Shown here: piece after piece, positions 1 to 64,000 of the stretch | How positions within the stretch are numbered: the first letter of the stretch is position 1 | Layout of the letters: every line of letters starts with the position of its first letter | Source of the DNA: Calditrichia bacterium | GTDB lineage: Bacteria > Calditrichota > Calditrichia > JAJRVZ01 | Assembly (NCBI GenBank): GCA_963712885.1 | Contig: CAVQJT010000004.1 | Coordinates: 80,108-144,107 of the forward strand | DNA length: 64,000 nucleotides | Direction: 5' to 3' | Made by a program: the position numbers and the translations under genes | Notes under the pieces: model-generated | Databases searched by the model: none | Told to the model about the DNA's origin: nothing | What the model saw: the letters and a program-made list of their open reading frames with translations, nothing else

Positions 1-303
1 TATGTCGGTCGAGTCTTTGATCAAGCTGCCGTTAGCTGAAGTGCCTGAAAATCCATGTTCCGGCCCAAACAGCGCTTTTATTTCAAGACCGGGGATTTGG
101 CTGAAAACGTCGGTAATAAAAATTCCGCTTTGATTACGGGCGGTATGATTGGCAATGATACCAACCCGTTTGTTTGCAAAGATCTGCTGATAATTTTCGA
201 TCTGATCGAGGCCGGTTCTGACCGGAATATCTTGCTCTGCCTCACGGCAGGCAAACAATCCGAACATACAGATTACGATATGGATCAATTTTATAGAATA
301 CAT
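1..303 (-). CDS. DUF1343 family protein (NamZ-like), N-terminal part; continues past the window edge
   Basis: Reverse-strand translation from ATG (complement of 301-303): MYSIKLIHIVICMFGLFACREAEQDIPVRTGLDQIENYQQIFANKRVGIIANHTARNQSG...ALFGPEHGFSG. It has a lipobox-like LFAC and the KRVGxIxNHT ... LFGPEHGF pattern typical of DUF1343. It is absent from the ORF track because it runs off the window. The listed + ORF 55..369 is its antisense shadow. Confidence 0.6.
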   Translation of the reverse strand, partial: MYSIKLIHIVICMFGLFACREAEQDIPVRTGLDQIENYQQIFANKRVGIIANHTARNQSGIFITDVFSQIPGLEIKALFGPEHGFSGTSANGSLIKDSTDI

Positions 304-362
304 CCTGCACCTCCCGATTTTTTTATTTATGCTGCCGTGACTACGTGTTTACACATTAAGAA

Positions 363-575
363 ATATTAATGGTCATGCTGTCCCGAGAAGGGATCTTTAG
401 ATAAGCATTTTCCTTGTTGCCGAATCAAGTCTAAATACCAGGAAATTTCTTATCGCAGATCCTCCGAAGGAGTCCTTCGGACCTTATCGGGACAGAACAA
501 CATGCTTCATCGATTAAATCACTTGGATTACTGTTCTGTAAAAAAGTGTAAACACATGGTCGAGACAATACATTT
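363..575 (+). repeat. Family A long-hairpin intergenic element (GTCATGCTGT...ACAG..ATGAC type), copy 1
   Basis: aatattaatggtcatgctgtcccgagaagggatc...ttgccgaatc...catgcttcatcgattaaatcac..ggattactgttctgtaaaaaagtgtaaacacatggtcgagac. Alignable by eye with copies at 25713-25854 (reverse), 29972-30039 (hairpin only) and the three units at 62209-62935. Confidence 0.7.
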
Positions 576-636
576 AAATTAAAAAAACTATTCCTTAAAA
601 GCATAATTTTTAATCCGGGGCGGAAATCCTTAAATT

Positions 637-1575
637 TTGCGGATGGAAAGCTTAACCCATACCATCCGCCGGTTGGCATTAGCCGCCGGATTTGAAAAAA
701 TCGGTATTACCGACGCCACGATGCCTGAAAAAGTGCAACTGCTGCATGCCTGGTTGGATGCCGGGTATCATGGCGATATGGGCTGGATGGAGAGGCACCG
801 CCATCTGCGCACAGATATCGAAGAATTTTTCCCCGGCGCCCGGTCGGTGATCAGTGTTGCCCACAACTATTACACAAATACCCGCCATCCATCCGATCCA
901 TCCGCCGGTAAAATCTCCCGTTACGCCTGGGGTCGTGATTATCATAAAATCATACCCGGAAAACTAAATGCGATCCTGAAAGAGATACAACGCATCGATC
1001 CGCAAATTGCCGGACGCGTATGCGTCGATACAGCACCCTTTATGGATAAACTCTGGGCCGAAAAGGCCGGTATCGGCTGGCAGGGCAAGCATACAAATCT
1101 GATCACGCGTGAATACGGCAGCTGGGTGTTCTTAGGAGCTTTGATCATCAATAAAGAGCTGGTCTATGACCATCCGGCGGCGGATCGGTGTGGAAGTTGT
1201 ACCGCATGTATACAGGCCTGTCCGACAAAGGCGATTATGGCACCCTATCAACTGGACGCCACCAGGTGTATCGCCTACCTTACGATAGAAATGCGCAACC
1301 GGGATATTCCGGACCGGTACGGACCTCAAATGGATAATTATATATTCGGCTGTGATATCTGCCAGGAGGTCTGTCCGTGGAACAAATTTCAAAAACCGAC
1401 AAAATGCGCCGATTATCTTCCCAAATCCGGCAACCACTGGTTGAATTTAAAGGATATGGCCGATATAACAGAAGAAGATTTTAATGAAAGATTTAAAGGG
1501 ACGCCCCTGAAGCGTACCGGCTGGATGAAATTTGTTGCCAATGTAAAAACTGTTTTAAAAGCACAGAAAATCTGA
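637..1575 (+). CDS. queG: tRNA epoxyqueuosine(34) reductase QueG
   Basis: 312 aa. Two 4Fe-4S Cys clusters (CGSCTACIQACPTKAI and CDICQEVCPWNKF) and overall QueG-like layout. Confidence 0.85.
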   Translation: MRMESLTHTIRRLALAAGFEKIGITDATMPEKVQLLHAWLDAGYHGDMGWMERHRHLRTDIEEFFPGARSVISVAHNYYTNTRHPSDPSAGKISRYAWGRDYHKIIPGKLNAILKEIQRIDPQIAGRVCVDTAPFMDKLWAEKAGIGWQGKHTNLITREYGSWVFLGALIINKELVYDHPAADRCGSCTACIQACPTKAIMAPYQLDATRCIAYLTIEMRNRDIPDRYGPQMDNYIFGCDICQEVCPWNKFQKPTKCADYLPKSGNHWLNLKDMADITEEDFNERFKGTPLKRTGWMKFVANVKTVLKAQKI

Positions 1576-1579
1576 CCGG

Positions 1580-2386
1580 ATGAAAAGATTTTTCCTGGTG
1601 ATGATATTGCTTTCATGGTCCTTTGAGCTGAAAGCCCAGTATACCATCGGTTCAATCCCCGTTCCGGATTCCGGATATGTCCGGGTAACCCTGAATGAAA
1701 ATGCTTTTGGTGACTGGCTGCGCGATCTGCCGCTGAAGCCGCAAGGATCTCCGGTATATGATTACCGCGGGCGGACTTATAAATCAAAGGATGATACCAC
1801 CATCGCAGCGGTCGTGGATATGGATATCAGCGGCCGGCGTCTGGAACAATGTATGGACATTTTGATCCGGCTATACGCCCAGTATCTTTGGGAAAATAAC
1901 CGGGCAGCCGATCTGGAATTACCGTTACCCGGCGGATACCGGCTCAGGTGGGAGGACTGGATGAACGGGATCAGGCCGGTATTCCAGGGGATCAAAGTGA
2001 CCCATAAAAAGACCGCCGATGCCGATCATTCATACCACCAGTACCAATCCTATCTGCGCACCGTCTATGCAGAATCACATACCCAGCAGTTTTATTACCA
2101 GTATGAGCGAATCATGCCCGGGGACTTGCAGATCGGGGATTTTTTCGTGTTGAAAGGTTCAAAAAGTCATGCGGTTATGGTGGTGGATATGGCCATCGGC
2201 CCGGCAGGTGAAACCTATGCCTTGATCGGGCACGGTGACACCCCGGCCTGCGAATTTTATCTGCTCAATTATAATAAATCACAAAAATGGATCCCGCTTG
2301 ATCCCGGCGAATCCCCGCTGCCTTTGCCGATCCGGAGAAAGATGACCTGGGATGGTCTTCGCCGGTTTTCATCGCCAAAGAAATAG
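1580..2386 (+). CDS. Secreted protein, DUF4846-like
   Basis: 268 aa with signal peptide MKRFFLVMILLSWSFELKAQ. Segments WLRDLPLKP and LEQCMDILIRLYAQYLW resemble DUF4846 proteins from memory. No catalytic motif recognised. Confidence 0.45.
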   Translation: MKRFFLVMILLSWSFELKAQYTIGSIPVPDSGYVRVTLNENAFGDWLRDLPLKPQGSPVYDYRGRTYKSKDDTTIAAVVDMDISGRRLEQCMDILIRLYAQYLWENNRAADLELPLPGGYRLRWEDWMNGIRPVFQGIKVTHKKTADADHSYHQYQSYLRTVYAESHTQQFYYQYERIMPGDLQIGDFFVLKGSKSHAVMVVDMAIGPAGETYALIGHGDTPACEFYLLNYNKSQKWIPLDPGESPLPLPIRRKMTWDGLRRFSSPKK

Positions 2387-2389
2387 ATT

Positions 2390-3706
2390 TTACAGATCTG
2401 ATCCGATGATCATCTCCAGAATTAAAGGCGTCGGGGCGGGTTTCTTATCGGTGACGTGAAAGGCCTTTTCGGCACGCCGGGCGGCGGTTGACAGAAGTTC
2501 GGATTTATCACTGTATAGAATCGCCAGCGGCTGGGTTTTTTCGATATAATCCCCGGTTTTTACCTGGAGCAGAATACCGGCTTTGGGATCGATCGCATCG
2601 CTGGTTTTCATTCTGCCGGCGCCAAGGCCCACACCGGTGAGCCCGATTTCCAGCGCATCAATCGATTGAATCCAACCGGACTGTTTTGCGGCTACTTCCT
2701 TTATGCCTTTTGGATGGGGATACGTATCGGGATCCATCAGAAATGCAGTGTCCCCTCCCTGGGCTTCTGCAATTTGAACGAATTTATCCCAGGCCTTGCC
2801 CTCTTTGATAATCCTTATCGCCTGTGATTCACCCGCTTCTATGTTCGTTACCATCTCCGCCTGATATAACATCATGCCGGCCAGCCGGCAGGTGATCTGC
2901 ATCAGATCTTCCGGCCCGTTACCCTGCAGGCATTGGATACACTCGCGTATTTCGATCCAGTTGCCAACCGCATATCCAAGCGGCTGGTTCATATCGGTCA
3001 GCAGTGCGGAGGTGGATTTACCGTGATCTTCGCCAATCTGAATCAAGCTTCGTGCGAGTTGCCGAGCCGTGTCCTGATCCCGCATAAATGCCCCGCGACC
3101 GACTTTGATATCGAGCACCAGGGCATCGATGCCGGCGGCGATTTTTTTACTCATAATACTTGCCGCAATCAAGGGTATCGAAGGTACGGTGGCGGTAACA
3201 TCACGCAAAGCATATACTTTTTTATCCACCGGCGCGATATCAGCGGTCTGACCCATAAGGCATGCACCTGTTTTAAGCAGGATTTCTTTAAATTTGGATA
3301 CCGGAAGGTCAATCTGAAAACCGGGAATGGACTCCAGTTTATCCAGCGTGCCGCCGGTGTGGCCCAGACCGCGGCCGGATATCATGGGCACATACACGCC
3401 GGCAGCGGCGACGATTGGGGCAAGGATCAACGATATTTTGTCTCCGACCCCGCCCGTGCTGTGTTTATCCACTTTTTTACCGGGTAATTCCCTGAGATCG
3501 ATAATTTTACCGGAATTGATAAACGCGTCGGTAAGGACCCGGGTTTCCTGCTGATTCATACCCTGAAAGAAGATCGCCATTAAGAACGCGGCCATCTGGT
3601 AATCGGGAATCTGACCGGCATTAAATTCCCGGATAAAAAAATTGATTTCGGGATCGCGAAGGATATTGCCGTCGCGTTTATGAGCGATAATTTCGTAGGC
3701 AGTCAT
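2390..3706 (-). CDS. pdp: Pyrimidine-nucleoside (thymidine) phosphorylase
   Basis: 438 aa. HSTGGVGDK motif, glycosyltransferase family 3 core and C-terminal PYNP-type domain length. Confidence 0.9.
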   Translation of the reverse strand: MTAYEIIAHKRDGNILRDPEINFFIREFNAGQIPDYQMAAFLMAIFFQGMNQQETRVLTDAFINSGKIIDLRELPGKKVDKHSTGGVGDKISLILAPIVAAAGVYVPMISGRGLGHTGGTLDKLESIPGFQIDLPVSKFKEILLKTGACLMGQTADIAPVDKKVYALRDVTATVPSIPLIAASIMSKKIAAGIDALVLDIKVGRGAFMRDQDTARQLARSLIQIGEDHGKSTSALLTDMNQPLGYAVGNWIEIRECIQCLQGNGPEDLMQITCRLAGMMLYQAEMVTNIEAGESQAIRIIKEGKAWDKFVQIAEAQGGDTAFLMDPDTYPHPKGIKEVAAKQSGWIQSIDALEIGLTGVGLGAGRMKTSDAIDPKAGILLQVKTGDYIEKTQPLAILYSDKSELLSTAARRAEKAFHVTDKKPAPTPLILEMIIGSDL

Positions 3707-3725
3707 GGATCAGCTTATAATCGAT

Positions 3726-4376
3726 CTAATCAGATGCATTCAGGTACGTTTTTCTCACCTCGGTCAGCTTTTTGAGATCGGCTTGAGAAAGTGGTTTGAG
3801 TTTACCCGACTGGCGGGCAATAAACAGTGTTTTTGCTGCATGCTCAAGTTTTTCCATTCGGCAGTAGGCATCCTTGAGTGATTTACCGACGGTGAGTGCA
3901 CCGTTATGATCCTGGACAATAATATCGTTATCTTTGATCAACTGCCGGATGGTAAGCGCATTTTCTTTGGTACCCGGTGCGGCATACGGGGCTACCGGAA
4001 TTTCACCGAAGAGGATAAAAATATCCGGCAATACCGGTTGAGAAAAATCTTCACCCACCAGGGTGAATGCGGTTGCATAAGGCGGATGGGCATGGATAAC
4101 CGCAAAAACATCCGGACGCTGCCGGTAGACTTCCAGATGCAGGGGGAGCTCAGAGGACGGCTTCAGATTGGTATCATGCACGTTCCCGTTCAGATCGACT
4201 TGCGCCATATGACTATCGGAAAGGGTCGCCAGCGAGCGATTACTGGGGGTAATAATAATTTTATCCGCTTTTAACCGGATCGAAATATTACCATCCTTTG
4301 CCACCGCCAGCCCCTGGCTATAGAGCTGCTTTCCGATTGAAACAATCTGTCGTCTTGCCTCCCAATTTGTGATCAA
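3726..4376 (-). CDS. Class II aldolase/adducin-domain protein (fuculose-phosphate aldolase / MtnB-like)
   Basis: 216 aa. Class II aldolase pattern including His cluster VIHAHPPYATAF. Substrate not assignable from sequence. Confidence 0.7.
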   Translation of the reverse strand: MITNWEARRQIVSIGKQLYSQGLAVAKDGNISIRLKADKIIITPSNRSLATLSDSHMAQVDLNGNVHDTNLKPSSELPLHLEVYRQRPDVFAVIHAHPPYATAFTLVGEDFSQPVLPDIFILFGEIPVAPYAAPGTKENALTIRQLIKDNDIIVQDHNGALTVGKSLKDAYCRMEKLEHAAKTLFIARQSGKLKPLSQADLKKLTEVRKTYLNASD

Positions 4377-4393
4377 ATGAACGGATCTCCGGA

Positions 4394-5077
4394 TTATAAT
4401 GAAATATTGTTCTTGATGGCCTGTTCGATGATTTTGACCCCGGAACTGGTGCCGATACGCACCGCCCCAGCCTGTATCATTTTTAACGCATCCTCCGCCG
4501 ATCTGATTCCGCCGGCGGCCTTGATCCGGATGCCTTTGGGATTTACCAGCCGGTGCATTAATTTGACATCTTCGACGGTCGCTCCGCCGGACGCAAAACC
4601 GGTGGAAGTTTTTATAAAATCGGCGCCGGATTCGGCTACAAGTCTGCAGGCACGCTCCTTCTCACCCTCACTGAGAATGGCGGTTTCGATAATGACTTTG
4701 CTTTTTACCCGCGATTCTCTGCAAATATTGACAATAGAAACGATATCCTCCAGAACCGATGCGTCATCGCCGCTCTTGAGCAGTCCCACATTGATCACCA
4801 TATCCACTTCGGTCGCGCCCCGGTCGATAACCTGACGGGTCTCGAATGCTTTAACATCGGACAGATCGGCACCCAAAGGGAAACCAACGACGGTACACAA
4901 TCCGATCTCCGGCTCATCCCGCAAGGTATGGCTGACGAGCGGAATCCAGGTGGGGTTTATGCATACCGCTGCGAAGCGGTATGCCCTGGCTTCATCACAT
5001 AACTGGAGGATCTGTGTCCGGTTTGCTTCCGGTTTCAGCAGGGTATGATCAATATATCCGGCAAATTCATGGGTCAC
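4394..5077 (-). CDS. deoC: Deoxyribose-phosphate aldolase
   Basis: 227 aa. IDHTLLKPEA N-terminal motif and Schiff-base Lys region DFIKTSTGF. Confidence 0.9.
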   Translation of the reverse strand: MTHEFAGYIDHTLLKPEANRTQILQLCDEARAYRFAAVCINPTWIPLVSHTLRDEPEIGLCTVVGFPLGADLSDVKAFETRQVIDRGATEVDMVINVGLLKSGDDASVLEDIVSIVNICRESRVKSKVIIETAILSEGEKERACRLVAESGADFIKTSTGFASGGATVEDVKLMHRLVNPKGIRIKAAGGIRSAEDALKMIQAGAVRIGTSSGVKIIEQAIKNNISL

Positions 5078-5150
5078 GATGGAACTCCTCTATACGAATC
5101 GAGATCACCGGGTCCCGGGCCAGGGGCGAAAGGACAGGAGAATGCAATTT

Positions 5151-6506
5151 TTATTTTGAGAAATCCTGTATCTGGCTCAGGTATTCCTGTGCCAGCTGAC
5201 CGGCCTGATCCTGTGTCGGTGCCTCGGCCATGACACGGATGATCGGTTCGGTGTTTGACTTGCGCAAATGGACCCAGGTATGCTCGTCGTCAATTTTCAA
5301 TCCGTCAAGAAAGTTTATTTTTTTGTCTTTATGTTTTTCCGCCATCTGTTCCAGAATCTGATCCGGATCCAGCCCCTCGATCGCGATCTTTTGTTTTACG
5401 ATCTTATACTGGGGCAGCGAAAGGAACAGATCGTTCATCGAACCGCCAGATTCAAGCAAATGCTGCAGGGTCAGGGCAATCGCCACCGGTGCATCCCGTC
5501 CCAGGTGCAGATCGGGCAGGATCACGCCGCCGTTGCCTTCGCCCCCGATAACCGCATCGCAAGCGGCCATCTCTTCAGCGACATTTATTTCCCCGACTTT
5601 GGTCCGGGTGAAGGGGCAGTTATAGTAGCGTGCGATATCTTCTGAGGCCCTGGAGGTTGACATATTGACCACAACCGGACCCGACTGCCGGGAAAGAATA
5701 AATTTAACCGCAGCCGCGAGCGTATATTCTTCTCCTATGGCTTTACCGGTGTTATCGATAATCGCACACCGGTCCACATCGGGATCGACCGCAAAACCAA
5801 GGTCGGCGCCGGATTCCAGGACAGCCACCGAAAGATCTTTCAGGTTCTCGGGGAGGGGTTCCGGTGTATGTGCAAAGATGCCGCTCGGTTCACCATGTAT
5901 TACGGTTGTCGTGCACCCCATCTCCCGGAGGAGATCGGGGACGATCAAACCACCGGCACCGTTCACACAATCAACAACAACTTTGAAATGGCGTTTCCGG
6001 AGATTTTCGATGTCAATATATTTAAGCTTTAAAATGGCCGAAATGTGAGCGCGATTGGCTTCCGGATCATCGGTCTGGGTGCCGAGCCCGGTCCACTTTG
6101 CCAGTTCCGGCATACCCTCTTCTGCAAGGGTATACACTTCTGCCGCTTTTACCGGGCTTAAAAAGCGGGTATTATGATCCATAAATTTCAGGCCGTTCCA
6201 CTCGGATGGGTTATGACTTGCCGTTATCGCAATTCCGCCATCTGCCTGATGTCTCAGGATCTCCATCTGGACAGTAGGTGTCGGGACAATCCCCACATCA
6301 ACCACCGAACAACCGGTTGCCTGAAGACACCCTGATACGATATTACGGATCAAATTGCCACTCGTACGGGAATCGCGCCCAACGATGATTTTGCCACGGC
6401 TTTTGGTTTGGCCGAATGCCAGGGTATATTTTTGAATGACCGCCGGCGTCAGACTTTCGCCGATTACGCCGCGCACGCCCGAGATTGAAACCATCAACGA
6501 AGCCAA
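5151..6506 (-). CDS. Alpha-D-phosphohexomutase family protein (PGM/PMM-type; possible phosphopentomutase by context)
   Basis: 451 aa. Catalytic Ser loop TASHNPSEWNG and metal loop FAVDPDVDR. It is adjacent to deoC and pdp. Confidence 0.75.
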   Translation of the reverse strand: MASLMVSISGVRGVIGESLTPAVIQKYTLAFGQTKSRGKIIVGRDSRTSGNLIRNIVSGCLQATGCSVVDVGIVPTPTVQMEILRHQADGGIAITASHNPSEWNGLKFMDHNTRFLSPVKAAEVYTLAEEGMPELAKWTGLGTQTDDPEANRAHISAILKLKYIDIENLRKRHFKVVVDCVNGAGGLIVPDLLREMGCTTTVIHGEPSGIFAHTPEPLPENLKDLSVAVLESGADLGFAVDPDVDRCAIIDNTGKAIGEEYTLAAAVKFILSRQSGPVVVNMSTSRASEDIARYYNCPFTRTKVGEINVAEEMAACDAVIGGEGNGGVILPDLHLGRDAPVAIALTLQHLLESGGSMNDLFLSLPQYKIVKQKIAIEGLDPDQILEQMAEKHKDKKINFLDGLKIDDEHTWVHLRKSNTEPIIRVMAEAPTQDQAGQLAQEYLSQIQDFSK

Positions 6507-6724
6507 AACACCCCTTTCTAACCGGTAGATCTGTTTGTCCCATTGATTCTCAATATACTCTCAGAGGCAGATCGAAACAAGAAAATAATCCCGGAGCGGC
6601 GGGGAATTATTATTAAAGTAAATGTAATCTGTCTTACACTAAATTTTTCCATTATATTAAAGTGAAAATATTTATGCTAAATTTTTCGTTGCAAAAAAAG
6701 ACAACCATAAATCCGGAATGAATC

Positions 6725-7225
6725 ATGATGAAAATGCGCCTTGTTCTGGCGGGCTATCTCATCCTCAGCGGTGGTATGCTCAATGCCGGAATATCCGATT
6801 TTAAGCTGCCGGACCTGGAGAATCACCGGCAATCGTATTCGCAATTAAAAGGTGAAAAACTAACCGTATTGGATTTCTGGGCAACCTGGTGTAAACCCTG
6901 CCTGCGCTCGATCCCGATTTTGACGGAATTGTATGATCGGTTCAGCGATCAGGGGGTTGAATTTATCGGCATCAATATCGACAGCCCCAGAAATTTACCC
7001 AAGGTCAGACCCGTGAGTAAGTCACTGGGTATTAACTATCCGGTATTACTGGATTCCAACAGTGAATTGATGGGTAAATTACATATCACGGTGGTCCCAA
7101 CCCTGCTGATTCTGAATACGGAGGATGAAATCATTTATCGCCATCAGGGATACCGGCCTGGAGATGAACAGATATTGTCCGAAAAAATCAATGAATTACT
7201 CAATATCAAAGAGTCGGATGAATAG
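6725..7225 (+). CDS. TlpA/ResA-like thiol:disulfide oxidoreductase (redoxin)
   Basis: 166 aa. Signal peptide and WATWCKPC CxxC motif. Confidence 0.8.
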   Translation: MMKMRLVLAGYLILSGGMLNAGISDFKLPDLENHRQSYSQLKGEKLTVLDFWATWCKPCLRSIPILTELYDRFSDQGVEFIGINIDSPRNLPKVRPVSKSLGINYPVLLDSNSELMGKLHITVVPTLLILNTEDEIIYRHQGYRPGDEQILSEKINELLNIKESDE

Positions 7226-8699
7226 GTTCAATCAATATTTGTTTTTGGTGATGATGATCCTGGTAACGCGGCTACCGGCCCAGCTGTCGCTGTCGAATAT
7301 CCTTGAATATCAACTGGGTAATCTGCCGGCAACGGAACCGTCAAACTTATCGACCCTTTATGATCAGCTCAATCTGTCTTATCGTTATGATCAGATTCGT
7401 TTTAGCACCCGGATCGAGAGTTTTCAAACCCGTGACAGGTCCAGATCTTATTCGGTCTTTTCGCAAAAAAGCGTTGAATTTGAGGATCAGGAGATCGGGG
7501 TCACAATCGGGAATTTCTATCATATTATCGGGCGTGGTTTGCTCCTGAGATCCTACGAAATTCCCGGTACCGTCATCGAAGATATGGCGTTTCGAACGCG
7601 CTATGGGTTTTACCGGGATCTGGAAGGTATCATGGGTTCTTATACGACTGACATCTTTGAAATAAATCTGCTGTACGGACGCCCCCTGAATAATACGCTT
7701 CCGCCCACGCAGAATGATAATGACTTATGGCGCCCGCATTCCTTGCAGGGTGTGGAAGCCGTTTTTTACCTGTCTGACTGGCAGCTGGGCGGGGCCTACC
7801 TGCGGGATGAAACACCGGACAGGATGCATGAATTCGGCTCCGTGTCGGTCGGGACAATCCTGCCCCTTGATCTGCAGGTATATGGTGAATTTTCCCAGCA
7901 ATTCGGCGGAGACGATCAGATTGGTGACCTGTCCGATGCGACCGCCCATGCCTTGTATGCCAGCATGAATGCCCAATTCGATGCACTTGGGATCAGTCTT
8001 GAGTATAAAGATTACAACGAGTATCAGCTCGGGTACAACGATCCGCCGCCACTGGTGAAAGAACACCAGTATTTACTCCTGAATCGTAATACGCACAGCG
8101 TCGTTGCCGTCAATGAAACCGGATGGCAGAGTGAATTATTTTACACATTCGGTGGCCATGTGTTAAACATAAATTTTGCCAAAGCGGCCAATGAGTTATT
8201 TGGCAAGCGCTATGATTTTTATGAACAATTTGTCGAGCTGAGTTATAAGCTGAATCGGTACACAACGATTAAGGGATTCTTTGACCGGAACGCCGAGGAT
8301 TTACTCGGAATAGATGACCGGTACACCGCCGGGTTGTATTTTGAAAGTGAATTTCTCGAACGGTGGGGTACCATAATCGATTTCGAGTACCAGACTTTTT
8401 TATTGACGTACAGCGATCGGGAAACCTACAAAAATATCGCCCTGCTTCTTTCGGTCAGTTATGCACCCGATCTTACCATCGGTATGACGGCCGAGCAGAG
8501 CAGCGATCCCGCAGATCTCCCCGAAGGGAAAAAGGAGGGGTATTGGCTGGGATTGAACATCGGTTATCAATACAGCCAGGCTCATCTGATCTCCTTCTTT
8601 TACGGCAAAAGACGCGGGGGCAATTCGTGTACTTCGGGAATCTGTTACGAAATTTTGTCGTTTGAAGGTCTTGAGTTCCGTTTAACGAGCACATTATAA
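7218..8699 (+). CDS. Putative outer-membrane beta-barrel protein, function unknown
   Basis: In-frame ATG at 7218 overlaps the upstream stop (ATGAATAG). Signal-like MNRFNQYLFLVMMILVTRLPAQ. Alternating aromatic/polar strands throughout. The track ORF start at 7125 lies inside the upstream gene. Confidence 0.5.
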   Translation: MNRFNQYLFLVMMILVTRLPAQLSLSNILEYQLGNLPATEPSNLSTLYDQLNLSYRYDQIRFSTRIESFQTRDRSRSYSVFSQKSVEFEDQEIGVTIGNFYHIIGRGLLLRSYEIPGTVIEDMAFRTRYGFYRDLEGIMGSYTTDIFEINLLYGRPLNNTLPPTQNDNDLWRPHSLQGVEAVFYLSDWQLGGAYLRDETPDRMHEFGSVSVGTILPLDLQVYGEFSQQFGGDDQIGDLSDATAHALYASMNAQFDALGISLEYKDYNEYQLGYNDPPPLVKEHQYLLLNRNTHSVVAVNETGWQSELFYTFGGHVLNINFAKAANELFGKRYDFYEQFVELSYKLNRYTTIKGFFDRNAEDLLGIDDRYTAGLYFESEFLERWGTIIDFEYQTFLLTYSDRETYKNIALLLSVSYAPDLTIGMTAEQSSDPADLPEGKKEGYWLGLNIGYQYSQAHLISFFYGKRRGGNSCTSGICYEILSFEGLEFRLTSTL

Positions 8700-8710
8700 G
8701 GGGAAACACC

Positions 8711-9502
8711 ATGTTATACAGAGGATTTGTCGGTTTGGTTTTACTGTTCTTTACCGGTATCGGGATGGCCCAATCGGTGGGAACATCGGCGCCTGATTTT
8801 ACACACAACACGCTGAGTCACGGTGAAATTTCGCTTTCCGATTATCAGGGAAAGGTCGTGTATCTTTTCTTTTTCGGCTGGAACTGACCGACCTGCAGGT
8901 TATCCGGTCCGGGTACAGAAACAGAGATCAATCAGGTATATCAAGATGCCAATTTTCAGGCGATTGGGTTAGACTGGTATCCCAACAGCACTCCGCTAAA
9001 TGTTGCCCGCTATCAGGCATTTACCGGGGTAACCTATCCCTTGTGTATCGATGCGGCAGCAAGCCGCAGTCTGTATAGTGCATATGAAGCAAACGATGTT
9101 TCCATGGTGATCGATCAAAGCGGGATCGTTCGCTATCGCGGCGCAGGTGTAAATACCGATGACATCCAGAGCTGGATCAATCAACTGCTGGCCACATCAA
9201 TCGGAGATAATAAAGATCTGCCATATTCGTTTAACTTGTCACAGAATTACCCCAATCCTTTCAATCCGGGAACCCGGATCGGGTTCGAAATTCCACAAAG
9301 TGGTCATGTTTCCTTGCAAGTTTTCGATATGCAGGGTAGATTAGTGAATACGCTCCTGAATTCGGAAATGCGCGTGGGACAACACAGTGTGAGTTGGAAT
9401 GGATTGGATATTTCCGGGATGCCCGTTGTCTCCGGGGTATATATTTACCGGTTAAGGACAAATACACAGCAACAGACCAAGAAAATGACTTTAATTCGAT
9501 AG
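8711..9502 (+). CDS. Secreted thioredoxin-fold (redoxin-like) protein with T9SS C-terminal sorting domain; in-frame TGA at 8885-8887 inside the redox motif (candidate selenocysteine, UxxC)
   Basis: A single frame runs from ATG 8711 to 9502. N-terminus: MLYRGFVGLVLLFFTGIGMAQSVGTSAPDFTHNTLSHGEISLSDYQGKVVYLFFFGWN-TGA-PTCR..., the canonical APDF...GKVV.L.FW..WCxxC redoxin layout with TGA in place of the first Cys. The C-terminus ...NYPNPFNPGTRIGFEIPQSGHVSLQVFDMQGRLV...GVYIYRLRTNTQQQTKKMTLIR is a typical T9SS/Por sorting domain. The track only lists the part after the TGA (9041..9502). Confidence 0.55.
8888..8912 (+). promoter_or_regulatory. Possible SECIS-like hairpin immediately 3' of the in-frame TGA
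   Basis: CCGACC-TGCAGGTTATCC-GGTCCGG can pair as CCGACC/GGT(C)CGG with one bulge and an inner GG/CC pair around a UUAU loop. Hand-folded only. Confidence 0.2.
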
Positions 9503-9508
9503 GGCTTT

Positions 9509-10051
9509 GTGCAGATCTTTCATCGGATTCTGGCAGTATTGCTGGTGATCATCGGGCTACTATTCACCGTCGTGGGCATGACCACACCGGTCGACACCGG
9601 TTTTTCCATTACCGAAGTGATTTTAAGTCCCAATCAGAGAGTATGGCATATACTCACCGATCCAGACCGCATGCCGCAATGGCAAGCCGGGCTGGAAAGA
9701 ATAACGACGGACCGGAAAGGTGAGCTGGCCGAAGGGATGATTCTGCGCGTTTATACACGCCAATATGATCCCGGGCTCTTTCATGAAGACAAAATAATAC
9801 GGTTCACCCCGGAAAAAAATTTAACCCTGATGCGCATCATTTCCGAGCAAAATACGGTGATCCGCGATTTTTCACAGGTCTATGAACTCAAACGCCTGCT
9901 TAACGGCACGACAGAACTGACCTGCCGTATTTTTTACCGCTGCCCCGGTTTTCTCAGCCGGATCTATAACCGTTTGCATAAACAGAAAATTATTCAGGAT
10001 CAGAGCCGTAATAATATCCGCCGCCTGAAAGCCCTCATCGAAAATATCTGA
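9509..10051 (+). CDS. SRPBCC/START-like domain protein with N-terminal TM helix
   Basis: 180 aa. Hydrophobic N-terminus, then an SRPBCC-like pattern (NQRVWHILTDPDRMPQWQ). Confidence 0.4.
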   Translation: MQIFHRILAVLLVIIGLLFTVVGMTTPVDTGFSITEVILSPNQRVWHILTDPDRMPQWQAGLERITTDRKGELAEGMILRVYTRQYDPGLFHEDKIIRFTPEKNLTLMRIISEQNTVIRDFSQVYELKRLLNGTTELTCRIFYRCPGFLSRIYNRLHKQKIIQDQSRNNIRRLKALIENI

Positions 10052-10170
10052 CCCCCGCCAGTAAATTTTAATTTTGTCAAACGGGACAATAACGTATATT
10101 TCTGTTTGAATCACCCATTCAATATGCCAAAGCAATTTTCCTTTCAAATAAAAAAAAAGGAGAGACGGTC

Positions 10171-11559
10171 ATGAAATCAATTTATGCCACTGCTATCTCG
10201 ATCCTGATTGTAACAGCCGGTTTGGTGTCCGGCCAAAATCCCACCGAGTTATCCGGAGAAATACTATCCCGGTTACAGCAGTCGGTAAAGGATGATGCCA
10301 GTACCCGTATGTTGATTAATGCGATCACAAATAATGAGATCAATAATCTGGTTTTGAACCGGGAAGTGATCAACCGGCATAATGAGGTGTTCAATCTGCA
10401 GACCGAAGCCAAGGGGATCACAGATCAAAAGAGCACCGGGCGCTGCTGGATGTTTGCGGGTCTGAATATCATGCGTCCGGCTGTCATGAAAAAATATAAC
10501 CTGTCGGAATTTGAATTTTCGCAATCTTATCTGTTCTTTTGGGATAAGCTGGAAAAAGCGAATATGTTCCTGGAGGCCATGATTGCCATGCGCAACCGGG
10601 CTGTCGATGACCGCGAGTTGCAGATCCTGATTGCCGATCCGGTCCCCGATGGCGGCTGGTGGAATTATGTGGTCAGTCTCATTCAAAAATACGGCGTGGT
10701 GCCTCAGGATGTTTTCCCGGAGACACAAAACAGCAGTAGTTCGGGTAGGATGAATAAGGCAATCGGTACGCTGGTTCGCCAGTATGCGGCTGAATTACGC
10801 AAAATGGCAGAGGCGGGGAAAGATGAAAATTCGCTCAGGGGACGTAAGATCGAGATGCTCAAAACCGTATATCGTATGCTGGTATTGCATCTGGGCATCC
10901 CGCCTGAAAAATTTGTCTGGCGCTTTCAGGATGGCGATAAAAAAATCGTCGAGCAGACCCATACGCCGGGATCATTCTACAGCGAAGTCGTGGCGTTTGA
11001 TCTGAAGCAGTACGTGTCGGTGTTTGATTATCCGGTCCATCCCTATGCCCAACGGTATCAGATCGACTACTGCCGTAATATGTGGGATATGGCGGATATG
11101 GATTTTATCAACCTCAGCATAGATTCTCTGAAGTCGCTGGCGCTGCGGTCACTGCAGGCGGGCGAACCGGTCTGGTTTGCGGCTGATGTGGGCTGGCAGA
11201 TGGAAGGCAAACTCGGTATCATGGCAACGGATATTTATGATTACGCTGCGCTCTACGGAGTTCCCTTCTCGATAAACAAAGCGGATCGGTTGTCTTACCG
11301 GGCCACTTCTCCGAATCATGCGATGGTATTTATTGCCGCAGATGTGAAAGAAAGCAAAACCGCCAAGTGGCGGGTGGAAAATTCATGGGGCACCGATAAA
11401 GGATCAAAAGGATATTGGACGATGTATGATGGCTGGTTTGATGCCTATGTTTTTACGGTCATAATCAATAAGAAATTTTTATCCGGGGATGTGATAAAAT
11501 TGCTCGACATGAAGCCGGAGCGGCTGCCGGCCTGGGATCCGATGCGCCAGGCCTTTTAG
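10171..11559 (+). CDS. pepC: Aminopeptidase C / bleomycin hydrolase (peptidase C1B)
   Basis: 462 aa. Active-site QKSTGRCWMFAGLN and typical C1B length. The N-terminus looks signal-like. Confidence 0.85.
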   Translation: MKSIYATAISILIVTAGLVSGQNPTELSGEILSRLQQSVKDDASTRMLINAITNNEINNLVLNREVINRHNEVFNLQTEAKGITDQKSTGRCWMFAGLNIMRPAVMKKYNLSEFEFSQSYLFFWDKLEKANMFLEAMIAMRNRAVDDRELQILIADPVPDGGWWNYVVSLIQKYGVVPQDVFPETQNSSSSGRMNKAIGTLVRQYAAELRKMAEAGKDENSLRGRKIEMLKTVYRMLVLHLGIPPEKFVWRFQDGDKKIVEQTHTPGSFYSEVVAFDLKQYVSVFDYPVHPYAQRYQIDYCRNMWDMADMDFINLSIDSLKSLALRSLQAGEPVWFAADVGWQMEGKLGIMATDIYDYAALYGVPFSINKADRLSYRATSPNHAMVFIAADVKESKTAKWRVENSWGTDKGSKGYWTMYDGWFDAYVFTVIINKKFLSGDVIKLLDMKPERLPAWDPMRQAF

Positions 11560-11633
11560 CGACAGATTATATATCAGGGGCAATAAATTAAGGATCAGTG
11601 TGATTTTCCTGCCGGGATAGCGGAGGAAGAATA

Positions 11634-13907
11634 ATGATCAGAAAAATCGTTTTACTCTACCTTTGGGTCATTGGCATACAGTTGAATATTCAGGCACAGA
11701 ATCCGGTATCGCTCTATGACGGATTGTTCAATCAATTCCTAAAATTCGGTAACGACTGGGATAAGCAGGTTGCCTCCATTCATGATTATAAAATTGAAAA
11801 GGATGCAGTCAGTTTCCATCTGAAAGAGGGGCAAATATATCTGCTGCCGCTTATCAATGCGCGCCCTGCTTTACTGGTATTTAAAGGGACCGGTACATTT
11901 GGATTTACGCCGGCCACGCAAGTTGAAAAAGAAAATCTGCATCGTTTTTTTGGCGTTGATACAATTGAGACAGAATTTGAAAACTTATTCCTGATAATTG
12001 CCGACAGTACTTTTGAAAAGATTTTATCACAGACAGATTTTTCGTTCGTATCGGGTATAGATCTGGAGCAGGAATTTTATCAATGCATGCAATATATCTG
12101 TGATACCGAAAAACGATATTTACCGCCCCAGATTTTAAAAACATTCCTGGATAACAATCGTAATGGTCTGTTTTATGCCAATATATGGGATACGGAATAC
12201 GGCCCGCTTTTTTATATGATCGACCCGTATGATGAAGAAGAAGTGAAGTTCCTGCGCAGTGCGATTGCGCCGCATTATCTTGACTACCATGAGCTTATAA
12301 GCCAGTTCGGCCAAACAAGCCACTTTGAAGGCAATATTGACTGGGATACGGCACAGAAAGATTTTATATCTGTCAGTCACTATAAAATTGAGGGTTGGAT
12401 TGAGGACAATCTGGATCTTGACTTTTCAGCTGTCGCCGAGCTAACGATTCATGCGCTCATCGAAAACCCGGGATGGATATACCTGGATTTATACAGTCCT
12501 TTTGAGGTCGATTCCGTTCAATCTCAGGATGGCGAATCGATGGTTTTTAAAAAAGGGGAAGAAAATCCTTTCCTGTGGATCTATCTAAAACCGCCGTTCT
12601 CCCGGGGTAATACCCAAAACATAAAAATTTATTACCGCGGCGATTTTTTAAAAATTGATAGCCTGGGTCGAGTTCTTCCGGGCACTACAACAGACTGGTA
12701 TCCAAACTATGGAAATCTTAATACGGCTTATTATGACCTGACATTTCATTCTCCGGCAAAATTTCCGCATCTTGTTAGCGTCGGTAGTCGGGAAACATAT
12801 ATCGTGACGGACAGGAATATCACTTCGCATTGGGTCACAAAATCCCCTGTTTATCACGCCACATTGAATTTGGGCGACTATAAAATCGCCAGATTTGAAG
12901 ATCTCCCGGAACAGCCGGTCAAAATACTTGGGAACCGGGGAAGCGATCTTACCGAAGACGTTGGTGCGGATCTAATAAATAGTTATGCGTTGTTCACCCG
13001 CAAATTTGGCAGCTGTTCGATCGATACCTTATATGCTGTTGAAACACCATTTGGTCATGGTGAGGCCTTCCCTGGCGTACTTCATCTGTCTTCTGAGACC
13101 TTTAATTATGACCGGGGGTATGGATATCATGAGGTTTTCCGGGCACATGAGGTTGCCCACCAATGGTGGGGTTTGAGTGTCCGGCCAGCCTCCTATCATG
13201 ATTATTGGCTCGCAGAGGGTTTATGTACCTTCTGCGGGTTGATGTATTTGCAGACTATTTATTACGATGATGACGGAACCGATAAATATTTTGAACTTCT
13301 GCATGATTACCGAGAGAACATCCTGCAAAACAGACAATATCTGATCGGGAGCGGGCAGGAAGCCGGCCCTATCTGGCTGGGTTATCGGACCAAATCCAGC
13401 ACCACAAGCGAGGATTATAATTTAATTGTCTACCAGAAGAGCGCCTGGGTATTTCACATGCTGCGTGTAATGATGATCAATGAGCGGAATTTCCGTGACG
13501 AGGCATTGTTTTACAATATATTATATGATTATCACAAAACTTTCAGGGGGAAAAAAGCATCATCAGAAGATTTTATAAAAATTGTTGAAAAACACACGGG
13601 AATGAAAATGGATTGGTTTTTCGATCAGTGGATTAAAACAACCGGTATTCCCGAATACGAATTTGATTACCAGGTTGAAGAGAGCGGCGAAGATAAATAT
13701 CTGATTACATGCAAAATTACCCAAAGTAATGTACCTTCGGATTTTAAAATGCCCGTATTGTTTAAAATCGATTTTGATGATAATGGCGCGAGTGTGCTGC
13801 GGCGGATGGTCAGCGGGGCCGAAACTGAAATAAAATTTTTGTCACCAATGGAACCGGAGGATGTTATCTTTAACTATTTAGAATCTGTACTGTGTACGGT
13901 CAATTAA
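11634..13907 (+). CDS. M1 family metallopeptidase (aminopeptidase N-like), secreted
   Basis: 757 aa. HEVAHQWWG zincin motif followed by WLAEG. Signal peptide present. Confidence 0.85.
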   Translation: MIRKIVLLYLWVIGIQLNIQAQNPVSLYDGLFNQFLKFGNDWDKQVASIHDYKIEKDAVSFHLKEGQIYLLPLINARPALLVFKGTGTFGFTPATQVEKENLHRFFGVDTIETEFENLFLIIADSTFEKILSQTDFSFVSGIDLEQEFYQCMQYICDTEKRYLPPQILKTFLDNNRNGLFYANIWDTEYGPLFYMIDPYDEEEVKFLRSAIAPHYLDYHELISQFGQTSHFEGNIDWDTAQKDFISVSHYKIEGWIEDNLDLDFSAVAELTIHALIENPGWIYLDLYSPFEVDSVQSQDGESMVFKKGEENPFLWIYLKPPFSRGNTQNIKIYYRGDFLKIDSLGRVLPGTTTDWYPNYGNLNTAYYDLTFHSPAKFPHLVSVGSRETYIVTDRNITSHWVTKSPVYHATLNLGDYKIARFEDLPEQPVKILGNRGSDLTEDVGADLINSYALFTRKFGSCSIDTLYAVETPFGHGEAFPGVLHLSSETFNYDRGYGYHEVFRAHEVAHQWWGLSVRPASYHDYWLAEGLCTFCGLMYLQTIYYDDDGTDKYFELLHDYRENILQNRQYLIGSGQEAGPIWLGYRTKSSTTSEDYNLIVYQKSAWVFHMLRVMMINERNFRDEALFYNILYDYHKTFRGKKASSEDFIKIVEKHTGMKMDWFFDQWIKTTGIPEYEFDYQVEESGEDKYLITCKITQSNVPSDFKMPVLFKIDFDDNGASVLRRMVSGAETEIKFLSPMEPEDVIFNYLESVLCTVN

Positions 13908-14006
13908 TGATATGATTGAGAGATCTAAGCATCAAAGTAATTCAGAACTATTATATGAAAAGGCATGAAAAAACACAATGACCATGAAGATTTTTCAGGG
14001 ATTGAT

Positions 14007-14070
14007 GCTTCGTGATTCTCCGTGCCTCTTCGTGAAACTTCGTGAAGGTTTTTATCCCGTTATCCGGTCC
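14007..14070 (+). repeat. Solo arm of the CTTCGTG-word element (family B)
   Basis: cttcgtgattctccgtgcctcttcgtgaaacttcgtgaaggtttttatcccgttatccggtcc resembles the right arms of the elements at 20813-21037 and 21965-22222. Confidence 0.5.
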
Positions 14071-14103
14071 ATTTCTTTCACGGGGGATATATAAGTCGAT
14101 GTT

Positions 14104-16491
14104 TCAATTCTGTATATCTTTGACCAGATTTTTATACATCAGACCGTAGAACATTTGCAGATACCGGCGTGTTTCGTCGCGTTCAAGGTTGGATACGTAT
14201 TTCCAGAAACCATATACACGCGAAAGGGTCATCAGGCGTGAAGCATATAGTTTCCACGTATAGCGCTCCTCAACGCGTTTTATGGCGTTTTCGGAGATTT
14301 TTTCCCAGTATGTCTTTTCCCGGCCACAGGTATTAAAGAATTCATTGATGCTTGCAGCCGCCTCATCGCCCCGATTGGGATCGATGTGAAAACCGGAGAC
14401 TTTGTTTTCGATAATTTCCAATGGCCCGCCGTTGCAGGTTGCAAAGGTAGGCAGACCTGATGACATCGCTTCGATCACGGTAAGTCCAAATGCCTCAAAC
14501 AGTGCCGGTTGAACAAATACACCTCTCCGGTCAGCGATATAACGATAGAGCTCACCGTTAAAGTTTTTATAGGATTGTTTTTCCACCCAGCGTATTTTGC
14601 CTTCAAGTTTATACGTATCAATCAGACGGTATATATTCCTGATTTGCTGTATCTCTTCCTGATCTCTGGAGAGAGATTCATCAACAAACCCTGCAATGAG
14701 AAGCAAATTTGCCCGATCCTGTAATTCATTGTTACCTCCGTACCACTCCACAAGCCCGCTAATATTTTTTACATGATCCAACCGGGCCATTGAAAAAATA
14801 AAAGGTTTATCGCGATCTTTAAGCGATCCAAAAGCATAACTCAGCGTATCGTCAAAGATCATGCGTTCAATATCCGCATGCAGATCGGTAAGACGCCGTT
14901 CCGTATCATAATACGGAAAATATACATCGGCGTCGGCACCGGGTGATACGATATTGAATTTGGGATCAAAGACATTTACACCGTTGACCACACGATACAG
15001 ATCCGGCATGGTAAATGCCGAATAACTCTCATACTGACCGATAACCTGCCTGTCTCCGGCAATTTCCTGATAGGTACTAGTGATAATAAAATCAGCCGTA
15101 TTCATGGAGATGAGATCAGCGGTAAACTGGGCCGAGAAATGATAGTTGTCTTCATATTCTTTCCAATTAAGCGCCGAGAAGAGATATTTGGTTTTTTCCA
15201 ATGCGTGGGCGATATTGCACTGTGTCACACCCATTCGCTCTGATAATATGGATGCCACCAGGTTACCGTCTGAATAGTTACCGATAATCAGATCCGGACG
15301 CCCCTGCAACTCGGTTTGTATCTCACGTTCAACGTCCGCGGAAAATTGTTCCAGGTAAGGCCAGATTTTAAACCGGGACATCCAATCGGGTACAATATCT
15401 CCATTTTTATTGCGGAACGGAATACGTATAATCCGGGCGTTTTTTGTTCCGTTTATAAGCTCTTTTGGCTGATCACAGGTGGTTTCACCCGCATTCGGAA
15501 TGAGCCGTGTGATGACAATGATCTCAGGTTCGATATTCAATCCGGATGCCTGCAGGCTTGATCGCATCTCATACTCGAGGGCGCGTACCTGATCGAGAAT
15601 ATAAACCACCTGGCCGCCCGTATCCGGGAGACCGAGCACATTGGACTGCCCGAAATAACCGTGGGGTGAAAGAATGACCACTTTGAAAATCATGGGAATA
15701 GCTGCCAGAAATTGTTCAAGATTTTTTGGTGAAGGGGCCTCGAGTATATCTGATAACAGATAAAAGCGGTCGAGCATCGTGCGAACATCGAATCCCCAAC
15801 CCTCTTCAAAGCCCAGTTCAATGAGCTTTTCATCGTGTTCCTGCCATGCGGAATTTTCATTCTGATTCTCGAGATATTTTTGAATCTCACGCAGGTTTTG
15901 CTGCAGTTCATTAAGATCTCTGATCTTGGAACTCAGCATTAACTGCTTTCCGTTGGCATGATGGAGATTAAGAAAATTGAGCAGATATTGTCCCGACTTT
16001 TCCAGATCGTTAAACATGCGATTAGAGAGATACCGGTTGAGGAACTCCACGCCCCGGCCGATTGATTTGGTTTCCTTCATTCTGGGAAAACCGCGGTTGA
16101 AAGGTGTGAGATCGACTTCTAATATCCAGTCATCGTGCCGGGTGGTCTCGGTAACTAATTTTTCTTCAAATTCCAGATACTCATTTACCTCGACTTCATT
16201 AAAAACAACGTCATCCATATGATATTTGACATATTTACTCTGGGCGATGCCATTACGGATAAAAATATATATCCAGGGTGATCCGAATACGGCAACTTGC
16301 GTGGCAGATATAAGCTTTTCCAAAGGGGAATCAATCAGCAGATTTTCCACGTCGGGTTGCTTGAAATTCTGATACTCATGGCGCATATCCGAATGCAGCA
16401 GAAAGTTTTTATTCAAGCGTATATAATATCTGAATAGTGAATAGACAATGTTGCGGTGTGTCCCGGCAAAATTATTCAGTTCTTTGATCAA
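14104..16491 (-). CDS. Sucrose synthase
   Basis: 795 aa. [18 protein letters not shown] motif, GT-B C-terminal half ([20 protein letters not shown]), and the length typical of SuSy. Confidence 0.85.
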
Positions 16492-18649
16492 AATACACCT
16501 CTTCCAGTTTTACATCTCCTAAGAAATCAAAATATTCTATTCCATCGATAATGCCCTGTGCATAGGATTTATCCGAAAAATATATCCGGGGCTTTCCGCG
16601 TAACCTTTTCAGTTCAGGGCTGAAGTTTGCAACAACCACCCCGAGTACATCCCCACTCAGCATTTCGGCATCGTTACCGGAGTCACCGGAAACCAGAATA
16701 TGTTCCGGGGGAAGGTCCCACTTAATGCCAAGATATCGAACTGCAAATCCTTTTGAGGCGCGAATAGGTAATATATCCAGATATTGGCCATGCGAATGGA
16801 TCACTTCTGCCCGGATCTTATGTTTTCGCAGGTGCCGCACAATGGTACGTTTGCCGGGAGCCTTTTTCCGGTCAAGATAATAACTTATCTTGTATTGGCG
16901 TTGCTCACTTTTTTCCTGAAGGGTCAGACCCGGCAGCTCAGTAAGTACGGTCCGGATCTTTTCCGGCTGCCAGAAATAGTCCAGGTGATGTCTCCAGGTG
17001 CGATCCTCAACCAGCGCCTCACCATAGTGAATCTCGCTTCCGACCGCTGTAATGAAAATATCGGGTGTCGGAACATTGTACTTCTTCAGGATTGCAGCCG
17101 CGCTGTCCAGCCGTCGTCCGGTGGCAATACCAAAACCGACATTCTTTGGTGTTCGTTTGAGTAGCCGGATCAGTTCTTTAAGCCCATTGTCGTCACCGAT
17201 CAGGGTGTTGTCGATATCACTGATCACCAGCCGGTCGAGGGTTGGTAACCGGCTTTTACGCTGGATCAAAGCGTTGTGGCGGAAATAACGTTTTTTATTG
17301 ATCTTGCCGAGTTCTGCTAAATAGGATTTCACATGGCTGCGCCAGGAATAGTGTTTTTTGACTCCGCTCAATCCGTTTCTGGACAATTTTCGCCAGACCT
17401 CCTGGTTTTCGAGGATCTCCTGTATTTTGTTACCCATATTCTCTGCATCGAGCGGATCGATAAGTTCGCCATTCTGACAATTGCCGATTATGTCCCGCGG
17501 GCCGCCATCATTTGTAGCAACCAGCGGAAGACCACAGCCAGCGGCTTCGATCAATGTCAGACCAAAGGGTTCGGTCAGGGCGGGATTTACGAAAACACCT
17601 TTTTTTTTAGCGGCGATGCGATACATTTCAGGAACATCTTCTGATTTATGATCTTTAGGATAGGCAATACTACCATAGAGATCGTATTTGTCGATCAGAT
17701 AAAGAATATTGAACAAAACCCGTCTGGCACCGGCATCTGTGTCACGTATATCATCCCGGCTGCCGGCAACGATCAGCATATTGGCATGTTTCTGCAACCA
17801 TGTATTACGGCCGTATGCGTGGATCAGGGTTTCAATATTTTTGCGTTCATCGGCCCGGGACATGGCAAAGATCAACGGTTTATTCGGATAGCGCAGGAAA
17901 CGTTTAATCGATTGGTAAATTTCTTCCCGGGAATTTTTTCGCCGCGGCGGGAAGAACTGATCCAGGTCAACGCCGGGGGGAATAACATTCATACGTACAG
18001 GATCATAATGTTCATAAAGTTTATACTGTTCCTCTATTTCCTGTGCAGTACTTGCCACAACCATCCTGGCGGTGTCGAGGGCAAACTCCTCCGCGTCGAT
18101 GCGGCGGGTAATATTATAACGTTGTTCAATGATCTTCGGTGTAATTTTTTTTTCAAGCAGACGCTGTTTCTTTACCCTGCCAAGCGAATGACCGGTAAAC
18201 ACGAAGGGAACGCCGAGCAGACGTGCCACCTGACCACCGACATATCCCGAATCGGCATAATGAGCATGGATTAGATTTGGAACGCGTCCGACCCGCCGGA
18301 TATGCTGGACTACCTGATCAGAAAATCCATCCAGATACGGCCAGAGGACTTCTTTTCTCAGATAGCGCCGCGGACCGCAGGAAATCCGGATGATCCTTGC
18401 CTTGGATCCAATATTCTCCTCCGCCTGGGAATATATTTCATCTACTTTCGGGTCAATTACCATGCGTGTCAGAAGGTCGATCCGCTCGACGCGTCTGTCC
18501 TGGGCCAGTTTCCGGACAAGTTCCAGCACATATTTGATCTGACCGCCCGTATCCGCATCCCGGCCCAGTTCGAGATTTTCACCTCTTATAAGTCCGTGAA
18601 TGCTGAGCATAAGAATATACAACCCGCTGTATTCGTTTTTTACAACCAT
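16472..18649 (-). CDS. Sucrose-phosphate synthase with C-terminal sucrose-phosphatase-like (HAD) domain
   Basis: 725 aa. [47 protein letters not shown], then a HAD motif [13 protein letters not shown]. Its 3' end overlaps the start of the sucrose synthase gene by 20 nt. Confidence 0.85.
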
Positions 18650-19156
18650 GATTTTGCCTGTTTGCTAACCATACATGAACCAAAAATTATCCGGCGGATG
18701 TTAATATTACCGAACAAAAAATGAGTGATGTATTTGATTACGATAGTACCTGTTGTCACCAAGTAGGCGTGAGGGGTCCTTCGACAACGAAGCAAAATTA
18801 CATAATAGGCACTATCCGGAGATCGAATTAACTATATCTGTAAAGATAAGCACCAAACGGATAAATTCAAAAAAATTCTGGGCGCCTGACATGCATTCCC
18901 TGTTGTTGGAGGAAAATTAATCGGTTATAGACGATAAGAGTGCTTGATACCTGAAACAGCGATCCGGAAGATCCTGGATACCCTTTTGTTTATATTTACC
19001 CTTTAAGATATTTTATTCTAAGGTATATTGATCAGTGATTTTCCTGCTGTATGCGCAATGTTGAAAAAACAGTGTGGATTTTGCTTTATATGTCAGCCCG
19101 CCGGAAATATTTTTCGATCTAAAATCCTTGAAATGACTATAGAGCAGGAGTATATA

Positions 19157-20320
19157 ATGAAGGATAGTAAAAGTCAATCGATAAGGATCCAGACAGAACG
19201 CAGTGAGCATAGAGAACATGCGGTTCCGATCTATATGACCTCGAGTTTTACGTTCGCGGATATGGCCCATGGACGGGCCCTGTTTGCCGATGAGATTCCC
19301 GGCAATATTTATTCGCGTTTTTCCAATCCGAATACAAGTGAATTAACGCAGAAAATGGCCAGTCTGGAAAAAACGGAAGACGGGATTGCCTTTGCCTCCG
19401 GGATGGCCGCCCTTTTCGGAGTGTTTGCCGGCCTGCTCAAATCCGGGGACCATGTGGTTGCCTCACGCTCCCTGTTCGGATCGACCATCCAGATACTCAA
19501 TAAAATACTGGCAAAATGGGGGATCGACGCCACCCTGGTTAACGGGCATGCAGAAAGAGAATGGGTTGCAGCGATTCAGAAAAACACACGCATGATCTTT
19601 GCCGAAACGCCTTCAAACCCGGGATTGGATATTATCGATCTTAAATTTCTGGGCACATTGAGCACGGAACACAATTTGATATTTCATGTGGACAACACAT
19701 TTGCCACTCCGTATCTGCAGAATCCGGCCGATTTCGGGGCCGATGTCATTTCACACTCGGCGACAAAATATCTCGACGGACAGGGGCGGGTAATCGGCGG
19801 TGTGGTGGTTGGTAAAAAAGAGGTGATCGATGAGGTCCGTTTTTTTGCCCGGCATACGGGTCCCACATTATCCGCTTTTAACGCCTGGCTGTTATCAAAA
19901 AGCCTGGAAACCCTCAGCGTGCGGATGGACAGACATTGCCAGAATGCCCTGCGTCTGTCAGAGATCCTGACCGAATCAGATCCGGTGACAAATGTCCGTT
20001 ATCCGTTTTTATCATCTCATCCGGGATCAGATCTGGCGATGAAACAAATGAAACTGGGGGGCGGTATCGTGACGTTCGAGGTCAGGGGTGGATTTGCACA
20101 AACAGAAAAATTTATCAACGCGCTGGAGATGTGCTCGATCACGGCGAATCTAGGCGATACACGAACCATCGTGACGCACCCCGCCTCTACAACCCATTCA
20201 AAATTAACCGAAGAAGAACGCGAGCGGGTCGGGATTACTCAAGGCCTGATACGTGTTTCGGTCGGATTGGAGGATATTGATGATATCGCATCGGATATCC
20301 TGGCCGCTCTGAAGGTCTGA
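19157..20320 (+). CDS. Cys/Met-metabolism PLP enzyme (O-acyl-homoserine sulfhydrylase / cystathionine gamma-synthase family)
   Basis: 387 aa from ATG 19157, with AGCAGGAG upstream. SATKYLDGQG PLP-lysine motif. The track ORF starts further upstream at 19028, which is probably not the real start. Confidence 0.8.
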   Translation: MKDSKSQSIRIQTERSEHREHAVPIYMTSSFTFADMAHGRALFADEIPGNIYSRFSNPNTSELTQKMASLEKTEDGIAFASGMAALFGVFAGLLKSGDHVVASRSLFGSTIQILNKILAKWGIDATLVNGHAEREWVAAIQKNTRMIFAETPSNPGLDIIDLKFLGTLSTEHNLIFHVDNTFATPYLQNPADFGADVISHSATKYLDGQGRVIGGVVVGKKEVIDEVRFFARHTGPTLSAFNAWLLSKSLETLSVRMDRHCQNALRLSEILTESDPVTNVRYPFLSSHPGSDLAMKQMKLGGGIVTFEVRGGFAQTEKFINALEMCSITANLGDTRTIVTHPASTTHSKLTEEERERVGITQGLIRVSVGLEDIDDIASDILAALKV

Positions 20321-20349
20321 AAATTCTAAATCAACAGGAAAACAAAAGG

Positions 20350-20763
20350 ATGCAGATAGAACTGAAACGAATTGACGAGGCCTTCCGGTTTCAGGCGACA
20401 GGTGAAAATTCAGATCATGTCACCTATCTCGATGCGGCTGAAGCGATCGGCGGTCATAATTCGGGCGCCCGGCCGATGGAATTGCTGCTCATTGGCCTGG
20501 GTGGGTGCAGCGGCATCGATCTGATTGAAATATTAAAGAAGCAGCGTCAGAATCTGGAAGATATCGGTATCTCGATCAGGGGTAAAAGGGCAGAAGGGGT
20601 ACCAGCCGTGTTTACCGATATCCATATTCATTTTCGTCTTAAGGGTGATCTGGAAGAAAAAAAGGTGAAAAAGGCCATCGATCTGTCAATGGGGAAATAT
20701 TGTTCCGCTGCGGCGATGCTGCGTAAAACCGCGCGGATAACTTCTTCATTTGAGATTTTTTGA
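20350..20763 (+). CDS. OsmC family protein
   Basis: 137 aa. OsmC-like pattern with conserved Cys positions (GLGGCSGIDL ... GKYCSAAAML). Confidence 0.7.
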   Translation: MQIELKRIDEAFRFQATGENSDHVTYLDAAEAIGGHNSGARPMELLLIGLGGCSGIDLIEILKKQRQNLEDIGISIRGKRAEGVPAVFTDIHIHFRLKGDLEEKKVKKAIDLSMGKYCSAAAMLRKTARITSSFEIF

Positions 20764-20812
20764 AGACCGGATAATCCCAACGGGATCCTCCTACGGAGTC
20801 CTTTGGACCTTT

Positions 20813-21037
20813 GGGACAGGATGAACAGGATTTACTGAACTTTCACGAAGAAACACAGAGAAGACACGAAGACCCACAAAGGGAATATGGCGACGGATAG
20901 GACAAGAAGATGGGATTAAAAAAAATCAGAAAGACTTTGCCGGTATTCGATCTTTTCTTTTACTAATCCCTGAATAATCTTCGTGGTCCTTTGTGTATAC
21001 TTCGTGTCTCTTCGTGTCAAGTTTTTAGATCTGTCCC
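20813..21037 (+). repeat. Family B MITE-like element (CACGAAG/CTTCGTG word arms), copy 1
   Basis: Terminal inverted arms gggacaggatgaacagg...cacgaag...cacgaag / cttcgtg...cttcgtg...agatctgtccc. The core aagatgggatt..gactttgccggtattcgatc..tactaatccct is nearly identical to copy 2. Confidence 0.75.
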
Positions 21038-21056
21038 AATAATTAAAGGTGGAGAT

Positions 21057-21536
21057 ATGGAATTCATTATGAACCGATGGGAATGGTATATTGCCGGGCC
21101 TCTGCTCGGTTTGTTTGTACCCTTACTGCTGATTACCAGCAACAAATTGCTGGGGATATCCTCTTCGTTCGAACATATGTGCACCGTTATTATTCCGGGG
21201 TCAAAAAATATTCTGAAACGCTATGACAGCCGGAAGCACGGGTGGAAATTTTATTTCGTGATCGGCATCTTTTTCGGAGGCTTTCTGGCGAATTTTCTGC
21301 TGTCGGATAGCGCAACCCATTTTTTACCGGACAATTATTACACCCTTGCCGGTTACCTGAAATTATTCCTTGGAGGCATCCTGATCGGTTTTGGCACCCG
21401 CTACGCCGACGGCTGCACATCCGGTCATACGATAACCGGTCTGTCCCTGCTGAACCCGGCAAGTCTTGTGGCGACCGTAACGTTCTTTATCAGCGGTATG
21501 ATCTTTACATTTATCTCGGTGTATCTGATTACATAA
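21057..21536 (+). CDS. YeeE/YedE family sulfur-transport membrane protein (part 1 of pair)
   Basis: ATG 21057 preceded by AAAGGTGGAG. Multi-TM. GFGTRYADGCTSGH motif. Confidence 0.7.
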   Translation: MEFIMNRWEWYIAGPLLGLFVPLLLITSNKLLGISSSFEHMCTVIIPGSKNILKRYDSRKHGWKFYFVIGIFFGGFLANFLLSDSATHFLPDNYYTLAGYLKLFLGGILIGFGTRYADGCTSGHTITGLSLLNPASLVATVTFFISGMIFTFISVYLIT

Positions 21537-21544
21537 GGCAGGTC

Positions 21545-21959
21545 ATGATGACGAATTTTATCTATATCGTTCTGGGTACCGCGTTCGGGATCGTTCTGAC
21601 AAAGTCCGAAGTGATCAGACTGGTTCCGGATCAGGAAAATGTTTCTGCTGGAAGAACCCTATATGTATCTGATCATCGGTTCGGCGGTTTTAACCGGAAT
21701 AATTTCTGTGTTCATCCTTAAGAAATTTAAAATGACCTCGCTCAGTCAGGAACCGCTCGATTTTACCGGAAAGACATTTCATCGTGGTTTTATTTTTGGC
21801 AGTCTTTTATTTGGTATCGGCTGGGCGATCACCGGGGCCTGTCCGGGACCGGTTTTTGCGCAGATCGGTGCCGGGGAATATGCTGCGCTGTTCACCCTTA
21901 GCGGGGCGCTCCTGGGGGCGTTTTTGTATCACCTCATGCGTGATAAATTACCCCATTAA
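21545..21959 (+). CDS. YeeE/YedE family membrane protein (part 2), frame interrupted by one extra base at 21619
   Basis: ATG 21545 gives MMTNFIYIVLGTAFGIVLTKSEVI. Deleting A21619 (CAGACTG -> CAGCTG) continues SWFRIRKMFLLEEPYMYLIIGSAV... into the track ORF 21639..21959. The SEVISWFRI..MF pattern is typical of this family, from memory. Confidence 0.7.
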
Positions 21960-21964
21960 TATAA

Positions 21965-22222
21965 GACAGGATAACAGGATGGACAGGATTGACAAATATA
22001 CCACGAAGAGGCACGGAGGAACACGAAGAATACACGAAGAACCACAAAGGGAATAAAGAGACAGAATGAACAACAAGATGGGATTTAAAAAATTCAGATA
22101 GACTTTGCCGGTATTCGATCTTCTCCTTTACTAATCCCTAAATAATCTTCGTGGTCTTTAGTTTTACTTCGTGTTTCTCCGTGTAAAGTTTATAAATCCT
22201 GTCGATCCTGTTATCCTGTCCC
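21965..22222 (+). repeat. Family B MITE-like element, copy 2 (same orientation as copy 1)
   Basis: agacaggataacaggatggacagg...cacgaag x4 ... core ... cttcgtg x2 ...cctgtcgatcctgttatcctgtccc. Confidence 0.75.
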
Positions 22223-22241
22223 ATATTATTCAAGCCTATAT

Positions 22242-23486
22242 TTAATAAAGAATACGTGTTCGGATCGTGCCGGCAATATTCTGCAGCGCGGTTCTGAGTG
22301 ATCTTGAGTCTTCACGGGCAGCCAGCGGTTCGATATCCAGGACCACATACCCGATATCCCCTTTAGTTTCCAGATACTGTCCGCTAACGTTGATCCCCCG
22401 GTCGGCGATAATTTCATTGATCGATCGCAGGAGGCCCGGGCGGTTTTCATGAATGTGCAACAGACGTGTAGTATGTTCATTCAGCCTTAGATTGACGTTT
22501 GGGAAATTTACCGATCCTTCGGTATTCCCCAGGTCACTGAAGTACACCAGTTTTGTGGCCACTTCGGCGCCGATATTTTTCTGCGCTTCCTGGGTAGATC
22601 CCCCGATATGGGGCGTCAGGATGACGTTATTGAGTCCAACGAGCGGTGATTCAAATTTTTCATCTTTTGAGCCCGGCTCACGTGGGAAAACATCGATGGC
22701 TGCACCACGCAGTTTCCCCAGCTTCAAATATTCAGCCAGCGCGTCGATATCGACCACCCGCCCACGGCTGGCGTTGATCAGACAGGCGTCTGTTTTCATC
22801 AAAGTCAGGCGGTCACGGTTTAACATATTGATGGTGGTCTCATCCTCCGGCACGTGCAGCGTGACGACATCGGCATTTTTTAACAGATCCTCCAGCTGGT
22901 CCTCCGACCGGGCATTGCCCAGCGGCAAACAGGTCCTGATGTCATGGTAAATAACCTGCATACCCAGAGCCTCGGCCAGGATGGAGACCTGGGTACCGAT
23001 ATGACCGTATCCGATGATCCCCATCTTTTTACCGCGAAGTTCATTGCTGCTACTGGCGGATTTTACCCATTGCTGCCGGTGGGCGGCCATACTTTTTGGA
23101 AAGATCCCGCGCATCAGCATAACCGACAGACCGATGATCAATTCGGCGACCGAGCGGGTATTGGAATGAGGCGCATTAAACACCGGTATACCCATCCGCG
23201 CTGCCCGGGGCAGATCCACCTGATCGGTGCCGATGCAGAAGCAGCCGATGGCGATCAACTTCTGCGCCTTCCCGAGCAGGGTGTGGTCGATGGTTGTTCC
23301 GGAACGTATGCCCATGATATGGGCATTTTTTATTTTTTCGGCCAGGTCGGAGGTCGGAAATGCCAATGTGTGGGATTCAACATTTCTGTACCCGTGGCCA
23401 TTAAAAACCTCAATGGCCTGTGGATGAATATTTTCCAGGAGGACAATTTTGATCTTGTCTTTGGACAGGGAGAGCAGATTTTTCAT
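22242..23486 (-). CDS. serA: D-3-phosphoglycerate dehydrogenase
   Basis: 414 aa. NAD-binding GIIGYGHIGTQV, 2-hydroxyacid dehydrogenase core and a C-terminal ACT-like domain. Confidence 0.85.
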   Translation of the reverse strand: MKNLLSLSKDKIKIVLLENIHPQAIEVFNGHGYRNVESHTLAFPTSDLAEKIKNAHIMGIRSGTTIDHTLLGKAQKLIAIGCFCIGTDQVDLPRAARMGIPVFNAPHSNTRSVAELIIGLSVMLMRGIFPKSMAAHRQQWVKSASSSNELRGKKMGIIGYGHIGTQVSILAEALGMQVIYHDIRTCLPLGNARSEDQLEDLLKNADVVTLHVPEDETTINMLNRDRLTLMKTDACLINASRGRVVDIDALAEYLKLGKLRGAAIDVFPREPGSKDEKFESPLVGLNNVILTPHIGGSTQEAQKNIGAEVATKLVYFSDLGNTEGSVNFPNVNLRLNEHTTRLLHIHENRPGLLRSINEIIADRGINVSGQYLETKGDIGYVVLDIEPLAAREDSRSLRTALQNIAGTIRTRILY

Positions 23487-23674
23487 GTCTGACCGTATTT
23501 CCTGATCTAAAAATAAAAATACCCCAGAGCGTACTGTGGGTATTTAATTCCGTGATTTGTGAATTGACTATGGTAAATGTAACCATCGCCGACTAAAATT
23601 AAAAGGGGCTTTAAGAAATCAAAGATTTTCCGGTCATTCTCTGAGAATCTTACTCGGTGTTATTGTGTTATATT

Positions 23675-24283
23675 GCTACTTTTTGACGGGCCAAAAAGCT
23701 TGTCCCGGTGACAACCGGGATCTCCCTGGCGACAATTAAACTCGTCACGATATTCGTAATCCTGATCAACGGGTCATTTATGATTAACCCGCAATATCGT
23801 GCCTCAAACAGAAATTGTCGCCATTGCACCTCCGTGGCAATTCCCATCTGCATTGAGAATTGAACCAGAACTTGTCTATCGTCCATTTTAGATGTTCAGG
23901 CGAATGAGTTCCTGGAAAGTATCGGATATTTTTTATCGACAACGGTCGTACTCCGTCACGCCGAAAGAAAAAGATTGACAAATCCGTTTTAAACCCAAAC
24001 GGAGCGACGACATACGACCGCTTTTGATAAAAAATTGCCAGAGTATCCCGGAACGTCATATGTGGCAAATCCACACATAAAAATAGACAAGTTCGTTTTT
24101 AGTTTACATCTAATGAGGTAAATACCAAAAAAGTGTAATTGCGACAATTTCTGTCTGAGTACCGATATCGGTTATTAAGCTGCATGGTCCCATAGATCGA
24201 TATACTGATATCGGGGCGAGTTTAATTGTCGCCGGGGAGATCCCGGTTGTCACCGGGACAAGCTTTTTGGTGGATTCAAAAAG
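23675..24283. repeat. Composite inverted-repeat element: two ~150-bp family C units in opposite orientation flanking ~320 bp
   Basis: Arm 23675-23822 (reverse) and arm 24141-24283 (forward) share GCGACAATTTCTGT.TGAG ... G.CGAGTTTAATTGTCGCC.GGGAGATCCCGGTTGTCACCGGGACAAGCTTTTTGG..CAAAAAG. A third unit lies at 62071-62222. Confidence 0.7.
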
Positions 24284-24414
24284 GAACAAAGATTAAACAG
24301 GGATTACATTTTACCCTGTGAATAAATAGAACATTTACCCAAAAAAAGATTGTATTTAACGCAATTGATGGTTACTCTTGACCGGTTTTTCACAACAGGC
24401 TGAAAGCGGGAAAT

Positions 24415-25686
24415 ATGAAGACGACCGACAGCCGTAAGACATCATTTTTGGGCTATGTCAGATCAATGGGGCCGGGTGTGGTTGTTGTCCTGACCTGGCT
24501 GGGTGCCGGAGATCTGGTGGAATCGGCAACCGCCGGCGGCAATTATGGCTATGCGCTGATGTGGTCTTTTGTCCTGGCTCTTTTTGTCCGCTATCTGTTT
24601 GTATCGATCATTTCAAAGTATCAGCTGTTTAATCCCCGGGGCGAATCGGTGATTTCCGGTCTTTGCCGGGTTCACCGGCTATATGCACCGTTTATTTTTA
24701 TTTGCGGATTGGTCATTTCCCACGGGGTCGGGGTTTATCTGTTGATGGGCCTCAGTGAAGTATGTGTGAAAATCAGTGGTATCGGAGAGCCCGGCTATTG
24801 GGGGCTGCTTTTGTCGGGTATCGCTTATTTCAGTGTATATAAACCCCTGTACCGCCGGACCGAGAAAGTGATCCTGGCGCTCGCTGCCCTGCTGACAATT
24901 TCCCTGCTTGGTCTGGCTGTGGCCGCGGGTCCTTCTCCGCTGGCGCTGGCGGAAGGGGTAATCGGATTTGCCGTCCCAGTGCAAATAGGACGGTTTGACG
25001 CCGTCTTTATCGCCGTATCGCTTCTGGGTGCGGTTGGCGGCGGGCTGGCCAATCTGATGTATCCGTATTTTATCAGGGAAAAGGGGTGGACCGGGCCGGA
25101 ACACCGGCGGTTGCAGCAATATGACCTGATCTTCGGTATTGCTGTTCTGATCGTCCTGGATCTGGCGGTCTGGACGGTGGGCGCTGAAATTCTTCATCCC
25201 AGTGGGATTCATGTGACCGATCTGGACAGCCTGGCAAACATATTGGGGGCATCATTCGGCTTAATGGGCACCAGGATATTTTATATCGGGGTATTTGCCG
25301 CCCTGTTCAGCTCGATCGCCGGCAACGGTGCGGCTTACGGCTACCTCATATCCGATTCGTACACCTTAATGCGGAAAGAAAAGAGCGGCGTTCAGCGGAA
25401 CATCGGGTATCGCTGGATCGCTGCCTGGGTAATTCTTTCGCCGCTGCCCTGGGTGGTATTCGGAAAGTCCGATTTCATCGGTGTCACAATTGCGGTAAAT
25501 GCGGCACAGGTGGTGATTATTCCGGTGCTGGTATTCGGGGTCTGGATGATAACGGCAAAGGCAAAATATATCGGCGATCTGCGGTGCAACAACCGGCTTG
25601 AAAATGTATTTATCGCGTTTTTGATGGTGCTGGGGTGTGTGGCGGCCTGGTTTTCGTTTGAGAGGATTTTGGGAATGGTTTTTTAG
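24415..25686 (+). CDS. Nramp-family divalent metal transporter (MntH-like)
   Basis: 423 aa polytopic membrane protein. The N-terminal GPGVVVVLTWLGAGDLVESATAGGNYGYALMW resembles the Nramp signature region. Confidence 0.5.
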   Translation: MKTTDSRKTSFLGYVRSMGPGVVVVLTWLGAGDLVESATAGGNYGYALMWSFVLALFVRYLFVSIISKYQLFNPRGESVISGLCRVHRLYAPFIFICGLVISHGVGVYLLMGLSEVCVKISGIGEPGYWGLLLSGIAYFSVYKPLYRRTEKVILALAALLTISLLGLAVAAGPSPLALAEGVIGFAVPVQIGRFDAVFIAVSLLGAVGGGLANLMYPYFIREKGWTGPEHRRLQQYDLIFGIAVLIVLDLAVWTVGAEILHPSGIHVTDLDSLANILGASFGLMGTRIFYIGVFAALFSSIAGNGAAYGYLISDSYTLMRKEKSGVQRNIGYRWIAAWVILSPLPWVVFGKSDFIGVTIAVNAAQVVIIPVLVFGVWMITAKAKYIGDLRCNNRLENVFIAFLMVLGCVAAWFSFERILGMVF

Positions 25687-25712
25687 ATTAGGGATTATTA
25701 TTAATTTGTATT

Positions 25713-25854
25713 GTCTTAACCATGTGTTTACACTTTTCACAAAACAGTAATCCAATTGATTGAATCGAAGCACCATGTCATTCTGTAAGAATCTTCCTGG
25801 TTTTTAGTCTGGTTTCGGCAACAAGGAAGATGCTTACAGCATGACAATTAATAT
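25713..25854 (-). repeat. Family A long-hairpin element, copy 2 (reverse orientation)
   Basis: The reverse complement reads aattgtcatgctgtaagcatcttccttgttgccgaaaccagactaaaaaccaggaagattcttacagaatgacatggtgcttcgattcaatcaattggattactgttttgtgaaaagtgtaaacacatggttaagac. Confidence 0.7.
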
Positions 25855-26020
25855 ATATAAATAAAAATTTTACCTAATTTTATGTTTGACAGCAACCAGG
25901 TTTCCATGCCATTTTTTGCCTACTGCTTGCCCGCCGGAGGCGTGGCCTACAGCATACTGCCTACTGAATCTCTCATCCCTCATCTCTATTCCCTAATTGT
26001 CAGAAAGGTATATTTTCGTT

Positions 26021-27103
26021 ATGCTTAGATCTTTAGAAGAATACAAAGAGCGGCATTTGGCTTTCTGGTCGCTGGCGGATATGGAAAGGCCCTTGATTGG
26101 ATTTACCATCGGGGCGGGTTTGGATTCGTGGAGTTACTGGCAGTATAACAGAGGGGCCCAGGCGCTGCTCAATCGGGATACGATTTCCCCGGATGATATC
26201 CATCCGCAGGATTTTATCGATGACCAGCGCACCTATCTGGCGCTGTCGGAGCAAATTGATGATGATATCATCCGCACGGCCATGCCGCTGGCGTCAATTC
26301 CCTGGATGGAAGCCATTCTGGGGTGCCCGGTTTTATCCAGCGAGGCAAGTATGAAAAGTGCCCCCATTCTGGAAAATGCCGCGTCGTTAAAACCGGACCC
26401 CTTTGATCCTGAAAATCCATGGGTCCGCAAGTATCTTGAGTTTATCGGGGTCTATACAAAGGCATTTGGAAACGATTATCCGGTGGCGCAGTCGGTCTTA
26501 CGCGGGCCATCGGATCTGGCCAGTGCCCTGCTGGGAGCGGAAAATGCCACCATGGCGCTGGCGATGGAACCGGAGGCGCTGCACCGACTGCTTGAACATG
26601 TCACCGTTCATCTTGAGGCATTTCTGCGTCTGCAGCAGGCGCATCTGCGGGCATTTCATGGCGGTTATGTGATCGGACAGTATGACATCTGGGCATCGGA
26701 ACCGGTTATCCGGATCCAGGAAGATTTTTCGGTAATGTATTCCCCGCGGTTCTATGAAACCTTTCTCAAACCGCTGGATGCGCGGCTGGCAACGCTTTCA
26801 AATTATACACTGATCCATTTGCATGCACCTTCGCTTTTCCTGATCGATTATTTTCTGGAAATACCCCAGATCAGGGCCTTCCAGGTATCCAAAGATGCCG
26901 GAGCAACAAACCTGGCAGAAATGATCCCCCCGTTGCAGAAAATCAAGCAGGCAGGGAAGCCATTAATTGTCAAGGGACAGTTTGATCACCGGGATATTGA
27001 GCAGATGAAGAAAAATTTATCGGTGGAAGGTTTGTGTATTCAGCCGGTAGTAAATGATCTTGCTCATGCGCAGGCCATGTTGCCTGAGCTAAAAAAATGG
27101 TAA
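26021..27103 (+). CDS. Hypothetical protein, possibly URO-D-like (uroporphyrinogen decarboxylase superfamily) TIM barrel
   Basis: 360 aa from ATG 26021. The segment LRGPSDLASALLGAENATMALAMEPEALHRLLEHVT is reminiscent of URO-D/MtaA-type proteins. Weak, from memory only. Confidence 0.3.
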   Translation: MLRSLEEYKERHLAFWSLADMERPLIGFTIGAGLDSWSYWQYNRGAQALLNRDTISPDDIHPQDFIDDQRTYLALSEQIDDDIIRTAMPLASIPWMEAILGCPVLSSEASMKSAPILENAASLKPDPFDPENPWVRKYLEFIGVYTKAFGNDYPVAQSVLRGPSDLASALLGAENATMALAMEPEALHRLLEHVTVHLEAFLRLQQAHLRAFHGGYVIGQYDIWASEPVIRIQEDFSVMYSPRFYETFLKPLDARLATLSNYTLIHLHAPSLFLIDYFLEIPQIRAFQVSKDAGATNLAEMIPPLQKIKQAGKPLIVKGQFDHRDIEQMKKNLSVEGLCIQPVVNDLAHAQAMLPELKKW

Positions 27104-27146
27104 TACAGACGGTACAAGCCGTACAAAGAAAATCTATACTCTTTAA

Positions 27147-28244
27147 CTATAGCGGTTGGCAGACAGGTGAGTGATCATCAGCAACCGATTCGGTCAGTTT
27201 CAGGTTCCCGCCGCCGCCGGCATTTACCCGCCAGATGTCATGGTTACCCAGTTGATCGGATAAATATAATATATGCAGACCATCCGGCGTAAACAACGGG
27301 GACACATCATCGGTCAGATTATCGGTCAATCGCCTGATATTGGTACCATCGGCATTCATGATAAATATTTCGGTGCTTGAAATTTCTCCATGCGCAGCAG
27401 TCGATTCTGATATGGTTACACCCAATGAAAATACGATCCTGGTTCCGTCAGGCGAGACACAGGGTGCAATGGGATTTTTCTCAAAACTGGTCAACCGGGT
27501 GATTTCACCGCCGTCGGAATTTATCACATAAATTTGCCGGCCGATATCCATATCGCTATGTTCAGGTATATATGCGGTAAAGTAAATTTTGGTGGCGTCA
27601 GGTGAATACGTTTTATCCCACGTATGGTAATTAAACGTCAGCTGTTTCTTATTTTGTCCGTCCGTATCCATGGTGAATATATCCCAGCTGCCGCTTCGAT
27701 AGGATAGGAAAGCGATTTGTGTTCCGGCGGAAGAAAACTCCGGATCCCAGTGATCAATTCCCGGATTATCGGTTAACCTGGTAATCCCGCCGGAATCGGG
27801 ATCGGTCAGGCAAATATCCCAGCCCTCATAATAAGCGACATAGCAGATCCGGGATCCGTCGGGAGAGAATACCGGATACCGCTCGCTGGTGAAGTACGTA
27901 TTTGTCAGATTAACCGGACTATCTCCGTTTACATCCATGATATAAATATCCTCCGAATGAACCCGGTTAGAAGCGAAGGCGATTCGGGTACCATCAGGTG
28001 AAAAGGCCGGACTTCGGTCGCTGGCCAGGGTATCTGTCAGGTTTATTTTATTACTGCCATCCCTTTCCATTATGTAGATTTCGGCCAGCGCCCCGCTTTC
28101 TGATGTATATGCGATTTTACCGGTCCGGTCAGAAGGATTAGAAGTACTCTCATTAATACTTCTGCATTGAGAACAGAGTAGCAACGTGCTCAGAAGGGTT
28201 ATTTTCAGCAGATATGCTTTTAATTTGTTCATCATGTCCCTCAC
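27147..28244 (-). CDS. TolB-like beta-propeller lipoprotein (PD40/WD40-like repeats)
   Basis: 365 aa. Lipoprotein signal (LLCSQC). Repeated D.SP.FSPDG..I.F/Y motifs. Confidence 0.75.
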   Translation of the reverse strand: MRDMMNKLKAYLLKITLLSTLLLCSQCRSINESTSNPSDRTGKIAYTSESGALAEIYIMERDGSNKINLTDTLASDRSPAFSPDGTRIAFASNRVHSEDIYIMDVNGDSPVNLTNTYFTSERYPVFSPDGSRICYVAYYEGWDICLTDPDSGGITRLTDNPGIDHWDPEFSSAGTQIAFLSYRSGSWDIFTMDTDGQNKKQLTFNYHTWDKTYSPDATKIYFTAYIPEHSDMDIGRQIYVINSDGGEITRLTSFEKNPIAPCVSPDGTRIVFSLGVTISESTAAHGEISSTEIFIMNADGTNIRRLTDNLTDDVSPLFTPDGLHILYLSDQLGNHDIWRVNAGGGGNLKLTESVADDHSPVCQPL

Positions 28245-28448
28245 TATTTGAAATTATAGGTTTCGGGATCGTTTTCTGAAAATCCGATTATTTTTGTTTG
28301 AAGAACCTGTATACAATTATAAGTCGTTCCTATGGCGGGGTATATGCTTTAAAATCAGCCTATATGCCGGTCTTTTATCGTACGTAATATAAGACAAAAT
28401 CCCGGTGATAAACGATTTTTTTTATTCGTGCTGATCGGGCTTTTAAGA

Positions 28449-28826
28449 TCATGCTTTAAGCTCAAAAAGATTGCCGTCGAAATCGGAAATAAACGTAATA
28501 ACACCCGAACCTTTTGAAACTTCGACAACTTTCACTTCTGCATCCCTGCAGATGCGAACAATTTTTGTCACATCGGCAACTTTGATACAGGAATGTGCGA
28601 TCTGTTTTTCCGGCGCTGTATATTTCTTATACACAAAGATCTCAAAATCAACCGTTCCGCCCTGATAATGTATCATTTTGAGTTCACTATGGATTCCAAA
28701 AAGAGCTTTGGCAAGATTCATATTAATAATTCGCGGTTCCGATTTTTTCAATCCGAGAATAGCGACAAAAAACCGGTCCGCCCTTTCTTCACTGCTCGCG
28801 GCCAACCCGGTGTGGATATACTTCAT
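28449..28826 (-). CDS. VOC (glyoxalase/bleomycin-resistance/dioxygenase) family protein
   Basis: 125 aa. VOC-like N-terminus (MKYIHTGLAASSEERADRFFVAILGL) and size. Confidence 0.5.
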   Translation of the reverse strand: MKYIHTGLAASSEERADRFFVAILGLKKSEPRIINMNLAKALFGIHSELKMIHYQGGTVDFEIFVYKKYTAPEKQIAHSCIKVADVTKIVRICRDAEVKVVEVSKGSGVITFISDFDGNLFELKA

Positions 28827-28827
28827 A

Positions 28828-29845
28828 TCATCCTTCCTGTGGTTTGATGATGATCTTTAGCGATTCGGTGCCATCCAGCAGCAGCTTAAATCCTTTATCC
28901 GTGTCTTTGAGCGGCAGCCGGTGGGTGATGAGGTCGTCCACGATGATTTTCCCGCCAGAAATCAGGTCGAGGGCCTCTTCGATATCGGGCGGCCCGCAGT
29001 AATAGGAGGTGATGATGCGGATCTCCTTCCGCCAGAAATCGTTGACCGGAACAACCACGTCCTTCTCAGGCCCGGGTACGGCGAATAAGACCACAACGCC
29101 GCCCATATCGACGCTCTCCCAGGCCTGCTGGAAGGCGGAAAGGGCAGAAGTTGTTACAATAACAATATCTGCTTTCCGGCCGGTAACTTCGATCAGTCTG
29201 CTTGAGGACATCCGAATCCGCTGAGATGACATGATCTGCACCGAACCGTCTGGCCATTTCCAGTCTGTTTTTATTAATATCGGTTGCAAAGACCATACAG
29301 TCTTTATATTTGGCCAGTTTCACATTCAGAAGTCCGGACATACCCGATCCGAGGATAAGGACGATTTGTCCTTCTTTGATATCGGCCAGTTTCTGGGCTC
29401 TGACCACACAGGCTAAAGGTTCGATAAAGGTCGCCTGATCGTAGCTGACATTTTCGGGCAGCCGGTAGCAGCCGTTGGCCACCAGTTGCTTAGGTACGAG
29501 GATGTATTCGGCAAAACCTCCCGGCAGCCTGTCTTTTACAGCCGTACATTGCGGGTAATGACCATTCAGGCAATACCGGCATTTCAGGCACGGTATTTTT
29601 GGAGCGATAAACAGCCGGTCGCCCTTTTTAAATTTGGTCACGCCGGGACCGGTTTCCAAAACCTCCACCCCCACCTCATGGCCCTGGACCAGGGGGGCGC
29701 GGGGCAGGCGGTACCACTCGACGATATCACTACCGCAAATCCCGCAGGACATGACCTTTACCAGCAGCTCACCCGGACCCGGCGTTGGTGTCGGCACGTC
29801 TTGAAGCCGGATGTCGTTGTTGTTGTACCACATGGAAACCTTCAT
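28828..29845 (-). CDS. Zn-dependent alcohol/polyol dehydrogenase (MDR family), frame interrupted by one extra base at 29197
   Basis: The N-terminal ORF 29066..29845 (GHEVGVEV, CGICGSD, GSGMSGLL) and the C-terminal ORF 28828..29289 are two halves of one MDR. Deleting T29197 (CAGTCTG -> CAGCTG on the + strand) gives ...GADHVISADSDVLKQLIEVTGRKADIVIVTTSA.... Confidence 0.75.
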
Positions 29846-29971
29846 ATGTCCCTTCTGACTTTATAAGGTCAATTTTTCAGTAGGCAGAAAGCAGTTGGCA
29901 GTAGGCTGTGCTGGTATGTCTAATCTCTGTTGAATCGTTTAATTGTTGAACTGTTTAATCGTTTCCTGCCG

Positions 29972-30039
29972 GTCATCCTGTAAGGATCTTCCTGCGTATA
30001 AATCCATATGTTTATTTAGGAAGATGCTTACAGCATGAC
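29972..30039 (+). repeat. Family A hairpin only (GTCATCCTGTAAGGATCTTCCT ... AGGAAGATGCTTACAGCATGAC)
   Basis: Near-perfect ~22-bp inverted arms around a ~24-nt loop. The same arm sequence occurs in the other family A copies. Confidence 0.7.
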
Positions 30040-30068
30040 AAGATATATCGATTTATACTGCCATCTGC

Positions 30069-30947
30069 CTACTTATTCTTCAGGGAATCATACAATTCCA
30101 TGGCTTTCTCCGGTGTTTCCCCCTCGTGGACGACGGCCCGGACCGCCTGGATCATGGCGATGGGGGCATCGGACTGGAAGATATTCCGGCCCATGTCAAC
30201 CCCTGCGGCACCTTCCTGGACAGCGCGCCAGGCCATTTTGAGCGCATCCGGCTCGGGGAGTTTTTTCCCACCGGCGATCACGATCGGAACCGGGCAGGAG
30301 GCGGTGACCGTTTCAAATCCATCGGGCACGTAGTAGGTCTTGATATAATGGGCGCCCAGTTCGGCGCAGATACGGGTAGCCAGCCGGAAATATTTTGCAT
30401 CGCGCACCATGTCCTTGCCGACCGCCGTCACCGCCAGGGTCGGTATCCCGTAGCGGGTACCCATATCGACCATTCTGGTCATATTGATGATCGATTCCCG
30501 TTCATGCTCCCCGCCGATAAAAACCTGCACCGCCATAGCCGAAACATTCAAACGGATGGCGTCCTCGATGTCCACCGCCAGGTCCTCATTGGAAAGTTCC
30601 TTGAGGATACTGGTTCCGCCGGAGACCCTGAGAACGATCGATTTCTGAGAATCGGGTGGAATGATGCTGCGCAGGACACCGCGGGTCAGCATCAGCGTAT
30701 CGGCCCAGGGTTCCAGCGGCAGGATATTGACATCGATCCGTTCGAGGCCGGTGGTCGGGCCCTGGAAGTAGCCGTGATCGATGGCCAGCATGACCGTTCT
30801 GCCGCTCTTCGGGTTAAAGATCCGGCCCAGCCGGTTTTTCATGCCCCAGTCCAGGGCATTGGATCCTTTCAGAAAGAATGCCTCTGATTTTTGGGGGATA
30901 TCGGTATAATATTGTTTTGCTTCGCTGGTTCCGTCGGTATCGGGCAT
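30069..30947 (-). CDS. Class I aldolase of the DhnA/FbaB/LsrF (DeoC/LacD-like) family
   Basis: 292 aa. TIM-barrel class I aldolase pattern with Lys region HYIKTYY and VLRVSGGTS. Confidence 0.7.
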
Positions 30948-31185
30948 GGCTTTACTCCTTAGACTTATCAGAAATTGCTAAAAATTAAGGTGGAATAACT
31001 GATCTTTAAGTTAAACAACCAGAAAAAAATAAGCAATCAGTACGGACCCTTATACGAAGCATATAATTGTCAGATTAAAGCGGGAAATATTATTCTACCA
31101 TAGTCAGTGTGGGCTATAAAGAAATTCGAACAACAAATGGATCAAATAAAAAACCAGAATGTATATCAACAGGCACAGCGTGTTC

Positions 31186-31620
31186 ATTCTTTATGAAATC
31201 CAAATTTGCCCCTGAATTTCATTGGTGTTTCAAGTAATTGCTTCACGGTTTCAAAAATGACTCTGAATTGTTTATCATACTTCCTTTCAATGACTTCTAT
31301 TTTAACCATAAAATCGGTAAAATTTCAGCTAAGTTTTCTCAGTTGAACAGCAGTCGCATATATGCAATATTTACTTTGACCCCAGGTTCACTCTTAAGCA
31401 CCGATTATAGCATAGTGACACTTTGTCTGGTAATGGCGAAAGGTGGTTATCTTCGCTCACCCCGGCTTGAGGTCACAATTTGTAACCTCAAAACCGGGAA
31501 TTTCTCCTGTGATAATTTGAGCATAAAATCATCCGGAAATCTAAATATATTTCTTTTTACGGTCCGGACCAGGCGGTTTGTCCAGCATGATAGAGCTCAG
31601 CCAGATCCTATAATTCGACA
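31186..31620 (-). pseudogene. Decayed ORF6N-domain (KilA-N/Rha-like, phage-associated) gene
   Basis: Reverse-strand fragments lie in shifting frames with stops: VKRNIFRFPDDFMLKLSQEKFPVLRLQIVTSSRGERR*PPFAITRQSVTML*SVLKSEPGVKVNIAYMRLL, and a C-terminal KIEVIERKYDKQFRVIFETVKQLLE. They match the ORF6N pattern (RFP.DFMF.L...L.[34 protein letters not shown].IMR) from memory. Confidence 0.6.
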
Positions 31621-31636
31621 TATTCATTGAATGTAT

Positions 31637-33721
31637 TCACTCATCGACTATCCCAAAGTTAATCAGTGGAAAGAGAATAAACTCTTCACCATTCTCCAAT
31701 TTTCTCGATCTAATTGCTTCTACCGTTAGAAGGAGTTTGATAAAATCAACATTGCGATTTGCCGTAATTACCCCTTGATCCAAATCGGTTGGATTTTTTC
31801 TGATTTCCTGTTTGAGATTATATAATTCCCGATTTAGCCCCTCATAATCATAACTTCCAATTGAATCTCTTTTTATTTCGGTATAAACTAGATTCAAACT
31901 TGAATCAACCGTATCACTAACCATTATACTATTGAAAGAAATATAAAACCCCTCGGAGGTAATCCCAACCACAAGTCCCAAATTTTTTTCAGGATTTGGG
32001 TATTCATCTGTTCGCGGTATTGCTATAGGAACGATCAGATTGGTTGGATCCAAAGTAGTCATTCTGATGTTATATATATTTGATTTTATTATTGTATAAA
32101 CAATTCTAAAAAACAAATTGTATTTAAGATTACTATCACCCCTCAAAATGACCTCAATAAATCTAATCGTTTCATTAGATAATAGTTCGTCTACTTTTAA
32201 TATCTCATTTGCCAAAAACGTCTCGAGTTCTGGAATTATAATCTGAGATTGATCCGCCAAAAGTGGAACAGAATAAGCAATTAATTTTGAATTACATCTT
32301 ATCCCGGTATTTGTGACTTCAATATCAATCGTTTTTCTTCCTATCGTCTTGTAAACAATCAAGGGCAAATCAGTATTTAGAATTTTCTCTATATCTCCAG
32401 AAACATTCTCACTCTGAGCAGATTCGATACTCCCTGTTTTAATATTTATAATTTTCAGTGAAATTGAATATTTGTCTGCACCCATCTTAACAATACTGGT
32501 TTTCATTAGTCGGTCTATTTTATTGTTCATTTTGTTTTCTATAATATCCTGCTCATCACGAATCACGATGCCAGCTGAAAGATATAGATTTTTAATCTCA
32601 TTCATCTCAAGAACTCTATACACGCCAGTTTCAACAAGGGTTTTTATTAATCGGTCCTTTATTATTTTTCTCAACTCCGGAGTAATAGATTCTTCAGAGG
32701 CTACATTCCAGACACCAAGTGATTCTCTTGTTTGTATAAATTCATCTACCTTGATATTTACATCTGGGGTGAGCATATTCTTGAAATCATCATACCAAAG
32801 TAGTGCAACGCTTGCCGTTAAAAGAAGTAGAAATATGATCAGAATCGGACGCTTGGTTATAATTTGGGTAATTATGTTCCACTTATTGCGAGATGAGATA
32901 TGTTGAAAATTATACGCAATTTTTTGCAATTCAATTATAAGATCATCAACATTTTTGTACCGATCATTTGCCTTTTTCTCTAGACATCTGTTAAGAACGT
33001 TGCCTAACTCGACGGGTATATCTTTTTGGTGATTCATCAAATTTTCTGGCTGTGCATTTAAAATAGAATAAGATACAGCATGATGATATTCTGCCTCGAA
33101 CGGCACTTTCCCACTCAGCAATTCATATAACACCACCCCAAATGACCAGATGTCGCATCGGTGATCCACTTCTTCACCACGAATTTGTTCAGGCGACATG
33201 TATTGTATCGTGCCGAGAGTCGTTGTCTCAGCAGTTAATTTTATCACCCCCTTTAATTTGGCTATTCCAAAATCAACTATTTTAATCCGCTCATCATCGT
33301 CAATCAGGATATTCTCTGGTTTTATATCCCGATGTACAATTCCTGCCTGATGCGCTTTAGACAGTCCCTGACAGATTTGAGTAATTATATTCTCTAATCT
33401 TGCATGAGATAGAGGAAGTTCATTCGTTATTATTTCTCGTAGTGATTTTCCTTTAATATACTCCATCACAATGAAAGCATGATCTTTAAGGATTTGAACC
33501 TCATAAATGGTTACAATGTTTGGATGATTGAGTGCTGCTGCCGCTTTTGCTTCTCTTTCGAACCGTTCTATGGTGTCTTTATCTCTTGATAGTTGGGGAG
33601 ATAATAATTTAATTGCAACATTGCGTTCCAATTTAAGGTCTTGAGCGAGATAGACGATACCCATCCCGCCCTCACCAAGTTTATCGGTGATTTTGTAATG
33701 AGATACTGTTTTTCCGATCAT
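31637..33721 (-). CDS. Hanks-type Ser/Thr protein kinase, one TM helix, ~390-aa C-terminal domain of unknown type
   Basis: 694 aa. GEGGMGIVYLA, HRDIKPENILID, DFGIAK, GTIQYMSPEQ. TM segment PILIIFLLLLTASVALLWY. No motif recognised in the C-terminal part. Confidence 0.85.
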   Translation of the reverse strand: MIGKTVSHYKITDKLGEGGMGIVYLAQDLKLERNVAIKLLSPQLSRDKDTIERFEREAKAAAALNHPNIVTIYEVQILKDHAFIVMEYIKGKSLREIITNELPLSHARLENIITQICQGLSKAHQAGIVHRDIKPENILIDDDERIKIVDFGIAKLKGVIKLTAETTTLGTIQYMSPEQIRGEEVDHRCDIWSFGVVLYELLSGKVPFEAEYHHAVSYSILNAQPENLMNHQKDIPVELGNVLNRCLEKKANDRYKNVDDLIIELQKIAYNFQHISSRNKWNIITQIITKRPILIIFLLLLTASVALLWYDDFKNMLTPDVNIKVDEFIQTRESLGVWNVASEESITPELRKIIKDRLIKTLVETGVYRVLEMNEIKNLYLSAGIVIRDEQDIIENKMNNKIDRLMKTSIVKMGADKYSISLKIINIKTGSIESAQSENVSGDIEKILNTDLPLIVYKTIGRKTIDIEVTNTGIRCNSKLIAYSVPLLADQSQIIIPELETFLANEILKVDELLSNETIRFIEVILRGDSNLKYNLFFRIVYTIIKSNIYNIRMTTLDPTNLIVPIAIPRTDEYPNPEKNLGLVVGITSEGFYISFNSIMVSDTVDSSLNLVYTEIKRDSIGSYDYEGLNRELYNLKQEIRKNPTDLDQGVITANRNVDFIKLLLTVEAIRSRKLENGEEFILFPLINFGIVDE

Positions 33722-33995
33722 AAATTTTGTTTTATCTAATAAATAGCTAACAATTCGTTGGGAAATTTCACTTACGATATCTTTTGATTCTTAGCAATAT
33801 ATTAAAGATGTTGTTTTAAAAATTATCGATGAGCGAACGAAATGGCAAGGGAAATTTTTGGTGCTTCGATTTATCAATAGATTGCATAACTAAAAGTGTA
33901 TTTAATCCTTCTCCCATCAACCAATGAGACTTCTACCAATAGGTTTGATAAAATGAAAGATGAAGTTGTTGACGAGCCTCCCGTAAATTATTCTT

Positions 33996-34758
33996 TTATT
34001 GAGAATTAAGTATTTCATACATCATGTTAATAATTCTTTCTAACTCCATCGGCACACCGGTTCGCAACGCCGTCAGTAACTCCTGAGAATCATTCATAAT
34101 TGAATAGATCACTGCTGATTCGTAATCGCCTTTAAAGGGCAGTCTGCCCCGATAACATTTCATAAATAACGACACCCAATGACCAAATGTCGGTCCGGTA
34201 ATCAACCGTTTCGCCTTTTGTCTGTTCCGGTGACATGTATGATATGGTGCCCAGGCTTGTCGAATCTTTGGTGAGTTTTGTTTGGGTTGACAACTTGGCT
34301 AATCCAAAGTCAAGTATCTTTACAATACCGTCAGCAGTCAGCATGATATTAGCCGGTTTAATATCTCTGTGAACAATCTCTTTTTCGTGTGCTTTGGCAA
34401 GACCGTGCGCTATCTGGATGGCAATGTCGATGGTTTCTTCGATCGATAATGGTTTATCTTTAATTCTTTTATTTAACGTCTTGCCTTCGTAGTAATCCAT
34501 ACAGATAAAAATCTGAGCATCATCCGTTTCGTCTATCTCGTGAATGGCGCATATGTTATTATGCTGAAGAGCAGAAGCCGCTTTTGCTTCATGAATGAAA
34601 CGTTGTTTTTCATCATCATTAGCGGTGAGATGTGGTGGCAGGAATTTAAGGGCGACAAAACGATCGAGTTTGAGGTCCTGGGCTTTGTAGACGACGCCCA
34701 GGCCTCCGCCGCCAATCTTTTCTAAGATTTTATAGTGTGAGATTGTTTGTCCAATCAT
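33996..34758 (-). pseudogene. Truncated Ser/Thr kinase paralog (kinase domain only), frame interrupted by one extra base at 34143
   Basis: The 208-aa ORF ends ...IYEMLSGQTAL*. Deleting T34143 (CAGTCTG -> CAGCTG on the + strand) continues ...LSGQLPFKGDYESAVIYSIMNDSQELLTALRTGVPMELERIINMMYEILNSQ*. It still stops within kinase subdomain XI and has no TM or C-terminal domain. Confidence 0.65.
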
Positions 34759-34769
34759 GTACCCGCCAT

Positions 34770-37529
34770 TTATTTCAGTTTAGCCAGTAGTTTTTTTCCA
34801 TCGATCAATTCTGGCAGATCTTTATCGGCATCTTTCCAGAGGTTCAGAAATTTTTCAACATGATATTTAGCTTTGACAAAATTTTTCTTTTTTTCATACA
34901 CCTTACCGAGTTGATAATGAGCCAGGGCGAAATTAGGATTATATTCAAGTGCCTGCTGCAGGCAATTTTCAGCGCCGTCAAATCTTTCGATGGTTGGTTC
35001 CATAAGTAACTCACCGAAGGACATATTAAAAAAAGCAAGATCGAATGCTGAGCCCCAATCGGCAACTTTAATATTAATCGGTCCATCAAATAGTTCTATA
35101 ATATTTATCAGGTCTGCTCTGTTCCCATTTCTTGCTGACCAACATGCCTTTAAATGATGATAATACTTGAAAATTTCTCTCCGATAATTAGTGGAGTTGA
35201 TTTTGTTCTCTTTAATGATTATTTCCATTTGGGACACTTCTTCTTGAAACTTGTTAAGGTTATTTAAATTTAAATAAATCCTTGCCAGCAGCCAGTGCAG
35301 CTCATGATTACGGCTAAATACATCACTGGCATCATAGGTCTGCAAGGCAAGTCGACAAAAGTATAAGGCAGAATCGAGTTCATTTTTACAAAATTTAGCC
35401 ATACCCTTAAAGAAAAGTCCTCTGGCTCTGGTATCGGGGCTATAAGTATAATAGATGTATTTGTTTGCAGCGGATATTGCTTCATTAATCTTCCCCTGCC
35501 TAATTCTTATCTCAAATAAATTCCAATATAATAAGGAATACGTAGAATCTAATTTTATTGCATTATCCAATGCCCACTGTGCACTATCCAATAGACCCGC
35601 AGCCATATATCCCTCGCCTATACTATCATATGCATTCGCTGTACTATCAAGTTCTAAATAAATATGAAAATGTTTAATCGCTTCTTGGTGATCTCCGCGA
35701 TGACTGTAACAATACGCTAGATGATTGTGAGCTAAGGCATAATTATGATCCAGATTTAGAGCTATTTTATAGTATTTAATTGCATTATTAATGTCGCTGA
35801 CTCGAAAATAAGCTTCTGCTACCTCATATGCCGTCTCTTTTCGCGAAGGAAATCGAGAGTAAATTTTCCGTAGTATCGAAATTTCAGTAGGAACATTGTC
35901 AGATACTCGGGCTGAAAGTGCCTCTGCTGTTAATGAATCGATTTCACTCAGCATATTAAGAGAAGGACGAATCGAATTGATCAATTCATTTGCAGAAACA
36001 TTATTAACTTCAAATGAAAGCACAAAAGCCAACCTTAGTTTGGCCAATATAAAATTAGGGTCTATATCAAGTGCATTTTGATATAATTGCTTTGCATTTG
36101 ATATATCGAGTTTTTGCCGAGCTAATTCACCATCATAGAAGCTTACAAAGGCATCCCATAACATTGTAAAAGTTGTTTTTTTCTTCTCTCTACCTAAAAT
36201 TTGTTGCGAAATTTCAGGAATTACCCGAATCAATAAATTAGATTCATCATAAATTTTATATGGAATATAATGGACATCATTGAATAAATTGAACGGTAGT
36301 CCTTTCCTCGGTTTATTTATTGATACTCTAAGAATAAATCCAGGATCTTGAGTAGTGATATCTCCCTCGATAAACATTTCTGGAATGTTATTTGGGTACA
36401 ACAGGTTAAATTCTTTTCGGCTCAATATCTTATTTTTATTGCTCGATTGCAGTAAGTTATCGGTTAGCAAATACTCAATCATTTTCTTCAATAGTACATC
36501 TTTTTCCGACGTATTATTAATTGTAATCTCATCTATTACAATCATATTCTCCTTTATTAAAGGCCGGCCGAAGAGGAAAACGAAAATAAGCGAAAGAATA
36601 ACAACCAAAATCCCCGCACTAAAAATTTTCACCCTGTTTTTTTTAAATTTATTTCTGAAAACTCTTCTTAAATCACTTTTGTTTTGATCTGCAAGAACGG
36701 ATACATTCTCAAAAGATCCTGATTGAAAATGTTCTAAATCACTTCGCAACTGTTTTGCAGATTTATATCTGTACTGGGGATCTTTTGTGAGTGCTTTGCC
36801 GATTATACGTGATAAAACATCATTTACTTCAGGCCGGATTTCAGACAAAGGAGCTGGATCTTCGCTCAATACGGCATAGATTACAGCCGCCTGGTAATCC
36901 CCTCGGAATGGCAATTTTCCACTCAGCATTTCATAAAGGATGACCCCTAATGACCAAATATCAGATCGTTGATCAAGTTTTTCAGCACATATTTGCTGGG
37001 GTGACATGTAGGCTGTGGTTCCAATGGAAGAGGTTTTATGCGTTATTTCTGCTTGTCCCGTTGCTTTTGCCAGACCAAAATCAATAATTTTTACTCTATT
37101 TTCCGGAGAAATAATAATATTGGCCGGTTTGAGATCACGGTGTATGACCCCGATTTTAGATGCGCTCTCCAATCCTTCCGCGATTTGAATGGCAATGTTG
37201 ACAGCCGTCTTTATCGAAAGGAGGCCTTCGGCGAGTTTTTTCTGCAGCGTCTCACCTTCACAATACGCCATGACGATAAAGATTTGCCCTTCATGCGTTG
37301 TATCAATTTCATGAATGGTACAAATATTGGGATGATCCAGTGCTGAAGCCATCTTGGCTTCCCGGAAAAAACGTTTTTTTGCTTCAGCATCTAAATTTAG
37401 TTCAGCTGGCAAGAATTTAAGTACAATGGTACGATCGAGTTTGAGATCCCTGGCTTTGTATACGATACCCATGCCCCCGCCACCGATTTTCTCTATGATC
37501 TTGTAGTGAGAAATGGTTTTACCGAGCAT
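34770..37529 (-). CDS. Hanks-type Ser/Thr protein kinase with TM helix and C-terminal TPR repeats
   Basis: 919 aa. GGGGMGIVYKA, HRDLKPANIII, DFGLAK. TM segment ILVVILSLIFVFLF. Multiple TPR-like A..Y....L..DP.. repeats. Confidence 0.85.
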   Translation of the reverse strand: MLGKTISHYKIIEKIGGGGMGIVYKARDLKLDRTIVLKFLPAELNLDAEAKKRFFREAKMASALDHPNICTIHEIDTTHEGQIFIVMAYCEGETLQKKLAEGLLSIKTAVNIAIQIAEGLESASKIGVIHRDLKPANIIISPENRVKIIDFGLAKATGQAEITHKTSSIGTTAYMSPQQICAEKLDQRSDIWSLGVILYEMLSGKLPFRGDYQAAVIYAVLSEDPAPLSEIRPEVNDVLSRIIGKALTKDPQYRYKSAKQLRSDLEHFQSGSFENVSVLADQNKSDLRRVFRNKFKKNRVKIFSAGILVVILSLIFVFLFGRPLIKENMIVIDEITINNTSEKDVLLKKMIEYLLTDNLLQSSNKNKILSRKEFNLLYPNNIPEMFIEGDITTQDPGFILRVSINKPRKGLPFNLFNDVHYIPYKIYDESNLLIRVIPEISQQILGREKKKTTFTMLWDAFVSFYDGELARQKLDISNAKQLYQNALDIDPNFILAKLRLAFVLSFEVNNVSANELINSIRPSLNMLSEIDSLTAEALSARVSDNVPTEISILRKIYSRFPSRKETAYEVAEAYFRVSDINNAIKYYKIALNLDHNYALAHNHLAYCYSHRGDHQEAIKHFHIYLELDSTANAYDSIGEGYMAAGLLDSAQWALDNAIKLDSTYSLLYWNLFEIRIRQGKINEAISAANKYIYYTYSPDTRARGLFFKGMAKFCKNELDSALYFCRLALQTYDASDVFSRNHELHWLLARIYLNLNNLNKFQEEVSQMEIIIKENKINSTNYRREIFKYYHHLKACWSARNGNRADLINIIELFDGPINIKVADWGSAFDLAFFNMSFGELLMEPTIERFDGAENCLQQALEYNPNFALAHYQLGKVYEKKKNFVKAKYHVEKFLNLWKDADKDLPELIDGKKLLAKLK

Positions 37530-38146
37530 ATTTAGTGTCCTGTGGAATTTTACGTTTCAATTCTTCAAACCAATTGGTTTTTAGAAAAGTAAATCAAGTG
37601 AATATATCTATTGATAGAAAATTATTGATTACACAATTCTGTAGTCAGCCTGATGTCTGTAGAATAAAGAAAAAACGAGTTCAGAGTAGAATGGATAATT
37701 TAAAGTAGTGATACTTATGTGGAATTACAATAAATTACTTATTTCACAAAAACTTATTATTTTATTTCGCTTCTTGTAATTTCTGTGATTACTTTCAAAG
37801 TTACTACATAATAGTCAAAATGAGTGTTAGTTTGCCGTCTTCACTTTCCCCTAATTTAAATACCATAGATCATGGATGTTAAGCATGTTAGAGCGGGTAA
37901 TATATAAGTCAGATAATGGTATGGAATTCTAATTCACCACATAGGAATCATTCATATATCCCGGGTCTGACTTATTCTTTCACTGGAGCAAAATAACTGT
38001 AGAATTCTATTTATGTTATATATTATCAATATGTTATGAACATTGTATTAAATTATTGATGATAGAACTAGAACATTATCAATAAGGGAAATCAGAAAAC
38101 ATACTAATTGTATTTATTTGGATAAATTTGTTGCTCATATGAGCTG

Positions 38147-38365
38147 TTGCTTGTGGAGAAATTTATTGAGGCCATCGAAGTTTTTCAGTTAAATGTGGAG
38201 CACTTTCCGGAATCATTCAATGTCTATGACAGTCTTGGTGAAGCATGTATGAAAAACGGAGATACTGAAAAAGCGATCGTCCATTATCAGCAATCACTTG
38301 CCCTTAATCCGGAAAATAACAATGCGAAAGAAATGTTAACAAAACTGATCGGCAACAATAAATGA
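38147..38365 (+). pseudogene. Orphan TPR fragment (C-terminal remnant)
   Basis: 72-aa ORF with two TPR-like units (...AIEVFQLNVEHFPESFNVYDSLGEACMKNGDTEKAIVHYQQSLALNPENNNAKEML). There is no plausible N-terminal part upstream, where the DNA is AT-rich and stop-rich. Confidence 0.4.
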
Positions 38366-38698
38366 GTGCGCAGGTCAGGGGATAACACAAGGGAAATATT
38401 TTTTTCCGGTGGATGTGGCTTATCATATATGGGCTTAGCAATGAAGGAAAGCAGATATTCATCAGACGTATAAGACATCGCCAGAATGTTTATATCCGGT
38501 TTATTGAATTATGGTTTTGGGAACTTCCCATACTCAGTCAAAATACCCGACGCCAAATAGGTATTATTGATTTCAATGACGATATGATTTTATGTATAAA
38601 TATAAAGAGCAATCCAAAATAGAATTTTATAATGGTTGATATCTTTAATATCAGGTATTACATTTACATGTAATACATTTTAATGACAGGGATTAGCA

Positions 38699-38917
38699 AT
38701 GAAACTAACCGTTAAGGGACAGGTCACCATTCCAAAGCATGTGCGTGATAGGCTGGGGATCCATGCTCACAGCGAAATAGAATTTATTGAAGAGGATGGT
38801 AGAGTATATATTGTCAGGAAAAAATCAAGGAAAAGCAACCAAAAATTCAGGAAATATCGGGGTGTTGCAAAAATCAAAATGACAACAGAAGAAATAATGA
38901 AACTCACCAGAGAATAG
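38699..38917 (+). CDS. vapB: AbrB/MazE/SpoVT-type antitoxin (VapB-like)
   Basis: 72 aa. MKLTVKGQVTIPKHVRDRLGI swapped-hairpin motif. It lies 1 nt upstream of the PIN gene. Confidence 0.8.
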   Translation: MKLTVKGQVTIPKHVRDRLGIHAHSEIEFIEEDGRVYIVRKKSRKSNQKFRKYRGVAKIKMTTEEIMKLTRE

Positions 38918-38918
38918 T

Positions 38919-39323
38919 ATGCATGGAATACTTCTCGATTCAAATATATTATTAGATGTTTTTTTAGATGATCCGAATTGGGCAGACTGGTCCGAAAAAA
39001 AGTTGGATGAATTGTCACAGAACTATCCGCTCTTTATAAATTTAATGGTTTATACAGAAATATCTATCGGATTTGAATATATTGAAACATTAGAAAGTAC
39101 GTTGAAAGATTGTAACATAAAAATGTTACCAATCCCTAAGGAGGCATTGTTTTTGGCCGGGAAAGTTTTTTTAAATTATCGAAAGCAATCCGGGAAAAAG
39201 ACATCGCCCCTACCAGATTTTTATATAGGAGCACAGGCAGCTGTACTTGAATTGCCAATTTTGACCAGGAACACTTCGAGATATTATTCTTATTTTCCGA
39301 CAGTCGAGCTGGTTTGTCCATAA
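38919..39323 (+). CDS. vapC: PIN-domain toxin (VapC-like)
   Basis: 134 aa. N-terminal LLDSNILLDVF acidic motif and PIN-like size. Paired with the AbrB-type antitoxin. Confidence 0.75.
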   Translation: MHGILLDSNILLDVFLDDPNWADWSEKKLDELSQNYPLFINLMVYTEISIGFEYIETLESTLKDCNIKMLPIPKEALFLAGKVFLNYRKQSGKKTSPLPDFYIGAQAAVLELPILTRNTSRYYSYFPTVELVCP

Positions 39324-39412
39324 CCAGGACTTATGATTCTTTGATATTCGTATTACTTTATATAGTACCTAGCGCCAAATAGGTGCGATTATTCCTATCA
39401 TCTCCATAAAAT

Positions 39413-39445
39413 AAAAAAGCCCGGATTGCCGGGCTATTTTATTTA
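39413..39445. terminator. Bidirectional intrinsic terminator between convergent vapC and hicB
   Basis: AAAAAAGCCCGGATTGCCGGGCTATTTTATTT: GC stem GCCCGG/CCGGGC flanked by an A-run and a T-run. Confidence 0.7.
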
Positions 39446-39471
39446 CTCGATAATTATGCATACATAAGTTT

Positions 39472-39663
39472 TCATTTTGGCCTTGGTACATCTCTACCCA
39501 ATTCCACGGCAGTCTCGATCCACTCATTAATTATTATTTCAGCATTTGCCAGCGCGTCCTGATAGCTTTTACCGTCAGCCAGGCAGCCTGGTAGTTCAGG
39601 TACCTCTGCAATATATGAATCGTCTTCTTCGCTCCAATAAATAATTATTTCGTATTTACGCAT
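39472..39663 (-). CDS. hicB: HicB-family antitoxin (short form)
   Basis: 63 aa. YWSEEDDSYIAEVPELPGCLADGKSYQDALANAEIIINEWIE is the classic HicB N-terminal domain. Confidence 0.8.
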   Translation of the reverse strand: MRKYEIIIYWSEEDDSYIAEVPELPGCLADGKSYQDALANAEIIINEWIETAVELGRDVPRPK

Positions 39664-39915
39664 TTAATAAGTCCCTGAGTTCATATTTCAATATCAAATG
39701 CCCGATATGTTTAACCTGATATGGTTTTAAATTTTGCCTTTTGGTTGAAGATTTACAATCTATCAAATGCCTTCCTTTGTAAAAATGTGATGACCGCACT
39801 TTATTCGTGCTTCAAAACCCAAAGACCTCATTAGGTTTACCAGCTCTTTCAACAGGATATTTGCATCCGATGTTCCCTGTAGAATCTTAATGAATATCTT
39901 TTCTTGATTCGACAT
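39655..39915 (-). pseudogene. hicA: HicA-family toxin, inactivated (two in-frame stops plus a frameshift)
   Basis: The reverse strand from ATG 39915 reads MSNQEKIFIKILQGTSDANILLKELVNLMRSLGFEARIKCGHHIFTKEGI-TGA-TAG-IVNLQPKGK. The remainder, ...NLKPYQVKHIGHLILKYELRDLLNA*, is readable only in another frame. Its stop overlaps the hicB start. Confidence 0.65.
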
Positions 39916-39984
39916 CTTGTGTTATAATCTAAAAATAGCAGTCTTGTATTAAATAAATTTTTTATTTACATCAATAAGTCATGC

Positions 39985-40252
39985 GTGTCCGGTTAGAAGA
40001 GGTTACGGAACATCTTAATCTAAATATAAATATATTTTAACTGAGCTGTAAAAAGAAGGACTTGATCTGTAATACCTGGAAATGACCCACCCCTTAATCT
40101 GCGCCGATAGGCGGATCCGCCAGCTGGCGTGACCCTCCCTAATGTGATTAGGGAGGGAAAGGCCCGCTCTTTACGGGCCAGGGGAGGGTCAACTGATGCA
40201 CATGAAAAGATGAATTTATTAAAATACATTACGTTTATTTTAAACCGGACAC
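39985..40252. repeat. IR-bounded element with GC-rich multi-hairpin core
   Basis: 10-bp IR GTGTCCGGTT (39985-39994) / AACCGGACAC (40243-40252). The core 40083-40191 is closed by TGACCCACCCCT / AGGGGAGGGTCA and contains the hairpins CCCTCCCTAAT-GTG-ATTAGGGAGGG (40133-40157), GGCCCG..CGGGCC and the palindromes GGCGGATCCGCC / CGCCAGCTGGCG. The track ORF 40020..40256 is probably spurious. Confidence 0.55.
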
Positions 40253-40466
40253 TCATATCAATAAGTGTGAAATAAAGATGTGCCGGTTGAATAAAAATGA
40301 AGCCGAAAAATTCGTAAAAGTATGCGCCGATTTAATCTTAAATTAATACGCCGCTTAACCGTATAATTACAATATTGAAAATCATTCTGCCAGGAGCTTG
40401 ACAGATGCAAATCCATTGTGTATAATTATCCACATAAACATGTGGAATAAAAATGCAGGAAAAAAA

Positions 40467-40694
40467 ATGAAGACCATTCAAATGACGATTGATGAAAATC
40501 TGTTAAAAAATGTTGATAAAGCAAGAAAAAAATTAAAAACAAGCAGATCCGAATTTATTCGCCGCGCCATGCACAAATATTTAAATGAACTCAATACCAG
40601 AGATCTTGAAAAGATACATCGTGAGGGATATAAAAAATACCCGGTCAGGAAAGATGAATTTGATGTCTGGGAGAATGAACAGGCGTGGATATAA
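40467..40694 (+). CDS. Ribbon-helix-helix (CopG-type) antitoxin
   Basis: 75 aa from ATG 40467. MKTIQMTIDENLLKNVDKARKKLKTSRSEFIRRAMHKYL is an RHH motif. It sits directly upstream of mazF. Confidence 0.75.
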   Translation: MKTIQMTIDENLLKNVDKARKKLKTSRSEFIRRAMHKYLNELNTRDLEKIHREGYKKYPVRKDEFDVWENEQAWI

Positions 40695-40695
40695 A

Positions 40696-41013
40696 ATGGA
40701 AAGAGGAGAAATTCGCTGGTACAAATTTAAATCACCCGATAAAAAACGCCCTGTTGTTATATTAACAAGGAATTCAGCCATCAATTTTCTTGGAGAAATC
40801 ACTGTGGCTCCAATAACCTCTACAATAAGAGCTATCCCTACTGAAGTGATCCTGGATGAAAAGGATGGCATGAAAAATGTTTGTGCTGTTAATCTGGATC
40901 ATATTCAGACTGTCGCAAAATCACGTATTGGATCGTTTATAGTCAAATTATCCCCACTAAAAATGCTACGAATAAATACTGCTATTTCTTTTGCTCTGGA
41001 AATTAACAGGTAA
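40696..41013 (+). CDS. mazF: MazF/PemK-family toxin endoribonuclease
   Basis: 105 aa from ATG 40696. MERGEIRWYKFKSPDKKRPVVILTRNSAINFLGEITVAPITSTIR is the typical PemK/MazF N-terminus. Confidence 0.8.
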   Translation: MERGEIRWYKFKSPDKKRPVVILTRNSAINFLGEITVAPITSTIRAIPTEVILDEKDGMKNVCAVNLDHIQTVAKSRIGSFIVKLSPLKMLRINTAISFALEINR

Positions 41014-41281
41014 AAAAACCATAAAATATTATTTAAACTGTAAATAGTACCTACTTTGGGTTAAATACAACGAGCCGGTGATTGGACGGTTTGGTACGAA
41101 AGATCCTCATGGTAGCCAAAATTGCTATCATCATTCCCCAAAATCCATATTGAAACCCGTAGGAAAATTGATGCGGGTAGTATCAGAGATATATCAAAGC
41201 GAAATATTTTACATCCGGCAGTCTGTTACATGGGGGTAATTAACATGATGATGTACTCCTTTATGAATAAGATGTGTTCCG

Positions 41282-42875
41282 ATGAAAAATAAGCTCCGGA
41301 TTTCTATATACAAAAAAATAGTAACCGGAATAGTGCTGCTGGCAGCTCATGTCCTTTTTACACCGGTTTATGCTCAGACTGCTGCCAATCCCGATAGCGC
41401 TTTGCTTGAAATTCTGGAAAAAATGGAGGGTATGCCGCTTTCTTTAAAAGAAGCTGTAGAACAGGCTTTAGTCAATGCAACGTCGGTGAGGAAAGCCGAG
41501 TCTGATTATCTGGCAGCCCGTTCAGTCGTACGCCGCGAACGCGGATTTTTTGATCCTGCGCTGTTCTTCGGCCTGGATTACCTGGACTCGAAACTGCCCA
41601 CCGCTTCTTTTTTCGCCGGAGCACCGGTACTGGCTACGCAACAGACCACAGCCCAGGCGGGATTACGATTGGATCTTCCCATTGGTACCCAGCTGGAGGC
41701 GTCCTTAAATGCCATCCGTTTTAAAACAAACTCGGCATTTGCCTTTCTAAATCCCCAGTATACCTCGGTCGGAATATTAAGTCTTCGCCAGCCACTGCTC
41801 CGGGGATTCAGCACATCGGCCAGAAAAGAGCTCAGCAAGGCCGAGCAGCAATTGGATGCCGCAAAGAAAAGATACGATCAGGAAGTGCTGGCGGCAAGTA
41901 CCAGTGTTGAACGGAATTACTGGGATCTTTATGCTGCCGAACGTGATTATGCGGTACAGGTATTACTGCTGAACCAGGGTGAGGCTTTCCTGCGCGAAAC
42001 CGAGTTGCGCGCCAAAACCGGCTTGATCGGACCCGGCCAGGTGGCCAATGCCAAAACATTCCTGGCTGAGCAGAAACTCGGTTATCTTGACCGCGAGGAA
42101 GAGCTGGAGAATCTTTCCAATCAGTCTGGCTTCCCTGATTGGAAAAAGACCGGAAGGTACCGTACCCCGATATTTAACCGTGGATGCACCCCCCTCCGAA
42201 TACCCTATGGAGGAAGCTGATGCTCTGGTCCAATTGGCCATGAATGAAAATTATGATCTGAAAGCAGCGCAGTTCGATGTTCAGACTGTCCGGATAATGG
42301 CCGATGCAGCGGGATGGGAAGCCTGGCCGAGCATGGATCTGGTTGCATCATTGGGGGGAAACGGTCTTTCCGGAGCACCTCAGGATGTTATTTTTGGCGG
42401 TGATACCCTCCTCAGCTCGCGCAGCGGCGGATTTGGTGATGCCATAAAACAGGTGGGACAGCGCTCCTATCCCAATTGGGGTGTTGGTGTGGAGATCAGT
42501 ATTCCGATCGGATCACGTACCGGCCTGGGGGAAAGGGACCGGCTGCGTGCCGAAGTATCCCGGGCAGAACAGGTATATATCGAGCGGACACGGCTGCTTG
42601 AAGAGCAGATACGCAACAGTCACCGCGAACTGCTTCATGGAAAACAACGCCTGGAGGCAGCCCGTGAAGGGGTGGAAGCGGCCCAGGAACAGGTCCGCAT
42701 CGGGTTGATTGATTTCTATAACGGCCGTACCACGGCATTTGAATTGGTGCGCCTGGGCGCAGATTTTGCCACGGCCCAGCAGCGATATTCCCAGGCTCTG
42801 GTACGCACGGCCAAAGCGGCCGCCACATTAAAACAACTAACCTCGGGTGCCTATCCCGCAGACAATACCCATTGA
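41282..42875 (+). CDS. TolC-like outer membrane efflux protein, frame interrupted by one extra base at 42125
   Basis: Track ORFs 41282..42220 and 42048..42875 are two halves of one OEP. Deleting T42125 (CAGTCTG -> CAGCTG) gives ...DREEELENLSNQLASLIGKRPEGTVPRYLTVDAPPSEYPMEEADALVQLAMNENYDLKAAQ.... Confidence 0.8.
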
Positions 42876-42885
42876 AAAGGCTCAT

Positions 42886-44010
42886 ATGATATATAAAAAA
42901 CATCTAGAAAAAACAAGATTTCGTATCGGTGTGCAGTCAGGTCTGTATCTGATTACTTTTATATTTTTAACCCAGTTTCTTTTTAACGGCTGTTCAAAAA
43001 AAGAAGCCGCCGGTGGCAGGATGTCCATGCCACCGATGCCGGTGGAGGTGGCAGCGGTTCAGGTGCAGGAAGTGTTCGATATATTTGAAGCGGTTGGAAC
43101 GCTTGAGGCCATTGAAGCGATTACCGTGGTGGCGGAAATCGATGCTACGGTTAAGCGATTGCCCTTTCAGGAAGGCAGCACGCTGCAGAAAGGCGAACTT
43201 ATTGCGCAACTGGACGATTTGCAACTGGCTGCTGAAGTCGATCGGGCGGCCGCCCTGCGTGCACAGTTCCAGGCAACATATGAACGTATAAAATCTGTTG
43301 TGGAACAAAAGGCCGCTGCCCCCCAGGATTTGGATGATGCAGCTGCCGCACTTAAAGTAGCCGAAGCAAATCTGGATGTAGCCCGGGCCCGTTTTGCCAA
43401 AACCCGAATCACTGCCCCCTTTGCCGGCTTGATTGGGTCCCGCCAGGTGAGTGTCGGATCATTTGTAAGGGCCGGGCAGGCCATCGCCGAACTGGCCAAC
43501 ATCAATGCCATACGTGTAAATTTTTCAACACCGGAAAGATACCTTTCGAAACTGATGCAGGGCGCCGCAGTTACCGTTTCCACTACAGCATTTCCGGGCT
43601 ATGAATTGCAGGGGAAAATTATCGTAATTGAACCCATTCTTGATGCGACCACCCGCAGTGCTGGAGTGGTAGCCGAACTGAAAAATCCGGGACAGAAATT
43701 CCGGCCGGGGATGTCGGCGAATGTTTCGGCGATTCTGAGTGCCCGCCCGGAGGCCATGACCATTCCCAATGAGGCCATTTTTGGCAGCGGCAATCAGTCC
43801 TTTGTCTATGTTATGAAGTCTGACAGCACCGTTGTCCGGACAGCTCTGACCCTGGGAACACGAATGGCAGATATTGTGGAAGTTGTGGGCGGTCTGGAGC
43901 CGGATATGACCGTTGTACGAGCCGGCCACCAGAAACTTTTTGACGGCGCCAAAGTCATGCCGATGGTAAGTCAGCGTGATACGACAGCCAAAGTCCAGGT
44001 GAGATCCTGA
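42886..44010 (+). CDS. RND efflux periplasmic adaptor (MFP/HlyD_D23 family)
   Basis: 374 aa from ATG 42886. Lipoprotein-like N-terminus (FNGCSK) and the typical VTAPFAGLIG lipoyl/beta-barrel pattern. Confidence 0.85.
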   Translation: MIYKKHLEKTRFRIGVQSGLYLITFIFLTQFLFNGCSKKEAAGGRMSMPPMPVEVAAVQVQEVFDIFEAVGTLEAIEAITVVAEIDATVKRLPFQEGSTLQKGELIAQLDDLQLAAEVDRAAALRAQFQATYERIKSVVEQKAAAPQDLDDAAAALKVAEANLDVARARFAKTRITAPFAGLIGSRQVSVGSFVRAGQAIAELANINAIRVNFSTPERYLSKLMQGAAVTVSTTAFPGYELQGKIIVIEPILDATTRSAGVVAELKNPGQKFRPGMSANVSAILSARPEAMTIPNEAIFGSGNQSFVYVMKSDSTVVRTALTLGTRMADIVEVVGGLEPDMTVVRAGHQKLFDGAKVMPMVSQRDTTAKVQVRS

Positions 44011-44090
44011 GAGAAGCTCAGGATGACCCAATTGTCATCCCGAACTTGGTTCGGGATCTAATATTAGCGAATTAATCAGGAATAATTTTT

Positions 44091-47000
44091 GTGAAAATAA
44101 GCAGTATTTCCATACAACGGCCGGTCTTTGCCAGTGTGATGAGCCTGACCATTCTTTTATTTGGTATTATTTCCTTTACCAGGCTTCCCGTCCGTGAATA
44201 TCCGGATATCGATCCACCCATTGTTTCCGTGATAACGCTCTATCGCGGAGCCAGTTCCAGCGTAGTTGAGACTGAAATTACCAACATCCTGGAGGAGCAA
44301 TTTGCCACCCTGGAAGGGGTCAAAACGATGACTTCATCCAGTCGCGAGCAGGGATCTGTTATTACCATTGAATTTGAACTGAATCGTGATGTTGATGAAG
44401 CTGCCAACGATATCCGCGATCGGGTTTCGCGGGTGCGTGGACAGTTACCCCGGGAAGTAGACGACCCGGTAATTTCAAAAGTTGACGCCAATGCCCAGCC
44501 AATTGTCTGGCTGGCTCTTTTTAGTGACCGCCATAATGGTCTGGAGTTGACCGATATCGGTGACCGGGTATTAAAAGAGCGCATTCAACGGTTTCCGGGC
44601 GTCGGTTCGGTCATTATCGGAGGCGAGCGCCGCTATGCCATGCGCGTATGGCTTGATCCTATGCGCATGGCCGCCCACGGGTTGACAACACAGAATATTG
44701 AGGCGGCCATCCGCAGAGAGAACGCCGAAATTCCCGGTGGACGTGTGGAAGGAATATCCCGCGAGTTTTCTGTTCGCACCCGCGGCGAACTGTCGACACC
44801 GCAGGAATTTGAGGCCATTATCGTATCACAAAAAGACGGTGACCTGGTGCGCCTGCGCGATGTAGCGGAAGTGATGGTGGGTGCCGAAGATGAACGTACT
44901 ATTGCCCGTTATAACGGTCGGTCTGCTATTGGACTGGGCATCGTAAAACAATCCAAGGCGAGTACGGTTGATGTTGCTGAAGTTGTGCGTGCTGCTTTGC
45001 CTGAACTGGAGCAGTCATTGCCTGTGGGAATGAAACTGGATGTCGCCTACGATTCATCTACTTTTATCAAGGAGTCGATAGACCAGGTGGTCGAAACTTT
45101 GATCATTGCCATGTGCCTGGTGGTCCTGGTAGTTCTGGCCTTTTTAAAAAGTTTTCGCGCCACCACGATACCTTCCCTGGCAATTCCCATTTCGGTTATC
45201 GGCGCCCTGGCAGCCGCTTATTTTGCCGGATATACGATCAATATTCTTACCCTTCTGGGTCTGGTACTGGCCATCGGCCTGGTGGTGGATGATGCTATCG
45301 TTGTGCTGGAAAATATCTATCGTCATATGGAACTTGGCAAGGACCGGCGCCAGGCGGCATTTGACGGCAGTCAGGAAATTGGATTCGCCGTCGTTGCCAC
45401 AACGATAGCCCTGGTAGCCGTATTCGTACCATTAGCGTTTCTGACCGGTTCCGTAGGGCGCTTATTCAATGAGTTTGGCATTTCCCTGGCCGTAGCCATT
45501 TTAATCTCGGGTTTTGTGGCCCTCAGTTTGACTCCGATGCTAAGTTCCAAACTGCTTAAACCGCTTCATGGCAGCGGCAGCGGATGGGCTTCGCGCTCCT
45601 TCGATGCTTTCTTCGAATTTTTGAACCGCATTTACGAGCGCAGTTTGCGGATTGCCCTCAAATTCCGGGTATTGATGATTGCCGGTGCAGCACTGGCCGT
45701 GGGTTTAAGTCTGGTCTTATTTTATATAATGCCCAGTGAACTGGTACCCATTGAAGACCGTGGGATTGCGTTTGGGATTGTAATCGCGCCGGAAGGGGCG
45801 ACCCTTGAATATACCGACAGTTATATGCGTGAAGTTGAAAACCGTCTGCTCCGGCTTCCCGAAGCCCGGGGCGTTTTTACGGCCATTGGTCTGGGATTTG
45901 GCGGACCGGGGCGTGTAACCAACGGATTTGTATTCTTGGCTCTGAAGCCGCGCGGGGAAAGGCAGAAATCGCAGCAGCAAATTGTGCAGGAATTGTTTCC
46001 CCAGTTGATATCGATTCCCGGTGTGCTGGCGTTTGTGATAAATCCTCCCAGTCTGGGAGGAAGTTTCAGCTCCAGTCCGGTGGAATATATCCTCCAGGCA
46101 GAGACCTACGAGGAATTGAGCCAGTCTCTGGGCATTATGATGCAGGAGGCCAACAAACTGGGCTATTTTGTCAATTTGGACAGTGATTTGCGTCTGAATA
46201 AACCGCAGCTGGATATTACCATCGATCGTGAACGCGCCTCCGGGCAAGGTGTCTCGGTCACCGATATTGGTTCCACGCTGGAGACATTTTTAGGTGGCAA
46301 GGTAGTAACGAATTTCAAACGCGGTACCAAGCAATATGATGTTATCCTGCAGATGAGATCTTCCGGCCGGGCCACCCCCGATGCCATAGATGAAATATAC
46401 GTTCGCAGCAATGGTGGATTGGTGCAGCTGGCCAATGTGGTCAAAATAGAGGAAACACTGGCGCCCAAGGAACTGAATCATTACAACCGGGTTCGTTCCG
46501 CGAAAATATCTTCCAGTCTTCTTCCCGGCGTAAGCCTGGGACAGGCCCTGGATGATCTGGACCGTATCGCCGAGGAAAAACTACCTGCCGGAATTAAACG
46601 GGAATATGCCGGCCAGTCCCTGGAATATAAATCTTCCAGTTCAAGTCTTTATCTGATGTTCTTACTGGCGCTGGTATTCATCTATCTGGTACTTTCGGCC
46701 CAATTTGAGAGTTTTGTCCATCCCTTTACCATATTGCTATCGGTGCCCCTGGCTGTCTTCGGAGCGCTGGTAACCTTGTATGGATTTGGCCAGAGCCTAA
46801 ATATCTATTCCCAGATCGGACTTATTATGCTCATCGGTCTTGTAACCAAGAATTCAATTCTGATTGTGGAATTTTCCAACCAGTTGAGGGCCGCCGGTCA
46901 GCCGGTGGTTGAGGCGGTGGTAAAGGCTGCCACGATTCGTTTGCGTCCCATCCTGATGACCTCATTTGCCACAATTTTTGGGGTGTTGCCCATTGCCATA

Positions 47001-47195
47001 GGATTTGGTGCCGGGGCCGAATCGCGTCGTCCCCTGGGTCTGGCCGTGGCGGGTGGGATGCTCTTTTCAACCTTTTTAACCCTGATACTTGTTCCGGTGG
47101 TCTATACCATTCTGGCCCGCTATACCAAAACCGGTAAGAGAGAACAGAAAGACCAGGAAGAACCCGTCATACTTGCCGATAATGTCCCGGCATAA
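44091..47195 (+). CDS. RND multidrug efflux transporter (AcrB/HAE1 family)
   Basis: 1034 aa, GTG start. SIQRPVFASVMSL N-terminus, 12-TM/2-loop architecture, VVDDAIVVLENI motif. Confidence 0.9.
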   Translation: MKISSISIQRPVFASVMSLTILLFGIISFTRLPVREYPDIDPPIVSVITLYRGASSSVVETEITNILEEQFATLEGVKTMTSSSREQGSVITIEFELNRDVDEAANDIRDRVSRVRGQLPREVDDPVISKVDANAQPIVWLALFSDRHNGLELTDIGDRVLKERIQRFPGVGSVIIGGERRYAMRVWLDPMRMAAHGLTTQNIEAAIRRENAEIPGGRVEGISREFSVRTRGELSTPQEFEAIIVSQKDGDLVRLRDVAEVMVGAEDERTIARYNGRSAIGLGIVKQSKASTVDVAEVVRAALPELEQSLPVGMKLDVAYDSSTFIKESIDQVVETLIIAMCLVVLVVLAFLKSFRATTIPSLAIPISVIGALAAAYFAGYTINILTLLGLVLAIGLVVDDAIVVLENIYRHMELGKDRRQAAFDGSQEIGFAVVATTIALVAVFVPLAFLTGSVGRLFNEFGISLAVAILISGFVALSLTPMLSSKLLKPLHGSGSGWASRSFDAFFEFLNRIYERSLRIALKFRVLMIAGAALAVGLSLVLFYIMPSELVPIEDRGIAFGIVIAPEGATLEYTDSYMREVENRLLRLPEARGVFTAIGLGFGGPGRVTNGFVFLALKPRGERQKSQQQIVQELFPQLISIPGVLAFVINPPSLGGSFSSSPVEYILQAETYEELSQSLGIMMQEANKLGYFVNLDSDLRLNKPQLDITIDRERASGQGVSVTDIGSTLETFLGGKVVTNFKRGTKQYDVILQMRSSGRATPDAIDEIYVRSNGGLVQLANVVKIEETLAPKELNHYNRVRSAKISSSLLPGVSLGQALDDLDRIAEEKLPAGIKREYAGQSLEYKSSSSSLYLMFLLALVFIYLVLSAQFESFVHPFTILLSVPLAVFGALVTLYGFGQSLNIYSQIGLIMLIGLVTKNSILIVEFSNQLRAAGQPVVEAVVKAATIRLRPILMTSFATIFGVLPIAIGFGAGAESRRPLGLAVAGGMLFSTFLTLILVPVVYTILARYTKTGKREQKDQEEPVILADNVPA

Positions 47196-47568
47196 GGGAT
47201 TGGTGATATCCGGCAAATAATATCAAATTATTTAGAGTTTTAATTTGGTACTAAAAAATAATATTAAGCTGAAGTTGTATGATATATATTATTATATTCG
47301 TTCTAAATACAGTCCCAAATTTTACAAAGATTCCAAAATCATATGGCCACAAAGGCATCTTATCAGATTCATTGTATAGAGTTCTGATTTTAATTAATTC
47401 TTCAAGTAAATTATTACCTGACGTACGGATGGATTCATTCATAATATGTTTGGTCTTATATTTTTCATATAGTTGATTAAAATTATGCAATATTCTCTCC
47501 GACTCTATTTATTTGGATTCTTTCATTGAATTACTCTATCCGATTTCCACTCAACAGCATATAAATGA

Positions 47569-47748
47569 GTGGGTTATAGATACCGGGATTACCGGCATAC
47601 TTTTGTTACCCTGGCATTGACTCATGATATTGATCTATATACGGTGTCCAAACTGTTAGGTCATCGGGAGATTAAAACGACCCAGTTATATGCCAAATTA
47701 AGTGACAAGAAAAAAGATGAAGCGGTTGATAAGCTTTCACGCATTTAA
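47569..47748 (+). pseudogene. Tyrosine recombinase (phage integrase) C-terminal remnant
   Basis: Open frame ...YRHTFVTLALTHDIDLYTVSKLLGHREIKTTQLYAKLSDKKKDEAVDKLSRI* matches the integrase box II / catalytic Tyr region (RHTFAT...LLGH..i.TTq.Y). There is no N-terminal part upstream. Confidence 0.7.
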
Positions 47749-48226
47749 CTAAAGATACGGCAAAATAAAAAAAGGTAGAAATTCTGTGTTCTATCGGTTA
47801 CAATGTTTTGTTTGTCTTAGGAATTGAAACTAGCTTAAATTCTCACACTATTTTATTAACGGTTTTATCAATAATTTTAGTTGCCGGGGTTTTCTTTGAT
47901 ACATGTGTTAGAGTATCAATTACAAATTTACGTGTTTCTATTTTTAATTTATCATCATAATACATTTGTTTCTCCAAATACATTTGTTTCTCCAATTATT
48001 TATTTCGTGTACTAAGTGAACTGAGATTTTTGTCAATTATAAAATCACCAAAATCCCTTATCCAATATTTCTGTTTTAATTTATTGCTGTCGAGATAATT
48101 TCTAAGATCCCCATCTAACTCTAACAGAGGGATTAGAGCTTTCGCCACATCATCAGCTCTTATTTTGACACCGCCCGGGAAGTTATTAGATTAGAATTCA
48201 GGTAAAAAAGGAATAATTTTTTTGTA

Positions 48227-48597
48227 CTAACCTGGATTTACAACTTTTAGTGCAGTTCCCAATAAACTTTCCCAACCCATTCCGGAAACAAACAAGGTAC
48301 AGAGTTGAATAAAGATTGGCTTTTTGGGGTCAAATGAGTTTTTATATACACCGGGCAATATAATTATACCGGCAATCACAGCAAACAGTATTCTAGTCTG
48401 TAATTCCTTCGAGACTCCATTCTCCCGTCTCCTGAAATTTTGCAAAAAATGGCTGGATCAGAACACCTAAAATTAAAGCGATATATTGAGGTAAAACAGG
48501 TGGCAACTTTTCACCTTCGGCTTTATCCTCTTTTACCGTTGGTCTGACTGAAGATACCAAATCGAAGTACTTTACAGCAGAATTTAAAGTCTTTCAT
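48227..48597 (-). CDS. Small membrane protein, frame interrupted twice (extra bases at 48590 and 48397)
   Basis: ATG at 48597. Deleting T48590 (AAGTCTT -> AAGCTT) and T48397 (TAGTCTG -> TAGCTG) yields one ~123-aa ORF: MKALNSAVKYFDLVSS...PQYIALILGVLIQPFFAKFQETGEWSLEGITARILFAVIAGIIILPGVY...LGTALKVVNPG. Confidence 0.45.
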
Positions 48598-48689
48598 TCA
48601 ATACCTCTATTATTTAAGGATTGAATATTTAATTTCCTAGGTTATAACATGATTATATGATTATTCTAAATTTTGAAAATTGGTAATTT

Positions 48690-49924
48690 TTAATTTGCTT
48701 TTTTGAGCAGGATCACATTGTTATTCCCACCAAATCCAAATGAATTTACAAAGGCAATATTAACATTAAAGCTAATACCTTGGTTTGCGGTATAGTCAAG
48801 ATCGCAGTTGGGATCTGGATTATCAAGATTTATTGTTGGCGTTAAAAAGTTGTGTTTCATCGTTTCTATTGTGCAAATAGTCGAAATTACTGCACTAGCC
48901 CCTAAAGTATGGCCTATCATGGATTTAATTGATGAAATAGGTATACTGTAAGCCCTTCTGCCAAATATGGCCTTTATAACATCCGTCTCTATTTGATCAT
49001 TCAGAATGGTTGAAGTACCATGGGCATGAATATAATCAACTGCAGGGGGTTGAATAGAGGCATCTTTAAGGGCCAAATTAACTGCCAGTCTTTTGACCTT
49101 CCAAATTGGGTTTTACTATATGCTGGGCATTGTTGCTTGAGCCATAACCAAGTATCTCACAGCATTTGTTTCCATTTCGATCATTAATATGTTTTTCAGA
49201 TTCTAAAATTAGAATTCCCGCCCCTTCCGATAAAACCAATCCTTTCCTATCAATGCTGAATGGTTTGGATGCTTTGCTAGGCTTATCATTTGACTTGGTG
49301 TTTAATACCTTTAGTTTTTGAAAGTGTCCTATGGTTGCATCTGTGAGAGGTGCTTCTGCACCACCCGTTATGCACGCATCTAGAATTCCGTTTTTAATGA
49401 GTATATAGGCTAAACCAATTGCAGCGCCTGAGGATGAACAGGCAGAATTTATTGTATAATTTATTCCTTGTATTCCGTATTCCATTGCAAGTAGATTGCT
49501 CGGTGTGTTAGGCATTGAAGCAAGAAATGGTTCGATAATATTACCCGTTTTATATACATAATAATCCTTATAGCACTTCTCTAGAGATTCCATTCCACTT
49601 AATGCTATTCCAATAACTATTCCTATCTTTGGATTACCTTCTATAGTTAAATTTGAATTATTAATGGCTTCGTCTGCCGCTATCTTTGTTAAGATTGAAA
49701 TGCGGTCGTATAAAAAGCTGAGGAAGGTTATGCTTAAATTTAGTATTTAATGAATTTGAGATAAATCCTGCGATTTTCACACTCGTTTCGGATAGATTTA
49801 AAAAATTAATTTTTTTAATCCCAGACCTGCCTCTACTTGAATTTTCCCAAAACTCATCTACACCAATTCCATTGGGTGACACGATCCCCGTACCGCTCAC
49901 GAATACTTTAACGTCCCTTTTCAT
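48690..49924 (-). CDS. Beta-ketoacyl-ACP synthase (FabF/FabB-type KS, Cys-His-His), split over three frames
   Basis: Pieces 49661..49924 (MKRDVKVFVSGTGIVSPNGIGVDEFW), 49078..49593(+upstream) with active-site INSACSSSGAAIG, and 48690..49076 with HAHGTST and SMIGHTLGASA. One break is repaired by deleting T49089 (CAGTCTT -> CAGCTT), giving PNLEGQKLAVNLALKDA. The other break, near 49725, lies next to an intact CAGCTTTTT run. Confidence 0.75.
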
Positions 49925-50160
49925 TTTTTTAGACTTATTAAAGATTTTATATAGATATATGCCTTCTCAATATCATCTAACAAATCTATTTGTGTTTCAT
50001 CAATTTCAACATCGTATTTGTTTTCTATTGAAGATATTAATCTTAGGATATCAAGAGAGTCTAAACCAAAGTCTTTTGAGAGGCTGCTATTTTCATTAAG
50101 TTTTTCGAGCGGAATTTCTAAAACATCGGCTATCGTTTCAATAAATTCAATTTTTGTCAT
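49921..50160 (-). CDS. Acyl carrier protein
   Basis: 79 aa. Phosphopantetheine Ser motif FGLDSLDILRL. Its stop overlaps the KS start (ATGA). Confidence 0.8.
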   Translation of the reverse strand: MTKIEFIETIADVLEIPLEKLNENSSLSKDFGLDSLDILRLISSIENKYDVEIDETQIDLLDDIEKAYIYIKSLISLKK

Positions 50161-50177
50161 ATCAAATTGCCATAAAA

Positions 50178-50828
50178 TTAAACTATATAAAGTCCACCGT
50201 TTAAATGTATTGTTTGTCCAGTTAAATAAGGAGTCTTACATAAAAAGTCTATAGAATTAATTATATCATTGGTAGTACAAAATTTTTGCATAGGGATAAT
50301 TTTTAAGGCTTTATATAAACTAACATTTGTTAGCATATCAGATGCCATACCGGTCTCAACTAAACCTGGCGCTATTACAAATATATATTTTTTTTCAACT
50401 AGTAATTCTCTGTATAAAACCTTTACTAATCCATGGACGGCATTTTTACAACAGCAATAAGTGGATTGTCCCAGACGAGGGGAGATAGCAGCGCTTGATG
50501 AAAAAAGAATTATGTTGCCTTCCCTGCTCAGTTTTGGAATTATACATTTTAATACATTAAATGTCCCTAGAATATTATTATCAACCATCTCCTTAAACGA
50601 ATTATATGACATCTTGTAAAAAAAATTCGTAATGTTCTTAGCAGCACAATGTATAAAAGTATTTATCCCTTGAAATTTAATATCTTTAAAATATTCTTCT
50701 GTTTTTTCCCAATTACAAAGATTTACTTCTTTTCTATTTATTCCGAAAACAATATTTCCATCATTTCGGTAGTGCTCAAATAAATGTTTTCCTATACCGC
50801 GACTAGTACCTGTTATAACAATTTTCAA
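50178..50828 (-). CDS. SDR-family oxidoreductase (3-oxoacyl-ACP reductase-like)
   Basis: 216 aa. TGTSRGIGKHL cofactor motif, Ser (FSSSAA) and YCCCK (YxxxK) catalytic residues. Confidence 0.75.
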   Translation of the reverse strand: MKIVITGTSRGIGKHLFEHYRNDGNIVFGINRKEVNLCNWEKTEEYFKDIKFQGINTFIHCAAKNITNFFYKMSYNSFKEMVDNNILGTFNVLKCIIPKLSREGNIILFSSSAAISPRLGQSTYCCCKNAVHGLVKVLYRELLVEKKYIFVIAPGLVETGMASDMLTNVSLYKALKIIPMQKFCTTNDIINSIDFLCKTPYLTGQTIHLNGGLYIV

Positions 50829-50912
50829 CTAGGTTATCTCTTTTATGTATTAAGTAATGAATGGAACTGGATCAGAAGATAAATCACAATAGGTTATTTC
50901 TCAGTCATTTAC

Positions 50913-51809
50913 TTATTCAAAAATTGTACACGAGGCGGGATCAGCCACAATCCCTAAATTTTTAATTTTTTCTGCAGGTAAATCCACGGCAACAATAAAA
51001 TTGGTAAACTCATATTCCTTTAATTCCGATGTATGGACAGATCCATTTACAACATAAACTGGGATTAAAAATCTCTGGAAATCAAATGGTGGCATAGCAT
51101 AATAGGCAAACTTCATATCGTGAATTTTTACGGAAGAAGAATCTTTTGATAACCTCATAAATCTTGGATCATTTACAAATTTATTTAAGACTACAACTGG
51201 ATGTAATAATTGCATTACCTCTTCTTCTTCTGGGTTTCTCCAAAAATAAAGGACTTGACTCATTTGTTTTTCATCGGCGAATGATATTTTTAATTTTGCT
51301 CCTGGTCCCATCACTGGAATATCGTTCAAAACAAAATTATAGTAAATATGGATTTCAGTTTTAAACTCAGTTGTTTTTTTTGTCTTCACATCATCAACTG
51401 AAACTTCGGTATATTTAATGCACTGAAATTTTAGGAAATCGTCCTTAAATTTGAATTTTTCAATTGTTTTTTTTGCTAATTCAAGTGCTTCCTTTTCACT
51501 GGTTAATTTTTCCCGGCCAGAAAATTCTTCTCTATAAGCCAAACGGTCATTAGTCCACCAAACGGAATCACTTGCCTTATATACCTCAAGCGTATAGTCT
51601 TCGTCTTCCGCGACAGCCGTGTCTCCCATATCACTAAACTTGGATTTAGTGTTAAACATCTCTGCATATTTCTTCAATCTTTTTTCAAAGTCATTCACCA
51701 CATTTTTTTCACGAAATGATAATGTTTTATATGGTGATGTCCTATACATCATAGCTGATTCAAGAAATTCAGGGATTACTTTTGGATAAGAAAATAAATT
51801 ATTATTCAT
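50913..51809 (-). CDS. Hypothetical protein (298 aa), no recognised family; possible tandem PepSY-like beta/alpha modules
   Basis: Intact ORF with no signal peptide, 16 nt downstream of the protease-like gene. Segments LTSEKEALELAKKTIEKFKF and KFAYYAMPPFDFQRFLIPVYVVNG are reminiscent of PepSY/YpeB-type inhibitor-like modules. This is a weak impression only. Confidence 0.5.
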   Translation of the reverse strand: MNNNLFSYPKVIPEFLESAMMYRTSPYKTLSFREKNVVNDFEKRLKKYAEMFNTKSKFSDMGDTAVAEDEDYTLEVYKASDSVWWTNDRLAYREEFSGREKLTSEKEALELAKKTIEKFKFKDDFLKFQCIKYTEVSVDDVKTKKTTEFKTEIHIYYNFVLNDIPVMGPGAKLKISFADEKQMSQVLYFWRNPEEEEVMQLLHPVVVLNKFVNDPRFMRLSKDSSSVKIHDMKFAYYAMPPFDFQRFLIPVYVVNGSVHTSELKEYEFTNFIVAVDLPAEKIKNLGIVADPASCTIFE

Positions 51810-51825
51810 TGTATCCTCTCCTTAG

Positions 51826-52497
51826 TTAACATGAACCTTTTGCATAGTAAAAAACACTCGGCTTATTAGGATCCGGACTAACATATCCCTTTCCATGCCA
51901 ATGATCATTGCCGGTGTTGGTTCCACTTTGTTCAGCACGGTAATAGGCCCAATCTGTATCAGAACCCTGCGTTTCTTCGCAAGCCTTTCTCCAGGCAACA
52001 CGCACCTTTTTACCCGAATTTAGGCGCTCAGCAAATTTTCTACCTCTGTCTGATTTGTCACTACAGGTTGTGTGAAAACCCAAAATATAATGAAGTCCTT
52101 TATAGATTTTTTGCCAATTTTTCCGACTGCCCTTGGCAAGTACCTGGCAAGCATCAAAAATAATCCATTCGTTATTTCTATCTCCTAATCTCATTTCACT
52201 TGCTTTAGCCCGACCATCATCTCTGTCTGCTCGACCAAATAATGGCCCCGTAGAATTTCCATGCCCTGAAAAAAATACGATATCTACATCATCAGCGTAA
52301 TAATTATCAGTCCCGGCTGCAGGGCTACCAACGCCACTTTGCTCAAAATCCTGGTCCCAAGCCAAATCATCTCCATAATCAAATTGCCTAGTTCCACTCA
52401 ATTTGTTATAAAAGCCTCTAGCATTATTGTCATTATTCTTTAATTCCGATGCTCTGCCATGATATTTATTAACCCATTCTATCCCAATTGTACCCAT
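51826..52497 (-). CDS. Hypothetical protein (223 aa) with His-Gly ... Asp-Ala-Cys arrangement reminiscent of clan CD (caspase-fold) cysteine peptidases
   Basis: VDIVFFSGHG (hydrophobic strand + His-Gly) is followed ~38 aa later by EWIIFDACQVL (hydrophobic strand + Cys). This is the order and spacing seen in caspase/gingipain/legumain-type folds. No signal peptide. Confidence 0.5.
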   Translation of the reverse strand: MGTIGIEWVNKYHGRASELKNNDNNARGFYNKLSGTRQFDYGDDLAWDQDFEQSGVGSPAAGTDNYYADDVDIVFFSGHGNSTGPLFGRADRDDGRAKASEMRLGDRNNEWIIFDACQVLAKGSRKNWQKIYKGLHYILGFHTTCSDKSDRGRKFAERLNSGKKVRVAWRKACEETQGSDTDWAYYRAEQSGTNTGNDHWHGKGYVSPDPNKPSVFYYAKGSC

Positions 52498-52748
52498 ATC
52501 ATTCTCCTTTTTTTATTAAGTTAATAACATAAACATTTAAAGCTTTATTGATCTAACTAAGTTAATCTTAGATAATGGAAAGTTTCACCTTTTAAAGAAA
52601 AACGGGAAGTATTCCGCAAAGCTGTCTAATATGAAGATGGAATACTGAAATTATACTACTCGTAAGTCAATGTACTATATGAGAGAGAATTAACATTTTA
52701 AGAATAAGGTTTTATGTTCTGCTTGTCAATACAAAAAGGGTGTAATAA

Positions 52749-52769
52749 TTGAGTGGAATATTTGAGTGG
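52749..52769 (-). promoter_or_regulatory. Direct repeat TTGAGTGG x2 (13-bp spacing) between the AraC-type gene and the operon; candidate operator
   Basis: The + strand reads attgagtggaatatttgagtggctattttgagg. It lies in the 294-bp gap upstream of the protease-like gene. Confidence 0.2.
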
Positions 52770-52791
52770 CTATTTTGAGGTCAATTATTGG

Positions 52792-53118
52792 CTAGACCTT
52801 AGCTCTTCTCCGATATGTTGCGGGTGGTTTGCCATTATATTTTTTAAACACCTTAATAAAGTATTTGTCGTTTTGAAAACCAACTTCCAATGCAATTCTA
52901 TAAAGTATCCAATCTGTACATTTAAGATATTTTTTAGCTTCTCGGCAGCGAATCAAATTTAGATACATATTTAATGTTATCCCGGTCTCTCGAACAAAAA
53001 TTTCACGTAATGAATTGTAATTACACCCAATTCCTTTTGATATTTCCTGAATCGAATGTATTGATCTGTAGTTATGTTTAATATATTGTAAAGCTATTTC
53101 TACATTTTTTTTATACAT
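52792..53118 (-). CDS. AraC/XylS-family transcription regulator, HTH-only (MarA/SoxS-like size)
   Basis: 108 aa. Two HTH units (IQEISKGIGCNYNSLREIFVRETG ... IALEVGFQNDKYFIKVFKKYNGKPPATYR). No ligand domain. Confidence 0.8.
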   Translation of the reverse strand: MYKKNVEIALQYIKHNYRSIHSIQEISKGIGCNYNSLREIFVRETGITLNMYLNLIRCREAKKYLKCTDWILYRIALEVGFQNDKYFIKVFKKYNGKPPATYRRRAKV

Positions 53119-53771
53119 ACGATTGTAGTAAATAAATCATATACAATAAAAACACAAACAACAATCATGCCGCCATAGATAAAATAAAATAAGCTATTGA
53201 AATTACTTAATATAATCTAGTATAACTTATAGGGTAATTGTTAATTATGTGAATTATAATTCAAATTTTGTGAACTATTATTCTTTTTCTATATTAATGG
53301 GAAATAATAATCTTGTTTAAATGTGCATAAAACATCATGAAGGGATGGGTATATTTTACTTGTTACTATTCTATATTTTAACTTAATTTTAAACTACAAA
53401 TCATTTGAATATTTCTTCATATACATGATATGAAATATTCGCTTAGTCTAAACAAAACTTCACAAATAATATACATAAGGATGGTCTATTTGACAATTTT
53501 ATGCAAGGAATATGTTTATTTACTATTGACCTTACCCCTTTGTTTGAACAAGTTTATTTGAGAGTAACTCCTGGTTTTTATACTGATTTGGGGTCAAATA
53601 ATTTAAAGAACTATGAGGTCGATATAATTATAATCGACCTGTTTTTTTTCACTTAATTCCTTTGCTTGATCTAAATTCATAAACCAGTTCATATTCAAAC
53701 ATTCAATTATATATTGTACTTACACTGAATGTTTAGTAATTAACTACAGAGGCGGAGTATGTATAAGGATA

Positions 53772-54926
53772 ATGACAAATTTATTGATCAATCCAGAAAA
53801 GAAGCCAATGATGTTAAATCTTGCTTTACCACATTTTCCTTTCAGGCCGTCGCTTTTAGTGCCGTTGTATTGGGAGTCTATCATTAAATTTCAGCAAAAC
53901 CAACCTTATATTTGTTTTGCTGCAATTCTTGTTACTCTCATAGTTCTAACAGTATGCAGAATCGGTAATTATAAATTTGCTACTGCTAACAGACATAATG
54001 GATTTGAACTATATTTAGACTCTTTAAAATCAAAACAAAAAGCATACCCGAATTTATTAGATGATATTTGCTGGGAAGCTGCACTCAGAGCATGGCGCAT
54101 TGTCCAGGCGACAATTTTTTCAGAGTTATTATACACAAAATTAAATACACGATGGTGGAATATTGTCAAAAGGTGGAATTATAATAAAATCAAAAAAAGT
54201 ATTATTATTTCTGAAATAAAAAATAGGCAGAAAGAAGATACACAAAATGCGCAAAGAACAAGAAACTTTAATTTAGTAAAAAAATACGAAGATTATAATA
54301 AAATAAAAAATAGCTGCCAAAGATGGTTTAATACCGGGATATTGACTAATGATTATGGAGTAAAATGGTATCCTGGGAGATATCTGCATACTATGCAAAA
54401 AGTATTGGAAATTATAGCGGTAATATCTCTTTTTCCTTTAGGTTTTGCTGTTCTACAATTCCAGTTCTGTGCCGAATATAGTTCTTTTAATTTTATTTGT
54501 AATAATATTTCCGTCAATGGCTTTGCTTTAATTACTGTTTTTATTTTATTTGTATCGGTAATCGCAGTGGTCGTCAATATTCATCACATAAATACGCGTA
54601 GAAAAGTATTAGAAAGTGGTTTGTTAAGTATACATACATGCTCTGTTCTCTGGCAGGTTGTTTCGATTGTACATCATCGTGCAATAAAAGGCACGGGAAA
54701 TGATCAAAATAAATATTTAGAAAATTTAGTGAAAGAGACAGAAGAACTAAAAAAATATGTTACGGATATTTATGGCTGGGTAAGAAAGGTTGGTGGAAAG
54801 AATAAGTCTTTTCGGTCCTTGTTAATAACAATATATATGTATTCTGGGTTTAAAATTGTGATACGTCAGACCCTCCCGGACCAAACTTTGAAAATTATAA
54901 GAGATATAGAGGAGGTCTGGCGATGA
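53772..54926 (+). CDS. Hypothetical multi-TM membrane protein (384 aa)
   Basis: Intact ORF, divergent from the AraC gene across a ~650-bp AT-rich gap. Hydrophobic segments ICFAAILVTLIVLTVCRIG, VLEIIAVISLFPLGFAVLQFQF, GFALITVFILFVSVIAVVVNI and LLSIHTCSVLWQVVSIV. A Lys/Asn-rich loop and a soluble C-terminus. No family recognised. Confidence 0.55.
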   Translation: MTNLLINPEKKPMMLNLALPHFPFRPSLLVPLYWESIIKFQQNQPYICFAAILVTLIVLTVCRIGNYKFATANRHNGFELYLDSLKSKQKAYPNLLDDICWEAALRAWRIVQATIFSELLYTKLNTRWWNIVKRWNYNKIKKSIIISEIKNRQKEDTQNAQRTRNFNLVKKYEDYNKIKNSCQRWFNTGILTNDYGVKWYPGRYLHTMQKVLEIIAVISLFPLGFAVLQFQFCAEYSSFNFICNNISVNGFALITVFILFVSVIAVVVNIHHINTRRKVLESGLLSIHTCSVLWQVVSIVHHRAIKGTGNDQNKYLENLVKETEELKKYVTDIYGWVRKVGGKNKSFRSLLITIYMYSGFKIVIRQTLPDQTLKIIRDIEEVWR

Positions 54927-55062
54927 ATCAAGAAGTAAAAGATATTCTAAATCAGGGAAGTAAACTTTTCGTTTTAGAGTATGCGAAGACCATGGGCAAT
55001 GTAAATCCTAAGCACGAAATCCTAAATCCGAACAAATTAATAATTTAAATGTCTAAAACAAA

Positions 55063-55090
55063 AAACCAGTCATGATAATAAGACTGGTTT
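55063..55090 (-). terminator. Intrinsic terminator (reads as a minus-strand terminator)
   Basis: AAACCAGTC-atgataataa-GACTGGTTT. On the minus strand the stem is followed by TTTTTTGTTTT. Confidence 0.55.
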
Positions 55091-55250
55091 GGGATTTGGT
55101 GCCTGGTCCTTGGTATTTTGAGGACCGAAGGTCCGAGTTTTGGGTCCCGCCCAAGTCGGAACAACCGGGGTCTCCCGGTAGGCGGATGCGCCTGTTCCAT
55201 TTCACGGGATCTCCGACTCGGCGCATTCGAATCCCCCTTTCTGGCACTGT
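55091..55250. ncRNA. Candidate structured RNA of unknown class (GC-rich, stem-dense, bracketed by terminators)
   Basis: A ~160-nt GC-rich block in AT-rich surroundings. Hand-found helices: GGACC-GAA-GGTCC, CCGGG-GTCT-CCCGG, AGTCGGA/TCCGACT, GGGTCCCG/CGGGATCT, GGGATT/AATCCC. It occupies the same position relative to a repeat+terminator module as tRNA-Val does at 59.0 kb. The short ORFs listed here are probably spurious. Confidence 0.3.
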
Positions 55251-55252
55251 TT

Positions 55253-55290
55253 AAGCCTATGTTATTTTTAAACATGGGCTTTTTATTTTT
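55253..55290 (+). terminator. Intrinsic terminator (plus strand)
   Basis: AAGCCTATGTT-attttta-AACATGGGCTT followed by TTTATTTTT. Confidence 0.55.
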
Positions 55291-55568
55291 GCAGCGTGTT
55301 TACGATATCATTGGTTAATTCTGTAAAATTTGATTCTTTCTGCGCTCCACAGCTGCATCCGTGTTTCAAGCCTGTGTATTACTTCATTTTTTACAATTAT
55401 TCCCCGAATTTTATCTCATTTTGAGTTTTTTATCATAAAATAAGATAACCAAATTTGTGTTGATCTTCACAATTTTCCTCAAGTATGATATATATCTTCT
55501 TTTAATAGAAATTTATATATTCTATCATCTGCAGTAATTTATCCAGAAATCAGAGGAGGGTCTGCTAT

Positions 55569-57248
55569 ATGGCTCCGTCAAAACCATCCCACAAGAAGAA
55601 TGAAAACAATCAGAAATTTTCACTAAGTCCAAGTGGAGAGAAGTTTCCATTACCCGGACCAGATGATTTTGAAGCAGAGTTTAACAGGTTAAAACAATTA
55701 GTTGATAACGCCCGTCATGAGGGTAAAGAAATTGTTGTTGTCATGGGCGTAGGTTTTGTAGGTGCCGTAATGGCCGCAATCGTTGCCGATACAACCGATG
55801 AGAATGGAAAATCAACAAAATTCGTTATTGGTTGCCAAAGACCGAGTATCAGAAGTTACTGGAAAATACCCCTGTTAAATAAGGGTACTTCTCCCGTGAA
55901 AGCGGAAGATCCGGAAGTAGATGTCATGATTGAGCGCTGTGTTCTTCAAAAGAAAACATTAACAGCGACTTTTAACAGCGATTGTCTAAAACTGGCTGAT
56001 TGTGTTGTCGTAGACGTTCAGTGTGATTATCTTAAACAGGATCTGGGAAACATGCGGTCAGGCGAAACCGATATGGCTGCGCTGGAGGCAACCCTGCGTA
56101 CGATTGGTGAGAAAATTCCTCCCAGCTGTCTTGTTTTGATAGAAACAACGGTTGCTCCAGGCACAACAGAATTTGTTGCCTGGCCGATACTTAAAAAAGC
56201 TTTCGCCAACCGGGGAATAGATTTGGAACCTCTACTAGCGCATAGTTTTGAAAGAGTGATGCCGGGAAAAGATTATGTCGCAAGTATTCGTGATTTCTGG
56301 CGTGTATGTTCAGGTTGTAATGATGAAGCGCGTGATAGAGTGGAAAAATTTTTAAGAGAAGTTCTGAATACGGAAGATTTTCCATTAACTGTAATGGACC
56401 GACCAATTGAATCTGAAACCACAAAAATCGTGGAAAATTCATATCGGGCAACGATACTGGCCTTTTTGAATGAGTGGAGTTTGTTTGCGGAGCGAAATGG
56501 TGTCGATCTGATCAAGGTAATCAAGGCGATAAAAATGCGCCCCACACACAGCAATATAATTTTTCCGGGACCAGGAATCGGCGGCTATTGTCTTCCCAAA
56601 GATGGTGGTCTCGGATATTGGGCATATCGTCATATTCTGGGATTTGAAGATGGCGATGCGGTTTTTAGAATTACGCCGGAAGCAATCGACATCAATGATA
56701 CCAGAGCATTACATGTTGCAGAAATGGTTCGGGATGCCTTACGTAATATGGGGCGCTATATTGCCGGAGCATCGGTTGTATTGTGTGGCGCCAGCTATCG
56801 TCAGGATGTTGGCGATACAAGATACAGCGGTAGTGAAATCATTGTCCGAAAGCTTACAGAAATGGGTGCAGATATGAAGATTCATGATCCTTATGTCGAG
56901 CATTGGTATGAATTGGAAAATCAGGATGAATATCCGGCACCCGGTCATTCCTGGGGACGTTTCTTTCGAAACCAGGAAGGGCTTACGGAATCAACTGTAG
57001 AAAAGGATTTATCAAAAACACTTCATGATGCCGAAGCAGTCATTTTCGCAGTTCCTCATGAATATTATTTAGATCTAAATCCGGATGACATTTTAAAATG
57101 GTCAGGAGGTCCACTCGCTGTAATTGATTGTTTTGGAATTTTATCTGATGAAAAAATTATACGATACTTTGAATTGGGATGCGAGGTCAAAGGTTTAGGT
57201 CGTGGCCATATACAAAGGCTGAAAAAAACTATGATATCCAAGAAATGA
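55569..57248 (+). CDS. Nucleotide-sugar dehydrogenase (UDP-glucose/GDP-mannose dehydrogenase family), long form
   Basis: 559 aa. Rossmann VVVMGVGFVGAVMAAIVAD, central catalytic Cys region (GIGGYCLPKD), UDPG_MGDP_dh C-terminal domain. RBS GAGGAGGG upstream. Confidence 0.8.
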   Translation: MAPSKPSHKKNENNQKFSLSPSGEKFPLPGPDDFEAEFNRLKQLVDNARHEGKEIVVVMGVGFVGAVMAAIVADTTDENGKSTKFVIGCQRPSIRSYWKIPLLNKGTSPVKAEDPEVDVMIERCVLQKKTLTATFNSDCLKLADCVVVDVQCDYLKQDLGNMRSGETDMAALEATLRTIGEKIPPSCLVLIETTVAPGTTEFVAWPILKKAFANRGIDLEPLLAHSFERVMPGKDYVASIRDFWRVCSGCNDEARDRVEKFLREVLNTEDFPLTVMDRPIESETTKIVENSYRATILAFLNEWSLFAERNGVDLIKVIKAIKMRPTHSNIIFPGPGIGGYCLPKDGGLGYWAYRHILGFEDGDAVFRITPEAIDINDTRALHVAEMVRDALRNMGRYIAGASVVLCGASYRQDVGDTRYSGSEIIVRKLTEMGADMKIHDPYVEHWYELENQDEYPAPGHSWGRFFRNQEGLTESTVEKDLSKTLHDAEAVIFAVPHEYYLDLNPDDILKWSGGPLAVIDCFGILSDEKIIRYFELGCEVKGLGRGHIQRLKKTMISKK

Positions 57249-57254
57249 AACCCT

Positions 57255-57600
57255 AAAACGGGACCTACGCTGCGCTCCAACGAGACAGGATTCGAATCCG
57301 CCGGAAGGCGGACCTTCGCTGCGCTACGGCCTGTGAAGTATTAAATCCGAAATCCGAAACATTTTATAAAAACTAATACTCAAAATAAAAAAACCAGCTC
57401 GCAGATAGGCTGGTTTAAAATATCTGAATTATAGATTATTCGGATTTCGAAATTCGTGCTTCGAGTTTCGAAGGCCGAAGGCCTGAGTGGTAGGTCCCGA
57501 AGATCGGGATATACGCTATGTCCAACGAAACAGGATTAGATTCCCGAAATATTAGGAACATCCGCTTTGCTCCAGCCTGTGACCACAGAAATTCATCTAA
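57255..57600. repeat. tRNA-Val-derived scars plus terminator/IR module
   Basis: 57281-57296 cgagacaggattcgaa is identical to the tRNA-Val gene's + strand sequence at its 3' portion. 57526-57540 cgaaacaggattaga is a degenerate copy, and 57576-57584 cctgtgacc matches the tRNA variable/T-stem region. 57365-57500 duplicates 58875-59012. Confidence 0.6.
57391..57416 (-). terminator. Intrinsic terminator (minus-strand sense), paralog of the tRNA-Val terminator
   Basis: AAACCAGC-tcgcagatag-GCTGGTTT preceded by an A-run on the + strand (a U-run on the minus strand). Confidence 0.5.
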
Positions 57601-57782
57601 CGGTGAATTAAAATCTCAATAATCAAATTCAAACTTCAAATACTGCGCGGGCAGTTTTGACCAAAAATTTATTTGACGGTGCATCGTCAGAAGGCAAGCG
57701 AGGATTTGAAACTGGATCCGATTTGATGTATAATTAATAATCCGATCAAATCTTTTTGACTGTCAAGAGAAAGACAGGTGAT

Positions 57783-58712
57783 ATGCATCAGCCGGGCACC
57801 ACGCCATTTTACATATATATTTTGTTAATTTTTCTGCTTCTGCCGCCACAGAAGGCACCGGCCACGGAAGCATACGCGGAAAAAACCGGTAAAGATTGTA
57901 TCGCCTGTCATATGGATCCATCCGGTGGCGGTGAGTTGAACGAAGTGGGAAAGGCCTTTCAGAATCATTCGGGCACCGGTAATGATACGGTTGAAAAAAT
58001 CAGTTCGGGTTTATCCATCCTTCGTTTTATCGCCGGATATCTGCACATCATTACGGCGGTATTCTGGTTCGGGACGATTCTATATGTCCATCTGATCCTG
58101 AAACCGGCCTATGCCGCCGGTGGGCTGCCCCGGGGGGAGGTGCGGGTCGGATTGTTCTCCATGATGATCATGCTGGTTACCGGAACGGTTCTGGTCCTTT
58201 TCAGGGTATCATCCTTTGAGCTGCTTTTCGGATCACGTTTCGGCATTTTATTGAGCATCAAGCTGGGCCTGTTTCTGATGATGGTCGCCACTGCGCTGGT
58301 GGCTGTATTCTTTATCGGACCGAAGCTGCGCCGGGATAAAAAAGAGGGCGGCCAAAAGTCCGGTGACGATATGTCATCCGAAGCGCTGGCGTATTTTGAC
58401 GGTAAAGAGGATCGTCCGGCCTATATCGCCTATAAAGGGGATATTTATGACGTGTCCAAAAGCGGCATCTGGTATGGCGGCATGCATTTTTTCAGGCATG
58501 CTGCCGGGAATGATCTGACCGGTTTTCTCAGCCAGGCGCCGCACGGCGAAGAAAAAATACTGAAGATGCCCAGAGTCGAAAAAGCAGCCATCGAGGGAAA
58601 AAAAACAAGACCACCAAAATATGAAAGGCTGTTTTACTTCATTGCTTATTTCAATCTCACCATGGTCTTTTTAATCCTATTAATCCTGGCCCTGTGGAGG
58701 TGGTGGGGTTAA
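57783..58712 (+). CDS. Membrane redox fusion: N-terminal c-type heme site (CxxCH), CopD-like TM block, C-terminal cytochrome b5-like heme/steroid-binding domain
   Basis: 309 aa from ATG 57783. Signal, then KDCIACHMDPSGGGEL. About 4 TM helices. C-terminal LAYFDGKEDRPAYIAYKGDIYDVSKSGIWYGGMHFFRHAAGNDLTGFL is a cyt b5-like pattern, followed by a final TM helix. Confidence 0.6.
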   Translation: MHQPGTTPFYIYILLIFLLLPPQKAPATEAYAEKTGKDCIACHMDPSGGGELNEVGKAFQNHSGTGNDTVEKISSGLSILRFIAGYLHIITAVFWFGTILYVHLILKPAYAAGGLPRGEVRVGLFSMMIMLVTGTVLVLFRVSSFELLFGSRFGILLSIKLGLFLMMVATALVAVFFIGPKLRRDKKEGGQKSGDDMSSEALAYFDGKEDRPAYIAYKGDIYDVSKSGIWYGGMHFFRHAAGNDLTGFLSQAPHGEEKILKMPRVEKAAIEGKKTRPPKYERLFYFIAYFNLTMVFLILLILALWRWWG

Positions 58713-58907
58713 AATTGATCGGAGGGCGCTGAAGGGTATAAAAGAATAATCACCTTTAAAGAATTTTTTCATTCGACCCGGAAAGGACTATATGTTCTAA
58801 ATCAACGAGGAAAACTTATGGTTCTGGAGTATACAAAGGCCATTGGCAGTGGAATTCCCAAGCACGAAATCCGAAAAAATTTTTAAAGACTAATACTCAA
58901 AATAAAA

Positions 58908-58940
58908 AAACCAGCTCGGAGATCAGCTGGTTTAAAATTT
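58908..58940 (-). terminator. Intrinsic terminator downstream of tRNA-Val
   Basis: AAAAAAACCAGCT-cggagatc-AGCTGGTTTAAAA. A U-run follows the stem on the minus strand. Confidence 0.6.
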
Positions 58941-59009
58941 CTGAATTATAGATTATTCGGATTTCGAAATTCGTGCTTCGGGTTTCCCGAAGGCCATCGG
59001 CCTGAAGAG

Positions 59010-59087
59010 TGGTGGGCGAGACAGGATTCGAACCTGTGACCCCCTGCTTGTAAGGCAGGTGCTCTAAACCAGCTGAGCTACTCGCCC
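59010..59087 (-). tRNA. tRNA-Val (anticodon TAC), CCA encoded
   Basis: The reverse complement GGGCGAG-TA-GCTC-AGCTGGTTTA-GAGC-A-CCTGC-CTTACAA-GCAGG-GGGTC-ACAGG-TTCGAAT-CCTGT-CTCGCCC-A-CCA folds as a canonical cloverleaf. Confidence 0.9.
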
Positions 59088-59209
59088 CTCAGAAAAACAA
59101 TGAAAAATGACAAATGAAAAAGGAAAAAAGAAAAATCTCCCTTTTCACTCTGATTCTTTTTTAATCTTTGATCTTAAATTTCTAATTCCTAATCCCTAAT
59201 TCCTATTTC

Positions 59210-59470
59210 CTAATTTTTTCCGCCTTCCGCTTTCTCCTGCCGCTGTTCCTTCCAGCCGTAGAAGATCGAATAAGGTATCACCACCAGATAGGCGATCATC
59301 AAAACGATCGGCGAAAGGGTCCGCGACACAAATCCGTTGACCGGCGGCTGTGCCATCAATATATAACCGATGACCAGCATGATCAGGCCAACAGCAAGGA
59401 TGTATAAATTCTTTTTACCAAAGGGCAGGGTCTCTGCCAGTTTTATCTTTTTCCGCGCTTCTTTCGCCAT
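59210..59470 (-). CDS. DUF3098-like small membrane protein
   Basis: 86 aa. Basic N-terminus, PFGKKNLYILAVGLIMLVIGYILM and a second TM helix, as in DUF3098 proteins (from memory). Confidence 0.5.
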   Translation of the reverse strand: MAKEARKKIKLAETLPFGKKNLYILAVGLIMLVIGYILMAQPPVNGFVSRTLSPIVLMIAYLVVIPYSIFYGWKEQRQEKAEGGKN

Positions 59471-59839
59471 AATCTTTGCTTATCCTCTATTTTCCGGTTT
59501 CAAACCATAGTCAAATAATTTAAATTCAGTATTCATGGAATTCAAGTTTTAATTGGGGCATTATATTATACACGGAGTTCGCTGGTTGGTTCATAAATAC
59601 AAGGTAAAAGGAAAAAGGAAAAAGGCAAAAAGGAAAAGCGGAATTGATTATGATTGCAGAAGGCAGGTTAACTGATGGTCATAAGTAAAACATGTGTTCC
59701 TCATACCTTTTCTGCCAAGGAAATCCCGCGCATTATTCATATAATGCACGCCTACTATAATTTTTTACCTTTTACCTTTTACCTTTTACCTTTTTCCTTT
59801 CCTCCGTTTACCCCGGTCAGAAAGTTTACGGACTAACAC

Positions 59840-61808
59840 ATGAATATCCTTGGTATATCGGCTTTCTATCACGACAGTGCGGCGGCGTTGGTGCGCGACG
59901 GCGAAATTATCGCTGCCGCCCAGGAGGAACGCTTTACCCGCAAAAAACACGATCCGGAGTTTCCGGAAAAAGCCATTGCCTATTGCCTTAAAGAAGCCGG
60001 AATCGATGCCACACAGATCGACCATGTGGTGTTCTATGATAAACCGTTCCTGAAATTCGAACGTATCCTGGAAACCTATCTCCACTATGCACCATACGAA
60101 TTTCGCTCATTTATCAAAGCGATGCCGCTGTGGATGAAGAAAAAACTGTGGATCAAATCACTGGTCCAGGACGATCTTCCCGGTTATAAAAATGAAGTGC
60201 TCTTCTCCGAACATCACCGGTCCCATGCCGCTTCGGCCTTCTATCCGTCCCCCTTTAATGAGGCGGCGATCATTACCGTCGACGGGGTCGGCGAATGGAC
60301 GACCACCAGCCTGGGATACGGCAAAGATAACCACATCGATATCCTGAAAGAGATCCACTTTCCCGCATTCCCTGGGCATGCTCTACTCGGCGTTTACCTA
60401 CTATACCGGCTTTCGGGTAAATTCCGGTGAGTATAAACTGATGGGCCTGGCACCGTACGGGGAACCGAAATATGTCACGACGATTCTGGATCAACTGATC
60501 GATATCCGGGAAGACGGTTCCTTCCGGCTCGATATACGCTACTTCAATTATGCCGCCGGTCTGACCATGACCAGCCGGAAATTCGACCGGCTATTCGATG
60601 GACCCCCCGCTAAACCGGATGAAACACCGGGTCAGCGCGATATGGACCTGGCGCGATCGGTGCAGGAAGTGATCGAGCAGGTGATGATCAATATGGCGAA
60701 GCCGTCAAAGAACTGACCAACGCGAGTATCTCTGTCTGGCGGGTGGGGTGGCACTCAACTGTGTGGCCAATGGAAAACTTGTTACGTGAAGGATCTTTCG
60801 ATGATCTCTGGATCCAGCCGGCCGCCGGCGATGCAGGCGGGGCGCTGGGTGCCGCCCTGGCGGTATGGCATGCCTATCTGGATCAACCGAAAAAGCCATC
60901 CATGCTGCCGGACCGGCAGATGGGATCCTATCTGGGGCCGGAGTTTGATGATGATGAGATTTTGATATTTTTAAATCATTACAGCATTCCGTTTGAAAAA
61001 TACAGCGACAAAGTGACAAAGCGACAGGATAATCAGGTAGGGCCATGGCGTGCCATGGCCGGTGACAGCGAATCCGTGATTCGCCCTGCGCCAAAGAAAC
61101 AAAGCGACAAAGAAGGGGCGGTTCGAGAACCGCCCGAAGGCAATGGTGAAACAACGGGGTATGATATCATCAACAAAACCGCCAAATTATTGGCGAATGA
61201 AAAGGTGATCGGATGGTTTCAGGGCAGAATGGAATTCGGCCCCCGGGCGCTTGGGCTCGCAGCATTCTGGGTGATGCGCGGTCACCCAAAATGCAGCGGG
61301 AACTAAACCTTAAGATAAAATTCCGTGAGTCATTCCGGCCATTCGCACCGGCGGTCGCCGTGGAGGATAGTGCGAACTATTTTGAAATGGACCGGTCCAG
61401 TCCTTATATGCTGCTGGTGGCGGATGTGAACAAGGACATACGATTCAACCCGACGGTCAACCAGCAGAACCTGACCGGTCTGGATAAACTGTATGTCCGC
61501 CGATCGGAACTGCCGGCCGTCACCCATGTGGATTATTCGGCACGACTGCAGACGGTGGACAAACATACAAATCAAAAATTCTGGATTGCTGCAGGCATTT
61601 AAATACACTTACCGGCTGTCCGGTGCTGATCAATACGTCGTTCAATGTGCGCGGTGAACCGATCGTCTCCACACCGCTGGATGCCTATAGATGTTTTATG
61701 CGTACCAATATGGACTATCTGGTCCTGGGGAATTTTGTGCTGGATAAAAAACAGCAGCCGCAAAAAATAGCCGGGATCGAGTGGGAGGAGACCTTTGCAC
61801 CTGATTAA
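59840..61808 (+). pseudogene. Carbamoyltransferase (NodU/CmcH family), heavily decayed: at least 7 frame changes plus an in-frame ~150-nt hairpin-element insertion
   Basis: The family sequence is readable only by hopping frames: MNILGISAFYHDSAAALVRDGEIIAAAQEERFTRKKHD (59840-), SLGMLYSAFTYYTGFRVNSGEYKLMGLAPYG (60378-), AVKELTNA / YLCLAGGVALNCVANGKL / LLREGSFDDLWIQPAAGDAGGALG (60690-60850), VIGWFQGRMEFGPRALG (61200-), RSILGDARSPKMQRELNLKIKFRESFRPFAP (61260-), LINTSFNVRGEPIV (61623-). Confidence 0.8.
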
Positions 61809-62070
61809 TGATAAAAGAAAAATGAAAAATGAAAAAAGAAAATAGACCAAAGATTATCCCGATAAAAACATTATCCTTAGGGTGACAAATCGGGATGAAA
61901 TTATCCATGATTTAGCCCATTTTTTGAGGCAGTTGAGGGATGGAGGGATTTGTTGGATTGATTCGGAGTAGAGATTAGTAGGCGGTGCCCGATGGCGGTA
62001 TGCGGTTCACCCAAAGAAAACGCGGGACATTTTCAACAATCACTGATCTACCTACGCGCTTTGCGCGTGC

Positions 62071-62222
62071 GGCGACAATTTTTGTTTGAGCCCGATATTG
62101 CCCCTGAAAACAGACCTGGCAGGTAAATCGGGATCAGCAATAGAGGGCGAGTTTAATTGTCGCCAGGGCTTTTTGCCTGCCCCGTTTTACGGGGGCTACT
62201 TTTTGGCCAGTCAAAAAGTAGC
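62071..62222 (+). repeat. Family C unit, third copy
   Basis: ggcgacaatttttgtttgag...gggcgagtttaattgtcgccagg...ccccgttttacgggg..ctactttttggccagtcaaaaagtag. Confidence 0.65.
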
Positions 62223-62935
62223 ATAAAGTCAAATTCAAAAGGAAAAAAAGATTAAAGATCAAAGATCAAAGATGAAAAAAAATTAAATATAAGATGAGCT
62301 GTCTTGACCAGGTTTTACACATGAAGAAATATTAATTGTCATGCTGTCCCAAGACGGGATCTGCGATAAGGATCTTCCTAGTTGCCGAAACCGGACTAAA
62401 AACCAGGAAGATTCTTACAGAATGACATGGTTCATCGATTCAATCAATCGGATAGCTCTTTGGTCAAAAAGTAGCATAAAGTCGAATTCGAAAGGAAAAA
62501 AGATTAAAGATCAAAGATCAAAGATGAAAAAAAATTAAATATAAGATGAGCTGTCTTGACCAGGTTTTACACATGAAGAAATATTAATTGTCATGCTGTC
62601 CCAAGACGGGATCTGCGATAAGGATCTTCCTAGTTGCCGAAACCGGACTAAAAACCAGGAAGATTCTTACAGAATGACATGGTTCATCGATTCAATCAAT
62701 CGGATAGCTCTTTGGTCAAAAAGTAGCATAAAGTCGAATTCGAAAGGAAAAAAAGATTAAAGATCAAAGATCAAAGATGAAAAAAAAGTAAATATAAGAT
62801 GAGCTGTCTTGACCAGGTTTTACACATGAAGAAATATTAATTGTCATGCTGTCCCAAGACGGAATCTGCGATAAGGATCTTCCTAGTTGCCGAAACCGGA
62901 CTAAAAACCAGGAAGATCCTTACAGAATGACATGA
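62209..62935 (+). repeat. Tandem array, ~2.9 copies of a ~253-bp unit that embeds a family A hairpin element
   Basis: The unit landmark aattaaatataagatgagctgtcttgacc recurs at 62281 and 62533, and as aagtaaatat... at 62786. The copies are nearly identical. The third is truncated after ...cttacagaatgacatg. Confidence 0.85.
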
Positions 62936-63007
62936 AAACGAAGGTGAACCGGAACGATAAAATTTCATTTTGTACAGGTATTATTTATTAAATAGAGAGT
63001 CTTATCC

Positions 63008-63415
63008 ATGCTGAATAAAGAAAAAATCAACAACCCGAAAGAACTGCGCAAATTCAGTATCGGTCTGGCGGTTCTGCTGCTGATCATCACGGCCTATATT
63101 TTTATTAAGTATGACACGCTCAATATCATACTGCCGGTGACGGCGGGGATTGTCCTGCTGATTGGAATGGTATGGCCGCCGGGCATAAAATCGGTATTTA
63201 TTATATTCTCTTACTTCGGCATTGGCATGAACTGGGTCGTGACAAATGTCATTTTATTTCTGCTGTTTTTTGTTATCTTCACCCCTATGGGGTTGGTCAT
63301 GCGGCTTTTAGGTAAAAAATTATTGGAAACCGGATTTAAAAAGACAGATTCAACCTATTGGATCAACCGGCCGGAAGAGCAGCAGCGGGATGGGAATTTT
63401 GAAAAACAATTTTAA
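63008..63415 (+). CDS. SxtJ-like small membrane protein
   Basis: 135 aa. N-terminal KELRKFSIGLAVLLLIITAYIF plus further TM helices. This type is commonly found beside carbamoyltransferase and DUF5989 genes (from memory). Confidence 0.45.
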   Translation: MLNKEKINNPKELRKFSIGLAVLLLIITAYIFIKYDTLNIILPVTAGIVLLIGMVWPPGIKSVFIIFSYFGIGMNWVVTNVILFLLFFVIFTPMGLVMRLLGKKLLETGFKKTDSTYWINRPEEQQRDGNFEKQF

Positions 63416-63508
63416 GGAAGCAGCAAAGCAACTAAGCAACTGAGCAAGAGAGACACAAAAGTTTTTCTTTGTCGCTTTGTTGCTCTGTCGCTCTTTCGCT
63501 TTGTCACT

Positions 63509-63667
63509 CAGAAAAGGGCATATATAAACGGTGCCAGAGCGGAACCCTGTACAAGAACGATCAGCATGCTTAACAGGACAATGACGATGATAATGGGAGC
63601 CAGCCAGAATTTTTTGCGTGCCCGCAGGAATTCAAAAGAGCTCTTTTAGTATAGATATTTTGCCCAT
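63509..63667 (-). pseudogene. DUF5989-like micro-protein gene, disrupted (in-frame TGA; conserved middle readable only in the +1 frame)
   Basis: The reverse strand reads ATG GGC AAA ATA TCT ATA CTA AAA GAG CTC TTT TGA. The family hallmark FEFLRARKKFWL is readable in the next frame. The tail APIIIVIVLLSMLIVLVQGSALAPFIYALF* returns to the ATG frame, which implies two compensating indels. Confidence 0.55.
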
Positions 63668-63769
63668 AAATGTGCTTTTTTTTCCGGTTCCATTTATATT
63701 TGCGGGACTGGAACACTCTGTTTTATTTCTGAAATATAGCGGTGTGGACAGTAAAAAATCAATCCAATA

Positions 63770-64000
63770 ATGCGACGACTTTATCCTTATATACTTTTTC
63801 TTCCCTTGCTGTGTTTTAATGCATGCTCAATCAGCCGTGATGCCGATCCCGAAACAGTGGCAAAAATCGGGGAGCATATCATTACCTACCAGGAGCTGGA
63901 AGTGAGTTTCATGCTCGAACCCATGTATGCCATCCGCACCCCCCTGCTTCTGGCTCGCGAGACCCAGCTGGCGCATCTGATCGATCAGGAATATTATTTT
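63770..64000 (+). CDS. Lipoprotein, N-terminal part (possibly SurA/PpiD-like chaperone domain); continues past the window
   Basis: The frame is open to the window end: MRRLYPYILFLPLLCFNACSISRDADPETVAKIGEHIITYQELEVSFMLEP.... Lipobox LCFNAC. Confidence 0.4.
   Translation, partial: MRRLYPYILFLPLLCFNACSISRDADPETVAKIGEHIITYQELEVSFMLEPMYAIRTPLLLARETQLAHLIDQEYYF

Follow-up and report, generated by a model that had tools for sequence, protein, structure and literature searches.

The functional heart of the AT-rich island at 47196–55050 of the window, the 64,000-nt stretch of a Calditrichia bacterium contig analysed here, is a cassette of five genes that encode a DUF6345 protein (D), a partner protein (P), a FabG-like ketoreductase (KR), a private acyl carrier protein (ACP) and a FabF-like ketosynthase (KS). 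D and P are an obligate pair: a self-contained, widely transferred two-gene module and the deeply conserved core. Beyond this genome, the five-gene cassette as a whole recurs in at least seven uncultured lineages. As to function, our preferred reading, plausible but held tentatively, is that D and P act on an acyl group bound to a carrier protein, by a chemistry that we infer.

On the minus strand, the genes follow each other in the order AraC, DUF6345 (223 aa), 298-aa partner, SDR, ACP, KS and a small hydrophobic ORF. A gap of 294 nt separates AraC from D, and the genes then lie 16 nt (D to P), 84 nt (P to SDR) and 17 nt (SDR to ACP) apart, with a 4-nt ATGA overlap between ACP and KS; the co-directional string with gaps of 16–84 nt and one ATGA overlap described in the earlier note is therefore real. 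That note had also read it as an AraC-headed operon. The string stands, but the unit is not an operon of eight genes under AraC: this regulator is missing from every related locus, and so are the small membrane ORF and the 384-aa gene. The AraC/XylS-family regulator (52792–53118, minus strand; 108 aa, of MarA/SoxS size) has HTH_18 (E 2.1e-17) as its only domain and is a local addition. The small hydrophobic ORF (48227–48560, minus strand), which is split by one frameshift into the overlapping ORFs 48393–48560 and 48227–48445, has no homologue at any related locus by tblastn and is island cargo outside the conserved cassette. Likewise, the 384-aa protein (53772–54926, plus strand), which is hydrophobic and belongs to a family without a name, is island cargo that is elsewhere unlinked to the cassette; it scored nothing above the curated Pfam cut-offs and had no match in NCBIfam, PADLOC or PHROGs, while its representative relatives at E ≤ 0.001 number 351. 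In the intergenic leader before the DUF6345 gene (52498–52791, minus strand), sequence reading and a pattern search identified two copies of TTGAGTGG (52749–52756 and 52762–52769), which are the direct repeats previously reported in the 294-nt gap, and a strong Shine-Dalgarno sequence ahead of the gene. The leader showed no conservation in related cassettes.

D (51826–52497, minus strand; 223 aa) matches PF19872 (DUF6345) over profile positions 1–220 of 221 with 251.5 bits, against a gathering cut-off of 26.9, and the profile is matched by all 32 aligned D homologues. With the AF2 model of D (pLDDT 85, pTM 0.86), the best PDB match in Foldseek was the CHAT domain of 8tl0 (E 6.5e-7, probability 1.0), and further matches were C11 proteases, caspase-4, MALT1 and legumain. 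His79 (in SGHG, after the strand 73–77) and Cys117 (in DAC, after the strand 111–115) are invariant in 32 D sequences; the two residues, His first, close consecutive core strands at their C-terminal ends, as in clan CD peptidases. Peptidase_C14 is matched weakly by 10 of the 32 members (best E 0.0017), and D itself misses the gathering score of that family with 16 bits vs 21.4. No sequence match to D was found in the PDB. The protein is a single domain in which no sensor, prodomain, delivery domain or signal peptide was detected; a C-terminal Cys and an acidic loop are likewise invariant. The model thus points to a small cytoplasmic enzyme of the caspase/CHAT/clostripain (clan CD) fold with an intact His79/Cys117 dyad, and both the structure search and the invariant dyad support the initial impression that the 223-aa protein is caspase-fold-like.

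P (50913–51809, minus strand; 298 aa) is predicted by its AF2 model (pLDDT 91, pTM 0.87) to contain tandem YycH/YycI-like domains. Foldseek matched it to 5coz (E 6e-10), YycH (9a5d_B, E 3.6e-6) and YycI (2o3o; YycI E 6e-6 to 3e-5); the matches to the YycH/YycI structures have a probability of 1.0 and a TM of only ~0.45, because the domain arrangement differs. The modelled P has three domains and the fold type of YycH/YycI. None of 31 aligned members matches any Pfam family, YycH/YycI included, the N-terminus shows no hydrophobic segment, membrane anchor or signal, and no conserved two-component neighbours were seen at the P loci. Gasdermin is not among the listed Foldseek PDB matches of P. The check on the pair raised by the earlier note came out in its favour: neither protein hits a characterised family, the 223-aa one being a DUF and the 298-aa one lacking a Pfam assignment.

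In 77 loci, D comes first and P second on one strand, a median of ~10 nt apart; the flanks of these loci are unrelated, and their hosts are Pseudomonadota, Bacteroidota, Actinomycetota, Acidobacteriota and also Asgard archaea. The median identity to the window proteins across these loci is 60% for D vs 30% for P. Most D-P loci are without a private ACP, KS and KR (all 58 in one locus set, 54 of them from species-representative genomes), so the pair has no need of them. Could D then be an ordinary cysteine protease, with P as its dedicated cytoplasmic inhibitor, chaperone or substrate, and KR-ACP-KS either a co-transferred neighbour without mechanistic connection or just the maker of a lipid that the product requires later? 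The clan CD fold and dyad of D and the self-sufficiency of D-P at most loci would suit such a protease; the far stronger conservation of D agrees with an enzyme whose binding partner evolves faster, and tandem alpha/beta domains like those of P serve as regulators elsewhere. However, Foldseek placed P with neither the gasdermins nor the staphostatin-like barrels, and an ordinary protease leaves two features of the ACP-bearing loci described below unexplained: the translational coupling of a private-subfamily ACP to P in a separate high-GC lineage, and the contiguity of five genes at 42–70% identity in hosts with a GC of 0.34–0.51. We regard this explanation as unlikely, if still a contender.

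The string D-P-KR-ACP-KS with an intact KS of 411–416 aa was found in six further metagenomic lineages (L059, L063, L064/65, L066, L069 and L089), and a seventh contig (L088) ends inside the SDR. The 223-298-KR-ACP-KS string is thus conserved elsewhere together with an intact KS, which answers the neighbourhood check in the affirmative. P is only 42–46% identical to the window P in the cassette loci, and their flanks differ, while the five genes remain contiguous across the identity and GC ranges given above. In the high-GC lineage L085–87, and also in L076, the order is TetR-D-P-ACP, and the stop codon of P overlaps the start codon of the ACP. KR/ACP/KS is a clade-specific extension of D-P in one superclade, with ACP alone as its minimal form. 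The P tree suggests a single ACP gain followed by losses; the association with ACP should therefore be weighed as about one event in evolution rather than eight.

All three proteins of the extension resemble components of type II fatty-acid synthesis. The SDR ketoreductase (50178–50828, minus strand; 216 aa) matches adh_short and KR, shows TGxxxGIG and YxxxK motifs in its translation, and has FabG proteins as its nearest solved structures. The ACP (49921–50160, minus strand; 79 aa) matches PF00550 (PP-binding, E 6.9e-12) and contains GLDSLD with the DSL phosphopantetheine site. The FabF-like KS (48690–49924, minus strand), of the KAS II subfamily, is read from three fragments that match ketoacyl-synt and Ketoacyl-synt_C, displays the Cys-His-His motifs SACSS, HAHGTS and GHTLGAS, and aligns full-length with FabF structures. 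Best matches to FabG, AcpP and FabF in the gene order of a fab operon might suggest that the trio is a spare set of housekeeping genes for bulk FAS II capacity, but this is very improbable. All three proteins score below the equivalog cut-offs: the SDR reaches 105 bits on the FabG model TIGR01830 (cassette SDRs 105–118 vs 297.75), the cassette ACPs score 41–54 vs ~70 on AcpP models, and the intact cassette KSs score 399–418 vs 493.75 on TIGR03150 and pass only the KAS II subfamily model (387). There is no fabD, fabZ or fabI with the trio, which stands immediately after D-P in every case found here, and the ACP has a motif of its own. This motif, IE(N/S)KYD(I/V)(D/E)(I/L)D...DLLD, is common to all pair-linked ACPs, whose mutual identity is 37–55% vs 27–31% to E. 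coli AcpP; they form a distinct private subfamily.

The divergence of the trio from its housekeeping equivalogs would also be expected in a conflict setting, in which D is a toxin-like protease or modifier of host AcpP/FAS II, P is the immunity protein or antitoxin, and the diverged fabG-acpP-fabF or the lone ACP stands in for the target in resistant form or acts as a decoy, much as antibiotic clusters carry genes for self-resistance. The ~60% identity of D across phyla and domains, expected if its target is very conserved, the canonical fabG-acpP-fabF order of SDR-ACP-KS and the lone ACP as minimal extension would all agree with it. Nevertheless, D, P and the 384-aa protein had no match in PADLOC and PHROGs, IMG/VR contained no relative of D, the D-P loci lie outside defence islands, and D is without a delivery or sensor domain. 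Moreover, a resistant target copy would undo an abortive-infection toxin, and the replacement genes are missing from most D-P loci. We therefore give a conflict role little credence.

The cassette reached this genome on a horizontally acquired, foreign island. The left edge is sharp: GC falls where the RND pump gene ends in its stop codon (47195), and it is 0.323 in the island vs 0.472 in the backbone, ~6 SD apart. Per 4-kb window, GC is 0.317–0.339 in the island vs 0.472 ± 0.023 in the backbone (35 windows, minimum 0.433), and the tetranucleotide distance is 4.15–4.71 vs 1.40 ± 0.28 (maximum 2.16), more than 10 SD out. Both measures bear out the AT-rich block that had been noticed by eye directly after the pump. 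On the plus strand, 47569–47748 encodes the C-terminal remnant of a tyrosine recombinase (59 codons), which covers only positions 132–171 of the 172 in the Phage_integrase profile (29.1 bits), as proposed for the left edge from the outset; it also matches the C-termini of the XerC/XerD models and PHROG integrase families. The gene is truly truncated, as the 373 nt between the RND stop codon and the fragment are too short for the ~250 missing codons. Deviant composition and a mobility gene, the defining pair of features of a genomic island, thus occur together. The repeat at the right edge (54933–55026) recurs, as claimed, at the tRNA-Val locus: a second copy at 58783–58876, with 77% identity over 94 nt, adjoins the tRNA-Val gene (59010–59087), 4 kb beyond the right edge of the island. 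The sole repeat that flanks the island, 18 nt with an 89% match at 47001 and 55092, is at chance level.

The KS of the window carries exactly two frame breaks (+1 frameshifts), near 49717 and at 49088–49094, each caused by one extra base. Removal of one base at each site restores 410 aa with zero internal stops, collinear with the intact 411–416-aa homologues at 55–62% identity, so the doubt about its integrity resolves into superficial damage. Near 49717, the break coincides with an AGCT site (49716–49719) that also adjoins a T5 run; the other one, at 49088–49094, is at an A4 run, and AGCT is absent from the overlap of the small ORF frames (48393–48445). The assertion that most breaks are of the AG^CT class is thus not borne out, as only the one near 49717 is at AGCT. 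Backbone genes are split likewise (OEP, 41282–42875; Zn-ADH, 28828–29845; a carbamoyltransferase; a kinase), making assembly error a likely source of the KS breaks. Is the cassette nonetheless a dead remnant that does nothing in this genome? Two frameshifts in KS, one in the small ORF and the reduction of the integrase to a remnant would be in keeping with decaying cargo. Yet the KS breaks are single extra bases by homopolymers in a gene that is otherwise stop-free and well matched to intact homologues, the backbone genes point to assembly error, and D, P, SDR and ACP are all intact, which makes decay improbable.

Returning to the preferred reading, in which D and P act on a carrier-bound acyl group, KS and KR would assemble or elongate a 3-hydroxyacyl chain carried by the private ACP, with malonyl loading and phosphopantetheinylation borrowed from the host fatty-acid machinery. 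D would be the sole catalytic nucleophile of the cassette without an assigned role; it could take the thioester-bound acyl group onto Cys117 and then hand it to water or to an acceptor that P offers, which might be P itself. At loci without a private ACP, the pair would use host acyl-ACP. In favour of this reading stand the fold and dyad of D, the D-P pairing, the ACP linkage and the fact that the cassette encodes no thioesterase or acyltransferase. Against it, the ACP link could mean regulation or target replacement instead of substrate supply, the window KS has two frameshifts, most D-P loci have no ACP/KS/KR, and the ACP link amounts to about one event. The coupling of lipidation to proteolysis that the earlier note suggested is a speculative idea.

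A further point against the preferred reading is that, to our knowledge, the clan CD enzymes characterised so far are all proteases or transpeptidases, which work on peptide bonds, and none acts on acyl-ACP thioesters. A bolder proposal, which we consider rather unlikely, is that D is the first caspase-fold enzyme to work on a phosphopantetheine thioester and not just on peptide bonds. As a transacylase, a carrier-protein-dependent D would lipidate P or another acceptor. In the reverse direction, D would cleave a protein and load the acyl-enzyme product onto the private ACP, and KS and KR would then extend the loaded unit to a gamma-amino-beta-hydroxy (statine-like) unit. Either version, if true, would mean new clan CD enzymology, and D-P would be a new two-gene module with a spread over both Bacteria and Asgard archaea.

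Finally, we would like to compare the cassette with the closest known systems. Its gene content is that of no described pathway or defence system that we could find, and the combination of a caspase-like enzyme, a partner and a private ACP/KS/KR matches no described system. D shares its core fold with clan CD peptidases (8tl0; C11 6n9j and 6mzo; caspases, MALT1 and legumain) at Foldseek E values of 6.5e-7 to 6.5e-3 and a TM of ~0.5, and like them carries the catalytic His in an HG motif and the catalytic Cys in a (D)AC motif, at the ends of consecutive beta-strands. The nearest of them, PDB 8tl0, is the CHAT domain of type III CRISPR SAVED-CHAT (bioRxiv 10.1101/2023.06.23.546230). Unlike these peptidases, D consists of one domain of 223 aa, falls short of the Peptidase_C14 gathering score, lacks a PDB sequence match, has an invariant C-terminal Cys and acidic loop, and is always paired with P. 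P is similar in its tandem alpha/beta fold to YycH/YycI, the accessory regulators of the WalK kinase (2o3o, 9a5d), and to the uncharacterised 5coz (Foldseek E 6e-10 to 3e-5). Unlike YycH/YycI, it has no N-terminal membrane anchor, no YycH/YycI Pfam match and no adjoining two-component system.

Cysteine protease genes tightly linked to the gene of an inhibitor or substrate are familiar from staphopain-staphostatin and from bacterial gasdermins with their caspase-like proteases, which D-P resembles in the linkage of a protease to a single partner. P is, however, neither a staphostatin barrel nor a gasdermin, PADLOC gave no match, and we know of no ACP link in those systems. The trio corresponds to the type II FAS genes fabG-acpP-fabF, the order of the canonical fab operon, in families, order and intact catalytic motifs, with FabF and FabG as the nearest solved structures to its KS and SDR; it differs from that operon in its sub-equivalog scores, the lack of fabD/fabZ/fabI, the private ACP motif and the D-P pair directly before it. 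In NodE/NodF with NodA and in the AcpXL cluster with LpxXL, the special acyl chain comes from a private ACP and KS and is then transferred by a dedicated enzyme. Unlike these, the cassette contains no recognisable acyltransferase and has a predicted caspase-fold enzyme and a YycI-like protein instead.

The minus-strand gene string of the AT-rich island behind the RND pump agrees exactly with the earlier note. An AraC regulator consisting of its HTH only (52792-53118) is followed after a 294-nt gap by the gene for the 223-aa protein (D; 51826-52497), after 16 nt by that for its 298-aa partner (P; 50913-51809), after 84 nt by an SDR ketoreductase gene (50178-50828), after 17 nt by an acyl carrier protein (ACP) gene (49921-50160) and, through an ATGA overlap, by a ketosynthase (KS) gene (48690-49924). 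As a unit, the AraC-headed string does not hold, since every related cassette examined lacks the AraC regulator and the small membrane ORF with its frameshift, as well as the hydrophobic 384-aa protein, for whose unnamed family 351 representative relatives were counted. What is conserved at depth is the pair: in 77 loci, drawn from 54 species-representative genomes plus retrieved metagenomic contigs, P lies behind D, on the same strand and with a median gap of about 10 nt, and the exceptions to this order are solely cut-off contigs and one divergent lineage in which it is reversed. The two are shown to be an obligate pair. Their flanks differ between lineages and include RND pumps, SusCD, MFS/TetR, LysR regulators and housekeeping genes; because a constant pairing stands among unrelated neighbours, the deep conserved unit is a mobile two-gene module. 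Within it, P changes at about twice the rate of D, with median identities to the window's proteins of 30% and 60%, respectively. An apparent natural D-P fusion (P0172, 439 aa) turned out to be a frameshift-ridden read-through, and 'Cluster 2', seemingly kept beside D in 21 loci, an artefact of antisense ORFs in high-GC genomes. A functional tie to the adjacent RND pump was also discarded: Kordia likewise has an RND gene followed by D-P, yet identity between the two pumps is only 25%, and as the island is simply inserted behind the window's pump, we treat the adjacency as coincidence.

Individual loci show features of their own. In Kordia (locus L001), a small gene pair lies directly behind D-P at 9809-10308, its second gene weakly ParE toxin-like (E 5e-4). 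In Actinoplanes (L002/L032, 1-7808), the pair adjoins genes for RpoN (sigma-54) and a sigma-54 activator, an uncommon neighbourhood for Actinomycetota, and an alpha/beta hydrolase gene directly follows P. A Baldrarchaeota contig (L058, 5060-9540), with several partner-like genes in tandem and fragmented DUF6345-like genes, is the sole locus with multiplied copies. The record titled Glaciecola amylolytica (L007, Gammaproteobacteria) and a Fluviicola MAG (L012, Bacteroidota) are syntenic over 20 kb at 67-97% protein identity, which suggests that the record is mislabelled or that a very large stretch was transferred.

D matches Pfam DUF6345 over its full length (251 bits) and is a small, single-domain protein without a signal peptide, sensor or extra domain. 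Homologues at 57-72% identity are abundant (Kordia, Roseateles, Actinoplanes, Saprospiraceae, Thermoanaerobaculia, Promethearchaeota), and the family is unusually conserved, with about 60% identity across Bacteroidota, Actinomycetota and Asgard archaea. Residues invariant in a 32-sequence alignment include H79 in SGHG, C117 in DAC, H136, C173, D198, W200 and the C-terminal C223. In the AlphaFold model built on this alignment (pLDDT 85, pTM 0.86), H79 comes just after strand 73-77 and C117 just after strand 111-115. A search of D against PDB sequences gave zero matches; a Foldseek search of the model against the PDB returned the CHAT protease domain of SAVED-CHAT first (8tl0, E 6.5e-7), followed by C11 clostripain-like proteases, caspase-4, MALT1 and legumain. 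Weak, sub-threshold matches to Peptidase_C14 were found in 10 of the 32 members. On the strength of these matches and the invariant H79/C117, we assign D to clan CD as a predicted caspase-fold Cys-His enzyme. To our knowledge, prokaryotic caspase-fold proteases have been studied almost solely as immune or cell-death effectors. A known defence system or phage origin was considered here and set aside, as PADLOC, PHROGs, IMG/VR and BFVD all gave no match.

P matches no Pfam or NCBIfam family, nor do any of its 31 aligned members, and its one match among PDB sequences (E 1.8) is at chance level. Foldseek matches of its model (pLDDT 91, pTM 0.87) were to 5coz, an uncharacterised protein (E 6e-10), and to YycH and YycI, regulators of WalK (E 4e-6 to 3e-5). 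The model thus indicates tandem alpha/beta domains of the YycH/YycI type; gasdermin-like and staphostatin-like folds were rejected, all listed matches being of this type. The earlier note had named a place in well-characterised families as refuting; in the profile searches, neither protein hits one.

Does the pair travel with the fatty-acid genes elsewhere? It does, with the KS intact (411-416 aa) and in the same order D-P-SDR-ACP-KS, in the homologous loci L059, L063, L064/L065, L066, L069/L070 and L089/L090; the contig of a further locus, L088, ends 38 codons into the SDR gene. The closest relatives of the window's D-P pair are all metagenomic. Across the cassette loci, identity to the window is 62-72% for D, 41-46% for P, 55-61% for SDR, 40-55% for ACP and 55-62% for KS, flanks differ, and cassette GC runs from 0.34 to 0.51. 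Such divergence under a kept gene order, among differing flanks and over so wide a GC range, argues that the cassette is old and under selection. The dedicated KR-ACP-KS set proposed by the earlier note is therefore real as a linkage, but specific to a clade: SDR, ACP, KS, AraC and the 384-aa gene were found within 10 kb of D-P in none of the first 58 loci. Should the fatty-acid synthesis (FAS) genes merely be hitch-hiking, D would be a plain protease and P its inhibitor or substrate, an explanation that fits easily beside the protease matches of D and that we regard as fairly unlikely given a second lineage with a carrier protein. In that high-GC lineage (L085-87, plus L076), the order is TetR-D-P-ACP, the ACP start overlaps the P stop, and nothing coding follows. 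The ACPs linked to D-P all carry the motif IE(N/S)KYD(I/V)(D/E)(I/L)D...DLLD; they are 37-46% identical between the two lineage types and 27-31% identical to E. coli AcpP. A neighbour-joining tree of P places both ACP-bearing groups in one superclade, alongside ACP-less members, which is consistent with the ACP having been gained once and then lost or replaced several times. It is thus shown that, in one superclade, D-P is joined to a private ACP, with or without KS and KR.

The loci L060-62 are an example of such a replacement, with three giant proteins where the trio would be. In L060/L061 (2762-12691), these same-strand proteins of 1778, 560 and 2140 aa follow D-P; the first two are without a Pfam family, the first also without a PDB match, and the third has DUF6603 as its only Pfam family, plus a weak precomputed match to 3keto-disac_hyd.

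That D is repeatedly linked to ACPs of one private subfamily, in part of the loci together with KS and KR, suggests that acyl groups bound to a carrier protein are the substrate or target of D. KS and KR, with FabD and AcpS of the host, would build a 3-hydroxyacyl chain on the private ACP. The cassette, 3.8 kb long, self-contained and extant in intact versions, encodes no malonyl transferase, dehydratase, enoyl reductase, thioesterase or acyltransferase, and in this set without an off-loading enzyme D would hold the only unassigned nucleophile. The acyl group may be taken onto Cys117 of D and then handed to water or a P-bound acceptor; hosts without a private ACP would use their own acyl-ACP instead. 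We put this acyl-ACP reading forward tentatively, as one with somewhat less than an even chance of being right as a whole. KS, SDR and ACP are nearest to FabF, FabG and AcpP and are ordered as in the fab operon, and all three score below the housekeeping equivalog cut-offs. Simple spare FAS genes, to which the fab-like order would answer, are hardly credible beside those scores. A toxin/immunity pair D/P directed against AcpP or FAS II, with the trio as its resistant replacement, would accommodate an ACP so distant from AcpP, and with no match in the defence databases we think it quite improbable.

A further alternative is that the window's cassette is dead cargo. The KS region lies in three frames, collinear with intact homologues; if a single base is removed near 49717 and another within 49088-49094, the result is a 410-aa KS without internal stop, 55-62% identical to the intact proteins. 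The former break lies at an AGCT immediately before a T5 run, the latter in an A4 run; the AG^CT class, to which the earlier note had ascribed most breaks, covers one of three in the island and was dropped as a common cause. Outside the island, the OEP outer-membrane efflux protein gene (41282-42875, two overlapping ORFs) and a Zn-dependent alcohol dehydrogenase gene (28828-29845, two ORFs) are split by frameshifts, a carbamoyltransferase (59840-60430) is present by its N-terminus alone, and a kinase (34132-34758) covers its profile only as far as position 195 of 263. Breaks of this kind suggest that indel errors are systematic in the assembly, and because backbone genes are split likewise, assembly error would be the more likely source of the KS breaks, as the earlier note had suspected. 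Dead cargo, although compatible with a broken KS, is accordingly improbable.

The AT-richness claimed for the island itself (47.2-55.0 kb) is confirmed, and both composition measures deviate: in 4-kb windows its GC is 0.317-0.339 against 0.472 +/- 0.023 for the backbone (35 windows), and its tetranucleotide distance to the backbone 4.15-4.71 against 1.40 +/- 0.28 (maximum 2.16). GC drops sharply, exactly at the pump's stop codon (47195). The integrase remnant was also recovered: the ORF at 47569-47748 matches the Phage_integrase profile over its last 40 positions only, plus the C-termini of XerC/XerD models, and with a mere 373 nt between the pump and this ORF, the truncation is genuine. The right-edge repeat (54933-55026) does recur next to tRNA-Val (58783-58876). 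Around that locus, a 16-nt tRNA-Val piece (59017-59032) is duplicated at 57281-57296, and a 122-nt repeat (57348-57469 and 58865-58986, 93% identical) flanks a CopD/cytochrome-b5 gene (57756-58712); 57281-59087 looks like an old integration scar. An 18-nt direct repeat near both island edges (GGATTTGGTGCCGGGGCC, 47001-47018; GGATTTGGTGCCTGGTCC, 55092-55109; 89% identical) is of a size expected by chance, so we claim no att site. The non-coding left part holds the 18-mer AATACATTTGTTTCTCCA in two perfect tandem copies (47959-47994).

In the AraC-D gap, the reported direct repeats of TTGAGTGG are present at 52749 and 52762. Each of the four copies in the 64-kb window (47547, 52394, 52749 and 52762) falls within the island; the expectation is about 1.6 per window and at least four were reached in 7 of 100 shuffles, only weakly beyond chance. 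The repeat pair may be a candidate site of the local regulator. A conserved leader, riboswitch or operator was rejected, as regions upstream of D do not align between cassettes and tRNA-Val is the sole Rfam match in the window, and a sigma-70 promoter and terminator scan stayed at chance level (45 found, 40 expected).

Elsewhere in the window, a second AT-rich island (31000-41200; GC about 0.36, tetranucleotide distance 3.1-3.6) encodes three Ser/Thr protein kinases (31637-33721; 34770-37529, with TPR repeats; and the truncated 34132-34758), a PIN toxin (38919-39323) and a MazF/PemK toxin (40585-41013). Two further matches, a T9SS C-terminal sorting domain (Por_Secre_tail) in the ORF at 9041-9502 and DUF6029 at 7125-8699, suggest in combination that the host is a member of the Bacteroidota/FCB group.

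If the acyl link is true, clan CD chemistry would be extended, DUF6345 and an unnamed 290-aa family would gain a function, and a new lipid, lipoprotein modification or fatty-acid synthesis inhibitor may come to light; truly new enzymology we nevertheless consider unlikely. PADLOC, PHROG, Rfam and the literature searched hold no description of pair or cassette, as the earlier note had supposed, and the literature on DUF6345 comes to one proteomics table entry, a 536-aa DUF6345-domain protein of Tannerella forsythia, with nothing functional. In kind, the system is a clan CD enzyme module with a specialised type II FAS set. D resembles clan CD in its predicted fold and dyad and differs in missing the curated C14 threshold and in having no characterised relative, while P resembles YycH/YycI in its modelled tandem alpha/beta domains and differs from them in having no membrane anchor. 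The trio, finally, is a diverged copy of the fabG-acpP-fabF segment, alike in gene order and set apart from the housekeeping equivalogs by its sub-cut-off scores.
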